Virus record (IMG/VR): IMGVR_UViG_3300012931_000759 | Coordinates: 124,001-188,000 of that record | Length of the DNA stretch: 64,000 nt | Reading direction: 5' to 3' (one strand) | Shown here: positions 1-64,000 of the stretch, piece by piece | Position numbering within the stretch: position 1 is the first letter of the stretch | How the letters are laid out: every line of letters starts with the position of its first letter | Notes under the pieces: generated by a model | The model's database searches: none | Told to the model about the DNA's origin: nothing | What the model saw: the letters and a program-made list of their open reading frames with translations, nothing else | Position numbers and translations under genes: made by a program

Positions 1-108
1 GATCGGCGCCAATTCCGATGCCAAGTTGATGGTGCGGGGATTTCGGCGTTGTCCGGATGAGCTCAGCCGGGAATCGTTCGACTGCCGCGTCGAGCCGGTG
101 AGCTAACC

Positions 109-555
109 ATGTGCTGGAGTAGCAAACTGAAGACATCATTAGGGTTGAAGGTAAATGCCAACAAAGTGCCCGGCCTTCCCACACTTGCCTCCTACGAGCG
201 TGCGCTGGCAATTTTGATCGAAGAGTGCGCAAAGAGGCTTGACCCGTCCGCCGTGTCGAAAGCCGTGTCGTCTGTCACGGTCGAATGGTGGGATAAGATA
301 GCTCCACGGCCGTCTACAGGTGTACTTGATACCGTGGTGGTGGATGGCGATGCGATCTACAGCGGCCTGACAATCGGGACGGTGTGTAAGGTTGCCTGGC
401 GCGGAAAGTTCTACAGGAGCGCGTTCTGCCACGAGATTTTACACGTTGTCGGGGCGGTAGCCCTGAATGACGCCGATCCTGGACATGTCAACAATCTCCT
501 ATGGAAAGAGCTGGAATCAGCGGCAAACGGTCGACTGGCGGCCGAGCAGCTCTAA
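109..555 (+). CDS. Hypothetical protein with HExxH motif (possible zincin-like metallopeptidase)
   Basis: ORF contains AFCHEILHVVG followed by DPGH; ATG follows a preceding TAA. Confidence 0.55.
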   Translation: MCWSSKLKTSLGLKVNANKVPGLPTLASYERALAILIEECAKRLDPSAVSKAVSSVTVEWWDKIAPRPSTGVLDTVVVDGDAIYSGLTIGTVCKVAWRGKFYRSAFCHEILHVVGAVALNDADPGHVNNLLWKELESAANGRLAAEQL

Positions 556-572
556 CTCTGCTAGGAGGGCCG

Positions 573-1136
573 ATGGCAGGCAAGAAAAGGAAGGCGTCTT
601 GGACCAAGGCGCAGCTGGACACTCTTCACGAATGTTGGAAGGCCTCACAGACTCGCCAGAAGTACTTAGAACTTGTCGCGCAGAGGATGCCGGAGATCCC
701 GCCACCCACGGCGCTGTTGCTTGCCCGAAAGCTTTCACGATCCGACCGCGACTGGCAGATGACGGCCAGGCGGAAGGAGCGCGAGTGCGAGGAGCGCCAG
801 CTGGCCAAGGAGCGGAACCGGCAGGACAGGTTGCGTCGTCACGACGAGCGGCAGCGTGCCAAGGAGTGGAAAGGGCAGCGGGAGGCGATACGTGAGGCGC
901 TGTCCAAGAAGCACGCCGAACAGGTTGAGGAGGTTGTGGGCAGTGAGTTCTTCTTTTGCCCGGATACACGCCAGCACGTGTGTCACCTCTCCTGCGTGTT
1001 TAGAGTGTTCTCGAAGGACGACAAGTACGGTTTTGTACATGGTGGACCGTGCGATAAGTGCGAGCGCATGGATGAGCATATCCCAGCCTTGGAACGGATA
1101 ATTGGAGGTTTAGGCGATGAAGGACAAAAATCTTGA
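573..1136 (+). CDS. Hypothetical protein, charged coiled coil plus Cys-rich C-terminus
   Basis: AGGAGG at 563-568 before ATG 573; CPD..CHLSC..CDKC cluster. Confidence 0.7.
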   Translation: MAGKKRKASWTKAQLDTLHECWKASQTRQKYLELVAQRMPEIPPPTALLLARKLSRSDRDWQMTARRKERECEERQLAKERNRQDRLRRHDERQRAKEWKGQREAIREALSKKHAEQVEEVVGSEFFFCPDTRQHVCHLSCVFRVFSKDDKYGFVHGGPCDKCERMDEHIPALERIIGGLGDEGQKS

Positions 1137-1614
1137 CGATATCAGACCGGCAAGGGGTGTGAAGCTGGGACACAAGGCTGCTCCTCAGCCGCAGCGGTCG
1201 GTAAGGGCGCAGGTAGTCAAGGATGTCCAGCAGCCCACCAGCGACATTTCTCCGCCTACCGAGGAGGCCGCCAAAATTGTCCTGGAGAACAATAGGGCCA
1301 AGGAGGTTCTGATCGAGGCGATCAAGGGCGTCAACCGCCTGATGAACAGGCGCATCCTACCCGAGAACCGGTCGGTCAGGGAAAACGACGAAGAGAAGGT
1401 GGCTATAACGGATCTGGTAAATGCTGCCATCGTCATGGAGGGCCTTAGCCCCGGCGAGGGACTGCTTGGAATGGCAACCTTGGCCGTACGGCAGGGACTG
1501 TCGCTGCGCGACGCTGGCAACCATCTGGCGTACGAACTGGAGCTGGCACGCCGCGAATTAGCCGAGCTGCGCAAGCGCCTGGATATCTGTGAGAAGACCA
1601 AGTCCGATGGCTGA
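1117..1614 (+). CDS. Hypothetical coiled-coil protein
   Basis: GGAGG upstream; tightly packed in the operon. Confidence 0.7.
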   Translation: MKDKNLDDIRPARGVKLGHKAAPQPQRSVRAQVVKDVQQPTSDISPPTEEAAKIVLENNRAKEVLIEAIKGVNRLMNRRILPENRSVRENDEEKVAITDLVNAAIVMEGLSPGEGLLGMATLAVRQGLSLRDAGNHLAYELELARRELAELRKRLDICEKTKSDG

Positions 1615-1780
1615 TGCTCACGGCGTGATATCCTCCGTACTAGAGGAGCTGGACACTGAATATACAGAGTACCAGGAACTCCACTGTAGGTACCATATAC
1701 GCGAGGACGATGTCGCAAAGATCGTCCACAAGCGGCTTGTTGAGCTGTGTAAGCGGCTCTTGAGGGAGATACCCAGATAA
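1607..1780 (+). CDS. Small hypothetical protein
   Basis: Fills the gap; its stop TAA overlaps the ATG of the next gene. Confidence 0.55.
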   Translation: MADAHGVISSVLEELDTEYTEYQELHCRYHIREDDVAKIVHKRLVELCKRLLREIPR

Positions 1781-2850
1781 TGACGGATCCGGGAATTGTC
1801 CTCGGCGACACGCTTCGCCAGTTTAAGATTAGGGCGAGGGTCAAGCAGTGCCGCCGTGAGGGGGCGTTCCTCGTCTGCGATATCATGCTGGAGCCAGGCG
1901 GCAAGGTCAGGCAGATAGAGCGGCACAGTATGGAGATTGCGCTTGCGATCCGTGCTACAGTCGAGCCGCTGGTGTATCCAGTGCCCTCCGAGGGTATTGT
2001 GCGGCTGGAGCTGATGATGGAGGATCCTGGTCCGGTGCCCTTCCAAGACGTGGTGAACTCAAAGGAGTTCCAAGTGGGAGATGCGGTTCTGCCGGTGGCT
2101 ATGGGCGTGGCGCGTAATGGTCGGAACCTCGTGGCGGATCTGGTACAGATGCCGCACCTGCTTGTCGCAGGGACGACTGGTTCTGGTAAGTCGATGGCTC
2201 TCCATGTCATCGTTAACAGTCTTATGCTGTGCGGCCAGGATCGGGTCCGCCTGGCCATGATAGATCCGAAGCGGATAGAATTCTCCCACTACATTGGAAT
2301 GCCGCAGCTGTACGCTCCCATCGCCAAGGATGTCGAATCGTCCATGGAGCTGCTTGGGCGCCTAATCTCCGACATGGAGACGCGGTTTGCCACTCTCCAG
2401 AAAGCAAAATGTCGTGACATTACACAGTATTGTGGCCGTATGCCGCGCATTGTGGTGCTGATTGACGAGTTTGCCGACCTCATGATGGCGTCGAAGCGCG
2501 CCGCGCAGGACCTGATCTGCCGTTTAGCCCAGAAGTCCAGGGCCTGCGGTATACACATGGTTCTAGCCACACAGAGGCCGTCTATCGATGTTGTGACTGG
2601 GCTCATCAAGGCGAACTTCCCCTCGCGCATGAGCTGCCAAGTCAGTTCGGCTACCGACAGCCGCGTCGTCCTTGATCGGAACGGGGCTGAGCGCCTGACC
2701 GGAAAGGGCGACGCCATCCTTGATTGTCCAGGCAATCGCTTCGTGCGGCTGAAGGGAGCCTTCCTGTCGGAGGCCGACATCATGCTAAACGTGAAGCGCC
2801 TAGCGTCGAACCAATCCTGGTGGAAGAGAATGTGGAGCGTAAAACCATGA
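1780..2850 (+). CDS. FtsK/SpoIIIE-family ATPase (motor domain only, no membrane or gamma domain)
   Basis: HLLVAGTTGSGKS Walker A, IDPK, IDEFADL Walker B, LATQRP, GAERLTGKGD. Confidence 0.9.
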   Translation: MTDPGIVLGDTLRQFKIRARVKQCRREGAFLVCDIMLEPGGKVRQIERHSMEIALAIRATVEPLVYPVPSEGIVRLELMMEDPGPVPFQDVVNSKEFQVGDAVLPVAMGVARNGRNLVADLVQMPHLLVAGTTGSGKSMALHVIVNSLMLCGQDRVRLAMIDPKRIEFSHYIGMPQLYAPIAKDVESSMELLGRLISDMETRFATLQKAKCRDITQYCGRMPRIVVLIDEFADLMMASKRAAQDLICRLAQKSRACGIHMVLATQRPSIDVVTGLIKANFPSRMSCQVSSATDSRVVLDRNGAERLTGKGDAILDCPGNRFVRLKGAFLSEADIMLNVKRLASNQSWWKRMWSVKP

Positions 2851-3872
2851 AAGTGTTGGCTCCTGAACTAGAGCGCGGCTTGGCGGACATACTTGCGCGC
2901 GGAGGCTGCGTATTCCCAATATGCTCTGACAGCAAACGCCCTCTGCCTCTGCCCGGATGTAGCATTGGCAAGCCGGGGAAAGGCGGGTATAAGCTGGCCA
3001 CTAATGATCCGCGCGTGGCGTGGCGGTATTTCAGGGGTGACCCTCTGCCGGACGGTACGCCCGACATTTCCAAGAAGACTTTGCGCGCTTGGAGGAGAAC
3101 CGAGAGCCCGAACGCGGCCGTGACGCTGGACATGAGTGGCATGATGGTTCTCGACGCCGACAACCTGGACGAGCTGCGTGTCTTTCGGGCTCAGTATGGC
3201 GATTTGCCGCCAACCTACTGCGTACGCTCGCCAAGGGAGAACGGCGGGCTACATTACTACTTTAGGGCGAACCCCGATGCGAACTTTAGGCGCACGGTGT
3301 CCGGGTTTCCGCATCTCGACGTGAAGCATCACGGTTACGTGTTGATTCCAGGCAGTGTGAAACGGAACGGATCCGGGGAAGTAGTTGGGCGCTACGCTGT
3401 TGTGGATGATAGTCCGATAGCCGAGCTGCCAGCTTGGCTGATTCCGCTGATCGAGAGGCCGCCGGTCCAGCCGGGAGAGTCCTCCAGGATGGCTGATGAA
3501 TGGGGAGGCATGTGCGCCGAGATTGAGAGGGCGCGCGCCTATCTGGCCAAGATGCCGTCCGCCATATCTGGGCAAGGCGGGCATAACGCCACCTTCGCCG
3601 CAGCCTGTATTCTGGTGCGTGGCTTCGCGCTTCCTGAGGAGGAGGCGTACGATCTTCTGGTTACCCACTTCAATTCTCGCTGCGAGCCCCCGTGGACGGA
3701 ATGGGAGTTGCGCCACAAAGTTAGGAGCGCCATGGAGGTTGGTGGTTCCCCGATTGGGTACCTGCTGGATGGTGGTGAGAGGGAATCCGAGGTCGCTGAG
3801 GCCGTGGAAGTTGGGCCATACGACATTACGCCCCTTTGGGACGAAGCTGGAAACGATTGGGGTAACACATGA
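2847..3872 (+). CDS. Bifunctional DNA primase/polymerase (Prim-Pol) with PriCT-like C-terminal domain
   Basis: VLDAD, GGLHYYF, GYVLIPGS motifs; C-terminal GQGGHNATF..CEPPW; ATGA overlap at 2847. Confidence 0.8.
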   Translation: MKVLAPELERGLADILARGGCVFPICSDSKRPLPLPGCSIGKPGKGGYKLATNDPRVAWRYFRGDPLPDGTPDISKKTLRAWRRTESPNAAVTLDMSGMMVLDADNLDELRVFRAQYGDLPPTYCVRSPRENGGLHYYFRANPDANFRRTVSGFPHLDVKHHGYVLIPGSVKRNGSGEVVGRYAVVDDSPIAELPAWLIPLIERPPVQPGESSRMADEWGGMCAEIERARAYLAKMPSAISGQGGHNATFAAACILVRGFALPEEEAYDLLVTHFNSRCEPPWTEWELRHKVRSAMEVGGSPIGYLLDGGERESEVAEAVEVGPYDITPLWDEAGNDWGNT

Positions 3873-5074
3873 AACTGGTTGTTCTTGGCGATCTCCATCT
3901 TGGCGGAGGATATTCACTCGGTAGGATAGATCCGTACAAGCAGTTGAACACCAGACTTATAGACCACTCGAACACATTCGACCACGTGGTCGATTTTATG
4001 GTGGATCATGGGGTGGAACACCTGGCGCTCACCGGAGATATCTACGAGCACCGCCGCCCGGAAGCCTCACAGATGGCGCTTTTTTCGGAGAAACTGGCGC
4101 GCCTGACGGACCTAGGCATACACACGCATATCGTAGCAGGGAATCACGACATAGTGCGGGCGCATAAGGCGACCACTATGGACAAATTCCGCCTCCTGCG
4201 GTTGCCGATGGTCCACGTGTACAATGACATTGAGAGTCACCACTGTATTGGGGCTGATGGAAACGGGATCAATCTGGTATTTCTGCCGTTCAGGACTAGG
4301 CAAATGCTCCAGTGCTGGTCGAACGGCGAGGCCGTAGCTTTCCTAAAGGAGAGGCTCCAGTTCGAGAAGCGTGGTTTTGGTAACGATAATCCAGCGGTCA
4401 TCGTCGGGCACTTGACATTACAAGGTGCGCAGTTACACGGCACGGCACTCGAGGAACATGCCGTGTTCGACATTGTAATGCCGCCAGACGCCTTTGACGG
4501 ATTCGAGGCTGTGTTCATGGGTCATGTACATCAGTTTCAGGTGCTGTCCAAGGATCCGTTGATTGCGCACGTGGGATCGATGGAGCGCACGGATTTTGGT
4601 GAGGCTGACCAGCCAAAGATGTTTGTGATGGTGGAGGTGTCCAAAGGACGGGTCGCGTGCGAGTTTGTGGCCCTGCCGGTAAAATCCCTGTGCGATATTG
4701 TGATCGATAGGACGGCCGACCATCCAGATGGGATGATGGATGGCATCAAGGCCTGGCTGAGAACCTATGCCTCGAGGAGCAGTTTGGTGGACAGCATTGC
4801 CAGGGTCACGATTACGGTCAGTGATGCGGCAGCTCATGCCGTGGACACCGCCGAGATCATGAGATTCTTGCTCCGCGATTTGGCGGTCAGCAACTGCGTC
4901 GGCGTACATGCGCAGATTGTGTCGAAACGACAGTTGCGAGATGCTACTATAACTGAGAAGTCCGACCCCTTGGTTTCCCTGAACAAATGGCTTGAACTTA
5001 ATGTCGCCGATCCAGCGACTCGCGACGAGATGGCCAAGGCGGGGGCGAGTATTATCGAAGGGAGCCGCAGATGA
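3869..5074 (+). CDS. sbcD: SbcD/Mre11-family nuclease
   Basis: GDLHLG, LTGDIY, AGNHD, GH, MGHVH metallophosphoesterase motifs; adjacent to SbcC. Confidence 0.9.
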   Translation: MKLVVLGDLHLGGGYSLGRIDPYKQLNTRLIDHSNTFDHVVDFMVDHGVEHLALTGDIYEHRRPEASQMALFSEKLARLTDLGIHTHIVAGNHDIVRAHKATTMDKFRLLRLPMVHVYNDIESHHCIGADGNGINLVFLPFRTRQMLQCWSNGEAVAFLKERLQFEKRGFGNDNPAVIVGHLTLQGAQLHGTALEEHAVFDIVMPPDAFDGFEAVFMGHVHQFQVLSKDPLIAHVGSMERTDFGEADQPKMFVMVEVSKGRVACEFVALPVKSLCDIVIDRTADHPDGMMDGIKAWLRTYASRSSLVDSIARVTITVSDAAAHAVDTAEIMRFLLRDLAVSNCVGVHAQIVSKRQLRDATITEKSDPLVSLNKWLELNVADPATRDEMAKAGASIIEGSRR

Positions 5075-7191
5075 TTCCGGTTTATCTGCTGCTTGAAGAC
5101 TTTATGTCGCATGCGCACTCTGAGCTGGACTTCACCCAGTTCGACATGGCGCTGATCATCGGGATGGAGAATGACGATCCGGACTCGTCGAACGGCATCG
5201 GTAAGACGGCGCTTTTCGACGCAATCCGCTGGGTGCTGTACGGCAAGCACCGTTTTCGCACCAAAAAGCGCGTGATCAAGCGCGGCAAGGTGACCTGCTC
5301 GGTCACTTTCATATTCCAGATACAGAATGAGATGTATAGGATCGTGCGCAAGTTGAGCCAGCGGGCAACCTTGAGTGAGGTGTCGCTTTTTGTCCAGGAC
5401 GGTCAGGATTGGCGGGATCTGTCATGCGATACGGCTACTGCCACGAACAGGAAGATAGAAGAGCTGATCAGGCTGACCGACGAGACCTTTGTGAACTCAA
5501 TCTGCTTTCCGCAGAATGACCTGCTGCGCTTTGCGTCAGCCACAGCTAGCCAGAAGAAGGAGATAATGAAGGAGAGTCTGGAGATTGAGATCTGGGATCG
5601 CTACTACGAGAGGGCGAAGGAGGTCGCGCGTCGGCTTTCGGCGCAAATATCTGCGCTCGACGACAGGATTAGGTCGTTTGGCAATCCTGAGCGCGAGTTG
5701 GCGTCAAACAAGGCGGCAATACAGGAACTTACAAATCGTATAGAGAGGGTCAAGGGAAGCATTGCGGACAACATGCGTGAGCTGAATGTACTACAGGCTT
5801 CGGCCGACCCATCTGCCGGGCGGCTAGAGGCTATAGTGACGCGTGCCGCTGCAATAAAAGATCGAAAGCAGGCGATCATGGCCGAACTGGCCAACTACAG
5901 GAGTGTGGCAGACGCCGCTCGGGAGAACCAATCGGCCCTAGTTGACCGTCTTGTCGAGGCTGCGCACCAGGTTCTCGTAGTCTTGGGCCACCCTGATCGT
6001 TCAAAGGCTGAGGATGTGTTCAGGATGTTTGCGCCTTCGCGTAAAGTGCCGACGTACGCAGTGTTTCGCGATAGGTTGGAGCAGGACAAGACCTCCCTGA
6101 AAGAGGCGCAGAAGAAGGCGGACGATGCGAGCATGAAGCTCCAACAACTTCTGACGTTGGAGCCGGGCAAGAAGTGTCCGACATGTCTGACGACGCTCGA
6201 TGATCCGGAAAAGGTGCTGCGGGAGCGCAAGAAGCGCACGAAGTTCCTCGAGAACGCCAAGAGAGAGGCCGAAACGCTCGCGGCCGAGTTTATGAAAACC
6301 GTGATACGTCAGGATGGGATCATCGCCAAGGCAGATGTAGCATCTGCCAACATTGTACACATGGTTGAATCCATGTCGCAGCTCGACGCCCAGTTGTCGA
6401 ACCTGTCCACTTGGTGTACTAGCCTGGAGGCTGAATTGGGTTCTCTGGCAGATGAGTGGAGAGCCCTGAAGGACGAGAAGGCCAGCCTGAAGGCTATTGA
6501 TTCCGAACGGGTTGGACGGAGTGCTGACGACCTGCGGGTATCGCTTGAATTACTGCGCCAGGATCTGCTTAGGATGAGTGTTGAGTACGGCAACATACAG
6601 GGTCACACAGAGGATCTTGAGAGACAGGTGTCAGAGCGTAGAACGCTCGTGTCCCAGAAACCAATTATCGCCAAGGAGCTGGATATTCATAACCAGCTCG
6701 TGAAGGCGTTCGGGAAGGGCGGCGTTCCGGCCATCATCATGGAGAACGTCACCGAGGATCTACAGAACTACGCGAACGAGATTTTGAGGCTTATATCGGA
6801 TAAGCCGATGTCCGTCGACTTCATAACCCAGAAGCGGACGGAATCCGGATCATGGACCGAGACCTTCGATATCGCCGTGACCATAGACGACGAGGCGAAC
6901 GAGTTCGAGGACCTGAGCGGCGGCGAACAGGTTAGGACAGCGATGGCTATCAGGTTGGCGCTCAGCAAAGTGCTTATGCGGCGAATGGGCAGCACGGCCA
7001 AGTTCCTGCTATTGGACGAAGTGGATCAAGCCCTAGACCGCCGTGGAGTCCAGGCCCTCGCGGACACCCTGGCCCTCTTGTCGAAGGAATTTAAGATCCT
7101 GGTGATCACCCACAACGAGAATATGAAGGAACGCTTCGATCACATTGTGACGGTTCAGAAGGGTCCTGATGGGAGTTTTCTGCGTCAATAG
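5071..7191 (+). CDS. sbcC: SbcC/Rad50-family SMC-like ATPase
   Basis: NGIGKT Walker A, Q-loop, CPTC zinc hook, LSGGE signature, LLLDE Walker B, ITH. Confidence 0.92.
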   Translation: MIPVYLLLEDFMSHAHSELDFTQFDMALIIGMENDDPDSSNGIGKTALFDAIRWVLYGKHRFRTKKRVIKRGKVTCSVTFIFQIQNEMYRIVRKLSQRATLSEVSLFVQDGQDWRDLSCDTATATNRKIEELIRLTDETFVNSICFPQNDLLRFASATASQKKEIMKESLEIEIWDRYYERAKEVARRLSAQISALDDRIRSFGNPERELASNKAAIQELTNRIERVKGSIADNMRELNVLQASADPSAGRLEAIVTRAAAIKDRKQAIMAELANYRSVADAARENQSALVDRLVEAAHQVLVVLGHPDRSKAEDVFRMFAPSRKVPTYAVFRDRLEQDKTSLKEAQKKADDASMKLQQLLTLEPGKKCPTCLTTLDDPEKVLRERKKRTKFLENAKREAETLAAEFMKTVIRQDGIIAKADVASANIVHMVESMSQLDAQLSNLSTWCTSLEAELGSLADEWRALKDEKASLKAIDSERVGRSADDLRVSLELLRQDLLRMSVEYGNIQGHTEDLERQVSERRTLVSQKPIIAKELDIHNQLVKAFGKGGVPAIIMENVTEDLQNYANEILRLISDKPMSVDFITQKRTESGSWTETFDIAVTIDDEANEFEDLSGGEQVRTAMAIRLALSKVLMRRMGSTAKFLLLDEVDQALDRRGVQALADTLALLSKEFKILVITHNENMKERFDHIVTVQKGPDGSFLRQ

Positions 7192-7201
7192 CATGGCGAA
7201 A

Positions 7202-7221
7202 TCTATCAATTTTCGGCTATT
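7202..7221 (+). promoter_or_regulatory. Candidate phage promoter motif TCTATCAAT-N7-TATT
   Basis: The same motif and spacing recur at 27891-27910; both copies are intergenic and upstream of genes. Confidence 0.45.
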
Positions 7222-7236
7222 TTACATAGAGGGGCT

Positions 7237-7806
7237 ATGGATATCCTTAAAACCATAATCGCTTTGGTAGGTCCCTTAGGGGCTGGAAAAGATACGGTGG
7301 CTAACTGCCTCATGGGTAGGCACAGTTTTCAGCGGTTCGCATTTGCGGACGAGATTAAACGCCAGTACTACGCGGCCAGTGGATATTCCGAGGAGAAGTT
7401 CAAGGCCGCGCGTGGAACGCCGCTCGAGGAGGAGATCAGGAGAGGATTGTGGCAGTATAGCGACCAGGTGAAGTGCGAGAAGGGTCCGCTGTACTTTATC
7501 AACATCGTCTCTGTGGCTGTCTGCGACTGTAAATTGCCCGTCGTTGTGACCGACATCAGGACATACGACGAGCTGGCAGCCATGCGGGCGACTGGAGCTA
7601 AAATCGTCCTTGTTGTCAAGCTCGCTTCCGGCGAGGCTTTCCAGGAGCCGAAAGCGGGTGACAGAATCCCCGGCACACGGCTGCTATACGGTGATCTCGG
7701 CCCGGAGCGGGGCCTGTTCGTGAACCGGGAGAATCCGGATCTTCAGGCGGCCGAAGCTGCCATCGAGGAATGGTACATGGCTGAAAGCGGCAAGATGCGC
7801 TCGTAG
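7237..7806 (+). CDS. Deoxynucleoside monophosphate kinase-like protein
   Basis: GPLGAGKDT P-loop, FAFADEIK, VVTDIR..E. Confidence 0.8.
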   Translation: MDILKTIIALVGPLGAGKDTVANCLMGRHSFQRFAFADEIKRQYYAASGYSEEKFKAARGTPLEEEIRRGLWQYSDQVKCEKGPLYFINIVSVAVCDCKLPVVVTDIRTYDELAAMRATGAKIVLVVKLASGEAFQEPKAGDRIPGTRLLYGDLGPERGLFVNRENPDLQAAEAAIEEWYMAESGKMRS

Positions 7807-7835
7807 CCGCCGTGCGCTTGACGCTCGGCGGCTTT
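7806..7835 (+). terminator. Terminator-like hairpin
   Basis: GCCGCCG-t-GCG [cttga] CGC-t-CGGCGGC followed by TTT, directly after the kinase stop codon. Confidence 0.45.
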
Positions 7836-7845
7836 GGAGACATCC

Positions 7846-8046
7846 ATGGTTGTCGAGTTTGCCACTACCAGAAGGGTACGCGCAGTCAGGCGGGCCATAA
7901 ACTTCTGGTATAGGAACCTGGCGGACAGGATGTCGCTTTTTAAGTTCCTGTCATGCTGCGACTGGTTGGAGACGGATGGGCAGCCGCTCCTGGTTTACGA
8001 CAGCGACAAGGCGGACGACGACACGAAGATCGCCGCCGGAGGGTGA
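7846..8046 (+). CDS. Small hypothetical protein
   Basis: GGAG before ATG 7846; fills the gap. Confidence 0.55.
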   Translation: MVVEFATTRRVRAVRRAINFWYRNLADRMSLFKFLSCCDWLETDGQPLLVYDSDKADDDTKIAAGG

Positions 8047-8049
8047 TGG

Positions 8050-8964
8050 ATGGCAGTCATCACGATAACCGCAATCGGACTCGGTCCCGACCTTGTGGCC
8101 GGGATACCGCAGCTTGTCGAACTGGCCACCAACCTCCCGGCGACGGTCTACTTTACCCTCGACGGATCCGAGCCTACCGCGTACTCGCCGGTCTATGTGA
8201 GCCCTATACAGCTTCCGACCGCCCTGCGCGTGCGCCTCAGGGCCTTGGCGATCAGCGGTCCGGACCAAGGAACGCTAGATCTGACCTTTAGTGCCTCACC
8301 CGGCCTCATCGGCGAGACTAGGAAGGGTACATTCACTGGAATTGTCGTGGACGCCTACGGGGTCCCCGAAGTCGTGGTCGACGGGTATGGGCCGAACATA
8401 GACCATCCGGTCACGGACAATGAGTTCACGGTGGATGTGCCCGTGCGCGGCTCCGACATTCCGCTGGTTGGCCTGGAGACAAAATATTCCAGAACCGGAT
8501 TCGATGGCGAGGGTCCCGGAACCCTGATTTCGATCGGTTTTCCTACCAAGGAGGAGCAGGAGCACGCCTCGGCTATCGATCCGAGGGCCAGCTCGCCAAA
8601 CAACGACAATGTCTATTTCAACCCGCGCTCGCAGTTCGTTGTGATAGATGGGCGGGACGGCTACCAGGATCAATCCGTATTCATCATCAACCGCCCGATG
8701 GGCGGAACAATGGACGATACTAAGTACCTAGGAGGTAAGTCACTCTACGAGCCAGCCCCGTATATCTCCGGGAGCCTGGTGCGGCATTTCTACAACTATG
8801 AGAAGGGAATAGCTGTTTTTTACTATTTTGATGGCAACGAATGCCGATGGATCAAAAGTATCCAAAAGTTACAAGAGCCACCGCTGCCGCCTGGAGTCGG
8901 ACAGAGACGAGGGGGAATGCCGCTTGTGTTCGCCTGGGTCTATGGCAGGCGCAGTATGATTTGA
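8050..8964 (+). CDS. Protein with N-terminal chitobiase/beta-hexosaminidase C-terminal (Fn3-associated) Ig-like domain; possibly structural
   Basis: ATVYFTLDGSEPT..SPVY..PI signature. Confidence 0.7.
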   Translation: MAVITITAIGLGPDLVAGIPQLVELATNLPATVYFTLDGSEPTAYSPVYVSPIQLPTALRVRLRALAISGPDQGTLDLTFSASPGLIGETRKGTFTGIVVDAYGVPEVVVDGYGPNIDHPVTDNEFTVDVPVRGSDIPLVGLETKYSRTGFDGEGPGTLISIGFPTKEEQEHASAIDPRASSPNNDNVYFNPRSQFVVIDGRDGYQDQSVFIINRPMGGTMDDTKYLGGKSLYEPAPYISGSLVRHFYNYEKGIAVFYYFDGNECRWIKSIQKLQEPPLPPGVGQRRGGMPLVFAWVYGRRSMI

Positions 8965-8979
8965 CCGGAAGGGGCGATT

Positions 8980-9768
8980 ATGGCAGACAATGAGACCGGA
9001 AAATCGGCTGAAGACGATGCCGAACAGGAGACCCGCAAAATCCTCATCAAACTTTCAGCATCGAGAGCAAAAACATTCGAGCAATGTCCTAGAAAATATT
9101 ATTATTTATACCTAGAACAGTTGCCGAAAAAAGAATGGGACCACCTTGAGCTGGGGACGTATGTCCACGCCGCGCTGGAGACCTTCCACCGCAGCATCAG
9201 GGACGGCTCCAAGGAGCCCCTGCGTAAGCTCATGGGGGCAGCCGTCGGCGATGCCTTCAAGCGGATGACCGACAAAGGCCGTTCGCTTCCCGACGAACAA
9301 CTTCGCGAGGCCAAGGTTATGCTCTCCGACTACCTGGTACGCATTGAGGAGAAGGGCCTTCCGGACGTCCTGGAGGTCGAATTCCCGTTTACCATCCCAC
9401 TGAACGACATGTACGACCTAACCGGAGTCATTGATCGCATAGACCGTGACTTAGATGGCACACTTCACATCGTGGACTACAAGACAAGCAAGAGTGCCAA
9501 ATATATGGAGCCTTTCCAGCTCAACACCTACGGGTTGCTTCTAGAGTCTAAGTATCCGGGCATCAAGCGTTTCAGGGCTTCGTACATCATGCTCAAGCTC
9601 GGCTGCCAGCCCCTGTCGTATGAGTTCACGTCCGACGACATCGAGAAGTGCCGCGCCAAGCTGATCAAATACGCCGACAGAATCACCTCCGAGGAACGCT
9701 GGCTCGCGAAGCCGGGAAGGCTTTGCGACTGGTGTGATTTCAAGGACGTCTGCTTCAATTCTTGGTAG
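8980..9768 (+). CDS. PD-(D/E)XK nuclease, Cas4/RecB/AddB-like with Fe-S cysteines
   Basis: CPRKY, GVIDRID, IVDYKTS, QL..Y, C-terminal CDWCDFKDVC. Confidence 0.85.
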   Translation: MADNETGKSAEDDAEQETRKILIKLSASRAKTFEQCPRKYYYLYLEQLPKKEWDHLELGTYVHAALETFHRSIRDGSKEPLRKLMGAAVGDAFKRMTDKGRSLPDEQLREAKVMLSDYLVRIEEKGLPDVLEVEFPFTIPLNDMYDLTGVIDRIDRDLDGTLHIVDYKTSKSAKYMEPFQLNTYGLLLESKYPGIKRFRASYIMLKLGCQPLSYEFTSDDIEKCRAKLIKYADRITSEERWLAKPGRLCDWCDFKDVCFNSW

Positions 9769-10354
9769 ACAATGGAGAAAAATATTGCGAACCGATGAGG
9801 CCCGGTTTTTTGTCGGCCACGCCCTGGTCTATGGTCGCCGGGTTTGTGTCGATACTGCCAGCGGAGTCGGCATTGCCGACGTGTTGGAAAGGATGTCCGC
9901 TTTCCTGGACGGCTTCGCTCGCTGGCGGCACACTGATCCCATGTTTGGCACCGCCGACATGCGTCAGGAAGCGTACGCTGCCGCTATAGAGGGGATGAGG
10001 GCATACCGGACCGGATATTCGGCACAGCTATCTACATTTTTACACATGTATGTACGAAATCGCATGATTGACATCAGACGCGGACGCCAACCTATCCACA
10101 CGGAGCTTCCGGACATCCCTGTCCCACAGACCATGAGCCCGGAGGAGGTCATCGATCTCGCCAATGCGATCGGGGACCTTGGGGAACGATGGGAACGCAT
10201 CGCGCGCAGGCTGCTTATCGAGGGTGAGCGTGTGGGCGACGTGGCCCGCGAGGAGCAGATGTCCCCGTGGGGTCTAACACGCGCTCTTAGGAAGCGGATG
10301 GATTTCGTCAGGCGCCAGAGGTGTCAGGACGGCAAACTGACAGGAAAGTCATGA
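9734..10354 (+). CDS. Sigma-70-family (ECF-like) RNA polymerase sigma factor; true start uncertain and probably downstream
   Basis: Region 2-like DMRQEAY..LSTFLHMYVRNRMID; region 4-like HTH near the C-terminus. Confidence 0.75.
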   Translation: MISRTSASILGRQWRKILRTDEARFFVGHALVYGRRVCVDTASGVGIADVLERMSAFLDGFARWRHTDPMFGTADMRQEAYAAAIEGMRAYRTGYSAQLSTFLHMYVRNRMIDIRRGRQPIHTELPDIPVPQTMSPEEVIDLANAIGDLGERWERIARRLLIEGERVGDVAREEQMSPWGLTRALRKRMDFVRRQRCQDGKLTGKS

Positions 10355-12372
10355 AGAGCAAGGAAGCTGAACTTGAAGCCAAGGCCTGGTTGGCGGAACA
10401 CGCCGTCCTGCTGGGACCGGAGGAGTTGCCGTTCGAAGAGGAAAAGTTGGCTGAAGCTTTCGTGCTCCGTGATGGCAGCTGGCCTTTGCCGCGCCAAGTT
10501 GAGCACATGGGGCAGTTCGCTGAAATAGTGGACGAGGGAAGTTTCAATAGGGTAGTGGGCGAACCCAGCAACTGGCAGATAATCCTCGACAGGCCCGATC
10601 TGTACCATTATTGGATCCTGCCAAAAGCTGCCGTCATATTTGGTCGGACTTGGTTCGAGCGTGTACAGTGGAAAAACTCCATCAGACGTGGCGTTCCGTT
10701 CGCCCTGTTCAGTACGGACGAACGCAGGGTGGCCAAGGAGTCCGGTATTCAGCTCGCGGAAACCACGGCCGGACGCAGCATTGTGTACAAGATCGTTTCG
10801 CGCATCGAACACGCCATGGATGTGTACCTTGCCGGGGGCGGCCGTTCGAAATCCGATGATCGTATCAAACAGCCCGGCGGATACATCGTCGAATCTATAG
10901 CTAACGAATTTATACAAGATGCGGGCGCAGACACGGGGTATCGACTCCTTCGCGTCCGGGCCTGTCCAAATTGCCTTGCGGCTGGGCAGGGGCGTTCCAA
11001 GCGTCGCCAGGTCAAGCATGTCGTGGGAAACATCTATCAATGCGAACAGTGCGTGGACACTGTGCGCAACCTCGACTTGGCCATCGACAAGCATTATGCG
11101 AACGGCACGCCCGTTCCGTCGGGGATCCTGTCGGAGCGTGAACGTGCAAGCCATTTCCAGGAATTTTCGGCCGTGGTGTGCGTCTGTCCGAACCCGGCGT
11201 GCCGGGGTCGTTTTGTGCCGACCGACTGTGTCGAGGACCCCGGATGGTGGTCTACACCCGAGGGACGCCTGGCAAAGGAGGAATTGTCACGCATCCATCC
11301 GCTCAAGGGGACGCAGAGGTTCCGGGATCCGCCCAATGCCATGATGAAGTTGCCACTACAGTGTCCGGTTTGCGAAGAGAAGTTTACACCGGCGTCCGCT
11401 ATGGCGGTCTCGAACGGATTCAGGGGACAGTCCGGGAAGTTGACGGGCCTGCCATCTATGTTCGTGTGGGTGAAGCGCGAAGTACGTGCAATCGACCACG
11501 GCCAGGCCAATATCCATTCGGTTCTCAAGGACAGCTTGGTTGACTCTTTGTGCCTAGATCCGGCACGGCGCATAAGTGCTGAACAGCATGTACGCATATT
11601 GACTGGGGAATTGGCCATATATGCGCAAGCGTTGTCCGGACAGACGGCTCCCGCCATCGTGTCGCGCTGTTTCTGTGAGGCAGTGTCAGAATGGATGGCC
11701 AGACATCCGGAGGACGCATCGCGGTACTTTTTCGAATGGTCGTCCGTGGGGAAGGATGAGAAGCGCATAACCAAGGTCGCCAAGGGACGGGAGGTGGCCA
11801 TCCACCAGACGATTCTGTCGGCGTGGTTGGCCCGGATCCTGGCGCGGATGGACGAGATACGCCGGGCGAAAGGATCGAAGATTAGGACCTTGGATGACTT
11901 GAAGTGGTTCTGCCGCTCTCCGGCATACAACGGTGGGCCAAGATCGTCATTCGTGGCTGAGGTCGACGACGGGCTTCGCGTGCGTAACGCGAGTCGCATA
12001 GTGTCCATGGACGGCACTACCGACAAGCCGCGGATGGCGTGGGTGTTTTCCGTTCGTCGGATTGGTGCGAACGGAAAATCCGGTCCGGAGCTTGCGCCGC
12101 TCATAAGGTCGCGTGAGTGGCAAGTCATCTCAATGTCCAGGGAATCCGGCTTGGTTCCGGGGGATAAGGTCAAGGTCGTGGCGCTCATGATGCCCGGACA
12201 CCATTGCCATGCGCCGATCCAGAGGATAATTAGGTTGAGGACATCCCTCCTGTCCGCCATCATCGAACGGATCAGATCCGAGGAATCTATGGGCGAGACC
12301 GACACGGCGTTCTGGTGGGAATGGCAGAAACGTGCTGAGGCGGCCAGGAAGGCCACAGGTATTGGCATCTGA
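10351..12372 (+). CDS. Unknown multi-zinc-finger protein; paralogue of the central region of 50026..55344
   Basis: CPNC, CEQC, CPNPAC, CPVC; ATGA overlap with the sigma gene; colinear similarity to the later ORF. Confidence 0.8.
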   Translation: MKSKEAELEAKAWLAEHAVLLGPEELPFEEEKLAEAFVLRDGSWPLPRQVEHMGQFAEIVDEGSFNRVVGEPSNWQIILDRPDLYHYWILPKAAVIFGRTWFERVQWKNSIRRGVPFALFSTDERRVAKESGIQLAETTAGRSIVYKIVSRIEHAMDVYLAGGGRSKSDDRIKQPGGYIVESIANEFIQDAGADTGYRLLRVRACPNCLAAGQGRSKRRQVKHVVGNIYQCEQCVDTVRNLDLAIDKHYANGTPVPSGILSERERASHFQEFSAVVCVCPNPACRGRFVPTDCVEDPGWWSTPEGRLAKEELSRIHPLKGTQRFRDPPNAMMKLPLQCPVCEEKFTPASAMAVSNGFRGQSGKLTGLPSMFVWVKREVRAIDHGQANIHSVLKDSLVDSLCLDPARRISAEQHVRILTGELAIYAQALSGQTAPAIVSRCFCEAVSEWMARHPEDASRYFFEWSSVGKDEKRITKVAKGREVAIHQTILSAWLARILARMDEIRRAKGSKIRTLDDLKWFCRSPAYNGGPRSSFVAEVDDGLRVRNASRIVSMDGTTDKPRMAWVFSVRRIGANGKSGPELAPLIRSREWQVISMSRESGLVPGDKVKVVALMMPGHHCHAPIQRIIRLRTSLLSAIIERIRSEESMGETDTAFWWEWQKRAEAARKATGIGI

Positions 12373-12383
12373 AGGAGATTTTT

Positions 12384-13700
12384 ATGGAAGAGCAGGTAAG
12401 GAAGGACGAGATTGAACAGCAGCAATGGCATCATGTTGTGACTTTGGAGGACCTTGGTGGCCTGAAGAGGAAGTTGGGTGTGACCTACGACCAGGAGGCA
12501 GTTAAGATGGCTTTCGACAAGGCCAACCAGGCTGTTGGTAAGCGGGCGATGATAAATGGTTTTCGTCGCGGGAAGGCTCCGCAGGCCCTGGTGGCGAGAT
12601 TCTGTGCGAAGGAGATCGAGACTGCTGCGTCCAGTATGCTGGCGCAGGAAGGATATCTTCACGCTGTTTACGAGCACAAGCTGGCTGCGCTCACTGAGCC
12701 TAAGGTGGAGAATCCCAAGTTCAATACTGATGGGACATTCTCTTGCGAGATCGTGGTCGAGGTACGTCCGGCCATTACCCCGACGGGATACGTGGGGCTC
12801 AAGCTGTCGAAACCACCGATCGATCCCGGACGGACGGTAGATGGTCTGATGGCCGAGCTGCGTAGTAGGTTCGCGACATTTGAGGAGCGAGAGAAGGTTG
12901 CCCCAGGCATGACCGTGGTGGTTGACTATTCCTTGGCGGTCGACGGGAAGGAGGTAATGGCACACCAAGGAGTACCTTTCACAGTAAGTGAGTCCGGCAC
13001 ATTGCCACTTGGAGGTGTTCAGGTAGCGGGTCTCGGGAGCGACGGATCTGCCACCGCCAAGATGACCCTGCCTGTAGATTTCAAGGACCACGGTGGTAAG
13101 GAGGCCGAGGTGCGCGTCCAGGTCAGGAAGATCCTGGAGAGCGTGCCCCCGACCGACGAGGAGCTGGCGGTCCGGAATGGCCAGGCATCTATAGACGACC
13201 TGGCCCGTAACGTACAGCAGCAGGCTAACATAGAGGTTGGACACAGGATCCGCCAGGTGCTTGAGGAGCAGGTTGTCGACAACTTGCTATCGTCACACCA
13301 GTTCGAAGTCCCTGGCGACTGGATCGACCGCGAATCACAGTACCTCGTCAAGCAGCTCGGCATTACCAGCGAGATGGACAACAATACGAAGGAGGCGGTG
13401 CGACAGCTCGCCGAGCGCAACGTGAGGCGCTCCTTTATGCTGGATGCCGTCTACGATTCCGAACCTGGCCTCCGTGTGAAAACCGAGGAGGTGGAAACAG
13501 TTCTCGACCAGGAAGCTGCCAGGCAGAGCGTCCCCAAAACGCAGCTAAAAAGGATGCTGCTCAAGCAGGGGATGATGGACAGTGTAGTCGAGCTGGTTAA
13601 GGGTCGGAAGATCATGGATTTTCTGATCTCGAATGCCGAGATCTTAACTGCGGACAGTGAGTCCGCGTCACAGGGGGCCTCGGCCCCCGTGGAAGCGTAG
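12384..13700 (+). CDS. tig: Trigger factor-like ribosome-associated chaperone
   Basis: GFRRGKAP ribosome-binding signature; EVRP..; FKBP-like middle region; C-terminal chaperone domain; 438 aa. Confidence 0.85.
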   Translation: MEEQVRKDEIEQQQWHHVVTLEDLGGLKRKLGVTYDQEAVKMAFDKANQAVGKRAMINGFRRGKAPQALVARFCAKEIETAASSMLAQEGYLHAVYEHKLAALTEPKVENPKFNTDGTFSCEIVVEVRPAITPTGYVGLKLSKPPIDPGRTVDGLMAELRSRFATFEEREKVAPGMTVVVDYSLAVDGKEVMAHQGVPFTVSESGTLPLGGVQVAGLGSDGSATAKMTLPVDFKDHGGKEAEVRVQVRKILESVPPTDEELAVRNGQASIDDLARNVQQQANIEVGHRIRQVLEEQVVDNLLSSHQFEVPGDWIDRESQYLVKQLGITSEMDNNTKEAVRQLAERNVRRSFMLDAVYDSEPGLRVKTEEVETVLDQEAARQSVPKTQLKRMLLKQGMMDSVVELVKGRKIMDFLISNAEILTADSESASQGASAPVEA

Positions 13701-13709
13701 GAGGGCAAG

Positions 13710-13925
13710 ATGGCCGACAAGATCAAGACGCAGCCGGTGCAGGGCTTCAAGGTGGACAGTTTCCTCGTCAAGAAGGACGAGATCAAACTGGTCCTCAAGG
13801 CAAGCAAAGACGACGTCCGCGCCGGGAACTTCAACCTCGGTGATGTGCTGGGGATGCTCGAACTCCACAGCACGGCCGACTACGCGGTCGAGTTGGCGCT
13901 CGTGTCCGAGGAGCTTCCGGAATGA
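13710..13925 (+). CDS. Small hypothetical protein
   Basis: AGGAGG upstream; ATGA overlap downstream. Confidence 0.65.
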   Translation: MADKIKTQPVQGFKVDSFLVKKDEIKLVLKASKDDVRAGNFNLGDVLGMLELHSTADYAVELALVSEELPE

Positions 13926-14218
13926 CCGCGAGGGCCGGCAGACGGAAGATCGGCACATGCCCCAGCGGGTGCGTGACTTTCGCGTACGACCTGCCGGTCC
14001 GGCTGGACGAGGGCATCCTGCCGTTCCTGGAACCGCTCGGCAGGTTTGCCCTCCCTTTTCTGAAGACGTCGGTTCTGAAGCTGGAGTGTCCTGGGTTCAC
14101 CGTGAGCGGAATCAAGCGCCTGCGGGAGATCCGGGTCGTTCTGAAGAAGGGCACGACCGAGCAGGACCTGCTCGCGTTCGAAGCTGCTCTCGACGACTGG
14201 CTTGCCAAGGCCGGTTAG
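13922..14218 (+). CDS. Small hypothetical protein
   Basis: ATGA coupling; fills the gap. Confidence 0.6.
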   Translation: MTARAGRRKIGTCPSGCVTFAYDLPVRLDEGILPFLEPLGRFALPFLKTSVLKLECPGFTVSGIKRLREIRVVLKKGTTEQDLLAFEAALDDWLAKAG

Positions 14219-14230
14219 GAACAACCGCAG

Positions 14231-14884
14231 ATGGAAACGACACCTGTAATCTATGCTATAGAAAACAGGATCAATCACAAGGTCTACATTGGCTCTGCGA
14301 CGCATTTCGATAAGAGATGTCGCATCCATCTGTATTATTTGAACAAAAACAAACATCACAGTAAACACCTCCAAGCAGCCTGGAACAAGTATGGGGCCGA
14401 CGCGTTCTATTTCCATGTTTTGGAATATGTGAATTGTTCCAATATGTTGAAGCGAGAACAATGGTGGCTCGATACGGTTCAACCCTTTCGTCGCGAAGTT
14501 GGATACAACATTTCACCCACAGCTGGCAACATCTCTGGAACAGAACTGTCGTATGAGGCCAAACGGCAAATTTCGGACAGAATGAGGAAAATTTGGGCTT
14601 CGCCGGATGGACGCAAGAAAATGTCAGATTCCATGAAAGAAGGATGGGATGCCGAAGCCCGCCAGAACAAATCGGTTGCTTCGCAACGAATGTGGACGCC
14701 GGAACGGAAAAGACGGCAGTCTGAAAGGATGAAACAGATATGGGCGCGCCCGGAGGAAAAGGAAAGTCGAGCAAATCTAATGAAAGAGGCCTGGGCCTCT
14801 GAAACCAGACGCCAAAACCTATCGAATGCCGCCAAACAAGTTTGGTCCAAACGCAAAGCCCAAGACAAGAGGAACAAGACATGA
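14231..14884 (+). mobile_element. Free-standing GIY-YIG homing endonuclease with C-terminal helical repeats
   Basis: VIYAIENRINHKVYIGSA; repeated R..MS..MK..W units; AT-richer than its neighbours. Confidence 0.85.
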
Positions 14885-17800
14885 AGTTTGTCAACCTACA
14901 TGTCCATTCGTCGATCGGTTCGATGCTAGACAGTCTCGCAACCGTGGATGGGCTTTTTTCCAGAGCGAAAGAACTTGGACAGACGGCATTAGGAATCACT
15001 GATCATGGTACACTTGCGGCCCATTTTGATGCGTACAAAATAAGCAAAACAAAAGGCTTGAAGTTTGTGCCAGGCTGTGAAGCGTATTTTGTACATGATT
15101 ACGATCCCATACCGGGAGAAAATAAGCGCAAGAAGAATGAGCCGAGGAAGCATATCATCCTCATCGCCCAGAACGACCTAGGCTACAAGAACCTCCTGTC
15201 GGCCACCTACAAGGCGTTCCAGCACAGTGAGATCACCGTGGGACGCGTGTATCCTCGCCTGAGCTGGGATATCTTGCGCGAGCACGCCGAGGGCCTAGTC
15301 TGTACCACCGCCTGTGGGCAGGGGATAGTCGCCGAGAAGCTCATGCTCGGCGACGAGCAGGGCGCCAAGGACATGGCCTCCACGCTGGCCGGGATCTTTC
15401 CCGGCCGTTTTTTCATGGAGATCCAGCCGCACCACCTGAAGGTGCCTAGGATTGATCAGGAACTGATCAATTCCGGCACCATCCGCATTGCCCGCGAGCT
15501 GGGCATCCCGCTCGTGGCAGGTGTGGACACACACTACCTGTCCAAGGGCATGGCGAAGTACAAGGACATGTTCTCTGCCCTCCGCCTGAAGCGATCGCTC
15601 GAGGAGCAGCTGTCCGACGAGGGTCCGGCGATCGACGAGTTCTACATGAAGAGCGGCGACGAGGTGTTCGAATTCTTCTCCAAGCACTACGGCGAAGAGG
15701 TGGCGACCGAGGCGGTGGGGAACACGGTGCGCATCGCGGAGGAGATGTGTGCCGAACCGGACTATCTGAAGCCGACCGGGAACCATCTTCCAGCGTACCG
15801 TCCGCAGGACGAGTCTGACTACGCGGAATTCGCGGAGTGGCGCAAAGTCAAGGTTCCGGAAACCTTGGATGAGGCCGCAGCTTTCATGCGTTTCAGGTGC
15901 TTCAAGGGCTTCATGGAGAAGTTCGGACACCGTGATCCGGAGATCCAGAAGCAGCGCTGGGACCGGGTGAAGTACGAGATCAGGATCCTGGAGAAGAACA
16001 AGTTCTCCAGCTACATGCTGGTCGTGGCCGATTTCATCAACTGGGCTAAGTCGAACGGCATCCTGGTGGGCATAGGGCGCGGCTCGGACGGAGGATGCCT
16101 GGTGGCACACCTGCTTGGTATTCATGGGGTTGATCCATTCGACTACGGCTTAATATTCGAAAGGTTCCAGAACGCCGAGAAGAAGTCTCTGCCGGATATC
16201 GACACGGACTTCACTTCGGCCGGGCGCGACATAGTCGAGGAATACGTCCGGGGTAAGTACGGGTATGACAAGTGTGCGCAGGTCAGTAACATCAACACTT
16301 TTACGCCAAAAAACACCATCAGCGAGCTCGCCCGCTCGATGAGGATTGGGGGAGGGGATGGCAAGAATTACTTCCAGACCGCTGTAGCGATCAAGGATTC
16401 CATACCGGATAAGGACGAGAAAGACCATAAGGTAACAACGCTCAAGCAAGCGCTAGAACTATCAGCCAAATTCCGGGAGTTTGCGACACAGTATCCGGAA
16501 CTCATGGAGCATGCCAAGCTTTTCATAGGCTTGGAGAAGGAGTACAGCACCCACGCCGGCGGTTTGGTTGTGTCCGACATCCCGCTGACCGAATTTGTTC
16601 CGTTGCGGATAGACAAGGACGGCAAGGTAGCCATCCAACTGGAGAAGAACCGCTGCGAGGAGCTTGGTCTGGTGAAGATGGACTTCCTGGCCATCAGCAC
16701 GCTGGATATCATAGACGAGGCTTTTAAGAATATTGCCAAACTAGGCGAGAATGGACCGGAATCGATGGAGGTGATCCCACTGGATGACCCAGAGACCTAC
16801 GCCATGATCGCCAAGGGACACACGCGGTGCGTGTTCCAACTTGGGAAAACTGGCATGATGGCGGCCCTTTGTAAACAGATAAAGCCGACCCGCATCATCG
16901 ACATCGCTATCATCAATGCCCTTGGCAGACCCTCCTCGAAATTGGTGAACAAGGACACCGGGCGTAGTGAGCGTGAGGAATTTGTTGGGCGCCGTTGCGG
17001 CGCCATTAAGGTGACATACCTCCATCCAAGCCTGGAATGTCTGAAGGAAACCAATGGTATGTGTATCATCGAGGACCAGTTGATGAAGGTGGCTCAGCAT
17101 GTTGCCGGATGGGACCTGAACAAAGCCGATGGTTTACGTAAACTTACAAAACTGAAAGAGAAAGGCAAGGATCTGGCCGCCAAGCTCGAGAAAGAGTTTG
17201 TCGAGGGTGCGATGGCCACCCATGCGATGACGAGGGAGCTTGCGCAGGAGATTTGGGACAAGATCGTGGGCAAGTTTGGAGGATATGGGTTTAACCTCAG
17301 TCATGCCGTCTTCTATTCGATCAATGGTTATTATACGGCGTATCTGAAATGCCACCATCCGGCAGCCTTCATGGCGGCTAAGCTCAAGATTGAAACCAGC
17401 AAGAACAGCATCACCAGCGACGACGAGATCGACGCGGCGAAGCAGGAGTGCAAGCGCCTGGGTATCCGCATCATGCCTCCGGACGTGAACCGGAGCGGCA
17501 CGGGCTACGAGGTGCTGGACGCCAAGACCATCATCACGGGCCTGGCGGCCATCAAGGGGCTGGGGGAGAAGGCGGCGGGCGAGATCGTGTCCAAGCAGCC
17601 CTACGCCTCCTTCGTGGATTTTCTCCAGCGCACGGATGCCAGGATCGTGAACAAGAGCAAGCTCGAGGCCATGGCGAAGGCCGGATGCTTCGACTCGCTC
17701 GGGGTGCCCCGCCGGTTTGTGTTCGAGGCGGGCAAGGACGCGCGGGAGAGGCTCAAGAGGGTGGTGGCGAAGCGCATGAAGGACGGGTACGCGGCGGAGG

Positions 17801-18294
17801 ACGCCGCGAGGGACTTCTCGCTGGGGACCTCGGACGAGTGGGACCGCAAGACCCTGCTTGAGCACGAGGCCGCGGTGCTCGGGCAATGCCTGTCGGGGAG
17901 CATCAACGAGATCTACGGTGGGTTCTTCACCGGAGTCAACGCGACGCCGCTGTCGCGCCTGAAGGCTCTCCCCAACCGCCACGAGATCGTGGTTGAGGTC
18001 CTGGTCAAGGCGGCGACCCGCGAGTTCACCATCCGCAAGGACGGGCGGAACAAGGGCCGTAAGATGATCAAGTACAGCGTTGAGGACATCGAGGGCACGG
18101 CCACCGAGCTCACGGTGTGGCCGGACCAGTACGAGATGGCCAAGCGACGGCTTTCGGACGGCGTACCGATACGGGCGCAGTGCCAAGTTAGTGACTTCAA
18201 CGGACAGAAGACGCTCATGCTTATGAAATTCCAGGAGATATATGGGGAAAAAAAGGACAAGGGCAAGGTTGACACGCCGGAGGAGGCGGGATAA
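14881..18294 (+). CDS. dnaE: DNA polymerase III alpha subunit (family C)
   Basis: PHP domain LHVHS/ITDHG, GRGS, PDIDTDF, KMDFL, YGFN.SH, C-terminal OB fold; ATG 14881 overlaps the HEG stop. Confidence 0.97.
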   Translation: MKFVNLHVHSSIGSMLDSLATVDGLFSRAKELGQTALGITDHGTLAAHFDAYKISKTKGLKFVPGCEAYFVHDYDPIPGENKRKKNEPRKHIILIAQNDLGYKNLLSATYKAFQHSEITVGRVYPRLSWDILREHAEGLVCTTACGQGIVAEKLMLGDEQGAKDMASTLAGIFPGRFFMEIQPHHLKVPRIDQELINSGTIRIARELGIPLVAGVDTHYLSKGMAKYKDMFSALRLKRSLEEQLSDEGPAIDEFYMKSGDEVFEFFSKHYGEEVATEAVGNTVRIAEEMCAEPDYLKPTGNHLPAYRPQDESDYAEFAEWRKVKVPETLDEAAAFMRFRCFKGFMEKFGHRDPEIQKQRWDRVKYEIRILEKNKFSSYMLVVADFINWAKSNGILVGIGRGSDGGCLVAHLLGIHGVDPFDYGLIFERFQNAEKKSLPDIDTDFTSAGRDIVEEYVRGKYGYDKCAQVSNINTFTPKNTISELARSMRIGGGDGKNYFQTAVAIKDSIPDKDEKDHKVTTLKQALELSAKFREFATQYPELMEHAKLFIGLEKEYSTHAGGLVVSDIPLTEFVPLRIDKDGKVAIQLEKNRCEELGLVKMDFLAISTLDIIDEAFKNIAKLGENGPESMEVIPLDDPETYAMIAKGHTRCVFQLGKTGMMAALCKQIKPTRIIDIAIINALGRPSSKLVNKDTGRSEREEFVGRRCGAIKVTYLHPSLECLKETNGMCIIEDQLMKVAQHVAGWDLNKADGLRKLTKLKEKGKDLAAKLEKEFVEGAMATHAMTRELAQEIWDKIVGKFGGYGFNLSHAVFYSINGYYTAYLKCHHPAAFMAAKLKIETSKNSITSDDEIDAAKQECKRLGIRIMPPDVNRSGTGYEVLDAKTIITGLAAIKGLGEKAAGEIVSKQPYASFVDFLQRTDARIVNKSKLEAMAKAGCFDSLGVPRRFVFEAGKDARERLKRVVAKRMKDGYAAEDAARDFSLGTSDEWDRKTLLEHEAAVLGQCLSGSINEIYGGFFTGVNATPLSRLKALPNRHEIVVEVLVKAATREFTIRKDGRNKGRKMIKYSVEDIEGTATELTVWPDQYEMAKRRLSDGVPIRAQCQVSDFNGQKTLMLMKFQEIYGEKKDKGKVDTPEEAG

Positions 18295-18318
18295 GTTGGT
18301 GGTTGAGGAGGAAATTCA

Positions 18319-18945
18319 ATGAACTGCGCAAGTTGTGGAGCACAGGTCCCGGCGGCCTTCGGCCACGCGATCAGGAAGAACGAGTGTCCGGCCTGCGGTA
18401 GCGTTCTCATGGACGAGGAATCTATGGCCATCGTGGAGGAGCTACGCGGCTTTGTTCTCCAGACCGTCAAGGTCAGGGAGGAGACGGCCGACACGCTGGC
18501 GCTGGCTTTGGTCGCAGCTTATCAGATCTCCGGGCGCGGGGACGCGCCACGGCAGCCGGTGACTAGGCCCTCTGCGGCCCAGAGGCCGAAGACGGGCGCG
18601 TCCGTCCAGCGGGCCGAGGAGGAGACCGGCGAGACGGCGGATGGTGAGTTCGTCAAGGCCTCCGACCTGTTTGATCCGAACAGCCCCCTTTCCAAGGAGG
18701 AAAGGGAGGCGGAAATCCAGCGCCGCATCGAGGAACGACTGATGACCCAGGCCATGATCCCGTCCAAGGTCGCGGCCAGGGTCGCCACGGCGGCCGGGGC
18801 GGGTCGCATGTTGACGGATCGCGAGTTGGCCGAGAGTCCCATCCTGGAGGCGCAACGCCTCGCCCGCCTGGAGCGGCAGGAGGCTAACCGGATGAACAAT
18901 CCGAGCAGCATGTGTTCGCCGGTAAGCCGCAGGGACGAGACGTGA
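18319..18945 (+). CDS. Zinc-ribbon hypothetical protein
   Basis: CASC..CPAC at the N-terminus; GAGGAGG upstream. Confidence 0.75.
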   Translation: MNCASCGAQVPAAFGHAIRKNECPACGSVLMDEESMAIVEELRGFVLQTVKVREETADTLALALVAAYQISGRGDAPRQPVTRPSAAQRPKTGASVQRAEEETGETADGEFVKASDLFDPNSPLSKEEREAEIQRRIEERLMTQAMIPSKVAARVATAAGAGRMLTDRELAESPILEAQRLARLERQEANRMNNPSSMCSPVSRRDET

Positions 18946-19247
18946 CCATCCAGATCATCGACCACAAGGCCGTCGATATGACGGACGAGGAGTTCGCCTA
19001 CTACCAGAAACTGGTTCAGGAGTTCACTGTGGGTATGGCGAATGGCAAAGATCAGTTCCACGATCTTTTTGAAGTGGATGGTGACGGCTGTATTATTCTC
19101 ATCCATCCACCCATCAGGCGGCAGATAGGCTGGGGCATTTTGTTTTTTGTACAGAACCTCATGATCAATCAGCGTCTTAGGCGCATGGAGAGTCAGGTCG
19201 GCCAGTGGCTTGTGCGCCTGGCGGCGGAGGGAAGAAATGGCCAGTGA
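18942..19247 (+). CDS. Hypothetical protein
   Basis: GTGA overlap start at 18942. Confidence 0.6.
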   Translation: MTIQIIDHKAVDMTDEEFAYYQKLVQEFTVGMANGKDQFHDLFEVDGDGCIILIHPPIRRQIGWGILFFVQNLMINQRLRRMESQVGQWLVRLAAEGRNGQ

Positions 19248-19728
19248 GCTTGGTGCCATCCTCGGGTTCGCGGATTTCGATCCAGAAAGGATCGACGTCA
19301 CCGAGATCAGGGAACTGACGGACGCCATCCCGCCGGATGGAAACGTCGATATTGTCATCGCCGAGGTTCTGGCGACCAAGTTCCTGCGGGGTGCCGATCG
19401 GTGCTCCGAAATCCTGGCCCAGCTGACTTGGTGGGAAGCCAAGATGGATGACGAGAAGCGGCGCGCGCTGGCGAAAGCTGCCCTTGTGACGGCCGTCGAG
19501 AAGGGTCTTAAGACGGCGACCGAGAAGCGGACGTATGCCGACGGGGATCCTGAATACCTCAAGGCATGCGAGTCGGCAAATAGGGCTAAGGCAATGAAAC
19601 AGTGGTTCAAGAACAAGCACGAGAGTCTTGTAAGCGCGCATTACCTCATGAAGGAGATCGCCAAGGGCGGAAGGTCGCACCAGGCGGCGGGCGGAAGTTC
19701 TTCATGGGGCGAACAGGAATGGAAGTGA
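19237..19728 (+). CDS. UvsY-like recombination mediator (putative)
   Basis: Helical protein with KRTYADGDPEY, reminiscent of T4 UvsY; next to SSB, near RecA. Confidence 0.5.
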   Translation: MASELGAILGFADFDPERIDVTEIRELTDAIPPDGNVDIVIAEVLATKFLRGADRCSEILAQLTWWEAKMDDEKRRALAKAALVTAVEKGLKTATEKRTYADGDPEYLKACESANRAKAMKQWFKNKHESLVSAHYLMKEIAKGGRSHQAAGGSSSWGEQEWK

Positions 19729-19906
19729 ATCAAAATGTCGACCGGACGCAAAAAGGCGCTTATCGATTATAACAGGGGCTAGGTGTATCCTAGCGTACAC
19801 GGTAATAGGATGATAGATCGCATCATAAACCGCACGCACAAGCCCAAATAGGGGCACAAAACGAACCCAGCAGGCCAAGGCCGCATGGGAAAACCAGGAG
19901 GACAAC

Positions 19907-20569
19907 ATGTCACAGGAATACAAATACGGCGAGCTACAGGATTGGAACGAGGCTGAGGTCAAGACCGGATCGGAGTTCATGAAACTGGTCGAGGGCGACA
20001 ATGTCGTAAGATTCATCACGAAGCCCCACCAGTTTGCGGTTGCCTGGATTACGGATGGCAGCGGAGTTCCCCGTAAAGTTCGCGCTTCGGATCAGAGGAA
20101 TTGTCCGCTTCGAAAGCGTGGGGAGAAGATTCAGAGTAGGTGGTATGTAGGCGTCATCAGCCGCAAGGCGAAGTCTGCCCAAATCCTGGAGATCTCCAGC
20201 CAGATTGTCTCTGCCATCAAGAAACTATACAAGGATGAGGATTGGGGCGATCCAGAGCAGTACGATGTCAACATCTGCCGTGGACCTGCAGGCTCCCAGC
20301 CATTGTACACTGTCATAGCCAAGCCCAAGAGGCCTCTTAACGATGACGACAAAGCGATGGCCGCAAGATTCGTCGAGAACACCGACCTCAAGAAGATGAC
20401 GACTCCTCCAACCCCGGAGGAGGTCGCCGAGCGCCTCGCTGCCATCGAGGGCGGACAGACCAACAACAGCAAGGGACAGCAGGGCGGATCCGCCCGCAAT
20501 AACGCTGGCGGCGGCGGACGTGTCGGCTCTGATCCGAGCCTCTTTAGCTTTGACGACGAGCAGATCTAG
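19907..20569 (+). CDS. Phage single-stranded DNA-binding protein (gp32-like)
   Basis: FMKL.EG.N.VRF, WGDP..YDVNI, Gly-rich linker, acidic/aromatic tail SFDDEQI; strong AGGAGG. Confidence 0.7.
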   Translation: MSQEYKYGELQDWNEAEVKTGSEFMKLVEGDNVVRFITKPHQFAVAWITDGSGVPRKVRASDQRNCPLRKRGEKIQSRWYVGVISRKAKSAQILEISSQIVSAIKKLYKDEDWGDPEQYDVNICRGPAGSQPLYTVIAKPKRPLNDDDKAMAARFVENTDLKKMTTPPTPEEVAERLAAIEGGQTNNSKGQQGGSARNNAGGGGRVGSDPSLFSFDDEQI

Positions 20570-20578
20570 TTACCGACC

Positions 20579-20612
20579 GACGCGGGAGTCGGCTGTGGTC
20601 GGCTCCCGCGTC
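20579..20612 (+). terminator. Long GC-rich hairpin after SSB (terminator or processing stem, no U-tract)
   Basis: GACGCGGGAG-TCGGC [TGTG] GTCGG-CTCCCGCGTC; 10 perfect pairs plus 5 pairs including G-U. Confidence 0.55.
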
Positions 20613-20630
20613 CTCCATTCCAAACACAAC

Positions 20631-21224
20631 ATGCCGGAAATCATATCCGCACAGATTATCAGCATTGGCCGCTTTCGCGCTTTCTTTTTCGGGTCGGTGC
20701 CTCCTCGTCTTGAGGCGGCGGTGGTGTTCGACGGCCAAACCCTGAGCCAGAAGCTTGTGTTCCAGATGATGGACATCAGCTGGCGGCACGGTTTTGGATG
20801 CTCAGCTCCACAGTTCGAGGAGAAAGGCGATATGGTGTTCTCCATCGGGGCTAACCTGCCGTCGCGGCGCTCGTTGCGTCGGTATGCTTCCAGGCTCGGC
20901 GCCTGCCTGGAGGAGGTGTCCGACTTTTCGGCGGAGTTTGCGCGCCAACTAGATTTCAGTAAACTTGACGTTTCGATGTTCGGGGATCTCGACCCGGCTG
21001 CTTTGGATCTGTCGTTCATAGCGGCTGTCCGCGACCAGCAGTACAATGGCGACTGGGATCGGTTTCTGCGCGCGATGCGAGACACGGATCGGCAGGAGGA
21101 GGCACATGTGATAGAAAGGTGCCGGGTCTTCGAAAATACCAACGGCAAAGATATCGGCCTCGTTGGAGGTAAGCTTCTGGATTTACTAGCTATCCTGTCG
21201 GAAGCCCCCTCCGGTCAGAACTGA
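20631..21224 (+). CDS. Hypothetical protein
   Basis: First ATG after the hairpin; ORF fills the gap to RuvC. Confidence 0.65.
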   Translation: MPEIISAQIISIGRFRAFFFGSVPPRLEAAVVFDGQTLSQKLVFQMMDISWRHGFGCSAPQFEEKGDMVFSIGANLPSRRSLRRYASRLGACLEEVSDFSAEFARQLDFSKLDVSMFGDLDPAALDLSFIAAVRDQQYNGDWDRFLRAMRDTDRQEEAHVIERCRVFENTNGKDIGLVGGKLLDLLAILSEAPSGQN

Positions 21225-21229
21225 GGAAT

Positions 21230-21817
21230 ATGGGATCGCGCAGAATTGTTCTTGAACCAGGATTTGACAGGAGCGGGACCGTTCTTGGCCTCGACTGTAG
21301 CTCGAAAACCATCGGCTGGGGACTTCTTGGCACACATCCCCCGGTTCTGGTAGCGCATGGACATTTCAATCCGTTACCCTCTAAACACTCCCTGATGGCC
21401 CGTCTGTCCGACGTATTTGACAGAATCACCACCCTGTGTGTCGAGCTTCGGCCGGATTTGGTGGCTGTCGAAGACATCATCCAGCACATGAAACGCGGCG
21501 GCGGATCGAGCGCCCAGACCATTACTATCCTTGCGGCCTTTAACCGCGTGGCGTCCCTTGCGGCCTGGCGGCAGGTCTGTGGAGGTCTTTCGTTCTATCC
21601 GGTCGCTACCATACGTAAAACAATCCGCGAGGGTGTCGGGCGGCAGACCAAGATCGAGAAGGAAGACATGCCGGTCGTCGTTCGGGCGCATTTGTGCCCG
21701 AAATTCTCGGATGTCATCTCCAAGCGGGGAGCCGTATCCGATTTTACGATGGACGAGGCCGACGGGATTGCCGTCGCCTGGTGCCACGTCCTCACGCTCG
21801 AAAGGGAAAGCAGATGA
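21230..21817 (+). CDS. ruvC: RuvC-like Holliday junction resolvase
   Basis: VLGLDCS..TIGWG, VAVED, DEADGIAVA acidic motifs. Confidence 0.82.
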   Translation: MGSRRIVLEPGFDRSGTVLGLDCSSKTIGWGLLGTHPPVLVAHGHFNPLPSKHSLMARLSDVFDRITTLCVELRPDLVAVEDIIQHMKRGGGSSAQTITILAAFNRVASLAAWRQVCGGLSFYPVATIRKTIREGVGRQTKIEKEDMPVVVRAHLCPKFSDVISKRGAVSDFTMDEADGIAVAWCHVLTLERESR

Positions 21818-22800
21818 GGAATCCGCATGAGATTCTCGGTGTGGCACCAAACGCCTCCGACGGGGATATCAAGAAGGCCTATAAGAAGATGGCTATGGAG
21901 TGGCATCCTGACCACCATGGCGGCAGCAAGGAGGCCGAGGAGAAGTTTAAGGAAATCAACGCGGCATACCAGATCCTGACCGGCAAGGCCAAGAACCAGG
22001 AGTCGGTTTTCCGCCCTAGCGCGACCGACGAGGAGGTGTTTGAGTTCTTCAGGAACGGCGGAGGATTCCCCTTTGATGACGTGTTTGCGCCTTTCATGCA
22101 CCGCGCGCGCATGCGTGTAAGTCTGACCATCATGATTTCTTTGGAGGAGGCCTATGCGGGTGGTCGCAAGACGATCCAGTACACAAGGCAGGATCCGTGC
22201 CCCGGTTGCGGTGGACACGGCCGCGAGATTAACGAGGAGGCCTGTACGTCCTGCGGCGGTTCCGGCAGGACGGCCGCATCCACAAGTTCTACCGTGTTCA
22301 CTATCATGTTTACCTGTCAGGCATGCTCTGGCCTTGGCAAAAAGTTCGGTAACGTCTGCGCCAAGTGCCGAGGTGCGCGCAACGTTACAACCCAGCGCGA
22401 AACTGTAGTAGATCTGCCGAAAGGGATCTCAGACGGCCAGCGTCTGGATGCGGCGGACGGATCGCAGATCATAGTGCGTTATCTTCCCCATCCATCCCTA
22501 TCGATAGTACCTGGTACACTAAATACGCAGAGCGAAGCGGAGGTGGGAATTTTCGATCTGATACTTGGCGGCAGCGTTTCTGTAAAGACGCTTGCCGGGG
22601 AAATGAGCGTAAAGATCGAACCTGGATGGCGGCCTGGCAATTCGCTCCGCATGAGAGGTGCGGGAATGGCTGGCTGCCAGGGGGCCAAGGGAGACCACAT
22701 TCTCCGTATTTGGGCGAGGATGCCCGCGCTCACAGAGGAGCAAAGGAAGGCTCTTGAGGCAATGAGGGCCAAGATCGAAGGAGGGGCTTATGGCAAGTGA
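21814..22800 (+). CDS. dnaJ: DnaJ (Hsp40) chaperone
   Basis: J-domain with HPD; four CxxCxGxG-type repeats; C-terminal domain; ATG 21814 overlaps the ruvC stop. Confidence 0.9.
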   Translation: MRNPHEILGVAPNASDGDIKKAYKKMAMEWHPDHHGGSKEAEEKFKEINAAYQILTGKAKNQESVFRPSATDEEVFEFFRNGGGFPFDDVFAPFMHRARMRVSLTIMISLEEAYAGGRKTIQYTRQDPCPGCGGHGREINEEACTSCGGSGRTAASTSSTVFTIMFTCQACSGLGKKFGNVCAKCRGARNVTTQRETVVDLPKGISDGQRLDAADGSQIIVRYLPHPSLSIVPGTLNTQSEAEVGIFDLILGGSVSVKTLAGEMSVKIEPGWRPGNSLRMRGAGMAGCQGAKGDHILRIWARMPALTEEQRKALEAMRAKIEGGAYGK

Positions 22801-23905
22801 GAAGTGTGCTCCCAGCGCCATGGATAAGATATGGGATGAGGTCTACAAGACTTTCGGTTCGGACGGCATGTTCGAGGGTGATGGCGATTTCATCGAACCG
22901 GCATCCCCCGAGACGTCTGGCAGTCCATCGTTGGACGAGGCGATCGGCATCTGGGGCTATCCCAAGGGACGGCTGATCCAGGTGGCCGGCCACGAGAGTA
23001 GTGGCAAGACGCTGTTGTCCCTTATGGCCATCCGCGAGTGGCAACGCAAGGATCCGAAGAACTGGGCCCTGTTTATTGATGCCGAGTACACTTTCGACCC
23101 ATCGTGGGCCAAGCGCCTAGGTGTCGACCTGTCCAGGCTGCGCATCATGAAGACAAACTCGGGCATCGAAATCTTCGAGCGCTTGTGTGGCAAGCCGCAC
23201 AAGGAGCCGGGGAAGCCAAAGGTGAAAAAGGGTTTCCTGGACCTGGTGATCGAGCAGGGGGGCGCCGACAAGTCCGGCCTCGGCATTATCGTCCTGGACA
23301 GCGTGGCGGCCGTGGTGCCTCCGCAGGAGGAGGCTAGCGAGGTCGGGAAGCAGAACGTGGCCGCACTGGCCAGGTTCCTGACGCCAGAACTTCGCAGGAT
23401 ACTTCCAATTCTCGCGGAGAGCCAGGTAGTGTTCATTGGCATCAATCACCTGAAAGTCGCTATCGGCGTGTACGGCGATCCGGAAACGAGCCCCGGCGGC
23501 GCGGCTTGGAAGTTCCATTGCTCCCTCATGCTTAATGTAGCCAGGATCAAGAAGGAGGAATGTAAGATCTACGAGGGCAACGAGCAGGTCGGGCACCGCA
23601 TCAGAATGAAAATCGGCAAGAACAAGATGGCACCCCCGTTTCAGGAGGCCGAGGTGGACATCGCCTACCTGCGGGGTTTCGTCAATCGCCATGCGGAGAT
23701 CAAGGACCTGGCAGTGAAGTACGGCGTCGTCAAGAGGCCCAACAACCAGACATACGTATTTGGGGATCTCAACGTGCGCGGAAAAGACAACTTTCTAAAG
23801 TATCTGGAGCAGGATCCTGCGCTGTGTGACAAGTTGTTGGTGCTGGTTAAGGAGGCGAAGGCCTCCGGAACGAAGTTGACCGAAGCGACGGAAGAAGAGG
23901 AGTAA
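22790..23905 (+). CDS. recA: RecA recombinase
   Basis: GHESSGKT, FIDAE, IVLDSVAA, PETSPGG, KNKMAPPF. Confidence 0.95.
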   Translation: MASEKCAPSAMDKIWDEVYKTFGSDGMFEGDGDFIEPASPETSGSPSLDEAIGIWGYPKGRLIQVAGHESSGKTLLSLMAIREWQRKDPKNWALFIDAEYTFDPSWAKRLGVDLSRLRIMKTNSGIEIFERLCGKPHKEPGKPKVKKGFLDLVIEQGGADKSGLGIIVLDSVAAVVPPQEEASEVGKQNVAALARFLTPELRRILPILAESQVVFIGINHLKVAIGVYGDPETSPGGAAWKFHCSLMLNVARIKKEECKIYEGNEQVGHRIRMKIGKNKMAPPFQEAEVDIAYLRGFVNRHAEIKDLAVKYGVVKRPNNQTYVFGDLNVRGKDNFLKYLEQDPALCDKLLVLVKEAKASGTKLTEATEEEE

Positions 23906-23912
23906 TAACAAC

Positions 23913-24263
23913 ATGTTGATTACCTGTACAAACAAAGGCTGCCTACAGTCCACCGAGGCGAAGCTCGACAAGAAGACGAATGAAGTCGTCTGTATGGTCT
24001 GCGGAAAGCCGATCTCCAACCTGACTGAGCAGATGAAGCGGACGCTTGTGGCGTTCGGCCAGGTCACGCGGTCAGCAGAACGGAAGCCGTTCCAGATCCA
24101 TTGCTCGAAATGCGCGGCACAACGCGATATCTCTCTGTCAGGGGATGTAGCCCATTGCTCGACATGTGGTACAGAGCTGCGCATGTCGACGTCCTTCCTG
24201 AACGCCTTCAAGCAGCATATTATACAGGCCGACAAAGAAAAGAAAAGCGACGGGGACAAGTAG
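23913..24263 (+). CDS. Double zinc-ribbon protein
   Basis: CTNKGC, CMVC, CSKC, CSTC. Confidence 0.75.
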   Translation: MLITCTNKGCLQSTEAKLDKKTNEVVCMVCGKPISNLTEQMKRTLVAFGQVTRSAERKPFQIHCSKCAAQRDISLSGDVAHCSTCGTELRMSTSFLNAFKQHIIQADKEKKSDGDK

Positions 24264-24282
24264 GCGACCGCATAGGAGCGCG

Positions 24283-24840
24283 ATGGGGATGTCAACATAC
24301 GATCGTTTAGACGACGACATCGACGGTGATCTCGACGATACTGAGGGGGAGAAGGAGGGCGGCGAACCGGCTCAGCCGACTGTCGAGGTGTTTTCGTTGG
24401 CACGCCGCAATAAGTCCGATTCGTACCAGTATCGCATCATCGAAATCGCGATTGATCCCTTCCTCCTGTCAGATTTTCCGAACGAGGACGGGTTTGGGGC
24501 GCAAGTGAATACTTCTGGATACTCAGAGGAGCTCTCCGAGCTGCGTCATGAGTTGATCCACGAAGTGCGGCGTCTAATCAAGACCTCCCTGACCAAGCGA
24601 CAAGTACAGGTTATGTCCCTGCGGTTACAAGGGAAGACGCAGGTTGAAATCGGGCAGAAGCTTGGGATTAAGCAGCCTACCGTACACAATGCGATCAATG
24701 GCGTCATAGATTACAAGAACGGAGGAGCCAAGTACGGCGGGGCTATAAAGAAGTTGCGCAAGATGTGTCTTAAGGATGAACGCGTGCTTAGCATCCTAAA
24801 AAGGATAGAGGAGATCCGTTCGGAGGAGGGCGATGCCTGA
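24283..24840 (+). CDS. Sigma-70 region 4 / LuxR-type HTH protein
   Basis: LTKRQVQVMSLRLQGKTQVEIGQKLGIKQPTV. Confidence 0.75.
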   Translation: MGMSTYDRLDDDIDGDLDDTEGEKEGGEPAQPTVEVFSLARRNKSDSYQYRIIEIAIDPFLLSDFPNEDGFGAQVNTSGYSEELSELRHELIHEVRRLIKTSLTKRQVQVMSLRLQGKTQVEIGQKLGIKQPTVHNAINGVIDYKNGGAKYGGAIKKLRKMCLKDERVLSILKRIEEIRSEEGDA

Positions 24841-25030
24841 TGGCTTTGCTCCTGTGCTGTAACTGTATGGTTCTGCTGCGTGCGAAACGCGGTCACAGGT
24901 GCCGGACGAGCTATCCTAAGTCGACCTCTGACAGCCTCGGTGTGGCCAGGATAGGGGTGCTGAACATGCTGTGTATCGACAAACTGTGGCCACGGGAATG
25001 CCCGTGGACCTTGCGAAGGGAAACCATCAT

Positions 25031-27799
25031 ATGAACGGCGACGATATCCTTAGCCGCATTCTGGAGAGGTGTGCCAAGATCACTATCGTGGGTGGCGGCT
25101 ATGTGGGGCTTCCGCTCGCCATTCGATGCGCTAATGTAGGACATGTTGTGACAGTGTACGACATAGACCAGCGTAAGATTGATAGTTTGGCCGCTGGCAA
25201 ATCTTACATTGACGACGTAAAAGATGAGCAGCTCCAGCTTAACGGTTATCCGCTCCTGTGTGCGACATCTGATCCAGTCATCGCAATGCGTGATCCGGAC
25301 ATTGTGATCATCTGCGTTCCCACGCCGCTCAACAAAACAAAGGACCCCGATGTCTCCATGGTGGTCAGCGCGGCGAGGATGGTGCGCGACCACACGCCGT
25401 TCCCTCCTCCCGAGCGCCTTGTTGTCCTGGAGTCGACCGTCTATCCAGGCTTCACCCGTGAGGTTATGCTGCCAGAGCTGCTTGTCGGCGGAACGCATGA
25501 TGAAAAAACGCTGGCCATGGAGAGCCTTTTCGTGGCATTCTCCCCTGAGAGGGTGGACCCCAGCAATCCCGTATTTGGCGTCCAGAACACGCCCAAGGTC
25601 GTGGGCGGCCTGACCCCAAGGAGTGCCGAACTCGCGGTCGCCTTCTACACCGACCTCGTGCCCAAGGTGGTGCCCGTCAGTTCCTGCGACGCAGCCGAAA
25701 TGGCCAAAGTTGTTGAGAATACCTTCAGAATGGTGAATATTGCCTTGGCCAACGAGACCGCACTCGAGTGTGGCAAGCTTGACCTGGACGTCTGGGAAGT
25801 GATAGGTGCCGCAGCAACCAAGCCTTTCGGCTTTATGCCCTTTTGGCCAGGTCCCGGCGTGGGCGGTCATTGTCTGTCAGCCAATGAATGGGTGTATTTT
25901 CGGCGCAATAGTCACATTGGCATAGACACAACGGCCAGCTTGTGGAAAATATTGGCAAATCCAGATCAGAATCTTGTTTTTCCCGAAAATCTACAAGTGC
26001 TTGCTTTGGATGAATCAGGACAGGTGCGATGGTCTGCTGTCAAGGCCTTCTCAAAACGCAGCTTTTCTGGCGACATGGTGCGCATAAAAACAGGATATGG
26101 ATATGTTTTGGATGTTACCGCCGATCATCCCATGCTGACTGCGGTATGCGGTGCTATACAGACAAAAACAGCCGACAAGGTAGAACCAAAGGATATAATT
26201 CCTGTTTTTGTAGGCGGAGCCCCAGAGAATAGTGCTGTTCCCACCATAGATATCATAGAATATTTGTTGCCACAACAAATGGACAATATACGCGTGCGTC
26301 TGCGTAACAGGGACTGGAAATCCTACAAGGATATTATATATAGACTAGTTGACAATCAGAATAAATATGATTTCATCAAAAACAACTGTATACCTCTTCA
26401 TATTTTCTTGGAATTCGAGAAAGTTTGCGGTAGCAATTTCAGGGAAGACGCCTTTCTGCTAACGGGTCGCGGACCATCTTTTTCCATGACACCGGCAATA
26501 CTCACCATCGATTGTGATTTCGCACGCCTGGTTGGTTATTATCTCAGCGAAGGGTGTTTGACCGAGGAAAAGTTGCTGCCGCGCGTGCGTCTTACTTTTG
26601 GGGCGCATGAGAGAGAGTACATAAGCGATGCGCATGCCATATTGTCGAAACTCGGAATGCGATGGTCTGACCATGTGTGTAACAATGCGCATCATATACG
26701 AATCGCATCCGCTGTTTTTGGATTTGTCCTGCGGGATATCCTGAAGTGCGGGTGTAACAGTCTTGGAAAAAGAATTCCCGCCTCACTGCTTGATTTGCCG
26801 ACATTACAACGAAGACATTTGCTAGGAGCTTTGATAAAAGGCGACGGATCATGTGGGGGATCACACGGCAAAAAGCAATATGTTAAGAATGGTCGGAAAT
26901 ACAGCCATCAGAACAACAGTGTACGAGTGTCCTTCTTCTCGGCAAGTGAAAATCTGTCCAGGGGCGTGGCATACTTGATGCAGTCTCTGGGAATCATTCC
27001 ACGAATTGGACAAAAGAAAAACCAGAATGGGATGGAAGTGACCATCGGCGGCGGATCCGCCGCCATACACAGTTGTCTAGATTTCTTGGGTTCAGAGAAA
27101 GGTGATCGCATAAGGAAAATCCTTGCTTGTACAAGACACGAATCAGGTGCTCATTTAATGCGGCGCGAAGGTCCATTTATTGGCGTTCCCGTCATTGGTG
27201 TTGGCAAATATCGTGTTTTTGACAACGATGTGTTTTCGTTCGAGGTGGAGGGCCCACATACTTTTGCCGCTGGTTTTGGATGTTTTGTCCACAATTGTAT
27301 CGGCCTGGATCCTCACTATTTAGCATGGAAGTTGCGAAGCCTCAACTACAGATCGCGGTTTATAGAGTTGGCTGAACAGATCAACTCGGCCATGCCGGAG
27401 CATGTTGTGCGCCTGGTTGTCGATACCCTGTCGCAGCGGTGCGGGAAGGCGATCTCCGGCGCCAAGGTGCTGGTGCTCGGCATGGCGTATAAGCCGAACG
27501 TCTCCGATGTACGCGAATCCCCGGCTTTCGACATTGTCCGCCTGCTGGATCAGCACGGTGCCAAGGTCAGGTTTTTCGATCCGCACGCTCCGACCGTGCG
27601 GTTGGAGAACGGGGATAGGTGGCACGCCGTATCAGATCCCGTGGAGGAGGCCAAGACCTCGGATTGTGTCCTGATAGTGACCGACCACCGTGCGGTCGAC
27701 TATCGCGCCGTGTGCGAGGCGGCTCAGCTCGTGGTCGATTCGCGCAACGCCACCAAGGAGCTCCGCAAGGAATTCCCAAACAAAATCGTGGTTCTATAG
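25031..27799 (+). CDS. UDP-N-acetylhexosamine/UDP-glucose 6-dehydrogenase (WecC/TviB family) containing an intein
   Basis: GGGYVG Rossmann motif, ICVPTP, LESTVYPG, SPER, GPGVGGH/CI, LGMAYK..SDVRESP; start placed at ATG 25031. Confidence 0.92.
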   Translation: MNGDDILSRILERCAKITIVGGGYVGLPLAIRCANVGHVVTVYDIDQRKIDSLAAGKSYIDDVKDEQLQLNGYPLLCATSDPVIAMRDPDIVIICVPTPLNKTKDPDVSMVVSAARMVRDHTPFPPPERLVVLESTVYPGFTREVMLPELLVGGTHDEKTLAMESLFVAFSPERVDPSNPVFGVQNTPKVVGGLTPRSAELAVAFYTDLVPKVVPVSSCDAAEMAKVVENTFRMVNIALANETALECGKLDLDVWEVIGAAATKPFGFMPFWPGPGVGGHCLSANEWVYFRRNSHIGIDTTASLWKILANPDQNLVFPENLQVLALDESGQVRWSAVKAFSKRSFSGDMVRIKTGYGYVLDVTADHPMLTAVCGAIQTKTADKVEPKDIIPVFVGGAPENSAVPTIDIIEYLLPQQMDNIRVRLRNRDWKSYKDIIYRLVDNQNKYDFIKNNCIPLHIFLEFEKVCGSNFREDAFLLTGRGPSFSMTPAILTIDCDFARLVGYYLSEGCLTEEKLLPRVRLTFGAHEREYISDAHAILSKLGMRWSDHVCNNAHHIRIASAVFGFVLRDILKCGCNSLGKRIPASLLDLPTLQRRHLLGALIKGDGSCGGSHGKKQYVKNGRKYSHQNNSVRVSFFSASENLSRGVAYLMQSLGIIPRIGQKKNQNGMEVTIGGGSAAIHSCLDFLGSEKGDRIRKILACTRHESGAHLMRREGPFIGVPVIGVGKYRVFDNDVFSFEVEGPHTFAAGFGCFVHNCIGLDPHYLAWKLRSLNYRSRFIELAEQINSAMPEHVVRLVVDTLSQRCGKAISGAKVLVLGMAYKPNVSDVRESPAFDIVRLLDQHGAKVRFFDPHAPTVRLENGDRWHAVSDPVEEAKTSDCVLIVTDHRAVDYRAVCEAAQLVVDSRNATKELRKEFPNKIVVL
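25871..27295 (+). mobile_element. Intein (475 aa) with LAGLIDADG endonuclease in the sugar dehydrogenase
   Basis: CLSANE N-terminus, VTADHP block B, LVGYYLSEG and LIKGDGS, ends FVHN before +1 Cys; AT-richer DNA. Confidence 0.93.
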
Positions 27800-27890
27800 C
27801 CACGTACGCCAAATTCCCACCATCAGGGCCTCCGGCCCTCCCTCCCCGGTTTCCCCTTCCTTTCTGTACAAACCGCATGTGCGCATTTTT

Positions 27891-27910
27891 TCTATCAATA
27901 TCTGGGTATT
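27891..27910 (+). promoter_or_regulatory. Candidate phage (late?) promoter motif TCTATCAAT-N7-TATT
   Basis: Matches 7202-7221; sits at the boundary between the replication block and the head block. Confidence 0.5.
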
Positions 27911-27969
27911 AACTTGAACCCGCGTCCAGCGCGCGTTGCACGCCTATTCCTGGCGTCCTAGGAGACCCG

Positions 27970-28836
27970 ATGGGAGCATTCGATCTGGACTATTCGCACC
28001 TTCGCGCGGTCGTCGCGCCCGACAGGATTCCCCTGCGCGGGAACGAGCACCGTCTCGCGAGGGTCGCGTTCGACTTGTTCAAGCTCGACGAGGACAAGGA
28101 GCACCTGTGGCAGGTCCAGGCGGACGACGACGGCAACGAGTTCCTCGTCCGCACGTACGAACTGCCGAAGGAGGAACTCCAAGCCAAGTCCGATTGGAGT
28201 GTGGTCGAGGATGGCAAGAAGGCAAGCCTGACCGTGGCGTACCGCGGCATGCCCGTTCACCGCGTTGTAGCCGCCAAGTACGGCGCGCACACGCCCGAGG
28301 ACGTGGGGCTTCTGCGTGATCTGCTCCAGGCCAAACTTACGGACGACGAGTTCGCGGCCCGTTTCCTGATGTCCATGCCCCAGTCGAAGCGCGCCGCCCT
28401 CGCGGCGCTTTTCCCCAAGTTCGCAGCCATGGTTCCCAAGGCTCCGCCAGCCGACGAGCTGCCGGAGGAGACTGAAAGCGAGCCCTCCGAGGAGCAGGAT
28501 CCGGACGTATGGCGTGCCATGGCCTTTGAGGCCGACATGGGACGTCCGGCGCTCAGGCAGGAAGCCAAGGAGATCGTTCCGAAAGTCATGGCCTATTTGA
28601 GGTCTCGCCCAGGCAAGAAGGTCTCTCTCCAGAACATCTATATGGACCTGGAGGTCAACGACATCCCCCTCTACATGGCGCTACACGCGCTTGTGAAGGG
28701 CGGGGCGATCCAAGGCGTGTCCCCGTACGACACACAGTCGGCCGAGATGGCCGCACTGACCGGCCAGCCGGAGACGACGCACAGGGACCTGTTCTATAGT
28801 GTGGGCGGTTCGAAACTTCAGAACGCGGATCGATGA
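27970..28836 (+). CDS. Hypothetical protein (first gene of the putative late/head block)
   Basis: AGGAG upstream; coding-like composition. Confidence 0.75.
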   Translation: MGAFDLDYSHLRAVVAPDRIPLRGNEHRLARVAFDLFKLDEDKEHLWQVQADDDGNEFLVRTYELPKEELQAKSDWSVVEDGKKASLTVAYRGMPVHRVVAAKYGAHTPEDVGLLRDLLQAKLTDDEFAARFLMSMPQSKRAALAALFPKFAAMVPKAPPADELPEETESEPSEEQDPDVWRAMAFEADMGRPALRQEAKEIVPKVMAYLRSRPGKKVSLQNIYMDLEVNDIPLYMALHALVKGGAIQGVSPYDTQSAEMAALTGQPETTHRDLFYSVGGSKLQNADR

Positions 28837-28892
28837 CGCGCCAGCCGGAAATGCCGGATGGAGGAAGACACCTTTACGGAGGAGAGGATTCC

Positions 28893-30560
28893 ATGAGCCA
28901 CTTCAACGAGCTCAAGCGCCGTGCGGAGGCCCTGCTGTCGCAGATGGAGCGCGGCAAGGAGTACACCGTCGGGCATGTGAGCCAGCGCCTCGAGAGGGCG
29001 GCGGCGGACCATCCGCAGGACACGGTCATACGCGCCGTGGCGGGAGTCCTCGACAAAATGAGCCGCCAGAATCCGGGCACCCTGATCAGCCAGGCCGACA
29101 TGGACAAGATCTACAACCAGCTTGTCGGACTGGACGCCAGCGGCACCCGATTCCGGGAGGTGCTGGGCGACCTGCTGCTGTCGGAGAAGCCGGCCTCGGC
29201 CGCGCCTGATCCGAAATATGCGGAGGCTCGCCGAGATCCTCTACAGGAGGCGTTGTCCGAAACCGAGCCCGCCTTGACCCAAGAGCTGGGCGCGATGTTC
29301 GATTTCGCGGACAGCCACTATGATCCGAGGCACGCCCTGCTGGCACGCGAGAAGATCGGCATGGAGCTACACTCCATGGGGCTGCGTAACGCGCGGGTAC
29401 GGATCGCGGGGGGCAACCCGCGCCATCTGGTGTTCGCGACCGACATCGACACCAATCGCGGGGCGGTCAGAGTCTACATCCCAGTCGAGGCCTCCGGCGG
29501 CAAGCTCCCGAGCGTTTTCGTCGCAGGCGACCGTTTCGCCGAACTTACACCCTCCAATTTAAAAACCCATCTCGACCAGGCGTCCATCCGTAGCGACAAA
29601 CTGCCTGACGTCTCGGCCATCCTGAAATCCCTCGACGTCCTGACCATGCAATCGAAACGACAGGTTCCGGCCGACAAGGTGGCGAAGATCGCTGCCATGC
29701 TCCCGGACAACAATGGCAGCGTCGGCCTGTCCGCACCAGGGCTTTTCGCATCCCTGCCTGAGGGCAAGGGTATCGGCGAGGTCAAGATCCCCAGAATTGA
29801 ACCGCCCGAGCCATTGAAGTCGTTGGCTGCCGAAATCGAGGAAAGTGTCCTCGAGGCTGCCGTCGGCTATCCCCAGGTTGCCGTCAGGCTCGCGAAACGC
29901 ATGCTGCTGGCTGAGCTGGCCGCGATGGGGTTTAAGGGCACGCAGGTTCGCGTGGCCGCCCCGACAAGCGACGGCTTCATTTGCGAGGCGGTGCTCAACA
30001 CGCCGCGCGGCAAGATCTCCGTAGATGTGCCGATCGAGATGCGCGACAACCAGCCGCTTATGCCGGCCGTGTTCGCACAGGGCGACAAGGTGGAAGATTT
30101 CACCGAGACCAATTTGAAGGTAATGCTCGCCCGTGAACCTGAGACGGTCAACATCGCCGTACGCCGCGACAGCCAGTTGCTCGGCATGGAGTACCACGAC
30201 TTGAAGGACGCGCTCATCAGGAATGCTGCCCAGGGTAATCTGACGGCGTGCGACGAGGTGATGGAGGCGATCGCCGAGAAGTTTGGGTCGGAGATCTACC
30301 GGAACGCGTTGTTCGACTATCAGAAGCTCCTCATTGACCTCGGCAGCGCCAGGCAGCAGACCGAGTCTCGTTGCGGGCGCGTGCTAAGGAGCTCCACTTC
30401 CATTTTCCCGCTGTGCGGGCACTTCATGGTTCCCCTACACAAGGTAGTCCAGGACGAGGATGGCGCGTGCCACCTTGCCTCGACTTACTACTCCCGCAAG
30501 AACCAGATGGAGGAGGGCGCATTCTTCAGCAACGCCAAGGTGCTACTCGGCGACAAGTAA
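28893..30560 (+). CDS. Hypothetical putative structural protein with an internal ~70-aa duplicated domain
   Basis: GGAGAGG before ATG 28893; repeats ELHSMGL..T.RG.V.V.IPVE and ELAAMGF..T.RG.I.V.VPIE. Confidence 0.8.
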   Translation: MSHFNELKRRAEALLSQMERGKEYTVGHVSQRLERAAADHPQDTVIRAVAGVLDKMSRQNPGTLISQADMDKIYNQLVGLDASGTRFREVLGDLLLSEKPASAAPDPKYAEARRDPLQEALSETEPALTQELGAMFDFADSHYDPRHALLAREKIGMELHSMGLRNARVRIAGGNPRHLVFATDIDTNRGAVRVYIPVEASGGKLPSVFVAGDRFAELTPSNLKTHLDQASIRSDKLPDVSAILKSLDVLTMQSKRQVPADKVAKIAAMLPDNNGSVGLSAPGLFASLPEGKGIGEVKIPRIEPPEPLKSLAAEIEESVLEAAVGYPQVAVRLAKRMLLAELAAMGFKGTQVRVAAPTSDGFICEAVLNTPRGKISVDVPIEMRDNQPLMPAVFAQGDKVEDFTETNLKVMLAREPETVNIAVRRDSQLLGMEYHDLKDALIRNAAQGNLTACDEVMEAIAEKFGSEIYRNALFDYQKLLIDLGSARQQTESRCGRVLRSSTSIFPLCGHFMVPLHKVVQDEDGACHLASTYYSRKNQMEEGAFFSNAKVLLGDK

Positions 30561-30690
30561 GGGAAGCGGAATGGGCAGAATGGCGAAAGATAAGATGACC
30601 GGCGGCGCCCCGGTTCCGGCAGTTGCCCAGCGCCGGAAATGGCTACAGTAGCGGAGCCGGTCATTTCCATGGGAGGACGATGTTCGAGCC

Positions 30691-31698
30691 ATGTCCCAGC
30701 CGATTTCGAAACGTGCCCTGAACAGGCCGCTAGCGGCCCTTGTTCATAAAATACAGCCGCTGGTCAGTGGCATGCTCATGTTCACTAAGAGGGTTGGCGG
30801 CGAGACCGAGGAGAATTTGTCCGCCCAGATGGAGACCATGCGCGGCTACCTCCTAGAGATGGGCTGCCTACTCGAAAAGCACGATTCGTTGGTCTGCCGC
30901 AGTGCCGCAGTTCCCGTCCTGGTGCGACTAGCCGATCAGCTTGACGCTATCGGCGCGCATGCGATGGCTGACGTAGCCGACGAGGCTGCCCAGCTCATCA
31001 AAACCGCCCAGGCATCCCAGGCCCCACAGCAGCAGCTCGCCCAGCAGCAACAGCAACAAACCACACTCCAGCAGCTTGCCGACAGGTTCATCAACATTCA
31101 CACCGAGATGCTCAACGCGACCCGCCTGTTCTCGAATCCGGCCACCATCCCGTCCGGTATGAAACGTCTGCTAGACGCAGCCAGGGAGATGGGTTTGGCT
31201 GCCAACGCGCTGAAACAATCCATCTCCACCACGACCACAACGACTTCTACTCCAATCCCAGCCACCACGTCCGCAGTTCCGGGGGGACCGACCACGGCTG
31301 CTGACGCCGCCAGAGAGCTTGTCGCATTGGCCAACAGGCTGGATGTCGAGGGGAACTACGTGCTCGCCGACTTGGCGGATTGCGCGGCCAAGATGGTGCT
31401 AAAGTTTTCCGACAATCGGGAGCAGGAGGAATCACCGATCAGGCCGGGTCATCTCTCTCCGCTGTCGACGCGCTATTGCCCTGATCACTGTGGCGTACAA
31501 GCTTACAGGGTAGCCGACAGGGTGTTCCAATGTCCTATAGACGGGCGCATGTACGACTACGAGGGCGGGTACGTGGATTACAGCGGACAGAGGGTTCCGG
31601 GTGGCAACATCGCCAACCAGACCCCAACAACGATGCCATACCAGCTGCCACAGCGCTTGTATGACCCGAACCAGTACGTACTGAACACGATGAATTGA
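30691..31698 (+). CDS. Hypothetical putative head protein: PISKRA N-terminus, two LAxxLDxxG tags, Q/T-rich linkers, C-terminal Cys/His domain
   Basis: Motifs visible in the translation. Confidence 0.8.
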   Translation: MSQPISKRALNRPLAALVHKIQPLVSGMLMFTKRVGGETEENLSAQMETMRGYLLEMGCLLEKHDSLVCRSAAVPVLVRLADQLDAIGAHAMADVADEAAQLIKTAQASQAPQQQLAQQQQQQTTLQQLADRFINIHTEMLNATRLFSNPATIPSGMKRLLDAAREMGLAANALKQSISTTTTTTSTPIPATTSAVPGGPTTAADAARELVALANRLDVEGNYVLADLADCAAKMVLKFSDNREQEESPIRPGHLSPLSTRYCPDHCGVQAYRVADRVFQCPIDGRMYDYEGGYVDYSGQRVPGGNIANQTPTTMPYQLPQRLYDPNQYVLNTMN

Positions 31699-31705
31699 GG
31701 AACGC

Positions 31706-32464
31706 ATGGCTTTCCCGAAAATAATGGAGCATCCGGACAAGAATCGGATCGTAAAATGGCTGCTTGAGGGCAAGGGTGTGCGCAGGGTCAGCAAGATGCT
31801 GCGCGAGATGTATCCCGACGACAAGGAGAAGCAGTTGTCGGTGCCTACGCTCCAGGATTTTAGGAAGAAGCACCTCAAGTTGGAGGGTGACGCGCTGGAG
31901 GACGTAAAGAAGGCGAAACGCCAGCATGACGGCGAGAAGACACTACAGAAGGAACACACGCAGGTTAAAAACCTGCCGACCTATAAGCAGAAGCTGAACG
32001 AAGTTGTTGATCTCCATCTCGACATCAAGAGAGGTTTGGTCGGCATGGAGAAACTGATCACAGCGCGGCTTGAGGATTTGTTCGATATGGCGGCCCGTGG
32101 CGAGGCCACGATCGACAAGGAAAAGCTGTTACAGGGCTATTTCGACCGCTATTTCATGATGATAGACAAGTGGGCCAAGTACGTGGACAAGGTGGCTGAC
32201 TTCAAGATCGAGGCAAATGTCAACGTGACGGTCATACAGGATCAGATGGCCGTCCTGAGGCAAGTTGTGTACGAGCTTCTGCGAGAGATGGACCCCGAGC
32301 TGGCCATCGGGTTCCTGGATCGGCTGAATAACCACGTGCGCACCCTGACGTACAGGCCTACCACGCCGTCAAAGGCGGCCTCGCTAGCGACCTTGCGCGA
32401 CGAAATCGCAGCGCTACCGGATGCCCAAATTATTGACGCTCCGGAGGGATACGATGCCGACTAG
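31706..32464 (+). CDS. Hypothetical helical protein with N-terminal HTH-like segment (possible terminase small subunit)
   Basis: IVKWLLEGKGVRRVSKML..LSVPTL HTH-like pattern; function inferred only from context. Confidence 0.65.
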   Translation: MAFPKIMEHPDKNRIVKWLLEGKGVRRVSKMLREMYPDDKEKQLSVPTLQDFRKKHLKLEGDALEDVKKAKRQHDGEKTLQKEHTQVKNLPTYKQKLNEVVDLHLDIKRGLVGMEKLITARLEDLFDMAARGEATIDKEKLLQGYFDRYFMMIDKWAKYVDKVADFKIEANVNVTVIQDQMAVLRQVVYELLREMDPELAIGFLDRLNNHVRTLTYRPTTPSKAASLATLRDEIAALPDAQIIDAPEGYDAD

Positions 32465-34055
32465 CTATGTCGACGACATGATGGGCGACATTTCCGGAGA
32501 CGGGATGGACGACGAGTTGCGGCAGCTAGCCGACGACGACGAGACTATGCTTGGTCGGCTTGGCGTCGGGGACGAACGCGAGCGTAACCTGGCTTTCTAT
32601 CTGGATCATTTTCTCGACGAGTTCTGCGCCGAGATGGGCATGCCAGTTCCGGACGACAGGCGGGCCGTTGTGGCTGCCGCTTTCTCCGACCTGCGAGGCG
32701 GAGCCAATGTCGGACTTGCGGACATCAGGAGCGCTCTGTACCGCGCGATGGGCGGGAAACGGTCCGTGAAAAGGGCTTATCCGAATGTCACCGGAATCAT
32801 GGAGGCGAACGTCAAGCCGCAGCGTGATGTTTCGAAGTGGGTCAGGACGCTCGGCGACATTCGCGCAGCAGAGCGCATTGGGGAGGGTGGTGACGGGGTC
32901 AAGAGAAGACTTACCGAGGAGTGGGATCCTGTGGAGAAACAGGACTTCGAGCAGTGGCTCCGCTTCTACGAGCGGGGCGATCATGAGAAATACGCCGGCA
33001 TTGAGTCAGAGGTTGCGTCTCCTATTCCAGCCGGGCAGGCCTCCCCGGTTACTCAGCATCCAGTAGTCGGCCCTCGGCGCGGTCGCCCCAAGGCGGATAC
33101 TCGCACACTAGCCGACAACCAGAAGGCCCTGATTGGGAGGCTCGATGCCGCCAAACGCCTCCTGCGTCTCTTTAGGCCGCCTATTTGGCCGCAGGAGCGC
33201 TGGTATAGCATCTACCGGGCGCTGTCGGATCTTGAGCAAGAGATTGTCAGTTTGCGCACCACAGCATCGATGCGCGATAGGATCATCAGAACCGCTGGAC
33301 TGTTGACAAGGGCTGGTTTCCGGGAGGGTGCTGATGTGCTGCTTAAGGTTGCACAGCCCCCGGACGAGGATGTGGCGAGCCAGATCGAGAAGGCGTTGAC
33401 TGGTCGCGAGTACGACATCAAGTCGCCCGGTGGCTCAGCTGAACTCCCTGGCGGGATGTCGGATATTCCGTCCACGCCCGCTCCAGAGGCGGGAGGAACA
33501 ATCCCGGTCCCTCCGGAAAGCGAATCTGCGCCTCCAGCGTCGCCAGAAGGCATGCCGCCGGAGGCCATGGGGAAACTGCCGGAACCGCCGCCACCCCCTG
33601 AGCCCGAGGCCGAAGCCGAAAAGCCTAAGCCCAAAAAGGATGAGAACCCCTACGCCGGGGCCACCACTAAGGATATCCTTGAAGTTCTTGAGCCGCTCAT
33701 GAAGAGGTTTAAGGAGCGGGAGATTGTTAGGCAGCTGTCCAAGGCGGACATGATGATGGATGCCTTGAACATCGTCTCCTATTTCCCGGAACTTGGGGAG
33801 GCCATCGGCCGCCTGATCGAGACGGACTCGTATGTTGGCACGCGGCTGGAGAAAGTCATCGGCAAGCTGCGAGGAGGCCTGAAAGAGGAGGAGGGAAAGG
33901 GCAAGAAAAAACCAGAGCCTCCTAGCATCGAGATGGGTCCGCCGCCCGAGGAGGTTGCTACCGAGGTATCCGAGAAGCCGACCGAGGAGACGGCGGTGGA
34001 GGTTGGCGAGCGTCCGACTGCGGCCCCTGAAGCGCCTGCGGCGCCTGGAGTGTGA
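32454..34055 (+). CDS. Hypothetical putative head protein with Pro/Glu-rich linkers and one helical tag
   Basis: GGAGG before ATG 32454; IIRTAGLLTRAGFREGADVLLKVA. Confidence 0.8.
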   Translation: MPTSYVDDMMGDISGDGMDDELRQLADDDETMLGRLGVGDERERNLAFYLDHFLDEFCAEMGMPVPDDRRAVVAAAFSDLRGGANVGLADIRSALYRAMGGKRSVKRAYPNVTGIMEANVKPQRDVSKWVRTLGDIRAAERIGEGGDGVKRRLTEEWDPVEKQDFEQWLRFYERGDHEKYAGIESEVASPIPAGQASPVTQHPVVGPRRGRPKADTRTLADNQKALIGRLDAAKRLLRLFRPPIWPQERWYSIYRALSDLEQEIVSLRTTASMRDRIIRTAGLLTRAGFREGADVLLKVAQPPDEDVASQIEKALTGREYDIKSPGGSAELPGGMSDIPSTPAPEAGGTIPVPPESESAPPASPEGMPPEAMGKLPEPPPPPEPEAEAEKPKPKKDENPYAGATTKDILEVLEPLMKRFKEREIVRQLSKADMMMDALNIVSYFPELGEAIGRLIETDSYVGTRLEKVIGKLRGGLKEEEGKGKKKPEPPSIEMGPPPEEVATEVSEKPTEETAVEVGERPTAAPEAPAAPGV

Positions 34056-34058
34056 GAT

Positions 34059-34829
34059 ATGAGACTCGAGGAGCTGCTCGGCATTCTTGGCCACCTGGCG
34101 GAGACGGCCGATCTGTCGGAACCCTTTCTGGTCGGGGGATTCCCGAGAGATAGGCGACTCGGAAAGCTGCCAACGCAGGTCGAGGATATCGACCTGACGA
34201 CTGGAGACAAGGATAGCCTGGCGTTGGCCCTGCTGGCTAGCAGACAGTGGCAGGACGCGGCGTTCCGCTCGTACGACGACGGGCACGTGTCCTTGTCTTT
34301 TAAGAACATCAGGATGGATTTTTCGAACCATTTTGTCCTACCTGGCATCGATGCCGAACTGGTCAAGAGGGGAATCACGGAGCCCACGAACCTACAGCGC
34401 GAAATGTTCTCCAGGGATTTCACGGTGAACACGCTTCTACAGCCCATGAATCTATCGCGCGAGCCCGGCGATCCTACAGGAATGGGCCTGGCCGACTTGG
34501 AGGCAAAGCTGCTGCGGACGCCGGTCGATCCGGATCTGACGATAGGCCACGACTCGAGACGGATCCTGCGCGCTCTAAAGCTGTCGCTGCGGCTGGGATT
34601 CAGGATAGATGAAGACCTCGGGAAAGCAATGTTGAAGTATCGCGGGGCGGTCGGCCAGCTGTCCGCCGGGCATGTGCGCCGCCAAGTACACCAGATGTTC
34701 CATCTGGATTCGAGAAAGGCTATTGAACTGCTGTCGGAGTACAAGTTGCTTCCGATTATCCCGCTCAGCAGGTTGATGGCTATGGAGATGGCCAAGCACC
34801 GCATGATCCAGCACCTGCTGGATTCATGA
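34059..34829 (+). CDS. Class II nucleotidyltransferase (CCA-adding / poly(A) polymerase family), compact, no HD domain
   Basis: FLVGGFPRD..DIDL, RDFTVN, D..RILRA. Confidence 0.88.
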   Translation: MRLEELLGILGHLAETADLSEPFLVGGFPRDRRLGKLPTQVEDIDLTTGDKDSLALALLASRQWQDAAFRSYDDGHVSLSFKNIRMDFSNHFVLPGIDAELVKRGITEPTNLQREMFSRDFTVNTLLQPMNLSREPGDPTGMGLADLEAKLLRTPVDPDLTIGHDSRRILRALKLSLRLGFRIDEDLGKAMLKYRGAVGQLSAGHVRRQVHQMFHLDSRKAIELLSEYKLLPIIPLSRLMAMEMAKHRMIQHLLDS

Positions 34830-34885
34830 GATTAATGGTGGTTAGCAATACAAATACAAATACAAAGAGAGAGAGGACATTACTG

Positions 34886-35557
34886 ATGGAGACCACCACT
34901 ACGACACCCTCTGAGGACAAAGATAAGAAAAAGGCTTCCCCGCTGGATCGTCTGCTTCGCTTGGCGACTGTCATGGAGGATGCTGGCGCGGACACGGTGG
35001 CTTTTGATTGTCAACTTGATCTCTACCTACAACGCGGCATCCAACGCAGGGCTCACGTGGTGCCTAGCAAAGAGACGAACACGCCTCCCATGTGGAGAAA
35101 GAACATGGACTACGCGCCGAAGGAGGAATCATCCTATTTCGGCAGTGTATCAGAGTTCATGAAGCGATTTCCTGGTGGAATCGCCGAGTGGAAGAAGTGG
35201 CGTGGAAAGACCCGTAAGCAGCGCGAGCGCAAGTGGCGCATTGCGTCCCTGATGCCAGGAACACAGGACGACGGCCTGGACGCTTTCCTTATGGAAGCGT
35301 GGAAGCAGGAAGAGAAGCCAGAACTGGCGCTGGCCCATTTTGTGCCCGAGGGCGGGGACGACGTTGACAAACTTGGCGGCAAAGAGCCGAAACTTTGGTC
35401 CGACGACCCCAAATGGAAGAGCATCGGGGAGTTCTTGGAGGCGCACAGCGAGCATTTCGGCCAGGACGCTGACGATGCGGCCCTTAGGGCCGCGCGTGAC
35501 TTTGTGAAGTACTGGAAGCTCACAACTAAGAAGTCCAAGGGGTCGAAGGGTAAATGA
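34886..35557 (+). CDS. Hypothetical protein with degenerate helical tag
   Basis: GAGG before ATG 34886; LLRLATVMEDAG. Confidence 0.7.
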   Translation: METTTTTPSEDKDKKKASPLDRLLRLATVMEDAGADTVAFDCQLDLYLQRGIQRRAHVVPSKETNTPPMWRKNMDYAPKEESSYFGSVSEFMKRFPGGIAEWKKWRGKTRKQRERKWRIASLMPGTQDDGLDAFLMEAWKQEEKPELALAHFVPEGGDDVDKLGGKEPKLWSDDPKWKSIGEFLEAHSEHFGQDADDAALRAARDFVKYWKLTTKKSKGSKGK

Positions 35558-36186
35558 AAAAGACCTGTTGGATACGCGGTGAGGATAAGGTGAAACGGTG
35601 CCCGTTCGGGCTGCCGATCACCCTTGCCTGTAAAAACGCGGGCGAGTCTGTCACGCACATGTGCCCGCTGGAGGGTCTGTCAGAGGGGAACGGCGGGCGG
35701 ATTGCACTGGCTAACAAGAGGGTGTACATATACCACAAGAGCGGCCAACGATGTTTGTATGCTGTGAATGTTATGGACGAGGCCCAGGCAGTGAACTGTG
35801 ATTTCGGGGACGCTGGCGCCGGAATGGGCGGGACCCCCTTTGCGGGCAGCCCGTTGTACACCCAGACCTTCAGCGGCATCGGCCTGGACGGCCTGTATGC
35901 GTTCCCGATGGGCTTCTATGCCGACAACAACGAGTCGCGTAACCTATTCCAAGGATTGTTCTCACTGTTGGGTGCGGCAGCCCCGACCATAGTCAAGATG
36001 GCCATTGAGGAGGGCGACGCAGGCCTTTGGGCGAAACTCAGGGAAGGCGAACCGCTCACGGGTGAGGAGAAAGCGCGGTTGGAGGGCATCATCGAGAACT
36101 GCCGTCGAGAGTTCGAGGCGGCGCGCACTGATCCAGCTAAGGCCAGGGAGCTTGTTGATAAATTCAATCCCCGGCTAGGCTTGTGA
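35554..36186 (+). CDS. Cys-rich hypothetical protein
   Basis: CW..CPFGLPI..AC..CP..C..C pattern; ATGA overlap. Confidence 0.75.
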   Translation: MKKTCWIRGEDKVKRCPFGLPITLACKNAGESVTHMCPLEGLSEGNGGRIALANKRVYIYHKSGQRCLYAVNVMDEAQAVNCDFGDAGAGMGGTPFAGSPLYTQTFSGIGLDGLYAFPMGFYADNNESRNLFQGLFSLLGAAAPTIVKMAIEEGDAGLWAKLREGEPLTGEEKARLEGIIENCRREFEAARTDPAKARELVDKFNPRLGL

Positions 36187-36195
36187 AATCGCGAG

Positions 36196-36549
36196 GTGTA
36201 TCTCATGGAGTTGACTAGCAGCGCGTTGACGGCGGCCCTTGTGGGCGTAATCGTCGTCCTGACCAAGGTGATCGAGTGGCTTATGAATCGCAGCGGGAAC
36301 GGGAAAACTAAGGCGGGCAAGGAGTTCAATGGTCACGGAGATACCCTGACGAGGGTTGAGGCAAAACTCGACATGGTCGCCAGTGGTTTACAGGAGATGA
36401 GGCAAGGTCGGGCGCTGATGGTGGAGCACATGGCCAGCGTGGCAAGTGGCCAAGAGCACATCATCGAGCGCCTCGGTGACGTGGCACGTGGGGTGGAGAG
36501 GGTCGCAGATAATGTCGCCGAACTGAGAAGCGATATCAAGCACCGGTAG
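36196..36549 (+). CDS. Small single-TM protein with coiled coil (holin-like architecture)
   Basis: N-terminal hydrophobic helix ALTAALVGVIVVLTKVIEWL, then heptad repeats. Confidence 0.6.
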   Translation: MYLMELTSSALTAALVGVIVVLTKVIEWLMNRSGNGKTKAGKEFNGHGDTLTRVEAKLDMVASGLQEMRQGRALMVEHMASVASGQEHIIERLGDVARGVERVADNVAELRSDIKHR

Positions 36550-36568
36550 AACCGACGGAGGGTACAAC

Positions 36569-37477
36569 ATGGCCACGAATGAGGAAGCGATTATCGCGGT
36601 GTCCGAGACGAGCACCGTCACGGCCGAGGGCGACACCATTGTTGTCAAGGAGGCCTTTGGCGAAATGCCGAGTCAGGTCATGCCGCCCGCGCCGGAGCCG
36701 ATGCCAGCTCCGTCACCAGAGCCACAGCCTCCCGATATGGGCGACAATGGAGGGGCGCGGGCTCCGGCGGACAAGCTAAAGGGATGGATGGATTCTCAGG
36801 AAGCCAAGGATTTCGTGCCATTCCTTGTCGGAGAGATGAAGCGCATCAAACAACCTGGTGCGTGCGCCAGGAATCGCAACGAGGCTGAACGTGCCCTTGG
36901 GCAGTCCAAGAAGTTGGATGCCTATGTCTCCAAGGCGCTGCGCGAGGACTGGGCCGATGATATCCCAATCGGAGATGTCGATCGCATGCGGCAGCAGCTG
37001 GAACAGAATATTGAAGCGTTCGAGCGCATGCTGGAAGCACACCACGAGATGAAGAGGCAGCGTAGGCAGGTGCGCAGGCACCGTCGCGCCTCAGATGATT
37101 CCGTGTGTCCAAAATGCGCCGTCCCGCTGTGGAATGACGATGGGAGTGCGGTCTGCCTTGCCTGTGGTGGTGACAGTCTGAGGAAGGAGGCTGGCACGCC
37201 GCATTTCGAAGGGCTCCAGTACCAGATCAGCGCTTTCGAGCGTGCCCTGGTGGGGACGCTTATCAACGCCGTGGTTGCGGGTGGCCGCGATATGGAGGAG
37301 CTGTTTAAGAAGCTGGAGAAAAAGTATAAGCTTGACCCCCGCGAGCGGCTGGCGGTCCAACAGATTCTGGCCGACATGGGGTATCCTGTGTTCAAGGACC
37401 GCGCCCGTATCGATGAGGACGAGGATCCGACCGACCCCGACGAGCCGCGCGAATGGCAGTCGCAGTACTATGCGTGA
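36569..37477 (+). CDS. Hypothetical protein with internal zinc ribbon
   Basis: CPKC..CLAC flanked by RRRA and RKEA; GGAGG upstream. Confidence 0.78.
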   Translation: MATNEEAIIAVSETSTVTAEGDTIVVKEAFGEMPSQVMPPAPEPMPAPSPEPQPPDMGDNGGARAPADKLKGWMDSQEAKDFVPFLVGEMKRIKQPGACARNRNEAERALGQSKKLDAYVSKALREDWADDIPIGDVDRMRQQLEQNIEAFERMLEAHHEMKRQRRQVRRHRRASDDSVCPKCAVPLWNDDGSAVCLACGGDSLRKEAGTPHFEGLQYQISAFERALVGTLINAVVAGGRDMEELFKKLEKKYKLDPRERLAVQQILADMGYPVFKDRARIDEDEDPTDPDEPREWQSQYYA

Positions 37478-37487
37478 GGTGGGAGAT

Positions 37488-38168
37488 ATGGTTTTCGGCA
37501 GGGAATACGAGATAGCCAGACCGTCTGCCGTACCGGAGTGGCTGCGCGAGTTTGCTGAAAGCGCGTTACGCCGATCGGCCGACGGCTCGAATCCGTTCCA
37601 GGAACTTAAGAGCTTATTCCAGAGGAATAAGGATCTTGGCGCCATCGAGGAGCGTGTCCGCGAATTGAAGGACCGGATCGGCTTGAGTTTACTTGCGGGA
37701 CACGAGGCCGACCATCCCCCTGTTAAGACGGCCTCTGTAGCTTTCCGGCCGGACATGGCGAGGTTGGTTCGCTTGGCCAATTGGCTCGACAAGTGTGGTC
37801 TCGAAAACGAGGCGCGGGACGTGGATAATATGATCTGCGTGCGGGCCGCCCAGGCAAAGGCAGACGGTGTGTTTGCCAAATACCCTAAACTGAAGTCTTT
37901 CTTGGACAATGTGATCCGGTCGCGCGGTGGCCACGTGACGGTGCCCGCCCTCCTAAAGATGGTGAGGGACGAACGTCCCGATGAGAGTGTGGCGGCCTCC
38001 GACGAGTCGCTGAGGGAGTACGTGGAGAGCATGATCCGCAGCGAGAAGCGCGAGGTGGGCGACGCCAGCGACAGCCTTGCTGGTTTTGGTGTGGGGCTCT
38101 CCGTGCCCGAGGTTGATCTCCAGGAAGACAACAAAATGTTCGAGCCAGCAAAACCAGCCAACAGATAG
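37488..38168 (+). CDS. Hypothetical protein with helical tag
   Basis: GAGGTGGGA before ATG 37488; VKTA then LVRLANWLDKCGLENEARDVD. Confidence 0.75.
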   Translation: MVFGREYEIARPSAVPEWLREFAESALRRSADGSNPFQELKSLFQRNKDLGAIEERVRELKDRIGLSLLAGHEADHPPVKTASVAFRPDMARLVRLANWLDKCGLENEARDVDNMICVRAAQAKADGVFAKYPKLKSFLDNVIRSRGGHVTVPALLKMVRDERPDESVAASDESLREYVESMIRSEKREVGDASDSLAGFGVGLSVPEVDLQEDNKMFEPAKPANR

Positions 38169-38171
38169 CCG

Positions 38172-38348
38172 ATGATAGTGCCGAACACGCGGCGCCTAAA
38201 ACGCTTCGCGGTGATATACAAGGGAAGATCTTGCGGCCCGACCACGTCGTGGCCGCAAACCATTTGGTTTGATAAGGAGGAGGAGTACGATGAGGCGGTT
38301 CGCAAGCTGAAGACGCTGGTCGTGGATCTGAATGCCAATGCCGATTAG
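38172..38348 (+). CDS. Small 58-aa hypothetical protein (below the ORF-track cutoff)
   Basis: ATG 38172 to TAG 38348 fills the gap before the terminase (MIVPNTRRLKRF...). Confidence 0.4.
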   Translation: MIVPNTRRLKRFAVIYKGRSCGPTTSWPQTIWFDKEEEYDEAVRKLKTLVVDLNANAD

Positions 38349-40182
38349 GACAATTAACACCAGCCGTTGGGCTCCGGAGAACAGCTTCGAAGAGCTGAAG
38401 GCCGAACTGATGAAAGTCGATCCGGTCTATTTCGCCGAGTCATACCTGACGCTCGACGGAAATCCGATGAAGCTGACGGGCAATGGATGGAAGTTCATCG
38501 CCGACATCTACCGCTACATCATGTCCAAGGCGGTGTCGCCCGACGGCAAACCGATCGTCATCGTCAAGGGTCGCCAGGTCGGCGCCACAACGATGGCCTC
38601 GGCGCTGGAATTACACATGGTCGCCAGTGGTGTGTTTGGGCAGGGCGGAGCCAGGCCTATCCGCGTCATGCATGCTTTCCCACAGTTGGAGCTGATGCAT
38701 GCCTTCTCCAAGGACAAGCTGGAGAAAATGGTTCGTGAGTCGGCGATGGTTCCGGATCCGGATGATCCGCGGCACCAGATGAGGCCTTTCGTCGAGACTA
38801 TGAAAGATGCCTCGCGTGAGGCTTCCGACAGCCTGACCTACAAACAGTTCAAGCACGGCAACACCCTGTGGTGTGATTCCATAGGAAATGAGGGGGTTAG
38901 GGTGCGCGGCCGTACCATCGATGCCATCTTTTTCGACGAGGCCCAGCTCATGACGAAGCAGGCGGTCGACACGGCGGTCAAGTGTACCACGCGAGCCCAG
39001 TATGGTCCACAGCCTGGCGGCATCCAGGTCTACTTCGGCACCCCGGAGCATAAGAACTCTCACTTCTACGAAATGTGGGAAAACTCCGACCAACGCCGGT
39101 ATTACCTCGGCTGCGCTGAATGCCACCGCTACTTCCTTCTATACACTCCTGGCTCCGATAAGTGGGAGAAGGACATCTGGCTATACGAGAATGTGGTGAA
39201 ATGTCCTAACTGCGGTCACGAGCAGGACAAGGTAGAAGCAATCGAGCGCGGCAAATGGCTCCCTGCCCCCGGTAAAGAGGACGCTAAGATCGTCGGTTTC
39301 CACTTCAACCAACTCTTTATTCCGGAGTTTACGAAGGAAAAGATCCTCAATGAGAGCCCGGCGTATAACCCGATGAAGAGGGAGGTGGACTGGAACAATG
39401 AGGTGCTTGGCGAGTTTCACACGGGAACCGGCCTACCAATCACCCGCGAGGAGATCTATAAAACCTGCCGGGACCCTATGCGCACGATGGCCAAGCATAT
39501 CACCAAAGACGAGCGAAAGATGGTGTACATGGGTATCGACTGGGGAGGTAAGCCGGATATCGACGACGTAAAGACCCGTGGACAGTCCTTCTCCTGCGCA
39601 GTTGTGATCTCGGTAGAACACGACGGCCGGGTGTTGATAGAGTTCGCCCAGAAGTTAAAGAAGCTAGACCTACAGTCCAAGATGCAGTTTGTCGAGGAAA
39701 TGATGCGCCTGTACAACGTGCGGATGGTCGGGGCGGACATTGGGTATGCCGAGGACATTTCGGGTGAACTGAAAGCACGCCTAGGCGACCGCTTCAAGAC
39801 AGTGCGGAACTCCGCCCAGGTTCTCAGTGGCACCAAGTACCGGGAGGACGAGTTGGAGATCGTCATTGACAAGGATAAGTGGATTGGCGATATGTTCAAT
39901 CTGCTGCGTCGCGGCGGCGTTCGTTTCCCGTGGGGAAGCTACGAGCGCGTGGCCTGGCTGGTAGACCATTGCTGCTCCATGGAGAGCAAGCAGACCATCC
40001 GCGCGGGCATGCCGCATACCATGTTTGTCAAGGGGAAAACACACAACGACGGGCTGATGGCGCTCATTTACGCCTATGTCGCATACAAGTTCGAGCAGAC
40101 GCATGGCTTCAAGGCCACGCCTGGCAATGCGGTCGCGAAGTCGGTGAAGCCGGTCCTGGCGTTCGTTCCGCGCATGAGATGA
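38332..40182 (+). CDS. terL: Terminase large subunit (lambda GpA-like, with Zn-binding cysteines)
   Basis: IVKGRQVGAT Walker A, IFFDE Walker B, GTP coupling motif, CAEC/CPNC, GFHFNQL, MGIDWG nuclease motif. Confidence 0.9.
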   Translation: MPMPIRTINTSRWAPENSFEELKAELMKVDPVYFAESYLTLDGNPMKLTGNGWKFIADIYRYIMSKAVSPDGKPIVIVKGRQVGATTMASALELHMVASGVFGQGGARPIRVMHAFPQLELMHAFSKDKLEKMVRESAMVPDPDDPRHQMRPFVETMKDASREASDSLTYKQFKHGNTLWCDSIGNEGVRVRGRTIDAIFFDEAQLMTKQAVDTAVKCTTRAQYGPQPGGIQVYFGTPEHKNSHFYEMWENSDQRRYYLGCAECHRYFLLYTPGSDKWEKDIWLYENVVKCPNCGHEQDKVEAIERGKWLPAPGKEDAKIVGFHFNQLFIPEFTKEKILNESPAYNPMKREVDWNNEVLGEFHTGTGLPITREEIYKTCRDPMRTMAKHITKDERKMVYMGIDWGGKPDIDDVKTRGQSFSCAVVISVEHDGRVLIEFAQKLKKLDLQSKMQFVEEMMRLYNVRMVGADIGYAEDISGELKARLGDRFKTVRNSAQVLSGTKYREDELEIVIDKDKWIGDMFNLLRRGGVRFPWGSYERVAWLVDHCCSMESKQTIRAGMPHTMFVKGKTHNDGLMALIYAYVAYKFEQTHGFKATPGNAVAKSVKPVLAFVPRMR

Positions 40183-40194
40183 TAAGGAGAATTC

Positions 40195-43100
40195 ATGGTT
40201 GACCAGAGCAGGCGGGCAACGGGGCGGACACCAGGACCGAAGGTCCTACGAACATCTCCCAAGCTAGCCAATGTGTTGTCGCCAATTCGGCGCGGAGCGC
40301 TACAGGACGAGGTTGAGAATGGCATAGTCAGGGAGGGCGCACAGTACGGCGGTAGTATGCTGCGTCGAGGAATTGCCGAACCTATGCCTGCGGATCTCGA
40401 CAAAGGTCTTGCTCGCGGAGTGTGGATGGAGGGGGGTCGGCCAACCAGCGGGAAGAAAGCTGCAGAGGGCAGCCAGGCCCTGATCGCGCACAGCCCATCC
40501 TTCAGAAAACAGGCCGCCGTGGGCGTGATGAATGGCGGTGTCGGCAGTACGGCCGGCGCGCCGGTGGAGCGCCTGGCGCCCGAGGTGTATTCGCCATTGT
40601 TCGTGATGGCGAACCTAAACCTGCCGCGTGATCGCATCACGGTGAATGCGTGGTGTTTTCTTCCAGGAACAATGGTGTGGATGGCCGACGGGACACGTAA
40701 GCCTATCGAGGAAATCTGTGTCGGAGACATGGTCCTGTCTGGCGAGGGTTTGCCGCGCCGAGTCACAACCGTGTTTCGGCGACATGTGGACGAGGAGATT
40801 GTTGGTCTCCGTGTCAAAAACTCGCAGGAAACTGTGTGGTGTACTACAAATCACGGCTTCAATGCCGTCAAGGCTGATGCTGTCCGCTGCCACGATAAAA
40901 CGACGTTTGTAAAATGTAAGCCGGACGGGGATGGATGTTTTTGTTCCCGTTGCGGGCGTAAAGATGACCCATATGTGTTCGGGAAAGTGGAGTCCGGACA
41001 ACTTGGAGAAAGAGACATTCTCTATATGCCGGTGCCCAAACTAGAACCGGTTTCGAATGATCCATTGTTGAGCAATCCCGAAGCCATAGAACTTCTTGGC
41101 TATTATGCCGCCGAAGGCTTCGTCGCACACAATAGGGTGACTTTCTCGCTGGGCAGTCATGAGAAGCAGTTGGCTGTTAGGATTGAGGAATTGGTCGGCA
41201 AACTGTTTGCTGAAGGTCAAATCCATACGCGATCAGACAGGTCGACGGAAATCTATGTGGATTGTTCCAATGCCAAATTGGCTGCTTTTGTTTTGCGGCA
41301 CTGCGGACAAGGCTCCCTGACAAAACGCCTGTCGTTCGAATTGATGTCGGTTGAGCCCGGATTGCTGCTGCGGTTCCTGGTTGCCTGGCTGGACGGGGAC
41401 GGTGGACAGGAAAAGTATAATTCGGGCATTTTTGTTGGCAACACTTCCTCCGAGAACCTAGCCTGGCAAATGCGAATGTTGTGTTTGCGCTGCGGCCTGG
41501 TGGCACATGTGTTCCGGGCCCATAGCCAGAAAACTATGGTTTCACCAACCAACGGGGAAACATATCCCGCTGCTCCTCGCTACTATGTTAAGATTCGTGG
41601 CAAATCAGCACTAAAACTGGCGGAATGTTTTTCGTCTGAGTTTTATAGGTTTGCCGCCATCGAACGCTCATATGAGCGCGACGGCTGCTGTTTTATCCAC
41701 AAAGACAAAGCGATCCAGTGGATCAACACCGTGAAGAGGTCAGGCTACATAGGGTTCGTCCACAATATCGAGGTTGAAATTGACCACACCTATGTGGTTG
41801 GATATGGTGTAAGTGTTCGAAATTGCAGGAATTTTTTTGATTTGCACCCGCTTGTGCGCAACGCGATCACGATGCATGCGACCTATCCGATCTCCAAGAT
41901 CAGCATCAGGTGCCAGGACAAGAAGGTTCAGCAGTTCTTCGAGGACATGATCGAGGAGATGGACCTGCTCGGGGCGCTCGGGGATATCTCACTGGAGTAT
42001 TGGAAGCTCGGTGAGGCTTTCCCTTACGCGGAGCTTGACGAGAACACGCTGAAGTGGAAGAGGATCGTCGTTCAGAACCCGGACTACATCCACGTCAAGA
42101 AGATGGTGATCGCCAGCGAGCCGGTTATCTCACTGCGTCCGGATGCCGTACTACAGCGGCTCGTCATGAGCAACAACCCAGCCGACGTCCAGCTGCGCAA
42201 GCAGATCCCGCAGCACATTGTGTACCACGTGCGCCGCGGGGAGAATATTCCCTTGGACAATTTTAACGTCAGCCACCTAAAGATGTTGTCAAGCCCGTAC
42301 GATGTGCGCGGCACCAGCGTCATTGTGGCAGCCTTCAAAGACCTGATGCTTTATGACAAAATTAGGGAATGTTTCTCAATAGATAGCGAAATCATGACCG
42401 AAAGGGGCTTCAAAACTTATGACGAGATCAAGGAGGATGACAGGCTTGCCACTTTCAACCCGGCCACTGGGATAATGGAGTTCCAACCATATACAGCTCG
42501 CATCAAAAGGCGACATGACGGGGATATGTGCCATTTTCATGGCAAGAAGGTGGATGTTCTAGTAACGCCCAACCATCGCATGTGGCTCGCTCAAAGTAGA
42601 TCGCATGGGGGCGGATATCACGATTTCGGCATTATCGAGGCCCAGGATGTTAAGAAGGGCTATTTCTACAAGTTGCGATGCGTTGCCGACTGGGTGGGCA
42701 AGGAACTGAAGACAATTTCGGTTCTCGGGCACGAAATGCCAGCCGAAACCTATATGAGAATCCTTGGGCACCTAGTAGCCGAAGGATGTATCCACTACAA
42801 GAATATCAACAACTATAAGTACAAAGTTGGCATAAGCCAAAACCTTGACCAGAATGAATTGATTTTCGGTCATATTTGCCAATCTATGGTTGATCTTGCT
42901 CGGTTTTGTGGGAAACATCTTGGAACATATGACCATAGGAATACCAAGGGGTTTTCGGTCAACAAGCCATCCGAGATGAGGAATTGGACAATTTCCAGCA
43001 AGGAACTCGCTGCCCATTTTGCCGCCGAGATTGGTACAAACAGTCACGACAAGCATCTGCCGCGCTGGGTGTTCGACTTGTCCCCGCGCCTGTTGCGTAT

Positions 43101-44451
43101 CCTGCTTGATGCCGCCACGGAGGGCGATGGGACGGTCAAGTCCAGTAAATACGGTACGGAATCTGTTGGTATCCGCTACACCACGGTATCCAAGCAACTG
43201 GCGGACGACATCCAAGAGATCGCCTTCAGGTGCGGCTATGCGCCCATCATGCGACGCGACCAGAATGGTCAAGGCAAGTGGTTCTGGGCGGTTGACTGGT
43301 CGAACACGTCTTATGGACATTTTCCCACGGTTTACGGCAATCGCAAAGCCAAGAGGAACGGTGGTGGTGCGACCTTCGAAAGGATTCCGTACAACGGCGA
43401 TGTGTTCTGTTTCGAAGTGCCAAACGGTCTGCTGGTGGTTCGGCGCAATGGGCATATCTCGATCCAGGGCAATTGTAAATTCGCGCAGGCCGACGACCTC
43501 ATCAACCCGATTACGTTGGTGAAGATCGGCGGCACGGGCGAGGGCGAGTTCCACCCGGACGACGCACAACTCGAGGCGTGGCGCAACGTTATCGAGGAGG
43601 CTCAGTACGACAAGAACTTCAAGATTGTTACTCACGCGGGCGTAGTGATCGAGCGCGTGGGATCCTCCGGAGCTGTTCTCGACATCAGCCAGGACATGGA
43701 TCTCATCATCAAGAACATCATGTGGGGTCTCATGGTACCGCACGCCGTGATCGACACTGAGAGCGCCGTGTATGCTTCGGCCTCCATTGGTCTAGAAGTA
43801 CTGCGGCAGCGATACTTCAACTTCCGCAACATGATAGCCAAGTGGTTGACGAACAAGATTTTCTCGCCCATCAGCGATCTCCAGGGATTCTATAGGGCGG
43901 AAGCTGGGTACAAGAAGCTAATCGTTCCCGAGGTCGAGTGGAACCACATGAACCTGTATGACCTACAGGATTACATCAGCAATGTCTCTAGCCTGGTGAC
44001 GGCAAAGCAGGTGTCTCTACAGACGCTGTACAGGAGCCTCGGACTCAATTACGAGGAGGAACGTCAGAAAATGCGCAAGGAGGCGATCAACGACGCTGTA
44101 CGCCAACGCGAGGAACAGGCGCTGTCCAGCATGTCCCTCCTGGAGCTTAGGTCTCTTGACCCCGAACGCGAGATCATGGAGTCTACGCAGGCGGCGCAGC
44201 CGATGGGAGGGCCCTCCATGGGCGCACCTGGTGCGCCGGGATCCGATATGGGCGCTCCGCCGATGGGTGGAGGGGCTCCCCCGATGGGCGGTGGAGGCGG
44301 CGGTCTTCCGGGAGGATTGCCCGAACTAGCCCCGCCGCCCGGTGAAGCAATGGCAGGGCCTGGTGGTGCCGGGGCACCACCTCCTGGGGGAGCAACCCCT
44401 CCGCTCGGACCGGGTGGGCCGGGGGCTCCCCCGGCAGGGCCAGGGAAGTAG
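40195..44451 (+). CDS. Portal protein (about 660 aa after splicing) with two inteins and a Pro/Gly-rich C-terminal tail
   Basis: Directly after terL; HPLVRNAI, YWKLGEAF, VSHLK..PYDVRGTS portal-like motifs. Confidence 0.8.
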   Translation: MVDQSRRATGRTPGPKVLRTSPKLANVLSPIRRGALQDEVENGIVREGAQYGGSMLRRGIAEPMPADLDKGLARGVWMEGGRPTSGKKAAEGSQALIAHSPSFRKQAAVGVMNGGVGSTAGAPVERLAPEVYSPLFVMANLNLPRDRITVNAWCFLPGTMVWMADGTRKPIEEICVGDMVLSGEGLPRRVTTVFRRHVDEEIVGLRVKNSQETVWCTTNHGFNAVKADAVRCHDKTTFVKCKPDGDGCFCSRCGRKDDPYVFGKVESGQLGERDILYMPVPKLEPVSNDPLLSNPEAIELLGYYAAEGFVAHNRVTFSLGSHEKQLAVRIEELVGKLFAEGQIHTRSDRSTEIYVDCSNAKLAAFVLRHCGQGSLTKRLSFELMSVEPGLLLRFLVAWLDGDGGQEKYNSGIFVGNTSSENLAWQMRMLCLRCGLVAHVFRAHSQKTMVSPTNGETYPAAPRYYVKIRGKSALKLAECFSSEFYRFAAIERSYERDGCCFIHKDKAIQWINTVKRSGYIGFVHNIEVEIDHTYVVGYGVSVRNCRNFFDLHPLVRNAITMHATYPISKISIRCQDKKVQQFFEDMIEEMDLLGALGDISLEYWKLGEAFPYAELDENTLKWKRIVVQNPDYIHVKKMVIASEPVISLRPDAVLQRLVMSNNPADVQLRKQIPQHIVYHVRRGENIPLDNFNVSHLKMLSSPYDVRGTSVIVAAFKDLMLYDKIRECFSIDSEIMTERGFKTYDEIKEDDRLATFNPATGIMEFQPYTARIKRRHDGDMCHFHGKKVDVLVTPNHRMWLAQSRSHGGGYHDFGIIEAQDVKKGYFYKLRCVADWVGKELKTISVLGHEMPAETYMRILGHLVAEGCIHYKNINNYKYKVGISQNLDQNELIFGHICQSMVDLARFCGKHLGTYDHRNTKGFSVNKPSEMRNWTISSKELAAHFAAEIGTNSHDKHLPRWVFDLSPRLLRILLDAATEGDGTVKSSKYGTESVGIRYTTVSKQLADDIQEIAFRCGYAPIMRRDQNGQGKWFWAVDWSNTSYGHFPTVYGNRKAKRNGGGATFERIPYNGDVFCFEVPNGLLVVRRNGHISIQGNCKFAQADDLINPITLVKIGGTGEGEFHPDDAQLEAWRNVIEEAQYDKNFKIVTHAGVVIERVGSSGAVLDISQDMDLIIKNIMWGLMVPHAVIDTESAVYASASIGLEVLRQRYFNFRNMIAKWLTNKIFSPISDLQGFYRAEAGYKKLIVPEVEWNHMNLYDLQDYISNVSSLVTAKQVSLQTLYRSLGLNYEEERQKMRKEAINDAVRQREEQALSSMSLLELRSLDPEREIMESTQAAQPMGGPSMGAPGAPGSDMGAPPMGGGAPPMGGGGGGLPGGLPELAPPPGEAMAGPGGAGAPPPGGATPPLGPGGPGAPPAGPGK
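40654..41823 (+). mobile_element. Portal intein 1 (390 aa) with LAGLIDADG domain
   Basis: CFLPGT start, CTTNH block B, LLGYYAAEG and WLDGDG, ends VRN before +1 Cys. Confidence 0.9.
42370..43473 (+). mobile_element. Portal intein 2 (368 aa) with LAGLIDADG domain
   Basis: CFSIDSEI start, VTPNH, LGHLVAEG and TEGDG, ends IQGN before +1 Cys. Confidence 0.9.
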
Positions 44452-44454
44452 CCC

Positions 44455-44907
44455 ATGGATCGTTCGGAACTCTTGTTTAGGGACGGCTGCCGCAAATGGC
44501 ATGCCTACTTCGAGCGGTGCGCGAACGATGGTCGGATGGCCGAGATTCCGCATCTTATCAGGAAAATCGCGCAATACCTGGATGCCTGGAAGGGTGGCCT
44601 CGTGGCCGCTCATCGCAAGACGCAGGAGGCTGAAAAGTACCTCCTGGAGTGCCGTCAGAAGGAGGCCTCGATCCAGTCTCGGCTGAGGCTGCTGGGGCAG
44701 CTCGCCGCCACCATGGATAGCAGATTTGCCGAGAGGAGTCAGCAGGAGCGTTTTGTCAGGAGGGAGCGCGCGCTAGCGGCGGCCGAAACCTGGAGGCTGG
44801 TGGAGGGAAAGAAGCGGGAGGAATCCGAGCGGGAAAGGCTCGAGAGGGCTGAGAGGCACATGGCCGCACAAGAGCAGGAAGGCAGATCCGGAGGCGACAA
44901 TGAATAG
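44455..44907 (+). CDS. Hypothetical coiled-coil protein
   Basis: Fills the gap after the portal. Confidence 0.65.
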   Translation: MDRSELLFRDGCRKWHAYFERCANDGRMAEIPHLIRKIAQYLDAWKGGLVAAHRKTQEAEKYLLECRQKEASIQSRLRLLGQLAATMDSRFAERSQQERFVRRERALAAAETWRLVEGKKREESERERLERAERHMAAQEQEGRSGGDNE

Positions 44908-46081
44908 GGAAATAACATTTGCCAAGATCGCCGCTATGGCGCAGCTGCTGGACGATCACGGGCTACACGACGACGCCACAGTTATGGATGAAGTGCTGGA
45001 GGCGGCCGCGTTTCCCGGCATCCTCAAGGAGGCAGGATTGTGGAAGAACATCTTGTCCAGGCTGAGCGGCTGGGCGCGTAAGGTCCTTTTTAGTGAGTAT
45101 CGCGAGATGTACGATATGGCTGAGGAGGCCCAGAACGCACTCGATGAGCGCATCGAGGCACTCCAGGATGCCAACAAGGAACTCAAGGCCATGCTGTCGC
45201 GTCACGAGCTTCCCGAATGGCGCAAGAATATTGCTACCATCATCGCTGGTGTCGGCGAGAATGCGGATGAGGTCATGTCCGACTATGATTCGCTCCACGC
45301 GAAGATGACGGCGCGTCTGCTGAAGCTCGCCCCGGCGGCCAAAAAGAGGGAAAAGAAGCCAACAACGCCCGCGCTGCTACCGAAAGAGGAGGGGGAAAAG
45401 GAGGAGCCCAAGTCCCCAGAGAAGGCCATAGAAGAGACCTTAGTTCCCGAAAAACCGGCCGAGCCAACCAGCATCCCGGAGGAGCCGATTCCCCTGACCG
45501 AGGTCAAAAAGAAGCCGACGCCGGAAGCGCCCCCGGAGCCTGCGCCAGCCCCGAAGCCAACTCTCGCTCCGGTAGCTCCGCTACCCAACTGGAAAAAAGA
45601 GAGGTTCGGCACTAGCGGCAAACATGGCTGGGAATGGGAATGGGAAGTGTCACCTGACAACAACCAGCTGCGCCTTCTGAAGAGCCAGCTGGCTGCTGCC
45701 TCCAGCGGCAAGGGGAAGGTCCTACATAGGCATGGGGATAAGTACCGCCCGACCGGTGGCACGTCCAGCATTAAGCTGCGTAAACTCATGGGCGGCACGT
45801 TTTGGGAGATGGACGACGACCCCTCTGATCCAAACATGGTGATCCTGACGCGTACGGAAGAGGTTGTACCTTTTCCGCTGTCGATGCGCCAGGAGCCGGT
45901 CGAACAGGCCAAGAAGCTTAAGGAGCTCGGCAAGTCTTCCAAAGAGCGGATGAACCGACTTGTGACCATTGCTGTCGGCAGATCGGCCGGGGAAGAGATG
46001 AGCGAGGAGGAGAAGCTCGACGTGGCCGCCGAGGCTCTGCTCGAGGGTTTCGAATCCGAGGAGACCGAGGAGGAAATTTAG
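44900..46081 (+). CDS. Hypothetical putative head protein with N-terminal helical tag
   Basis: AKIAAMAQLLDDHGLHDDATVMD..LKEA; Pro/Glu/Lys-rich linker; acidic tail. Confidence 0.8.
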   Translation: MNREITFAKIAAMAQLLDDHGLHDDATVMDEVLEAAAFPGILKEAGLWKNILSRLSGWARKVLFSEYREMYDMAEEAQNALDERIEALQDANKELKAMLSRHELPEWRKNIATIIAGVGENADEVMSDYDSLHAKMTARLLKLAPAAKKREKKPTTPALLPKEEGEKEEPKSPEKAIEETLVPEKPAEPTSIPEEPIPLTEVKKKPTPEAPPEPAPAPKPTLAPVAPLPNWKKERFGTSGKHGWEWEWEVSPDNNQLRLLKSQLAAASSGKGKVLHRHGDKYRPTGGTSSIKLRKLMGGTFWEMDDDPSDPNMVILTRTEEVVPFPLSMRQEPVEQAKKLKELGKSSKERMNRLVTIAVGRSAGEEMSEEEKLDVAAEALLEGFESEETEEEI

Positions 46082-46083
46082 TT

Positions 46084-49000
46084 ATGGCGTGGCCATCCCT
46101 TTCGCGACGCGCTTCCCCCGGCATATCCCCGGTGGCCCTGATGCGCCTGACGGAGATTGATGATCCTGATGAACTACTCAAAAAGTTCAACAGAGATGAT
46201 ATTATAGTAGAACATAAATACGATGGCTGGAAGGCGCAGATCATCAAGGACGGGGAAAAGGTCCGCATCTTCAGCAGGCGCGGCGAGGAGGTCACTGGGA
46301 ACTTCCCGGCGATCGCCAAGGAGATGGTTGGTCTTCCTGACGGTACCCTTGTCGAGGGCGAGCTGGTCTACTGGGACAAGGGCAAACAGGATGTGACGAA
46401 GGTAACGTCCCTTGCCGGAAGCTCGGTCGACAAGGCCTTGGAGAAAGTGAAGGGGCTGCCCGGCAAGATGAAGCTCCATATCTACGACATCCTGTGGCTC
46501 AAGGGCAAAAACGTGGCCGACAGACCCTTCTCCGAGAGGCGCAAGCTGCTTGAGTCGGCTGTGAAGACCTCCGATACGGTCCTCCTGACAAAGCAGTACC
46601 CTTTCGCCAAGTGGCAGAATGCCATGAACACGGCAGTCGGCCAAGGTGGCGAGGGCATCGTACTCAAGCTCAAAGGCACCAAGTACCAGTACAAGCCCAA
46701 GGGCGAGTCCGAGCCAAAACCAAAAGATACGATGTGGAAGTATAAGGGCGGGGCTGGCAAGCACGACTCCGACGACTATGTGGTCTACGGCACGACCAAG
46801 AGCAAGACCGGCAAGCTCATGGCGCAGTTCGGCCAGTACTACAAGGGCAAGCTGTACGCCATCAGCGAGATCGACAACTTCTCGGCCGAGAACGAAGCCG
46901 AGATCGAGAAGCGCCTGAAAAAGGGTCCGTTCGTCATCGAAATTGGTTTCCAGGAGCGCGTGCCGGGCGGGCTGCGGCACCAGAAGTTTCTCAGGTTTCG
47001 GGACGACAAAAAGCCCAAGGATGCCACCATGCACGAATTCCATGCGGAGCATATCGGCGAGTTCGAACCAGCCAAGATGGAGCGGAAAGCAATGTTTGCG
47101 CTGGCGGGTACTCCCGATCTCGCCAAACTTGTTACGACGCTGGAACGGGCGGTTGGAAAAACAGACCCCATGAAGACGGGACCGACAAGGATCGGCGACG
47201 TGGGTGGTGTGGATGGCGACAAACTGTTCCAGCTCGTATCCAAACTTGAATCGAACGGTAGGACAGATGTTGTAGGAGACGCTGGAACGTCCTTTGGACC
47301 GACACAAATTCATGGGCCCTACCTCCTGGCCAGGCTTGCTGGAATGTCCGGCGCGCAGGCGGCCACCGGCTTGTCGCCCGATGAGATGCGCAAACTCTCC
47401 TCTTCCTGGCTGGACACCCTGAGGCAGCTTCGCGGCGCGCGCGTTTGGAAAGAGGTTCCAGTAGATCAGGACGAGGCGCGGAGATTACCTAGGATCAAGC
47501 GCCTGGAGAAGACCTTTATCCGCAGGCCGGATATGGTCATCGAGCAGAGGGACGGCCGGTATGTCGGTCGCATCTTGGATCTGGACGCCCTGCGAAGCCT
47601 GGGCTTCGATGTCGACTCGCAGATCTTCAGGAACGCCTTGCGCAGGATCTACGCGGAGTACATCACCGACAATGTCGCACTTAGCGGCCTGGCCCAGGCC
47701 CATCTGGGCTCCTTGGCCCCCGAGGCCTTCTACAAGTTCAAAAGGCAGTTCAACCCCGCCGGTATCCGGAAGAACAAGCCCCTAGCATCCCTGCTGGAGA
47801 GGGCCTCAACTAGCGACCTAACCAGCAGGATCGCTGCCGTGGTCCGGATGGTCGAGAAATCCGGGTACGACACGACTGCGCCGGGCGCGTTCAGCATCCC
47901 GCAGCTGGTCTTCATCGCCAACGGGAGCGGTATAGGGCGGGTCCAGCAGTTCCTCATGGACAGGAAGCCCTTCGCGCCGGGGAACTTACACTACCTACAG
48001 AGCCCCAGGTTTAAAGCCGCCATGAGCGCCTTTGTGAAAAACGATCCCGATCTTCGTGGAATGGCCACCCAGCTGCTCGCCGGGCTTCCTTCCGGCGACG
48101 GCATAGCTGGCTTTAAGGGGGAGGTTGCCGCTCGCATCGCGGCGCTGCTCGGGGCGGACAGCGAAGAGATCAGCCGGTCCGATGCAGTGAGGATGTTAAC
48201 GTTCGCCGACGGCCATCCAGATCGAGGGCGTGGCCGCTATCCGCGCTGGAATCCGGCCCTCCAGGCCCGCGAGATCATGAACTTGGTCGACCGCTGGCTG
48301 AACTATGAGAACATCCGGCCAATTGACCTGAAGGCGGTGGGCGTGACGCTCATTCGCGTCGACAGGGAGCAGGATCCGCCAAAGCTCGTCCTCTGGATCA
48401 TGGGGGACATTCAGGCGCTACAACGCCTGCTGCCGAGAAAGATGTGGGGCATGCCCGTTGTTCTACACTCCGACATCCCGAGGGCGACAACGGAGCTACC
48501 GGCCGTCACGGAGTTCGAGGAGGAACCGACGCTCGTTGACGTGGAGTCAAGAATGCCGACTAAGCTGTTCCAGGAGTACAGTGATCTCCTGGTGCGGGTA
48601 CGCGCCGAACTAAAGAGGACGCACAGGCACGTTCCCGAGGATCAGCTAAGACGTACGGTCTTTCTACACATTGCCGAGGAGCTGGGATACGATCTCGGGG
48701 AGCTGGAGAGAACCCTGGGTGAGCACGCCTGGCTCAGATTCTCCCATTGGCAGCCTCCTTTGTCCAAGCTGGCGATGGGCAATCGTGGCGTGCTCGCGTT
48801 CCCTGGACAGTACGCTGAGGATATCAAATCCGGCAAGATGGAACGGACGATCAGGCCTGGTGACATGCCGGTCGAGCCGGAGGAAGTGGTAGACGCTATC
48901 ACCTATTCGGGAGGACCTATTTGCCGGATCAAGATTCTGCTTAAGGAGATCATGAGCCTGCCGCGTCTCGCCAAGGCGTTCGGCAAGCATGTGGCCAGGT

Positions 49001-49980
49001 CCCTCGAGCACCGTTTCGGGCCGGACAGGCGCTTTATGGTCATCCGTTTCACTCGCTTCGGGGAGCAGGATGCCGACGACGGTGAACTTGACGAGAAAAA
49101 GCGCGGCGAGATCCTGATCGACAAGGATGGGATCGAACTCACGCGCGGGCAGATCTACGACCACTACGCCAAACCAGCGATCCGCAAACAGATCATGTCC
49201 CGCATCAAAGGCAAGCCTGTGCTAGTCTATCTTGGTGTGGGCAAGAACGAGAAGATCTTGAAGCGCAACCATGACAGTAAACCCATCGTCATTTCCAGCG
49301 ATGACCCAAAAGGGGATGGAGACAGTGGAAATTACTGGTACTGGGTCAAACGTCGGCTATTGGCTATTCATCAAGTGTTCGGTACGAAAACAGGTATTGG
49401 TTTTGTCGACCTGGATCTACATGGCGGATACCCACTCGATAAGAGCAAGGAGTACGCTAGGAAGGCAGTTGCGGCCATCAAGGAAAAGTATGGCGTTCAG
49501 CCGAAGGTCTACCAGAGTGGCGGCACTGGGCTCCATGTGGAGTTTGAGCTTGGCAAGGAGGTTGGTATCGACGGCCTGCGCAAGGAGTTGCGTGAGCTGC
49601 TCGACAAACTGAACGAGGATTTCGAGGGCGCGACGACCGGCCTTGTGAAGGGAAAAGGTATGCGGACGGATGTGAGTACACTTCACAACAAGGGCAGCCT
49701 ACGTGTGCCTGGTTCATTGGGTGAAACTTGGGGCAAGATGAAAAAGTCTTTGTCCCAATCGACCGATGACGATTATCAGAATGGGCAATTTGGTGGCAAA
49801 TATTCGGACACTGGCCCATTTGGCGATGGTGGTTCTATTGTGCCTATGCCCTATCAGTCTTCGGCTCCCGAACAGGTCGGAGCTGCGACGGCCTCTGAGA
49901 GAATCAAGTTATTCCGAATTGTTGCGCAGCAGTACGATGATGAAGTGAAGCCTGGAACAATAGCTCCTGGAAAATTTTGA
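46084..49980 (+). CDS. Mosaic protein: ATP-dependent DNA ligase + lysozyme/transglycosylase-like + unknown + ASCH + LigD-type primase-polymerase
   Basis: EHKYDG, EGELV, YDIL, EGIVLK, LRH..F.RFRDDK; LESNG..GDAG.SFGPTQI; LAFPGQYAEDIKSGK..TIR; FVDLD, SGGTGLHV, RVPGS. Confidence 0.85.
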   Translation: MAWPSLSRRASPGISPVALMRLTEIDDPDELLKKFNRDDIIVEHKYDGWKAQIIKDGEKVRIFSRRGEEVTGNFPAIAKEMVGLPDGTLVEGELVYWDKGKQDVTKVTSLAGSSVDKALEKVKGLPGKMKLHIYDILWLKGKNVADRPFSERRKLLESAVKTSDTVLLTKQYPFAKWQNAMNTAVGQGGEGIVLKLKGTKYQYKPKGESEPKPKDTMWKYKGGAGKHDSDDYVVYGTTKSKTGKLMAQFGQYYKGKLYAISEIDNFSAENEAEIEKRLKKGPFVIEIGFQERVPGGLRHQKFLRFRDDKKPKDATMHEFHAEHIGEFEPAKMERKAMFALAGTPDLAKLVTTLERAVGKTDPMKTGPTRIGDVGGVDGDKLFQLVSKLESNGRTDVVGDAGTSFGPTQIHGPYLLARLAGMSGAQAATGLSPDEMRKLSSSWLDTLRQLRGARVWKEVPVDQDEARRLPRIKRLEKTFIRRPDMVIEQRDGRYVGRILDLDALRSLGFDVDSQIFRNALRRIYAEYITDNVALSGLAQAHLGSLAPEAFYKFKRQFNPAGIRKNKPLASLLERASTSDLTSRIAAVVRMVEKSGYDTTAPGAFSIPQLVFIANGSGIGRVQQFLMDRKPFAPGNLHYLQSPRFKAAMSAFVKNDPDLRGMATQLLAGLPSGDGIAGFKGEVAARIAALLGADSEEISRSDAVRMLTFADGHPDRGRGRYPRWNPALQAREIMNLVDRWLNYENIRPIDLKAVGVTLIRVDREQDPPKLVLWIMGDIQALQRLLPRKMWGMPVVLHSDIPRATTELPAVTEFEEEPTLVDVESRMPTKLFQEYSDLLVRVRAELKRTHRHVPEDQLRRTVFLHIAEELGYDLGELERTLGEHAWLRFSHWQPPLSKLAMGNRGVLAFPGQYAEDIKSGKMERTIRPGDMPVEPEEVVDAITYSGGPICRIKILLKEIMSLPRLAKAFGKHVARSLEHRFGPDRRFMVIRFTRFGEQDADDGELDEKKRGEILIDKDGIELTRGQIYDHYAKPAIRKQIMSRIKGKPVLVYLGVGKNEKILKRNHDSKPIVISSDDPKGDGDSGNYWYWVKRRLLAIHQVFGTKTGIGFVDLDLHGGYPLDKSKEYARKAVAAIKEKYGVQPKVYQSGGTGLHVEFELGKEVGIDGLRKELRELLDKLNEDFEGATTGLVKGKGMRTDVSTLHNKGSLRVPGSLGETWGKMKKSLSQSTDDDYQNGQFGGKYSDTGPFGDGGSIVPMPYQSSAPEQVGAATASERIKLFRIVAQQYDDEVKPGTIAPGKF

Positions 49981-50025
49981 ATATCAGTTTGTGTAAATAT
50001 TTGAGATCGCTCAACATTATGGAGT

Positions 50026-53000
50026 GTGGTGCTGATGGTCAGCCTTCGTAGACGAATCCTCATGCTGGTGGCCCCGAAAGGGTTCTTTGAACCCGAATAT
50101 TCGGCATCACGTGCCGTGTTTGCCGATAGGGGCATCGATGTGGCCGTGGCCACGGCCGGTAAGTCGGCTGTGAGTGCGCAGGGCACAACCATCAGGGTCG
50201 ACCTTGACGTAGCGGACGCTGACGCAAAGGACTTCGACGCACTGTTTGTGGTCGGCGGCAAAGGTATGATCGAGTTTTCGGACGACAAGGCCGCTAAGCG
50301 CATCCTGCGCAAGTTTGTGCGCGTCGGCAAGCCGGTAGCCATGATCTGTCACGCCCCGCTCTTGGCGGCAAAGGCGAAGGTTGCTGCCGGTCGGCAGATG
50401 ACCGGATGGCCAGAGATCCGTCCCGATATGGTGGCCTCCGGAGCCAAGTGGACCGGCATGCCGGTGGAGCGGGACGGCGATCTGTTTACAGCCGTGGGAC
50501 CGGAGGATGCCGAATCCCTCGCCGACATCCTGGTCCGGCGGATGGATGGTGCCCCGACGCTCTCCGAGGCAATGTTAGATGACAACGCCGCCATGCGCAA
50601 ATTGGCGCGCCTGTGGCGCGCCGCAGCAAGGCTCGACAAGCCGATGACGGACGAGGAGGCCGAGCGCTGGTTGACGGAGTTTGAGCGCAGGGACGAGGGC
50701 GAGGAGGAGCCACCTTCTGAACCTACCACTCCCAAGCCGGTTCTAGCACCCGCGCCGAAATCGGTCCCGGCGCTCGCCGCCAAACCCAAACCTGAACCAG
50801 AGTTTACGCCCGACCCAGAGAGGCGCGATCAGATCACACATAAGCCGAAAAACGAATGGAATATTGTGGTGGAGCTTCGGCCACCCCGCACAGACGGCGG
50901 CTGGCCGGAACTTCCCGAGACCCCTCCAGTCGGATTCCCGTTCCCAGCTGAGGCGCTGAAGGACAGCCCTTCCATCAGGGCGCTATTCCAGAAGCCTGAG
51001 ACCTGGCGCGCACTCAAAGAGATTGCCGCCAATCCCAACAAGAGTGGTACAATACAGTCATACCTCGTGCCGACGCTAGTGCTCGTTATCGGCAAGGCCT
51101 GGTGGGAGATCAACAAGCGTCGCAAGCAGCTCGGCAACGCGCCGTTCGGCCTTTTCTCGTCCGACGAGTACAAGACCATACAGGACGCCAATGTCCCCAT
51201 GGAGGAGACGCAGATTGGACGGGCCTTCATTGCGCTGATCAACTGGCAGGTTACCAAGATACTCCAGTTCTACCTCGCCACCGGCAAGATCGAGAATGCT
51301 CGGCTGGATGGCTATATCTATGACGCCCTGAACAAGCACATGGTGAACGATGCGGGCAAGCGGCACGGATTCGAACCCAAGCGCCAGCCCGCCTGTGCCT
51401 ACTGTCGCAGCAAGCGCGTCATAGAGACGACGCCTCCGTTCCTTTCGCAGATCGGGACGCACACTGTCCAGGAAAGGAATCTGACGCGAAGCCGTCCCCT
51501 GTTCAAGTGCCCAACCTGCGAGGATCTGATCGAGACCAAGGAACAGGAGCTTCGCCTGAAGGAACAGGGTGTCCGCAACGCGGAAGAGAGTTTGCGCGAT
51601 ATAGCCAAGAATGTCCGGAACACCAAGGACAATCTGACCAAGGATCCGGACAGTGCCGAGCTGAAGCAGCGCCTGGTGAACTATGAGGCTATGTTGGCCA
51701 GCTACCGCCCACAGGTAGAGGAACTTGCCAAGGAGCGCAACACCCTGAAGGGCGAGATCCAGAACAGGCGCAATATGATAGGCGTGCCTTATTCGCATCT
51801 CTCTTGTATTAACGAGGCCTGCCCAGGCGCCGCTATACCCCTCACGTTCGTGGACTGGGACAACTCTTTCTGGAAGACGCCTGCTGGAGATGTGGCCAGG
51901 CGTGACCTAGCCAGCTTCTACCACATCGAGAAGAGTCCCGAAGGTCAGAAGGCTGAGGATGCGCCACAGGAAAGCGTTCAGCCTACATCTGAGCGCGCCG
52001 GGAAAAAACCGCCCCCGTGGATGTGGCACATTCCGTTCCGCTGCCCGTTTGATGGGCTTGTTTTCACGCCGCATGAGGCATTCGGGAAGGGGCGTGTCGG
52101 CGAGGACGGGACAAGACTTGGTGGCTTGTTTGTTAACCCGCCTCGCGCCACTAGGTGGTGGAAGCCGATGTCTCTCGAGCAGCAGCGGATGCCCGATGAC
52201 GAGGGCCAGAAGCAGCGCATCGAGGAGATCCGGTCGTTGACCGGTATCGAAACCACCACGGACTCGCCGGATTTCCTGCGCTCTCAGGAGATGAAACAGG
52301 AGAACGCCTGGCTGGCGGACCGCCTGCGCGAGGATATCCTCCGGCAGAGGGAAAATTTTATGAAAGAGCGCGGAACGCTTGAGGGCCATCGCGAGGTCAA
52401 GCTCCGCAGGACTATGTTCGACGCTTTGCTTGAATGGGCATATCTACATCCCATACATCTTGTGGCATTCTATAGCGCGCGTTCCCAGGCTACACAGAAG
52501 CCGCAGACGCACGTGCCAGTCGGCACCGAGCCAGTTGTGGACGGAAAGAGTGGGGAAGTCAAGGAGCATCTCGACGAAAAGAACATTAAGATGTCCCCAA
52601 AGCAGGCCGAGCGGATCATCTCCGCAATCATACAGGTGTGGTTCGAGAAGATGCTGGCCGAGAAGGATGGGCTGACCATCCTCAAAGGTAGGCCGGGCAA
52701 AGGGCGTTCAGGCAAGCTCACGGGACAGGGCAACTACCTGGCCATCAAGGAAGTCGACGGCGTAGAGCCGGACGGCTTTTTTGTCACGACGGTACAGCGA
52801 GCGTTGGACGGGCAGCTCGAAGCGCTTTGTAATCTCCGCACAACCAGCCCTAAGACTCGCGGGGCCGGATACTACCCCGCTCCATGGATGGCGCTTGTAC
52901 AGGGTATCTGGGACTACGACGGCCCAGCCGAGCGAATGGGTATCTCTATGCCCCTCGTGGAGGGGCAGAAGCTGGTCGCGGGCAAGAGAAGCCATCTCCA

Positions 53001-55344
53001 CGAAATGGAGACCCACAACAGCCATGGCATCCGATTCGACCCCGAAACGACGCTGAAGGAGGGGGATCGCATTGTTGTGAAGGCCCTGCTGATGCCGCGT
53101 AACTCCTCCTGGCCTCCCAATAAGTTCGTTAGCCATATCCGGCAAGGTCTGAAGTGGGACATCGGCGATGCCAAGGTCTACTACTCGGCGCTGCGCCGCC
53201 GCCAGAAACCTAAACCCTCGGACGAGCAGGTTATGGCCTTCTGGACGAAAAAGATGCAAGAAGCCAACATGACCGAGAAACTTGAGAAGTTTTATGAGAC
53301 GGTATACGACAGGCTGCGCCACAAGGAGGACCTCTCGGCTTTCGAGATAAGGCTGTTGGAGCAGTTTGAGCAAGCCAAGGAACAGGAGGCGTCCGACACC
53401 ATGGTTTCCGAAGCCAAGGATCCCCTCGCAAAATACCAGGGCAAGCGCGAATTCGACAAGACCACGGAGCCGAAAGGTAAGGAGTCGGAGGGTGGGAACA
53501 GGTACCGCTTTGTCATCCAACTACACCATGCCAAGAAAGCGGGTGACCATTACGATTTACGCCTAGAGAACGACGAGGGCGCATTGTCGTCGTGGAGTAT
53601 CCCGAAGCACCGGCTACCCAAGGGCAAGGAGAAGTTGCTCGCTGTCAGGACCGAAGACCATCCGGTCGAATACCTGAAGTTCAAGGGCGAAATCCCGGCG
53701 GGCGAGTATGGGGTCGGCACGATGGAGATCCACGACTCGGGAACCTACGAGGAGATCGAGGCCGGCAAGACCAAGATCGTCTTCTGCTTGAAGGGAAAGA
53801 AGGAGAAGGGGGCCTACAAGTTATTCCGGGCAGGCGAGGGAAACAAATGGATGGTGATGGAACATACAGAAAATAAACAGGAAAAGAAAGAGGCAGCCTG
53901 TGGCTCGAGTGTAACTCTATTCTCCAAACGAATTGGCAGTGTTCCGTTGTCAAAGATGGCGGCGCACAGTGGTGCGATGTTGGCTCTCATGGCTCCGTCG
54001 GCCATTGCCAGGAAGATGCGCAAGGCCAAGATGGTAGAGGACGAAGATCTGTCTGATACCCTTCACATGACTCTGTTGTACCTCGGGAAAGCTGCTGACC
54101 TCAGCAAAGAGACGCTGGAAGCAGTCCGGAAGGCGGCAGAGAAGGTGTGCGAGCGGCACGACCCGCTAAAGATGGGTGTTTCGGGTGCCGGGACATTCAC
54201 TCCGGAAGAAGATGGCACTCCGGTATACGTGGTACCTAATGCGAAGGGATTGAGCGCTCTACAGGCCGACCTGGAGAATGTTATCGGCAGCATCGTCGAC
54301 CTGCCCTCTGAGCACGGCTGGGTTCCGCATATGACTGTATGCTACTGCCGCGACGGGAAACCGGAACTCCCAGACCTGACGGAGAAACTGGAGTGGACCG
54401 CTGATAAGGTGCGTCTACAGGCTGGTGACGAGAAGATCGCGGACATTCCCATTGGCCGCAGGAAAAAGGGTGGAAGCGAGCTTCCGCTGTCCAGGCGGGC
54501 TGCGCTGGAGCGGTTGCCGATAGCCGCTGATCCTGTAATGTGGACGGATGAACAGTTGGTGGAAGCCGTCCGTCGACCGGAACTGTTCGGAAACGACAAA
54601 GATCGGTATCGGGCAGCAGTCGAACAGTTGGCCAAACGCGGTCTGGTGAAAAAGGTGGAGCCAACAGACATCGGCGAATGGCGTGAGCGCGGTTGGTGGC
54701 TACTAATGTGGGCGGGGATCCCACTCGCTTTCTACAACAACGATGCTGCTGCCAGTATGGCTAAACGGCTGCTCGCAGAGGATTTCGCCAAGGACGGCAC
54801 GCAGCCTATTGCTGCGCGTAAGTTTGATCCGATCCATTCCCGTCTGCGTTGGCAACTCGACGAGGTCATGGATCTGGGCCCGGCCGAGGACTACGAGGAG
54901 GCTGATCACCGGCGCGGTAGGGCAGGAACGGCCGTGGATGAACTGGTTACGCATCCTATGTACGCAAAACGGCGCAGGGAATTCGCCGAGAAGGCATTGA
55001 ACATCGCCAAGGCTCCCGCTGGTTTCAGACCGTTCAAAGAGTCGGTTCCCTCAGGTGCGCGACCAACCGAAACTAACGCTGACGCAGCTGAGGCTCGCAT
55101 CACGGACATGCGGTTCGGTAACACCCTGCCGGAGTTTACTGGACCGCTGGTGGATTCCCAGGAGGCTGCGAAGGACGCCGGTGACGAACTGGTCGAGGAC
55201 ACCGCCAAGAGACTTGCCAAGCGGCTGGAGGCCGAGCGGGCCGGTCTAGATCCTGAAAAACTGGCGGACGACGATGCGCTGGAACTAGCCCTGATCGAGC
55301 CGGACGAGGTTCCGCTCTCGAAGCGGACGGAAACATACCAATAA
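50026..55344 (+). CDS. Mosaic protein: DJ-1/PfpI + multi-zinc-finger domain (paralogue of 10351..12372) + LigD 3'-phosphoesterase + 2H phosphoesterase + unknown domain
   Basis: AMICHAP; FVIQLHHA..HYDLRLE..SWSIPK..AVRTEDHP..Y..F.GEIP.GEYG.G; LHMTL and PHMTV. Confidence 0.85.
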   Translation: MVLMVSLRRRILMLVAPKGFFEPEYSASRAVFADRGIDVAVATAGKSAVSAQGTTIRVDLDVADADAKDFDALFVVGGKGMIEFSDDKAAKRILRKFVRVGKPVAMICHAPLLAAKAKVAAGRQMTGWPEIRPDMVASGAKWTGMPVERDGDLFTAVGPEDAESLADILVRRMDGAPTLSEAMLDDNAAMRKLARLWRAAARLDKPMTDEEAERWLTEFERRDEGEEEPPSEPTTPKPVLAPAPKSVPALAAKPKPEPEFTPDPERRDQITHKPKNEWNIVVELRPPRTDGGWPELPETPPVGFPFPAEALKDSPSIRALFQKPETWRALKEIAANPNKSGTIQSYLVPTLVLVIGKAWWEINKRRKQLGNAPFGLFSSDEYKTIQDANVPMEETQIGRAFIALINWQVTKILQFYLATGKIENARLDGYIYDALNKHMVNDAGKRHGFEPKRQPACAYCRSKRVIETTPPFLSQIGTHTVQERNLTRSRPLFKCPTCEDLIETKEQELRLKEQGVRNAEESLRDIAKNVRNTKDNLTKDPDSAELKQRLVNYEAMLASYRPQVEELAKERNTLKGEIQNRRNMIGVPYSHLSCINEACPGAAIPLTFVDWDNSFWKTPAGDVARRDLASFYHIEKSPEGQKAEDAPQESVQPTSERAGKKPPPWMWHIPFRCPFDGLVFTPHEAFGKGRVGEDGTRLGGLFVNPPRATRWWKPMSLEQQRMPDDEGQKQRIEEIRSLTGIETTTDSPDFLRSQEMKQENAWLADRLREDILRQRENFMKERGTLEGHREVKLRRTMFDALLEWAYLHPIHLVAFYSARSQATQKPQTHVPVGTEPVVDGKSGEVKEHLDEKNIKMSPKQAERIISAIIQVWFEKMLAEKDGLTILKGRPGKGRSGKLTGQGNYLAIKEVDGVEPDGFFVTTVQRALDGQLEALCNLRTTSPKTRGAGYYPAPWMALVQGIWDYDGPAERMGISMPLVEGQKLVAGKRSHLHEMETHNSHGIRFDPETTLKEGDRIVVKALLMPRNSSWPPNKFVSHIRQGLKWDIGDAKVYYSALRRRQKPKPSDEQVMAFWTKKMQEANMTEKLEKFYETVYDRLRHKEDLSAFEIRLLEQFEQAKEQEASDTMVSEAKDPLAKYQGKREFDKTTEPKGKESEGGNRYRFVIQLHHAKKAGDHYDLRLENDEGALSSWSIPKHRLPKGKEKLLAVRTEDHPVEYLKFKGEIPAGEYGVGTMEIHDSGTYEEIEAGKTKIVFCLKGKKEKGAYKLFRAGEGNKWMVMEHTENKQEKKEAACGSSVTLFSKRIGSVPLSKMAAHSGAMLALMAPSAIARKMRKAKMVEDEDLSDTLHMTLLYLGKAADLSKETLEAVRKAAEKVCERHDPLKMGVSGAGTFTPEEDGTPVYVVPNAKGLSALQADLENVIGSIVDLPSEHGWVPHMTVCYCRDGKPELPDLTEKLEWTADKVRLQAGDEKIADIPIGRRKKGGSELPLSRRAALERLPIAADPVMWTDEQLVEAVRRPELFGNDKDRYRAAVEQLAKRGLVKKVEPTDIGEWRERGWWLLMWAGIPLAFYNNDAAASMAKRLLAEDFAKDGTQPIAARKFDPIHSRLRWQLDEVMDLGPAEDYEEADHRRGRAGTAVDELVTHPMYAKRRREFAEKALNIAKAPAGFRPFKESVPSGARPTETNADAAEARITDMRFGNTLPEFTGPLVDSQEAAKDAGDELVEDTAKRLAKRLEAERAGLDPEKLADDDALELALIEPDEVPLSKRTETYQ

Positions 55345-55353
55345 TCCCGTATC
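55336..55353 (+). promoter_or_regulatory. Variant of the candidate promoter motif (TACCAAT-N7-TATC)
   Basis: Same spacing as 7202 and 27891; 17 nt upstream of ATG 55371. Confidence 0.3.
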
Positions 55354-55370
55354 CGTAGGGGTGATCCAAC

Positions 55371-55664
55371 ATGGGCATGGCTGAGTACATCGCGAAGAAA
55401 TTTATGGGCGAAGAAATCTGGGTCGACTTGGACGACGAGGCGGAGACTGTCGTATACAGTGAAGTATGGGCAAAAAATCGCGAAATAATTCGAGGCATTG
55501 TACGCACAGTTGAAGAAGGAGTGCTAGAATTCGAGATTCCCACCGTTGGTGTGATCTATATTAACTGTGACTGTATCAAAGTGCTCTGGAAACCAGGAAT
55601 TGATTGGCGAAAGGCAACAAAAGGATCTTTCACCAATCGTCTCCTTAGTGCCAACAGGCGATAA
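55371..55664 (+). CDS. Small beta-rich protein (possible Sm/LSm-like fold)
   Basis: IRGIVRTVEEGVLEF..VIYINCDCI strand pattern. Confidence 0.6.
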   Translation: MGMAEYIAKKFMGEEIWVDLDDEAETVVYSEVWAKNREIIRGIVRTVEEGVLEFEIPTVGVIYINCDCIKVLWKPGIDWRKATKGSFTNRLLSANRR

Positions 55665-55667
55665 CAA

Positions 55668-56864
55668 ATGTCAAAAAAGAAGGCAACTCCCGATAACAAT
55701 CTACAATCTGTCAATCCTGAATTGGCGAAAGAGTGGCATCCGACCAAGAATGGGAGTCTGAAGCCGACAGAGGTCTTGCCGTATAGCCAAAAGAAAGTCT
55801 GGTGGAGTTGTGTCAAAGGGCACGAATGGTCTGCCGAGATAGGAAGCCGTTCACAAGGGTACAAATGTCCATATTGTTGGGGAAGATTTGCTACGCCCGA
55901 GAACAATCTTGCGATTATACATCCGGAAGTGGCCACAGAATGGCATCCGATGAAAAATGGCACCTTGCGCCCAATCGATGTGACACCATTGTCGAGCAAA
56001 AGGGTGTGGTGGAAATGTACCAATGGGCATGAAAGATGCTCAACGGTAAAAAGTCGTGTGCGCGCTAATGGATGTCCGTGTAAAAAAGGCAGGTTGTTTT
56101 CCCAAGAACACAGTCTCGCCGCACTTTTCCCCAAAGTAGCGAAACAATGGCATCCAACCAAGAATGGCCGCTTGGCGCCCTGCGATGTTGGCCCCAGATC
56201 AAACAAAATTGTATGGTGGATATGTGAACAAGGACATGAATGGAAAACATTCGTATATACGCGGACAGATGGATGGGGGTGTAGGATTTGTAGTGGGCGA
56301 GTGGCAACTTCCGAACACAATCTAGAAATCGCATTTTCTGACATAGCATTACAGTGGTGTTTAGTAAAAAATGGTTCTCTGAAACCTTGCGATGTAACCC
56401 CGCATTCAGGCACAAAAGTGTGGTGGAAATGTATAAACGGGCATGAATGGGAAGCGGCTATCTGTAACAGGACAAGCACCAACAAGACAGGATGTCCATA
56501 TTGTTCCACACGCGTCTCCAAGGGTTGTGTGAAATGGCTTGACAGCATTGGGTTGCCGAACGATAGCCAGCATCGAGAAGTGATATTGAAAGCGGGCAAA
56601 CACTGGTACTGTGTTGATGGGTTTGATAAAGATATAAACACAGTATATGAATATCTTGGAGACTTTTGGCACGGCAATCCTAATAGGTTTAAACCAACTG
56701 GTGTAAATCCACAATGTAAAGAAACATACGGGTCATTGTTGTTAGGAACAGTAGACAAGTTGAATAATATTTACAACGGCGGCTTCAAAATTATATATAA
56801 GTGGGAAAGTGCCGCCAATCATCAGGTATACAAGCCTGGAGTGATAAGCGCATCGGCGCATTGA
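55668..56864 (+). mobile_element. Putative homing endonuclease: four zinc-ribbon (DUF4379-like) repeats plus C-terminal nuclease
   Basis: 4x L...P..A.EWHP.KNG..VWW.C..GHEW..C..C; C-terminal VDG..VYEYLGDFWHG; AT-rich. Confidence 0.75.
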
Positions 56865-56873
56865 GGCGCATCC

Positions 56874-57581
56874 ATGGAGAAGCAGGCTAACATAGTCAAG
56901 ATCGCCTTCATCCGCAAAGTGAAAGGTAAGGGATGGTGCGTTTTTGCCCACCGCAAAACCAAAAGCGGAAAACGCCAGAATTTCGGATGCTACAAATCGA
57001 AGGCGGCCGCGAAAAAACGCCTTGGTCAGATCTATTTCTTCAAGGGTCGCGGAGCTTTGGATGGCATGATCGGCATTGCGGATGACTTGGATCGCAGGGG
57101 ACTTCTCCATTTCGCGGACGCCCTGATGGATAGTCTGGAGCAGATCGTGGCTGCCAGCCTAGGCGAGATATCTGAGCGCCCGGTCTCCGTGACCATCGGC
57201 AAGATCGCCTCACTGCTGGAGAAAAAGGGCGAGGCAGCGCTCGCAGAGCGGCTGGACAGTCTTCTGCCAGCCGTGCTGGATGTGGAGTGTGGCGGAGTTG
57301 ACTGCCCCGACTGCCCGGACATGGTGGTCGAGGCCGATCTCGGCCGCTGCGGCGGCATCACTAGGCAGGTGTCCGCCGACAAGCTGTATGCGATGGCGGC
57401 CCGCTGCCGCCAGATGTACCGCGAGGGCATGATAGACGAGAACAGCTTCGAATACAGGAAGTTCCGTGAGCTGCGCTATATGCTGCGCACTGGTTTCCTG
57501 TTCCCGCCCCCTGAGGGACAGGGCGTCCCAAAGGACGCCGCGAACTGGTGGGACCATTTCGAGAAGGAGGCGGGCGAATGA
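56874..57581 (+). CDS. Hypothetical putative head protein with basic N-terminal module and two helical tags
   Basis: EKQA/VKIA; IRK..GWCVF..NFGCY..AKKRL.QI.FFK; IADDLDRRG, IASLLEKKG. Confidence 0.8.
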   Translation: MEKQANIVKIAFIRKVKGKGWCVFAHRKTKSGKRQNFGCYKSKAAAKKRLGQIYFFKGRGALDGMIGIADDLDRRGLLHFADALMDSLEQIVAASLGEISERPVSVTIGKIASLLEKKGEAALAERLDSLLPAVLDVECGGVDCPDCPDMVVEADLGRCGGITRQVSADKLYAMAARCRQMYREGMIDENSFEYRKFRELRYMLRTGFLFPPPEGQGVPKDAANWWDHFEKEAGE

Positions 57582-58153
57582 GCGGACGACTTTTGAGGCT
57601 GGCCAAGGCCATCGCCGTGATCGATGTCAAGGAGCCGGAGGGCGGCTGCTTTCCCGGTGCCGAGAAGGTTTTAGAAAAGCAGAAAGGTCCCGGCGGCATG
57701 TGGCGCGAGGACGAGTTGCTGGACTATGGGCGCGCCAAAGGCACCGTGCCGGACAAGAAGCCGAAAGATCTCGACCTGAGGGCCGAGGACCTCGCCAACC
57801 GGCTCGAGGAGGCTGTGGCTGCCATTGGCGACTGCGTGGCAATCCTGAAGGAATTGGGAATGGACGAGGGGAAGGCTGGGGACAAAATCCTCTCCATCGT
57901 CCGGGACGAGACGCTCGGACCGGAGAGGATTCCGGGCGGGTTCTCGGAGGGCAAACCGGACTCCGAGTTCGACCCCGACCAGCTGGAGAAGGGCATCAAG
58001 GTCGAATTGGAGCATACGGGCAACATCGGGGTCGCAAAAGAGGTCTCCAAAGACCATCTTTGCGAAAACAAGCGTTATTACGATTACTTAGAAGAAATGG
58101 AAGAAAAAGCCGAAAAGAAGGGCGATTCGTGTAGGTTGGCGGATCAAACATGA
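57578..58153 (+). CDS. Hypothetical protein with C-terminal DUF5661-like domain
   Basis: FDPDQLEKGIKVELEHT..AKE..KDHL.E..RYY; AAGGAGG and ATGA overlap at 57578. Confidence 0.7.
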   Translation: MSGRLLRLAKAIAVIDVKEPEGGCFPGAEKVLEKQKGPGGMWREDELLDYGRAKGTVPDKKPKDLDLRAEDLANRLEEAVAAIGDCVAILKELGMDEGKAGDKILSIVRDETLGPERIPGGFSEGKPDSEFDPDQLEKGIKVELEHTGNIGVAKEVSKDHLCENKRYYDYLEEMEEKAEKKGDSCRLADQT

Positions 58154-59016
58154 ATCTGTGTCAATGTGGCTGCGGCGCCCTCGTTGAGAAGCGTTACAAA
58201 AAAGGTCATGGGCGGCGTGGCAAAACAAATACTCCAGAACACAATCAGAAAATAGGTCTGGCCAATTCTGGTAGGAAACACACGCGAGTTGGTACAACCA
58301 GCGAATACAAAGCTGTTCCTGATTCTTTCCTCCAAAACCAACAGGTTGGTCGTCGTCTGTCCGAAGAAACAAAGGCGAAAATGAGTCGCATCGCCAAAGA
58401 AAAGGGTTTTGGAAAATGGATGGTCGGCAGAAAACGATCTGAGGAAAGTATCAAAAAAGGAGCAGACAAGGTAAAAGGACACGAAGTGTCCTCCGATACG
58501 CGCAAAAAGATCTCCGATGCCAACGGTGGTCAGAACAACGGTATGTTTGGGAAACGTCACACAGAGGAAGCGAAAACGAAAATTGCTGAAGCCGCTGCTG
58601 CTATGTGGGAAAACCCGGAAATCAGAGCACAACTGCTTGAGGCGTTCAATGCTCCAGAACATATCGAAATGCTGCGCCAGAGAAGGGCCAATATGGTGTT
58701 GCCCGTCAAGGACACAACCATTGAGGTGATCGTGCGCGGATTCTTGGACGCTTTGGGTGTTCTGTATCAACAGCACAAGATGATCAAGGACATAGAGCAC
58801 AGATATCAATGCGATTTTTATGTAGAGGCTCATGGGCTGGTCATAGAATGCGATGGCGATTACTGGCATCAGTATCCACATGGCCGCGACATAGACCGCG
58901 CGCGAACCTTTGAGATGGAACAGCAGGGATATAAAGTATTGCGACTGTGGGAGCACTCCATTCGCAAAATGTCCTGCGATGATTTTCGTCTGGTATTAGA
59001 AAAGGTGGTCAGATGA
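58150..59016 (+). mobile_element. Putative homing endonuclease: NUMOD3 repeats + Vsr/DUF559-like nuclease
   Basis: CQCGCG, SEETKAKMS-type repeats, CDFY..IECDGDYWH, GYKVLRLWE. Confidence 0.8.
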
Positions 59017-60137
59017 ACCTGCGCCAGAGGTTATTGGTCCTGCGCCCCGCCATGGCGGCGGCCGCCCAGAAGGTGGTCGACGAGTGGCAGCTGGACGAGG
59101 AGGGGCTTGATCCGGAGCTGGGCGCGGGCGGGATCTGCGACCGCGTGGCCGACGCCATCACCGACACGCTGTACTCCCATCTCGGCGATGTCGAGGTGGC
59201 GCTTGGCGCTCCGGAGGGCGAGGACCACCAGTGGGTTGTTGTGAGTGACGGGAAGGAGGCCTTTGTGGTCGACATCCCGCCAGGCGCGTACGAAACCGGC
59301 GGCGGCTACGCCTGGACAAAGATCGAAGGCGCCCGGATCGAACCAAGTGATGTGTTCGTAGGCCCGATCGACCTAGAACTAGCGCAAGACCTTCTCAAGG
59401 AGGGTGGACGGATGCATAGACTCGTTGTCCTGGCCGAGGCGCTCGAGGCGCTCGGCGAAGCGAACAGTGCCGCGCTCGCGCGCGTGCTGGCGGTCCCCGA
59501 ACTCGTCAGCGAGGCACAGGGCTGGGCTGATCGGTTTTTTAAGGCGAATCCCGAACTACTGGACAGGGCTGAGCAATTCGCTGAGGCCAAGGGTATCTCA
59601 GTCGGGCAATATCTCGGCCATCTTGAGCAGCTTCCGGAGGATATCGGCCGCAAAAAGGTCCATCAGGATCTCGGTTATGTCGGAATGGGCGCGGCGTGGT
59701 CCCCGACCGGTAAACCGACCGCAAAACCGGAGCCTAAGCCGGAGAAGCCGGAGCCGAAACTACAGCCGGAGACCGAACTCCGGTGGCCGTTCCCGCCGCC
59801 GAATGTCCTCCAGGACAGAAAGGCCTTCATTGCCGCCGCCCTCGGATGGGCGATGGGCGAGGGCAGGGACCTCTACGGGCGCATGTACGGTTCGCAGGGG
59901 CTGCGCGACACGGGCAGGAAGGGGGAGGTGGGGGCTGCGCGCGCCTATCTGCGATACCTCATGAAGGATGTGGCGCCGCGCCTGGCCGCCACCCTGCAGG
60001 CCAAATGGAAGGAGGCCTCGACCAAGGGCGACACGGAGGCGCAGCGCACGCTGAGAGCCTGGTGGTCGTCGCTGTCGGACGTGTGGGAGCTGATCCAGGA
60101 TATGGTCGGCAACATCAACGAATATTCTATGGAATAG
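59013..60137 (+). CDS. Two-module hypothetical protein; N-terminal module has a possible papain/transglutaminase-like C-H-D triad
   Basis: GGICD..HQWVV..VVDI; second module starts at an internal AAGGAGG..ATG (59412). Confidence 0.7.
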   Translation: MNLRQRLLVLRPAMAAAAQKVVDEWQLDEEGLDPELGAGGICDRVADAITDTLYSHLGDVEVALGAPEGEDHQWVVVSDGKEAFVVDIPPGAYETGGGYAWTKIEGARIEPSDVFVGPIDLELAQDLLKEGGRMHRLVVLAEALEALGEANSAALARVLAVPELVSEAQGWADRFFKANPELLDRAEQFAEAKGISVGQYLGHLEQLPEDIGRKKVHQDLGYVGMGAAWSPTGKPTAKPEPKPEKPEPKLQPETELRWPFPPPNVLQDRKAFIAAALGWAMGEGRDLYGRMYGSQGLRDTGRKGEVGAARAYLRYLMKDVAPRLAATLQAKWKEASTKGDTEAQRTLRAWWSSLSDVWELIQDMVGNINEYSME

Positions 60138-60140
60138 TTA

Positions 60141-60815
60141 ATGGTTTCTGGGATATACCTCATAACAAACACCATAAATGGCCATCGGTATGTGGGCAGC
60201 AGCGCCGATGTTGACATGCGCTGGAGCCAGCACAAATGGAATGCCGGAAAGAACAAACACATAAACCCTCATTTTCAGCATGCCTGGAACAAATACGGGC
60301 AACAAGCATTCGCGTTCGAGGTGTTGGAAATTGTACCGGATCCTGCTGATTTGGTGACCATAGAGCAGTACTACCTGGATTGGCTGGAACCGGAGTACAA
60401 CATTTGTCCTGTGGCGGGTAGTTGCCTTGGTCGGGCGTGTTCCAAACAGCATCGGGCAAGAATCAGCGCGTCGCACAAGGGCAAAGTGCTGTCGGAGGAA
60501 CACAAGACCAAGATCAGCGCGTCTCATCAAGGCAAGCCCCTGTCGCAATCGCATCGGGATCACATAGGTGCCGCACATCTTGGACGACACCTTTCCGAGG
60601 AGACCAGAGCGAAACTCAGGGCCGCAAACATGGGAAAATGTCCTTCTGAAGCGACATTGGCGGCAGTACGCAAAGCAAATAAAGGAAGGCCATTGTCCGA
60701 GGAACATCGTGCCAAATTGAGTGCGGCACACAAGGGCAAGGTGTTTTCTGACGAACACCGCGCCAGGTTGAGCGAAGCGGCCAAACGCAGATATGGTCGC
60801 TTGTCGGAGGGCTAG
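60141..60815 (+). mobile_element. Free-standing GIY-YIG homing endonuclease with NUMOD3 repeats
   Basis: SGIYLITNTINGHRYVGSS; repeated SEEHRAKLSAAHKGK. Confidence 0.88.
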
Positions 60816-60818
60816 GCC

Positions 60819-61202
60819 ATGGCGACTCCACCGCTCTCCAAGAGGAGCAATTCCACACCGCTGCTTCCCATCTCGAAGCGGGCGCAGGATCCCGTGCGCC
60901 GCACGGCTGAGTCCATCCTGAAGATCATCACCTTCATCCTTTTCCGCGTGGCGCCGAAAGACAAGACACGATACCTACAGCGTATTAGAGGAAAAATACT
61001 AAGGATTCCAACAGGGCAAGTGAGTCTGAAAAAGTTGCCGCAAACAGCGGCCATTGGACAAGCTATCAGTTTGACCAAAAACATCTTGTCCGGTTTGAAC
61101 CCCTTCTTTGTCAAAAGAGTGGTGGACGAACTGGCGAACCTTATGCTTCTACAGGTGCCCGTTCGCCAGACTCTACCAATCCAGCGACCTAGGGTCCAAT
61201 GA
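60819..61202 (+). CDS. Small basic hypothetical protein with tandem PLSKRS/PISKRA N-terminal motifs
   Basis: MATPPLSKRSNSTPLLPISKRA; GGAGG upstream. Confidence 0.75.
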   Translation: MATPPLSKRSNSTPLLPISKRAQDPVRRTAESILKIITFILFRVAPKDKTRYLQRIRGKILRIPTGQVSLKKLPQTAAIGQAISLTKNILSGLNPFFVKRVVDELANLMLLQVPVRQTLPIQRPRVQ

Positions 61203-61855
61203 TGAAAACCTGTACGCGCTGTAACCAACCAAAATCCAAAGACGAATTCTACGCAGATCATAGGGTTTACGACGGACGACGAAGTGTTTGTAAACAGTGT
61301 CAAGATACTGTGAATAATCAATATCGCACTCAGCATAAGAATGAGGTGGAGGCACAGCGGGCCGCCTATCGCGAAGCGCACAAAAACGAGAACCAGGCGT
61401 ATCAGAAGCAATATCGTGCCATCCACAGACAAGAACTATCTGAGAAAAAACGGGCATACTACAATCAGTCCGATGTGAGGGATGCGAAACAACTCCATGA
61501 CAGGGCGTACCATGCTAGTAACAAAGAAAGTCGCGCGGAGACCATGAAGCGTTGGCGGCAAACTGACGCCGGACAGGCCTCCAGAGCAAATTCGTGTGCC
61601 AAACGTCGCTCCAGGGTTGGAGACAACATCATCTCAACAACCGAGTGGCAACTCATCATGTCCAATGCCAACTGGCATTGCGTTTATTGTGACATCGCGC
61701 TCACCCCAGAAAACCGTAGTCTGGATCATGTGGTGCCTCTATCGAAAAACGGATCACATTGCGTAGACAATCTAGTGGCATGTTGTAGAACATGTAATTC
61801 CAGTAAAAAAGACAAACCTGTCCTGGAATTTGTCTCCAACAGAGGTCAGATATGA
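61199..61855 (+). mobile_element. Free-standing HNH endonuclease
   Basis: CTRC..CKQC N-terminus; CVYC..DHVVPLS..G.H..NLV.CC..CN..K. Confidence 0.88.
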
Positions 61856-63345
61856 TTCCCCTCAGCAAACGCGCGATCCAGGTCGTCATCGAGCCGCTTG
61901 ATCCTGCGGTCCAGCAGGCTGTGACGCGCATCAATGCGCGCGACCCTGCTCTTCTTGCGCGTGTCCACAAGATTGTGGTACACCCAGGTGGCGGAGCCGA
62001 GTTGGGTCATGTTCAATCCGGAAAAGGACATGATCCGCAGGAGATCCACCTTTTCAAGGGGCGCATAGAGCAGATGGTTCGTCAGCAGACCAGCGCCACC
62101 GGCGTGAAGCCAACCCCGACGGATTTCGCCCAGGCTTTGGAACAGGCAATAGTGGAAGTAATCGGCCATGAGGCCGGGCACATCGGGCCGGAGCGGCCGA
62201 TTGTGCCGGGAGCGCAGCCTTTCCTTGGGGAACCGGAGGCTGAGACGAAGGCCAAGGAGACCGTCCGGAGGATCTATCCCGGAGCCGTCGCGCACGCGGC
62301 CATCGAACTGGACGACATCAGACGGAAATTCATGCCAGATGCCCCCATGGGCGAGCCGGATCTGGCCTTTGTGGCAAAGGTTGCCGCCGGAAACGGCGCT
62401 GGCGCCCTGCGCGACGGGTTGAGGATCTTGCGCCACGGCAGCGTGCCTGTGGCTTTGGCTATGGGACAGGCCTGCGTGTTCAACAGCCAGGTCGCGCGTC
62501 GCACGGATGTGGCCAGGAAGTTGGGCTTCCTAGTGAGCCTGTTTGGGGCGCTGCCGAACTCCAACGATTTCGCGATGGCGCTTGCCGCCTGCCAAACGGA
62601 CAACGGCCTCGAGCCGACAGGGAAGCTCGACCGTCCAACCATAGCGCACCTGCGCGCCCGCATGGCGCCCTCCGAGGAGTTCCCGCGCAACTTCGGCATG
62701 GTGGCCGAGGGACTGTATCGCGGAAGGCAGCCCGACAGCATCGGGCAGCTCGCGGCCCTGCGCGACAGGCTGGGCGTCCGCCGCGTTGTGACGCTGAACG
62801 ACGACGGCCCACCGATCGCCGACTGGTGCCGCCAGCTGGGCCTGGGGCACCTCCACGCGATGCTGTCGTCCGGCGCTCCCCAGGAGCCCGGATGGCAGGT
62901 TTTCGGCCCCGAGCTGTCGGATTTCCTGCTTGAGACCCCCACATTCGTCCATTGCCGCCATGGAGCCGACCGGACGGGCGGCGTCGTGGCGCGGTGCCGC
63001 ACCGAGATGGGTTGGCCCTGCGACCTGGCATACGCCGAAGCCAAAGCCTTCGGTTTCAAGGACCGTTTCCCCGACATGGTCGACCGGTTTACCGACGCCT
63101 GCGGACACGACCCGCACGGGCACCGGCACCCGCCCATCGACACCGCCCTGATCCGCCGCATCATGGGGGCGGAGCTTGCCGCCAACGCCCCGCGTCCTTC
63201 GGTCGAGCAGGATCTGCTCGAGCCCACCCCGTTTGACCTCCACTACACCACCGACAACAACAGCTACGAGAGTGGGATCGATACGATCCTGTCGCCATAT
63301 TCCATCATGTCTATTCCGACAGGTTTTCCGGGGGCGGGGAGATGA
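61852..63345 (+). CDS. Mosaic protein: HExxH module + peptidoglycan-binding-like helix pair + tyrosine/dual-specificity phosphatase
   Basis: PLSKRA N-terminus; IGHEAGH; CQTDNGLEPTGKLD..T; LYRG.QP, FVHCRHGADRTG (CX5R). Confidence 0.8.
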   Translation: MIPLSKRAIQVVIEPLDPAVQQAVTRINARDPALLARVHKIVVHPGGGAELGHVQSGKGHDPQEIHLFKGRIEQMVRQQTSATGVKPTPTDFAQALEQAIVEVIGHEAGHIGPERPIVPGAQPFLGEPEAETKAKETVRRIYPGAVAHAAIELDDIRRKFMPDAPMGEPDLAFVAKVAAGNGAGALRDGLRILRHGSVPVALAMGQACVFNSQVARRTDVARKLGFLVSLFGALPNSNDFAMALAACQTDNGLEPTGKLDRPTIAHLRARMAPSEEFPRNFGMVAEGLYRGRQPDSIGQLAALRDRLGVRRVVTLNDDGPPIADWCRQLGLGHLHAMLSSGAPQEPGWQVFGPELSDFLLETPTFVHCRHGADRTGGVVARCRTEMGWPCDLAYAEAKAFGFKDRFPDMVDRFTDACGHDPHGHRHPPIDTALIRRIMGAELAANAPRPSVEQDLLEPTPFDLHYTTDNNSYESGIDTILSPYSIMSIPTGFPGAGR

Positions 63346-63911
63346 GTTGTGAACTGACCCTCCTTGTACACCTAGCCGACGAGTTGGACAGGCGCGGAAT
63401 GCTCTGGGAAGCTGATGAGGTCGACCACATAGTGCGCTTGGCTGTCGGCGGGCCGGATGTAAGGGACTGGTTGCGCCGCCAGTATGAGCGTCTGCGCCGA
63501 CTCTTTTCCAGGAAAAAGACTGATCCAGGTGCCGCGAAGACGTACGACGCCGCTGCGGCGAACCGTCTGGATGACATGTTGCGTCGCAAACAGAGTGGCC
63601 CGCCGGATGAGCGCGTGTTTCTCTGGTTTTGCCAGCAGTTCCCGAATTCCTGTCCAGCTTGTCGCGGCCGACACGGCCGCATGCGAACCATGCGCCAATG
63701 GCGCGGGGAAGGCCTGCCAGGCCCCATGGTCTGTGAAAAGGACGATTGCGCGTGCCACCTTGTGCCGCTGCTGCCAGGAGGTGTTGCCCAGATGGATGAG
63801 GATGGCGACATCATGGCGAACATTACCGGCCTCCAGGAGGACAGCTCTGGCCACAGCATGAATCAAGGATTTGCTCTCGAGCCCTTCTTCAGCGACACAA
63901 CAACTAGTTGA
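63342..63911 (+). CDS. Helical-tag protein with MuF/gp7-like Cys-rich C-terminal module
   Basis: LADELDRRG..EADEVD; CPAC..RHG..W...GLPG...C..DC.C.L.P. Confidence 0.65.
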   Translation: MSCELTLLVHLADELDRRGMLWEADEVDHIVRLAVGGPDVRDWLRRQYERLRRLFSRKKTDPGAAKTYDAAAANRLDDMLRRKQSGPPDERVFLWFCQQFPNSCPACRGRHGRMRTMRQWRGEGLPGPMVCEKDDCACHLVPLLPGGVAQMDEDGDIMANITGLQEDSSGHSMNQGFALEPFFSDTTTS

Positions 63912-63917
63912 GAAAGC

Positions 63918-63992
63918 CTGAGCGGCATCTACTTGATTACCAACCGCGTGAATAGAAAACAGTACATTATCGCAGCAAAACACACGGACTAG
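63918..63992 (+). pseudogene. Truncated GIY-YIG endonuclease remnant
   Basis: Reads LSGIYLITNRVNRKQYIIAAKHTD*; no ATG and a premature stop. Confidence 0.55.
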
Positions 63993-64000
63993 ACAAAACA

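What the first reader, a model, noticed from the sequence alone, without database searches (positions are those of the whole stretch)
53962..54460. Motif-bracketed 2H phosphoesterase, a possible Acb1-like anti-CBASS or RNA-repair enzyme
Seen: two HxT motifs (LHMTL, PHMTV), with PLSKMA before and PLSRRA after the domain. Established: T4 Acb1 is a 2H phosphoesterase that degrades cyclic-nucleotide immune signals, while other 2H enzymes process 2',3'-cyclic phosphates. Inference: a pre-packaged counter-defence enzyme.
Basis: partly seen in the sequence, partly recalled or inferred. Interest (0 to 1): 0.68.

Follow-up and report, generated by a model that had tools for sequence, protein, structure and literature searches.

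The report
2H enzyme cassette in phage polyprotein
A LigT/ThpR-type 2H phosphoesterase sits as a ~180-residue cassette, bracketed by a conserved linker motif, inside a 1,772-residue multi-enzyme protein next to the portal gene of a 340-kb phage; the same linker marks module borders in giant proteins of related huge phages and probably marks protease cuts that release ready-made repair or counter-defence enzymes.

Summary
Window 53962-54460 encodes a 2H phosphoesterase domain (Pfam PF13563, E 6.6e-16) with both HxT motifs invariant in 121 relatives, and it is bracketed by PLSKMA and PLSRRA. It is not a gene of its own. It is residues ~1311-1490 of one 1,772-aa ORF (50026..55344) that also carries DJ-1/PfpI and LigD 3'-phosphoesterase domains. 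That ORF follows terminase, portal and a second giant ORF (ATP-dependent ligase plus an AEP primase-polymerase-like module) in a 340-kb phage.

The bracket generalises to phi-x-[L/I]-S-[K/R]-[R/K]-A. This core occurs 75 times in 52 related giant proteins, against ~1 expected. It lies between Pfam domains and at extreme N- and C-termini, and it even flanks a stand-alone 2H gene. In an 81%-identical relative a different cassette sits between the same two linkers.

By sequence and by fold the module is LigT/ThpR-like (Z 17-18), not Acb1-like (Z 9.4, no Pfam Acb1 hit).

Best reading: a protease-releasable 2',3'-cyclic phosphodiesterase cassette of a polyvalent, probably capsid-delivered polyprotein. 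I favour nucleic-acid end healing; degradation of nucleotide immune signals is not excluded. Cleavage, packaging and substrate are inferred, not shown.

The parts
50026..55344 (+). Giant ORF (1,772 aa, P0001): polyvalent polyprotein that contains the finding
   Evidence: the same protein is on record as P0004
50050..50532 (+). DJ-1/PfpI domain (residues 9-169), Cys-His pair kept; candidate in-cis protease or deglycase
   Evidence: Pfam E 2.3e-34; nearest PDB AtDJ-1D, PH1704 protease I/deglycase, PfpI, YhbO; conserved at the start of giant ORFs in two related genomes
53518..53829 (+). LigD 3'-phosphoesterase domain (residues 1165-1268)
   Evidence: Pfam LigD_N E 1.3e-25; PDB 3p43 E 4.7e-30, 3p4h, 2lj6
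53944..53961 (+). Linker motif 1 (PLSKMA), N-terminal border of the 2H cassette; a second, partial copy lies 8 residues upstream
   Evidence: 19.2 bits
53956..54495 (+). 2H phosphoesterase cassette (residues 1311-1490); Pfam core 54046-54417
   Evidence: Pfam; AF2 model pLDDT 92.4; fold Z 18.1 to 5h7e and 17.3 to E. coli LigT
54064..54072 (+). First HxT catalytic motif (His1347, Thr1349)
   Evidence: invariant His, nearly invariant Thr in 121 sequences
54328..54336 (+). Second HxT catalytic motif (His1435, Thr1437)
   Evidence: invariant His, nearly invariant Thr in 121 sequences
54484..54501 (+). Linker motif 2 (PLSRRA), C-terminal border of the 2H cassette
   Evidence: best motif score in the genome, 20.8 bits; homology to relative P0005 resumes exactly here
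54502..55311 (+). Conserved C-terminal module of unknown function (~270 aa), present after the linker in several relatives and twice in P0006
   Evidence: no Pfam family
55312..55329 (+). Linker motif 3 (PLSKRT), 8 residues before the stop
   Evidence: 15.1 bits
46084..49980 (+). Upstream giant ORF (1,298 aa, P0002). It holds a linker at residues 5-10 (46096-46113), an ATP-dependent ligase (46159-46704), an internal linker (48757-48774), then an ASCH-like plus AEP primase-polymerase-like module (48775-49977).
   Evidence: Pfam DNA_ligase_A_M E 1.4e-31. LigD_Prim-Pol is sub-threshold here (E 0.018; PriS 0.0068 by profile) but over the cut-off in 50%-identical homologues P0185 and P0188. Motifs.
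40195..44451 (+). Portal gene interrupted by two inteins; places the polyproteins in the head-gene block
   Evidence: Hint and LAGLIDADG Pfam hits. Portal identity is read by eye from the extein sequence and from its position after terminase; no Pfam portal family matched it.
38332..40182 (+). Terminase large subunit
   Evidence: Pfam GpA_ATPase E 5.8e-19
30691..31698 (+). 335-aa protein of unknown function that starts with the linker motif (residues 4-9)
   Evidence: (13.8 bits)
60819..61202 (+). 127-aa ORF with two linker motifs 12 residues apart at its N-terminus. It matches the part after the linker of a 299-aa ferritin-domain protein in relative L001.
61852..63345 (+). 497-aa protein with weak PTP-type phosphatase hits; the linker motif starts at residue 3

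Best explanation
The finding is one cassette of a polyvalent polyprotein of a huge phage. The cassette (~180 aa) is a catalytically intact 2H phosphoesterase of the LigT/ThpR type. On each side is a short conserved linker, phi-x-[L/I]-S-[K/R]-x-A. I take this linker to be a protease recognition site at which the giant precursor is cut into single enzymes. The two giant genes lie directly after terminase and portal. Relatives of this 2H family are fused to prohead protease, MuF and portal domains. I therefore infer that the precursor or its pieces are loaded into the capsid and enter the cell with the DNA, so the enzymes act before any phage gene is expressed. Most likely activity: hydrolysis of 2',3'-cyclic phosphate ends (end healing). 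It would work beside the LigD 3'-phosphoesterase in the same protein and the ligase and primase-polymerase modules of the neighbouring polyprotein. Together they would repair phage DNA, or RNA and tRNA, cut by host defence nucleases. Shown: domain identity, fold class, intact catalytic residues, motif enrichment and placement, and cassette exchange between linkers. Inferred: cleavage, the protease, packaging and the substrate.
For: Domain and class: Pfam PF13563 E 6.6e-16. The profile of 121 relatives hits PH0099 at 2.4e-16, Deinococcus 2',3'-cyclic phosphodiesterase at 1.7e-15 and Thermus LigT at 1.9e-12. The AF2 model has pLDDT 92.4. Fold matches are Z 18.1 (5h7e) and Z 17.3, rmsd 2.2 over 154 residues (E. 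coli LigT).
Linker: the core [LIF]S[KR][RK]A occurs 75 times in 52 related giant proteins (59,556 aa) against 1.0 +/- 1.1 in shuffles. Ten copies lie within 15 residues of the N-terminus and 3 at the C-terminus. Spacings are mostly 140-280 aa. The motifs lie between Pfam domains, never inside them, in P0001, P0005, P0008 and P0009. The stand-alone 192-aa 2H gene P0013 begins and ends with the motif. In P0005 a different 229-aa segment lies between the same two linkers; the LigD_N module is 75% and the C-terminal module 81% identical, and the C-terminal homology resumes exactly at the second linker. Codons of the motif differ from site to site, so selection acts on the peptide. The motif follows the phage clade, not the 2H domain: it is absent from more distant 2H relatives.
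Packaging: the gene order is terminase, portal, two small ORFs, then the two polyproteins. Of 75 multi-domain relatives of the 2H module, 11 carry Peptidase_S78_2 (XkdF prohead protease), 4 Phage_Mu_F, 1 portal and 1 S78. The nearest viral models are actinophage 'capsid morphogenesis' and 'structural' proteins. The 2H gene of Arthrobacter phage Kovu lies between portal/protease and the capsid gene.
Repair context: LigD_N sits 40 residues upstream. Ligase and AEP modules are in P0002. The same linker-delimited proteins elsewhere combine topoisomerase IB, LigD_N, LigD_Prim-Pol, ligase, 2H and a CCA-adding-type PolyA_pol+HD. This is the only 2H, and P0002 holds the only ligase found in the genome.
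Published frame: polyvalent proteins with 2H domains fused to MuF or portal, predicted to be packaged and processed (PMC5512222).
Against: No protease was identified. Pfam S78, S77, XkdF and the HK97 capsid family all find nothing in this genome, which is estimated 84% complete. PHROGs and the ESM Atlas give nothing for the neighbouring ORFs. There are no proteomic or N-terminal data, so cleavage and packaging are inference only. No linker lies in the first ~1,300 residues of P0001, so DJ-1, about 1,000 unassigned residues and LigD_N would stay as one piece. No Ku, RtcB or polynucleotide kinase-type partner was found, which weakens a complete repair pathway. In other phages the 2H cassette sits with SET and topoisomerase IB and without LigD_N, so neighbours are shuffled and need not act in sequence. 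Iyer et al. 2017 favoured RNase or signal-degrading roles for 2H domains of polyvalent proteins. Fold class does not fix the substrate: other 2H enzymes cleave 2'-5' oligoadenylate or cGAMP.
Confidence: 0.5

Rival explanations
1. Signal eraser. The released or embedded 2H module degrades nucleotide immune messengers (CBASS cyclic di- or trinucleotides, type III CRISPR cyclic oligoadenylates, 2'-5' oligoadenylate-like signals). It would work like Acb1, poxvirus cGAMP phosphodiesterases or rotavirus VP3, while belonging to the LigT branch.
For: All of these enzymes share the 2H fold and chemistry, and they are still matched at Z 9-14. A pre-delivered enzyme would suit signals made early in infection. 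Iyer et al. 2017 proposed this role for 2H domains of polyvalent proteins. One relative in each of two sets gives a weak Pfam Acb1 hit (2.5e-5; 3.2e-4). Many polyvalent modules are counter-defence-like: ADP-ribosyltransferases, Arr, SET, phosphatases.
Against: There is no Pfam Acb1 hit for this protein. Acb1 scores E 0.036 against LigT-type at 1e-16. Acb1 and cGAMP phosphodiesterases are the most distant functional 2H classes by fold apart from CNPase. The immediate partners are end-processing enzymes.
Confidence: 0.3
2. The linker is not a cleavage site. It would be a repeated docking or packaging signal (for portal, scaffold or a chaperone) or just a conserved flexible hinge, and the giant protein acts uncut.
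For: No protease was identified. N4 virion RNA polymerase and some plasmid polyvalent proteins travel uncut (PMC5512222). Copies of the motif at N-termini could equally be targeting tags.
Against: Copies sit a few residues from the C-terminus and before short tails. There are tandem copies with nothing between them. Both ends of a stand-alone 192-aa enzyme carry the motif. All three are what trimming sites leave and are hard to explain as hinges. A basic residue at a fixed position followed by a small residue resembles a protease site.
Confidence: 0.2
3. Cytoplasmic early polyprotein. The two giant genes are expressed in the cell and processed there, never packaged. Their place beside the portal gene would be incidental.
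For: There is no virion proteomics. The capsid and protease genes could not be located, so the extent of the 'head block' is only partly defined. Homing endonucleases and other non-structural genes are interspersed.
Against: The same order after the portal is kept in relative L001, and in G001 the portal, the DJ-1 ORF and the 2H ORF lie within about 15 kb. Relatives of the 2H family are fused to prohead protease, MuF and portal.
Confidence: 0.2
4. Offensive RNase. The 2H module acts like Usb1 and trims or cleaves host RNA, leaving 2',3'-cyclic phosphate ends.
For: Usb1 is matched at Z 14. Iyer et al. 2017 raised this by analogy with RNase domains fused to MuF and portal.
Against: It is closer to the LigT/ThpR cyclic phosphodiesterases than to Usb1 in both sequence and fold.
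Confidence: 0.08

Closest known systems
LigT/ThpR RNA 2',3'-cyclic phosphodiesterases (E. coli ThpR 5ldi/5ldm, Deinococcus 5h7e, Thermus 1iuh, Pyrococcus 1vdx)
   Same: Two HxT motifs in the H-x-T-L-x-aromatic-L-G context, the same size (~180 aa) and the same bilobed fold. They are the best sequence and structure matches.
   Different: About 15-20% identity. It is not a free-standing cellular gene but a linker-bracketed cassette in a 1,772-aa phage protein. The residue after the second HxT block is a conserved Tyr, where I recall Arg in cellular LigT (from memory, not tested).
Acb1 anti-CBASS nuclease (Pfam PF23474; PDB 7t26/7t27)
   Same: 2H superfamily, phage-encoded, HxT chemistry. It could share a counter-defence logic.
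   Different: No Pfam Acb1 hit; profile E 0.036; Z 9.4 and TM 0.44. Acb1 is a small stand-alone protein.
Polyvalent proteins of phages and conjugative elements (Iyer et al. 2017, PMC5512222)
   Same: Many unrelated enzymatic domains in one polypeptide, encoded beside portal and terminase. 2H is among the listed domains. Packaging, injection and proteolytic release are predicted.
   Different: That paper ties processing to in-cis peptidase domains. It reports that these 2H domains are never linked to RNA ligases, and a term search of it finds neither LigD nor DJ-1. Here every module border carries one short conserved motif. The partners are LigD-type ligase, polymerase and phosphoesterase modules, and a DJ-1/PfpI domain heads the protein.
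Capsid-internal proteins processed by the prohead protease (T4 Alt and internal proteins; phiKZ and SPN3US inner-body and ejection proteins)
   Same: A short lineage-specific motif at N-termini and inside head-delivered proteins; enzymes delivered with the DNA. SPN3US: PMC10052503 and PMC5694885, abstracts only. The T4 and phiKZ cleavage motifs are from my own knowledge.
   Different: Those motifs end in Glu (L/I-x-E; S/A/G-x-E). This one has Ser followed by a basic residue, and it joins many exchangeable enzyme cassettes in tandem. The protease here is unknown.
2H domains inside viral multi-enzyme proteins and polyproteins of eukaryotic viruses (rotavirus VP3, torovirus pp1a, coronavirus ns2)
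   Same: A 2H module embedded in a large viral protein or protease-processed polyprotein; matched at Z 12.6-13.8 and in BFVD.
   Different: They belong to the AKAP7-like branch and degrade 2'-5' oligoadenylate. The viruses and hosts are unrelated.
Bacterial LigD non-homologous end-joining enzyme
   Same: The ligase, primase-polymerase and 3'-phosphoesterase modules are all present.
   Different: They are spread over two polyproteins, separated by linkers and unrelated modules, and joined by a 2H module. No Ku was found.

Membership tests
2H phosphoesterase superfamily | Two H-x-T/S motifs | tested here: met
   His1347/Thr1349 and His1435/Thr1437. Both His are invariant and both Thr nearly invariant in 121 sequences.
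2H phosphoesterase superfamily | Family profile match over the curated cut-off | tested here: met
   PF13563 59.1 bits (cut-off 27) and PF02834 26.2 bits (cut-off 23.3)
2H phosphoesterase superfamily | Bilobed alpha+beta 2H fold | tested here: met
   AF2 pLDDT 92.4; 69 PDB chains at Z >= 8, and every listed match is a 2H protein
LigT/ThpR branch | Closest to LigT/ThpR among 2H branches by sequence profile | tested here: met
   E 2.4e-16 to 1.9e-12 for LigT-type, against 3e-6 for AKAP7-like, 8e-5 for ns2 and 0.036 for Acb1
LigT/ThpR branch | Closest by structure | tested here: met
   Z 16-18 for LigT/ThpR, against 15 for YjcG, 13-14 for Usb1/AKAP18/VP3 and 9-10.6 for Acb1-type
LigT/ThpR branch | 2',3'-cyclic phosphodiesterase activity on RNA ends or nucleotides | not testable with these tools
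   needs an enzyme assay
LigT/ThpR branch | Free-standing cellular gene | tested here: not met
   It is embedded in a 1,772-aa phage ORF.
Acb1 (PF23474) | Family profile match | tested here: not met
   no hit at E <= 0.01; PDB Acb1 E 0.036 and 0.15 by profile
Acb1 (PF23474) | Structural nearest neighbour | tested here: not met
   7t26 at Foldseek rank 36, TMq 0.44, Z 9.4; BFVD Acb1 models at rank 36 and below
Acb1 (PF23474) | Cleavage of CBASS cyclic oligonucleotides | not testable with these tools
   needs an enzyme assay
Polyvalent proteins (Iyer et al. 2017) | Two or more unrelated effector or enzyme domains in one polypeptide of a phage or plasmid | tested here: met
   DJ-1/PfpI, LigD_N and 2H in P0001; ligase and an AEP-like module in P0002
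Polyvalent proteins (Iyer et al. 2017) | Encoded with portal/terminase packaging genes | tested here: met
   terminase 38332..40182, portal 40195..44451, polyproteins from 46084
Polyvalent proteins (Iyer et al. 2017) | In-cis processing peptidase (zincin-like or other) | tested here: inconclusive
   No peptidase family was found in P0001 or P0002. The N-terminal extension of relative P0005, which shows an H-E-x-x-H motif by eye, has no homologue in this genome. The DJ-1/PfpI domain is a possible protease, but it is nearest to both deglycase- and protease-annotated structures.
Polyvalent proteins (Iyer et al. 2017) | Packaged in the virion and delivered to the host | not testable with these tools
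   only indirect support
Prohead-protease-processed capsid cargo | A shared short motif at N-termini and internal sites of several head-block proteins | tested here: met
   P0001 three times, P0002 twice, and the ORFs at 30691, 60819 and 61852
Prohead-protease-processed capsid cargo | An identifiable prohead protease, and the same motif in the capsid or scaffold protein | tested here: not met
   No S78, S77, XkdF or HK97 capsid family hit. The capsid gene was not identified. The portal N-terminus is only weakly motif-like.
LigD-type end-joining set | Ligase, primase-polymerase and 3'-phosphoesterase present | tested here: met
   PF01068 1.4e-31 and PF13298 1.3e-25. The polymerase is assigned only through homologues over the cut-off.
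LigD-type end-joining set | Ku partner | tested here: not met
   no PF02735 match in the 84%-complete genome

The most novel reading that the evidence does not exclude
A clade of huge phages uses one short peptide code (phi-x-L/I-S-K/R-R/K-A) as a universal cut site. The code lets the phages string exchangeable enzyme cassettes into capsid-delivered polyproteins. In this phage the delivered set amounts to a Ku-independent LigD-like ligase/polymerase/3'-phosphoesterase kit plus a 2',3'-cyclic phosphodiesterase. The phage would then bring its own nucleic-acid end-repair machinery into the cell to undo nuclease-based immunity before any gene is expressed. The DJ-1/PfpI domain could be the processing protease.
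Probability: 0.3. Interest if true: 0.8.

Novelty: new variant of a known kind. Interest (0 to 1): 0.62.

Why it matters
If the linker is a cleavage code, it gives a sequence-only way to parse giant 'hypothetical' proteins of uncultivated huge phages into single enzymes, and to list what these phages may carry into the cell. The list so far: topoisomerase IB, ligase, primase-polymerase, 3'-phosphoesterase, 2H, CCA-adding enzyme, SET, phosphatases and DJ-1.

It would also show that counter-defence or repair cassettes are swapped between fixed linkers. That is a simple route to rapid diversification.

For the 2H enzyme itself, this case separates 'works like Acb1' from 'is an Acb1'. A LigT-type enzyme in a delivery context makes two roles directly testable: healing RNA or DNA ends, or erasing immune signals.

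Tried and rejected
1. The first AF2 model, from 8 close sequences, had pLDDT 50.7 and was discarded. It was repeated with 121 sequences.
2. I searched this genome for the protease and capsid with Pfam S78, S77, XkdF-type S78_2 and HK97 capsid. All were blank. PHROGs on ten neighbouring ORFs was blank or insignificant. ESM Atlas on the 374-aa and 393-aa ORFs gave no usable lead.
3. The N-terminal extension of relative P0005 carries an H-E-x-x-H motif (seen by eye, no family match). I looked for a homologue in this genome and found none.
4. I tested whether the motif could be a DNA-level repeat that promotes recombination. This is rejected, because the codons differ at every site.
5. A cut strictly after a Lys-Arg pair (kexin-like), or between two basic residues (omptin-like, from memory), is unlikely. 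This phage's own sites have Met, Leu or Thr in place of the second basic residue.
6. Ku, RtcB and a dedicated RNA ligase were not found.
7. Megablast of 20 kb against phage GenBank records gave no match. tblastn found only the 2H and DJ-1 pieces at 30-43% identity.
8. A literature search for the motif string returned only noise. Searches on polyproteins and polyvalent proteins in jumbo phages did not turn up this motif. This is not proof that it is undescribed.
9. The word-index search with the cut-out domain found a single stand-alone relative. The exhaustive profile search was therefore used.
10. No reads tool, alternative genetic code or complex prediction was needed.


Full report
WHAT IS THERE

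The window is bases 124001-188000 of a single 340,392-bp virus contig. GC is 55.7%, estimated completeness is 84%, and genes lie almost entirely on the + strand. The interval 53962-54460 lies inside one open reading frame, 50026..55344, of 1,772 residues (P0001).

Pfam finds four things in it:
- DJ-1/PfpI, residues 9-169, E 2.3e-34.
- LigD 3'-phosphoesterase (LigD_N), residues 1165-1268, E 1.3e-25. PDB 3p43 confirms it at 4.7e-30.
- 2_5_RNA_ligase2, the 2H family, residues 1341-1464, E 6.6e-16.
- LigT_PEase, E 9e-6.

A third copy of the flank lies 8 residues before the stop.

Upstream lie the large terminase (38332..40182), a portal gene holding two inteins (40195..44451), two small unassigned ORFs, and a second giant ORF (46084..49980, P0002). 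P0002 has an ATP-dependent ligase domain (E 1.4e-31) and a C-terminal module that looks like an AEP primase-polymerase. For P0002 itself that assignment is sub-threshold: LigD_Prim-Pol E 0.018, and PriS 0.0068 with NHEJ polymerase 0.16 by profile. The D-x-D and G-x-G-x-H type columns are invariant in the alignment. Two 50%-identical homologues pass the Pfam cut-off.

WHICH KIND OF 2H ENZYME

A shallow alignment gave an unusable model. The exhaustive profile search then returned 2,965 relatives, 37 of them at E <= 1e-30. With 121 of them the model reached pLDDT 92.4.

Sequence profile against the PDB:
- LigT/ThpR-type proteins: 2.4e-16 to 1.9e-12.
- AKAP7-like: 3e-6.
- Coronavirus ns2: 8e-5.
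- E. coli ThpR: 2e-4.
- Acb1: 0.036.

Structure:
- LigT/ThpR: Z 16-18, with E. coli LigT at rmsd 2.2 over 154 residues.
- YjcG: Z 15.
- Usb1, AKAP18, rotavirus VP3: Z 13-14.
- Acb1-type phage enzymes: Z 9.4-10.6.
- Penguinpox cGAMP phosphodiesterase: Z 9.1.

So the module is a LigT/ThpR-type 2H enzyme and fails the membership tests for Acb1. This lowers 'is an Acb1'. It does not settle the substrate.

THE BRACKET IS A GENERAL LINKER

Full-length relatives are giant modular proteins of 988-3,067 aa from other large phage contigs. One of these contigs is a 305,730-bp NCBI assembly and another is a 441,904-bp IMG/VR genome. In these proteins the 2H module is again flanked by the motif. The motif also separates SET from topoisomerase IB, follows LigD_N, and so on.

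- Among the 28 best-scoring representatives, 12 have a recognisable motif on both sides, 161-186 residues apart.
- The core [LIF]S[KR][RK]A occurs 75 times in 52 clade proteins against 1.0 +/- 1.1 in shuffles. These proteins are related, so the sites are not all independent.
- Ten copies lie within 15 residues of the N-terminus and three at the C-terminus. Spacings are domain-sized.
- A stand-alone 192-aa 2H gene starts and ends with the motif. It sits after a LigD_N gene and an HNH endonuclease gene.
- In P0005 the LigD_N module is 75% and the C-terminal module 81% identical to P0001. A different 229-aa segment lies between the same two linkers, and homology resumes exactly at the second linker.
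- The motif is written with different codons at each site.
- It is confined to the closest clade of 2H relatives. It therefore belongs to the phage lineage, not to the domain.
- Within this phage it also starts P0002, the ORFs at 30691 and 61852, and, twice in tandem, the ORF at 60819.

Short tails after C-terminal copies, tandem copies with nothing between them, and copies at both ends of a single-domain protein are what trimming sites leave behind. I therefore read the motif as a protease site. This is inference.

WHO CUTS, AND WHERE

This is unknown. Standard prohead protease and capsid families are not detected. The neighbours of the portal gene have no recognisable family.

One candidate is the DJ-1/PfpI domain at the head of P0001. 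It keeps the Cys-His pair. It is nearest to AtDJ-1D and to Pyrococcus PH1704 'protease I/deglycase', PfpI and YhbO. It heads a giant ORF in the two other near-complete genomes examined, within about 10 kb of the portal gene in both, and in G001 directly upstream of the 2H ORF. It could equally be a deglycase.

IS IT PACKAGED

The evidence is indirect:
- The gene position after terminase and portal is kept in a relative.
- Of 75 multi-domain relatives of this 2H family, 11 are fused to XkdF-type prohead protease, 4 to MuF, 1 to a portal and 1 to S78.
- The best viral structural matches are actinophage proteins named capsid morphogenesis or structural protein.
- In Arthrobacter phage Kovu the 2H gene lies between portal/protease and the capsid gene.
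- Iyer et al. 2017 described such polyvalent proteins, listed 2H among their domains and predicted packaging and processing (PMC5512222).

WHAT IT PROBABLY DOES

The modules that travel in these linker-delimited proteins are mostly nucleic-acid end enzymes: topoisomerase IB, ATP-dependent ligase, LigD primase-polymerase, LigD 3'-phosphoesterase, 2H, and a PolyA_pol+HD pair typical of CCA-adding enzymes. In this phage the 2H cassette directly follows LigD_N. It is the only 2H in the genome, and the only ligase found is in the neighbouring polyprotein.

I therefore favour end healing of 2',3'-cyclic phosphate termini, about 0.45 within the overall picture. Such termini are produced by metal-independent defence RNases (established knowledge). 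The cassette would work with the 3'-phosphoesterase and the ligase.

Several points count against a complete pathway. Ku, RtcB and a kinase were not found. Module neighbours are shuffled between phages. Iyer et al. argued for RNase or signal-degrading roles.

Degradation of cyclic-oligonucleotide or 2'-5' signals remains a serious rival (about 0.3). An RNase role is a minor one.

NOVELTY AND VERDICT

The 2H domain alone is a new member of a known kind. Polyvalent phage proteins with 2H domains are published. I did not find the following described (a limited search):
- the single conserved linker code at every module border;
- cassette replacement between fixed linkers;
- the split LigD set plus 2H beside the portal gene of huge phages.

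I rate the whole as a new variant of a known kind, interest 0.62. 

Noticed in passing
window 40195-44451: The portal gene is interrupted by two inteins (Hint plus LAGLIDADG domains). Its N-terminus has a weak motif-like stretch (Q-S-R-R-A from residue 4), and portal N-termini of two related genomes are only loosely similar there.
   Followed up: partly
window 24971-27799: A UDP-glucose/GDP-mannose dehydrogenase gene is split by an intein with a LAGLIDADG domain (Pfam).
   Followed up: no
window 55668-56864, 58150-59016, 60141-60815, 61199-61855: Four endonuclease-like genes are interspersed among the head-block genes: DUF4379 treble-clef zinc fingers; NUMOD3 with a Vsr/DUF559-like nuclease; GIY-YIG with NUMOD3; and HNH. 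In L003 an HNH gene separates LigD_N from the stand-alone 2H gene, as if inserted at a linker.
   Followed up: partly
window 60819-61202: A 127-aa ORF begins with two linker motifs 12 residues apart. In relative L001 a 299-aa protein at the matching position, just before the ~490-aa linker-led protein, carries a ferritin domain and a near-identical linker context at residue 192. This looks like an emptied cassette slot.
   Followed up: partly
window 61852-63345: A 497-aa protein has the linker motif starting at residue 3. It gives weak hits to dual-specificity/tyrosine phosphatase families, including the 'Swiss Army Knife' PTP domain, and a peptidoglycan-binding repeat. Orthologues in L001 and L006 keep the N-terminal linker.
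   Followed up: partly
window 34059-34829: A 256-aa protein has a PolyA_pol head domain (nucleotidyltransferase of the CCA-adding type) and a motif-like P-L-S-R-L near its C-terminus. In P0188 a PolyA_pol+HD module is a cassette of a linker-delimited polyprotein.
   Followed up: no
window 27970-28836 and 28833-30560: A 288-aa protein has an internal motif-like site (Q-S-K-R-A at residue 138). It is followed by a 575-aa protein with an internal duplication, in the most GC-rich part of the window (63%). These are possible scaffold or head proteins, and no family was found.
   Followed up: no
P0029-P0045 (distant 2H relatives): Many distant relatives of the 2H module lack the clade's linker. They keep a related L-[S/T]-K-[A/G/S]-[E/Q] stretch shortly before the first strand. 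This may be an older cut site of the fused prohead proteases, or simply part of the domain.
   Followed up: no
window 14842-18294: The phage encodes a full-length DNA polymerase III alpha subunit (PHP, NTPase, finger and HhH domains).
   Followed up: no
P0005 residues ~1-310 (locus L001 7749-): The orthologue in the 305-kb relative has an extra N-terminal extension with an H-E-x-x-H motif (possible zincin peptidase, seen by eye). The extension is absent from this genome.
   Followed up: partly
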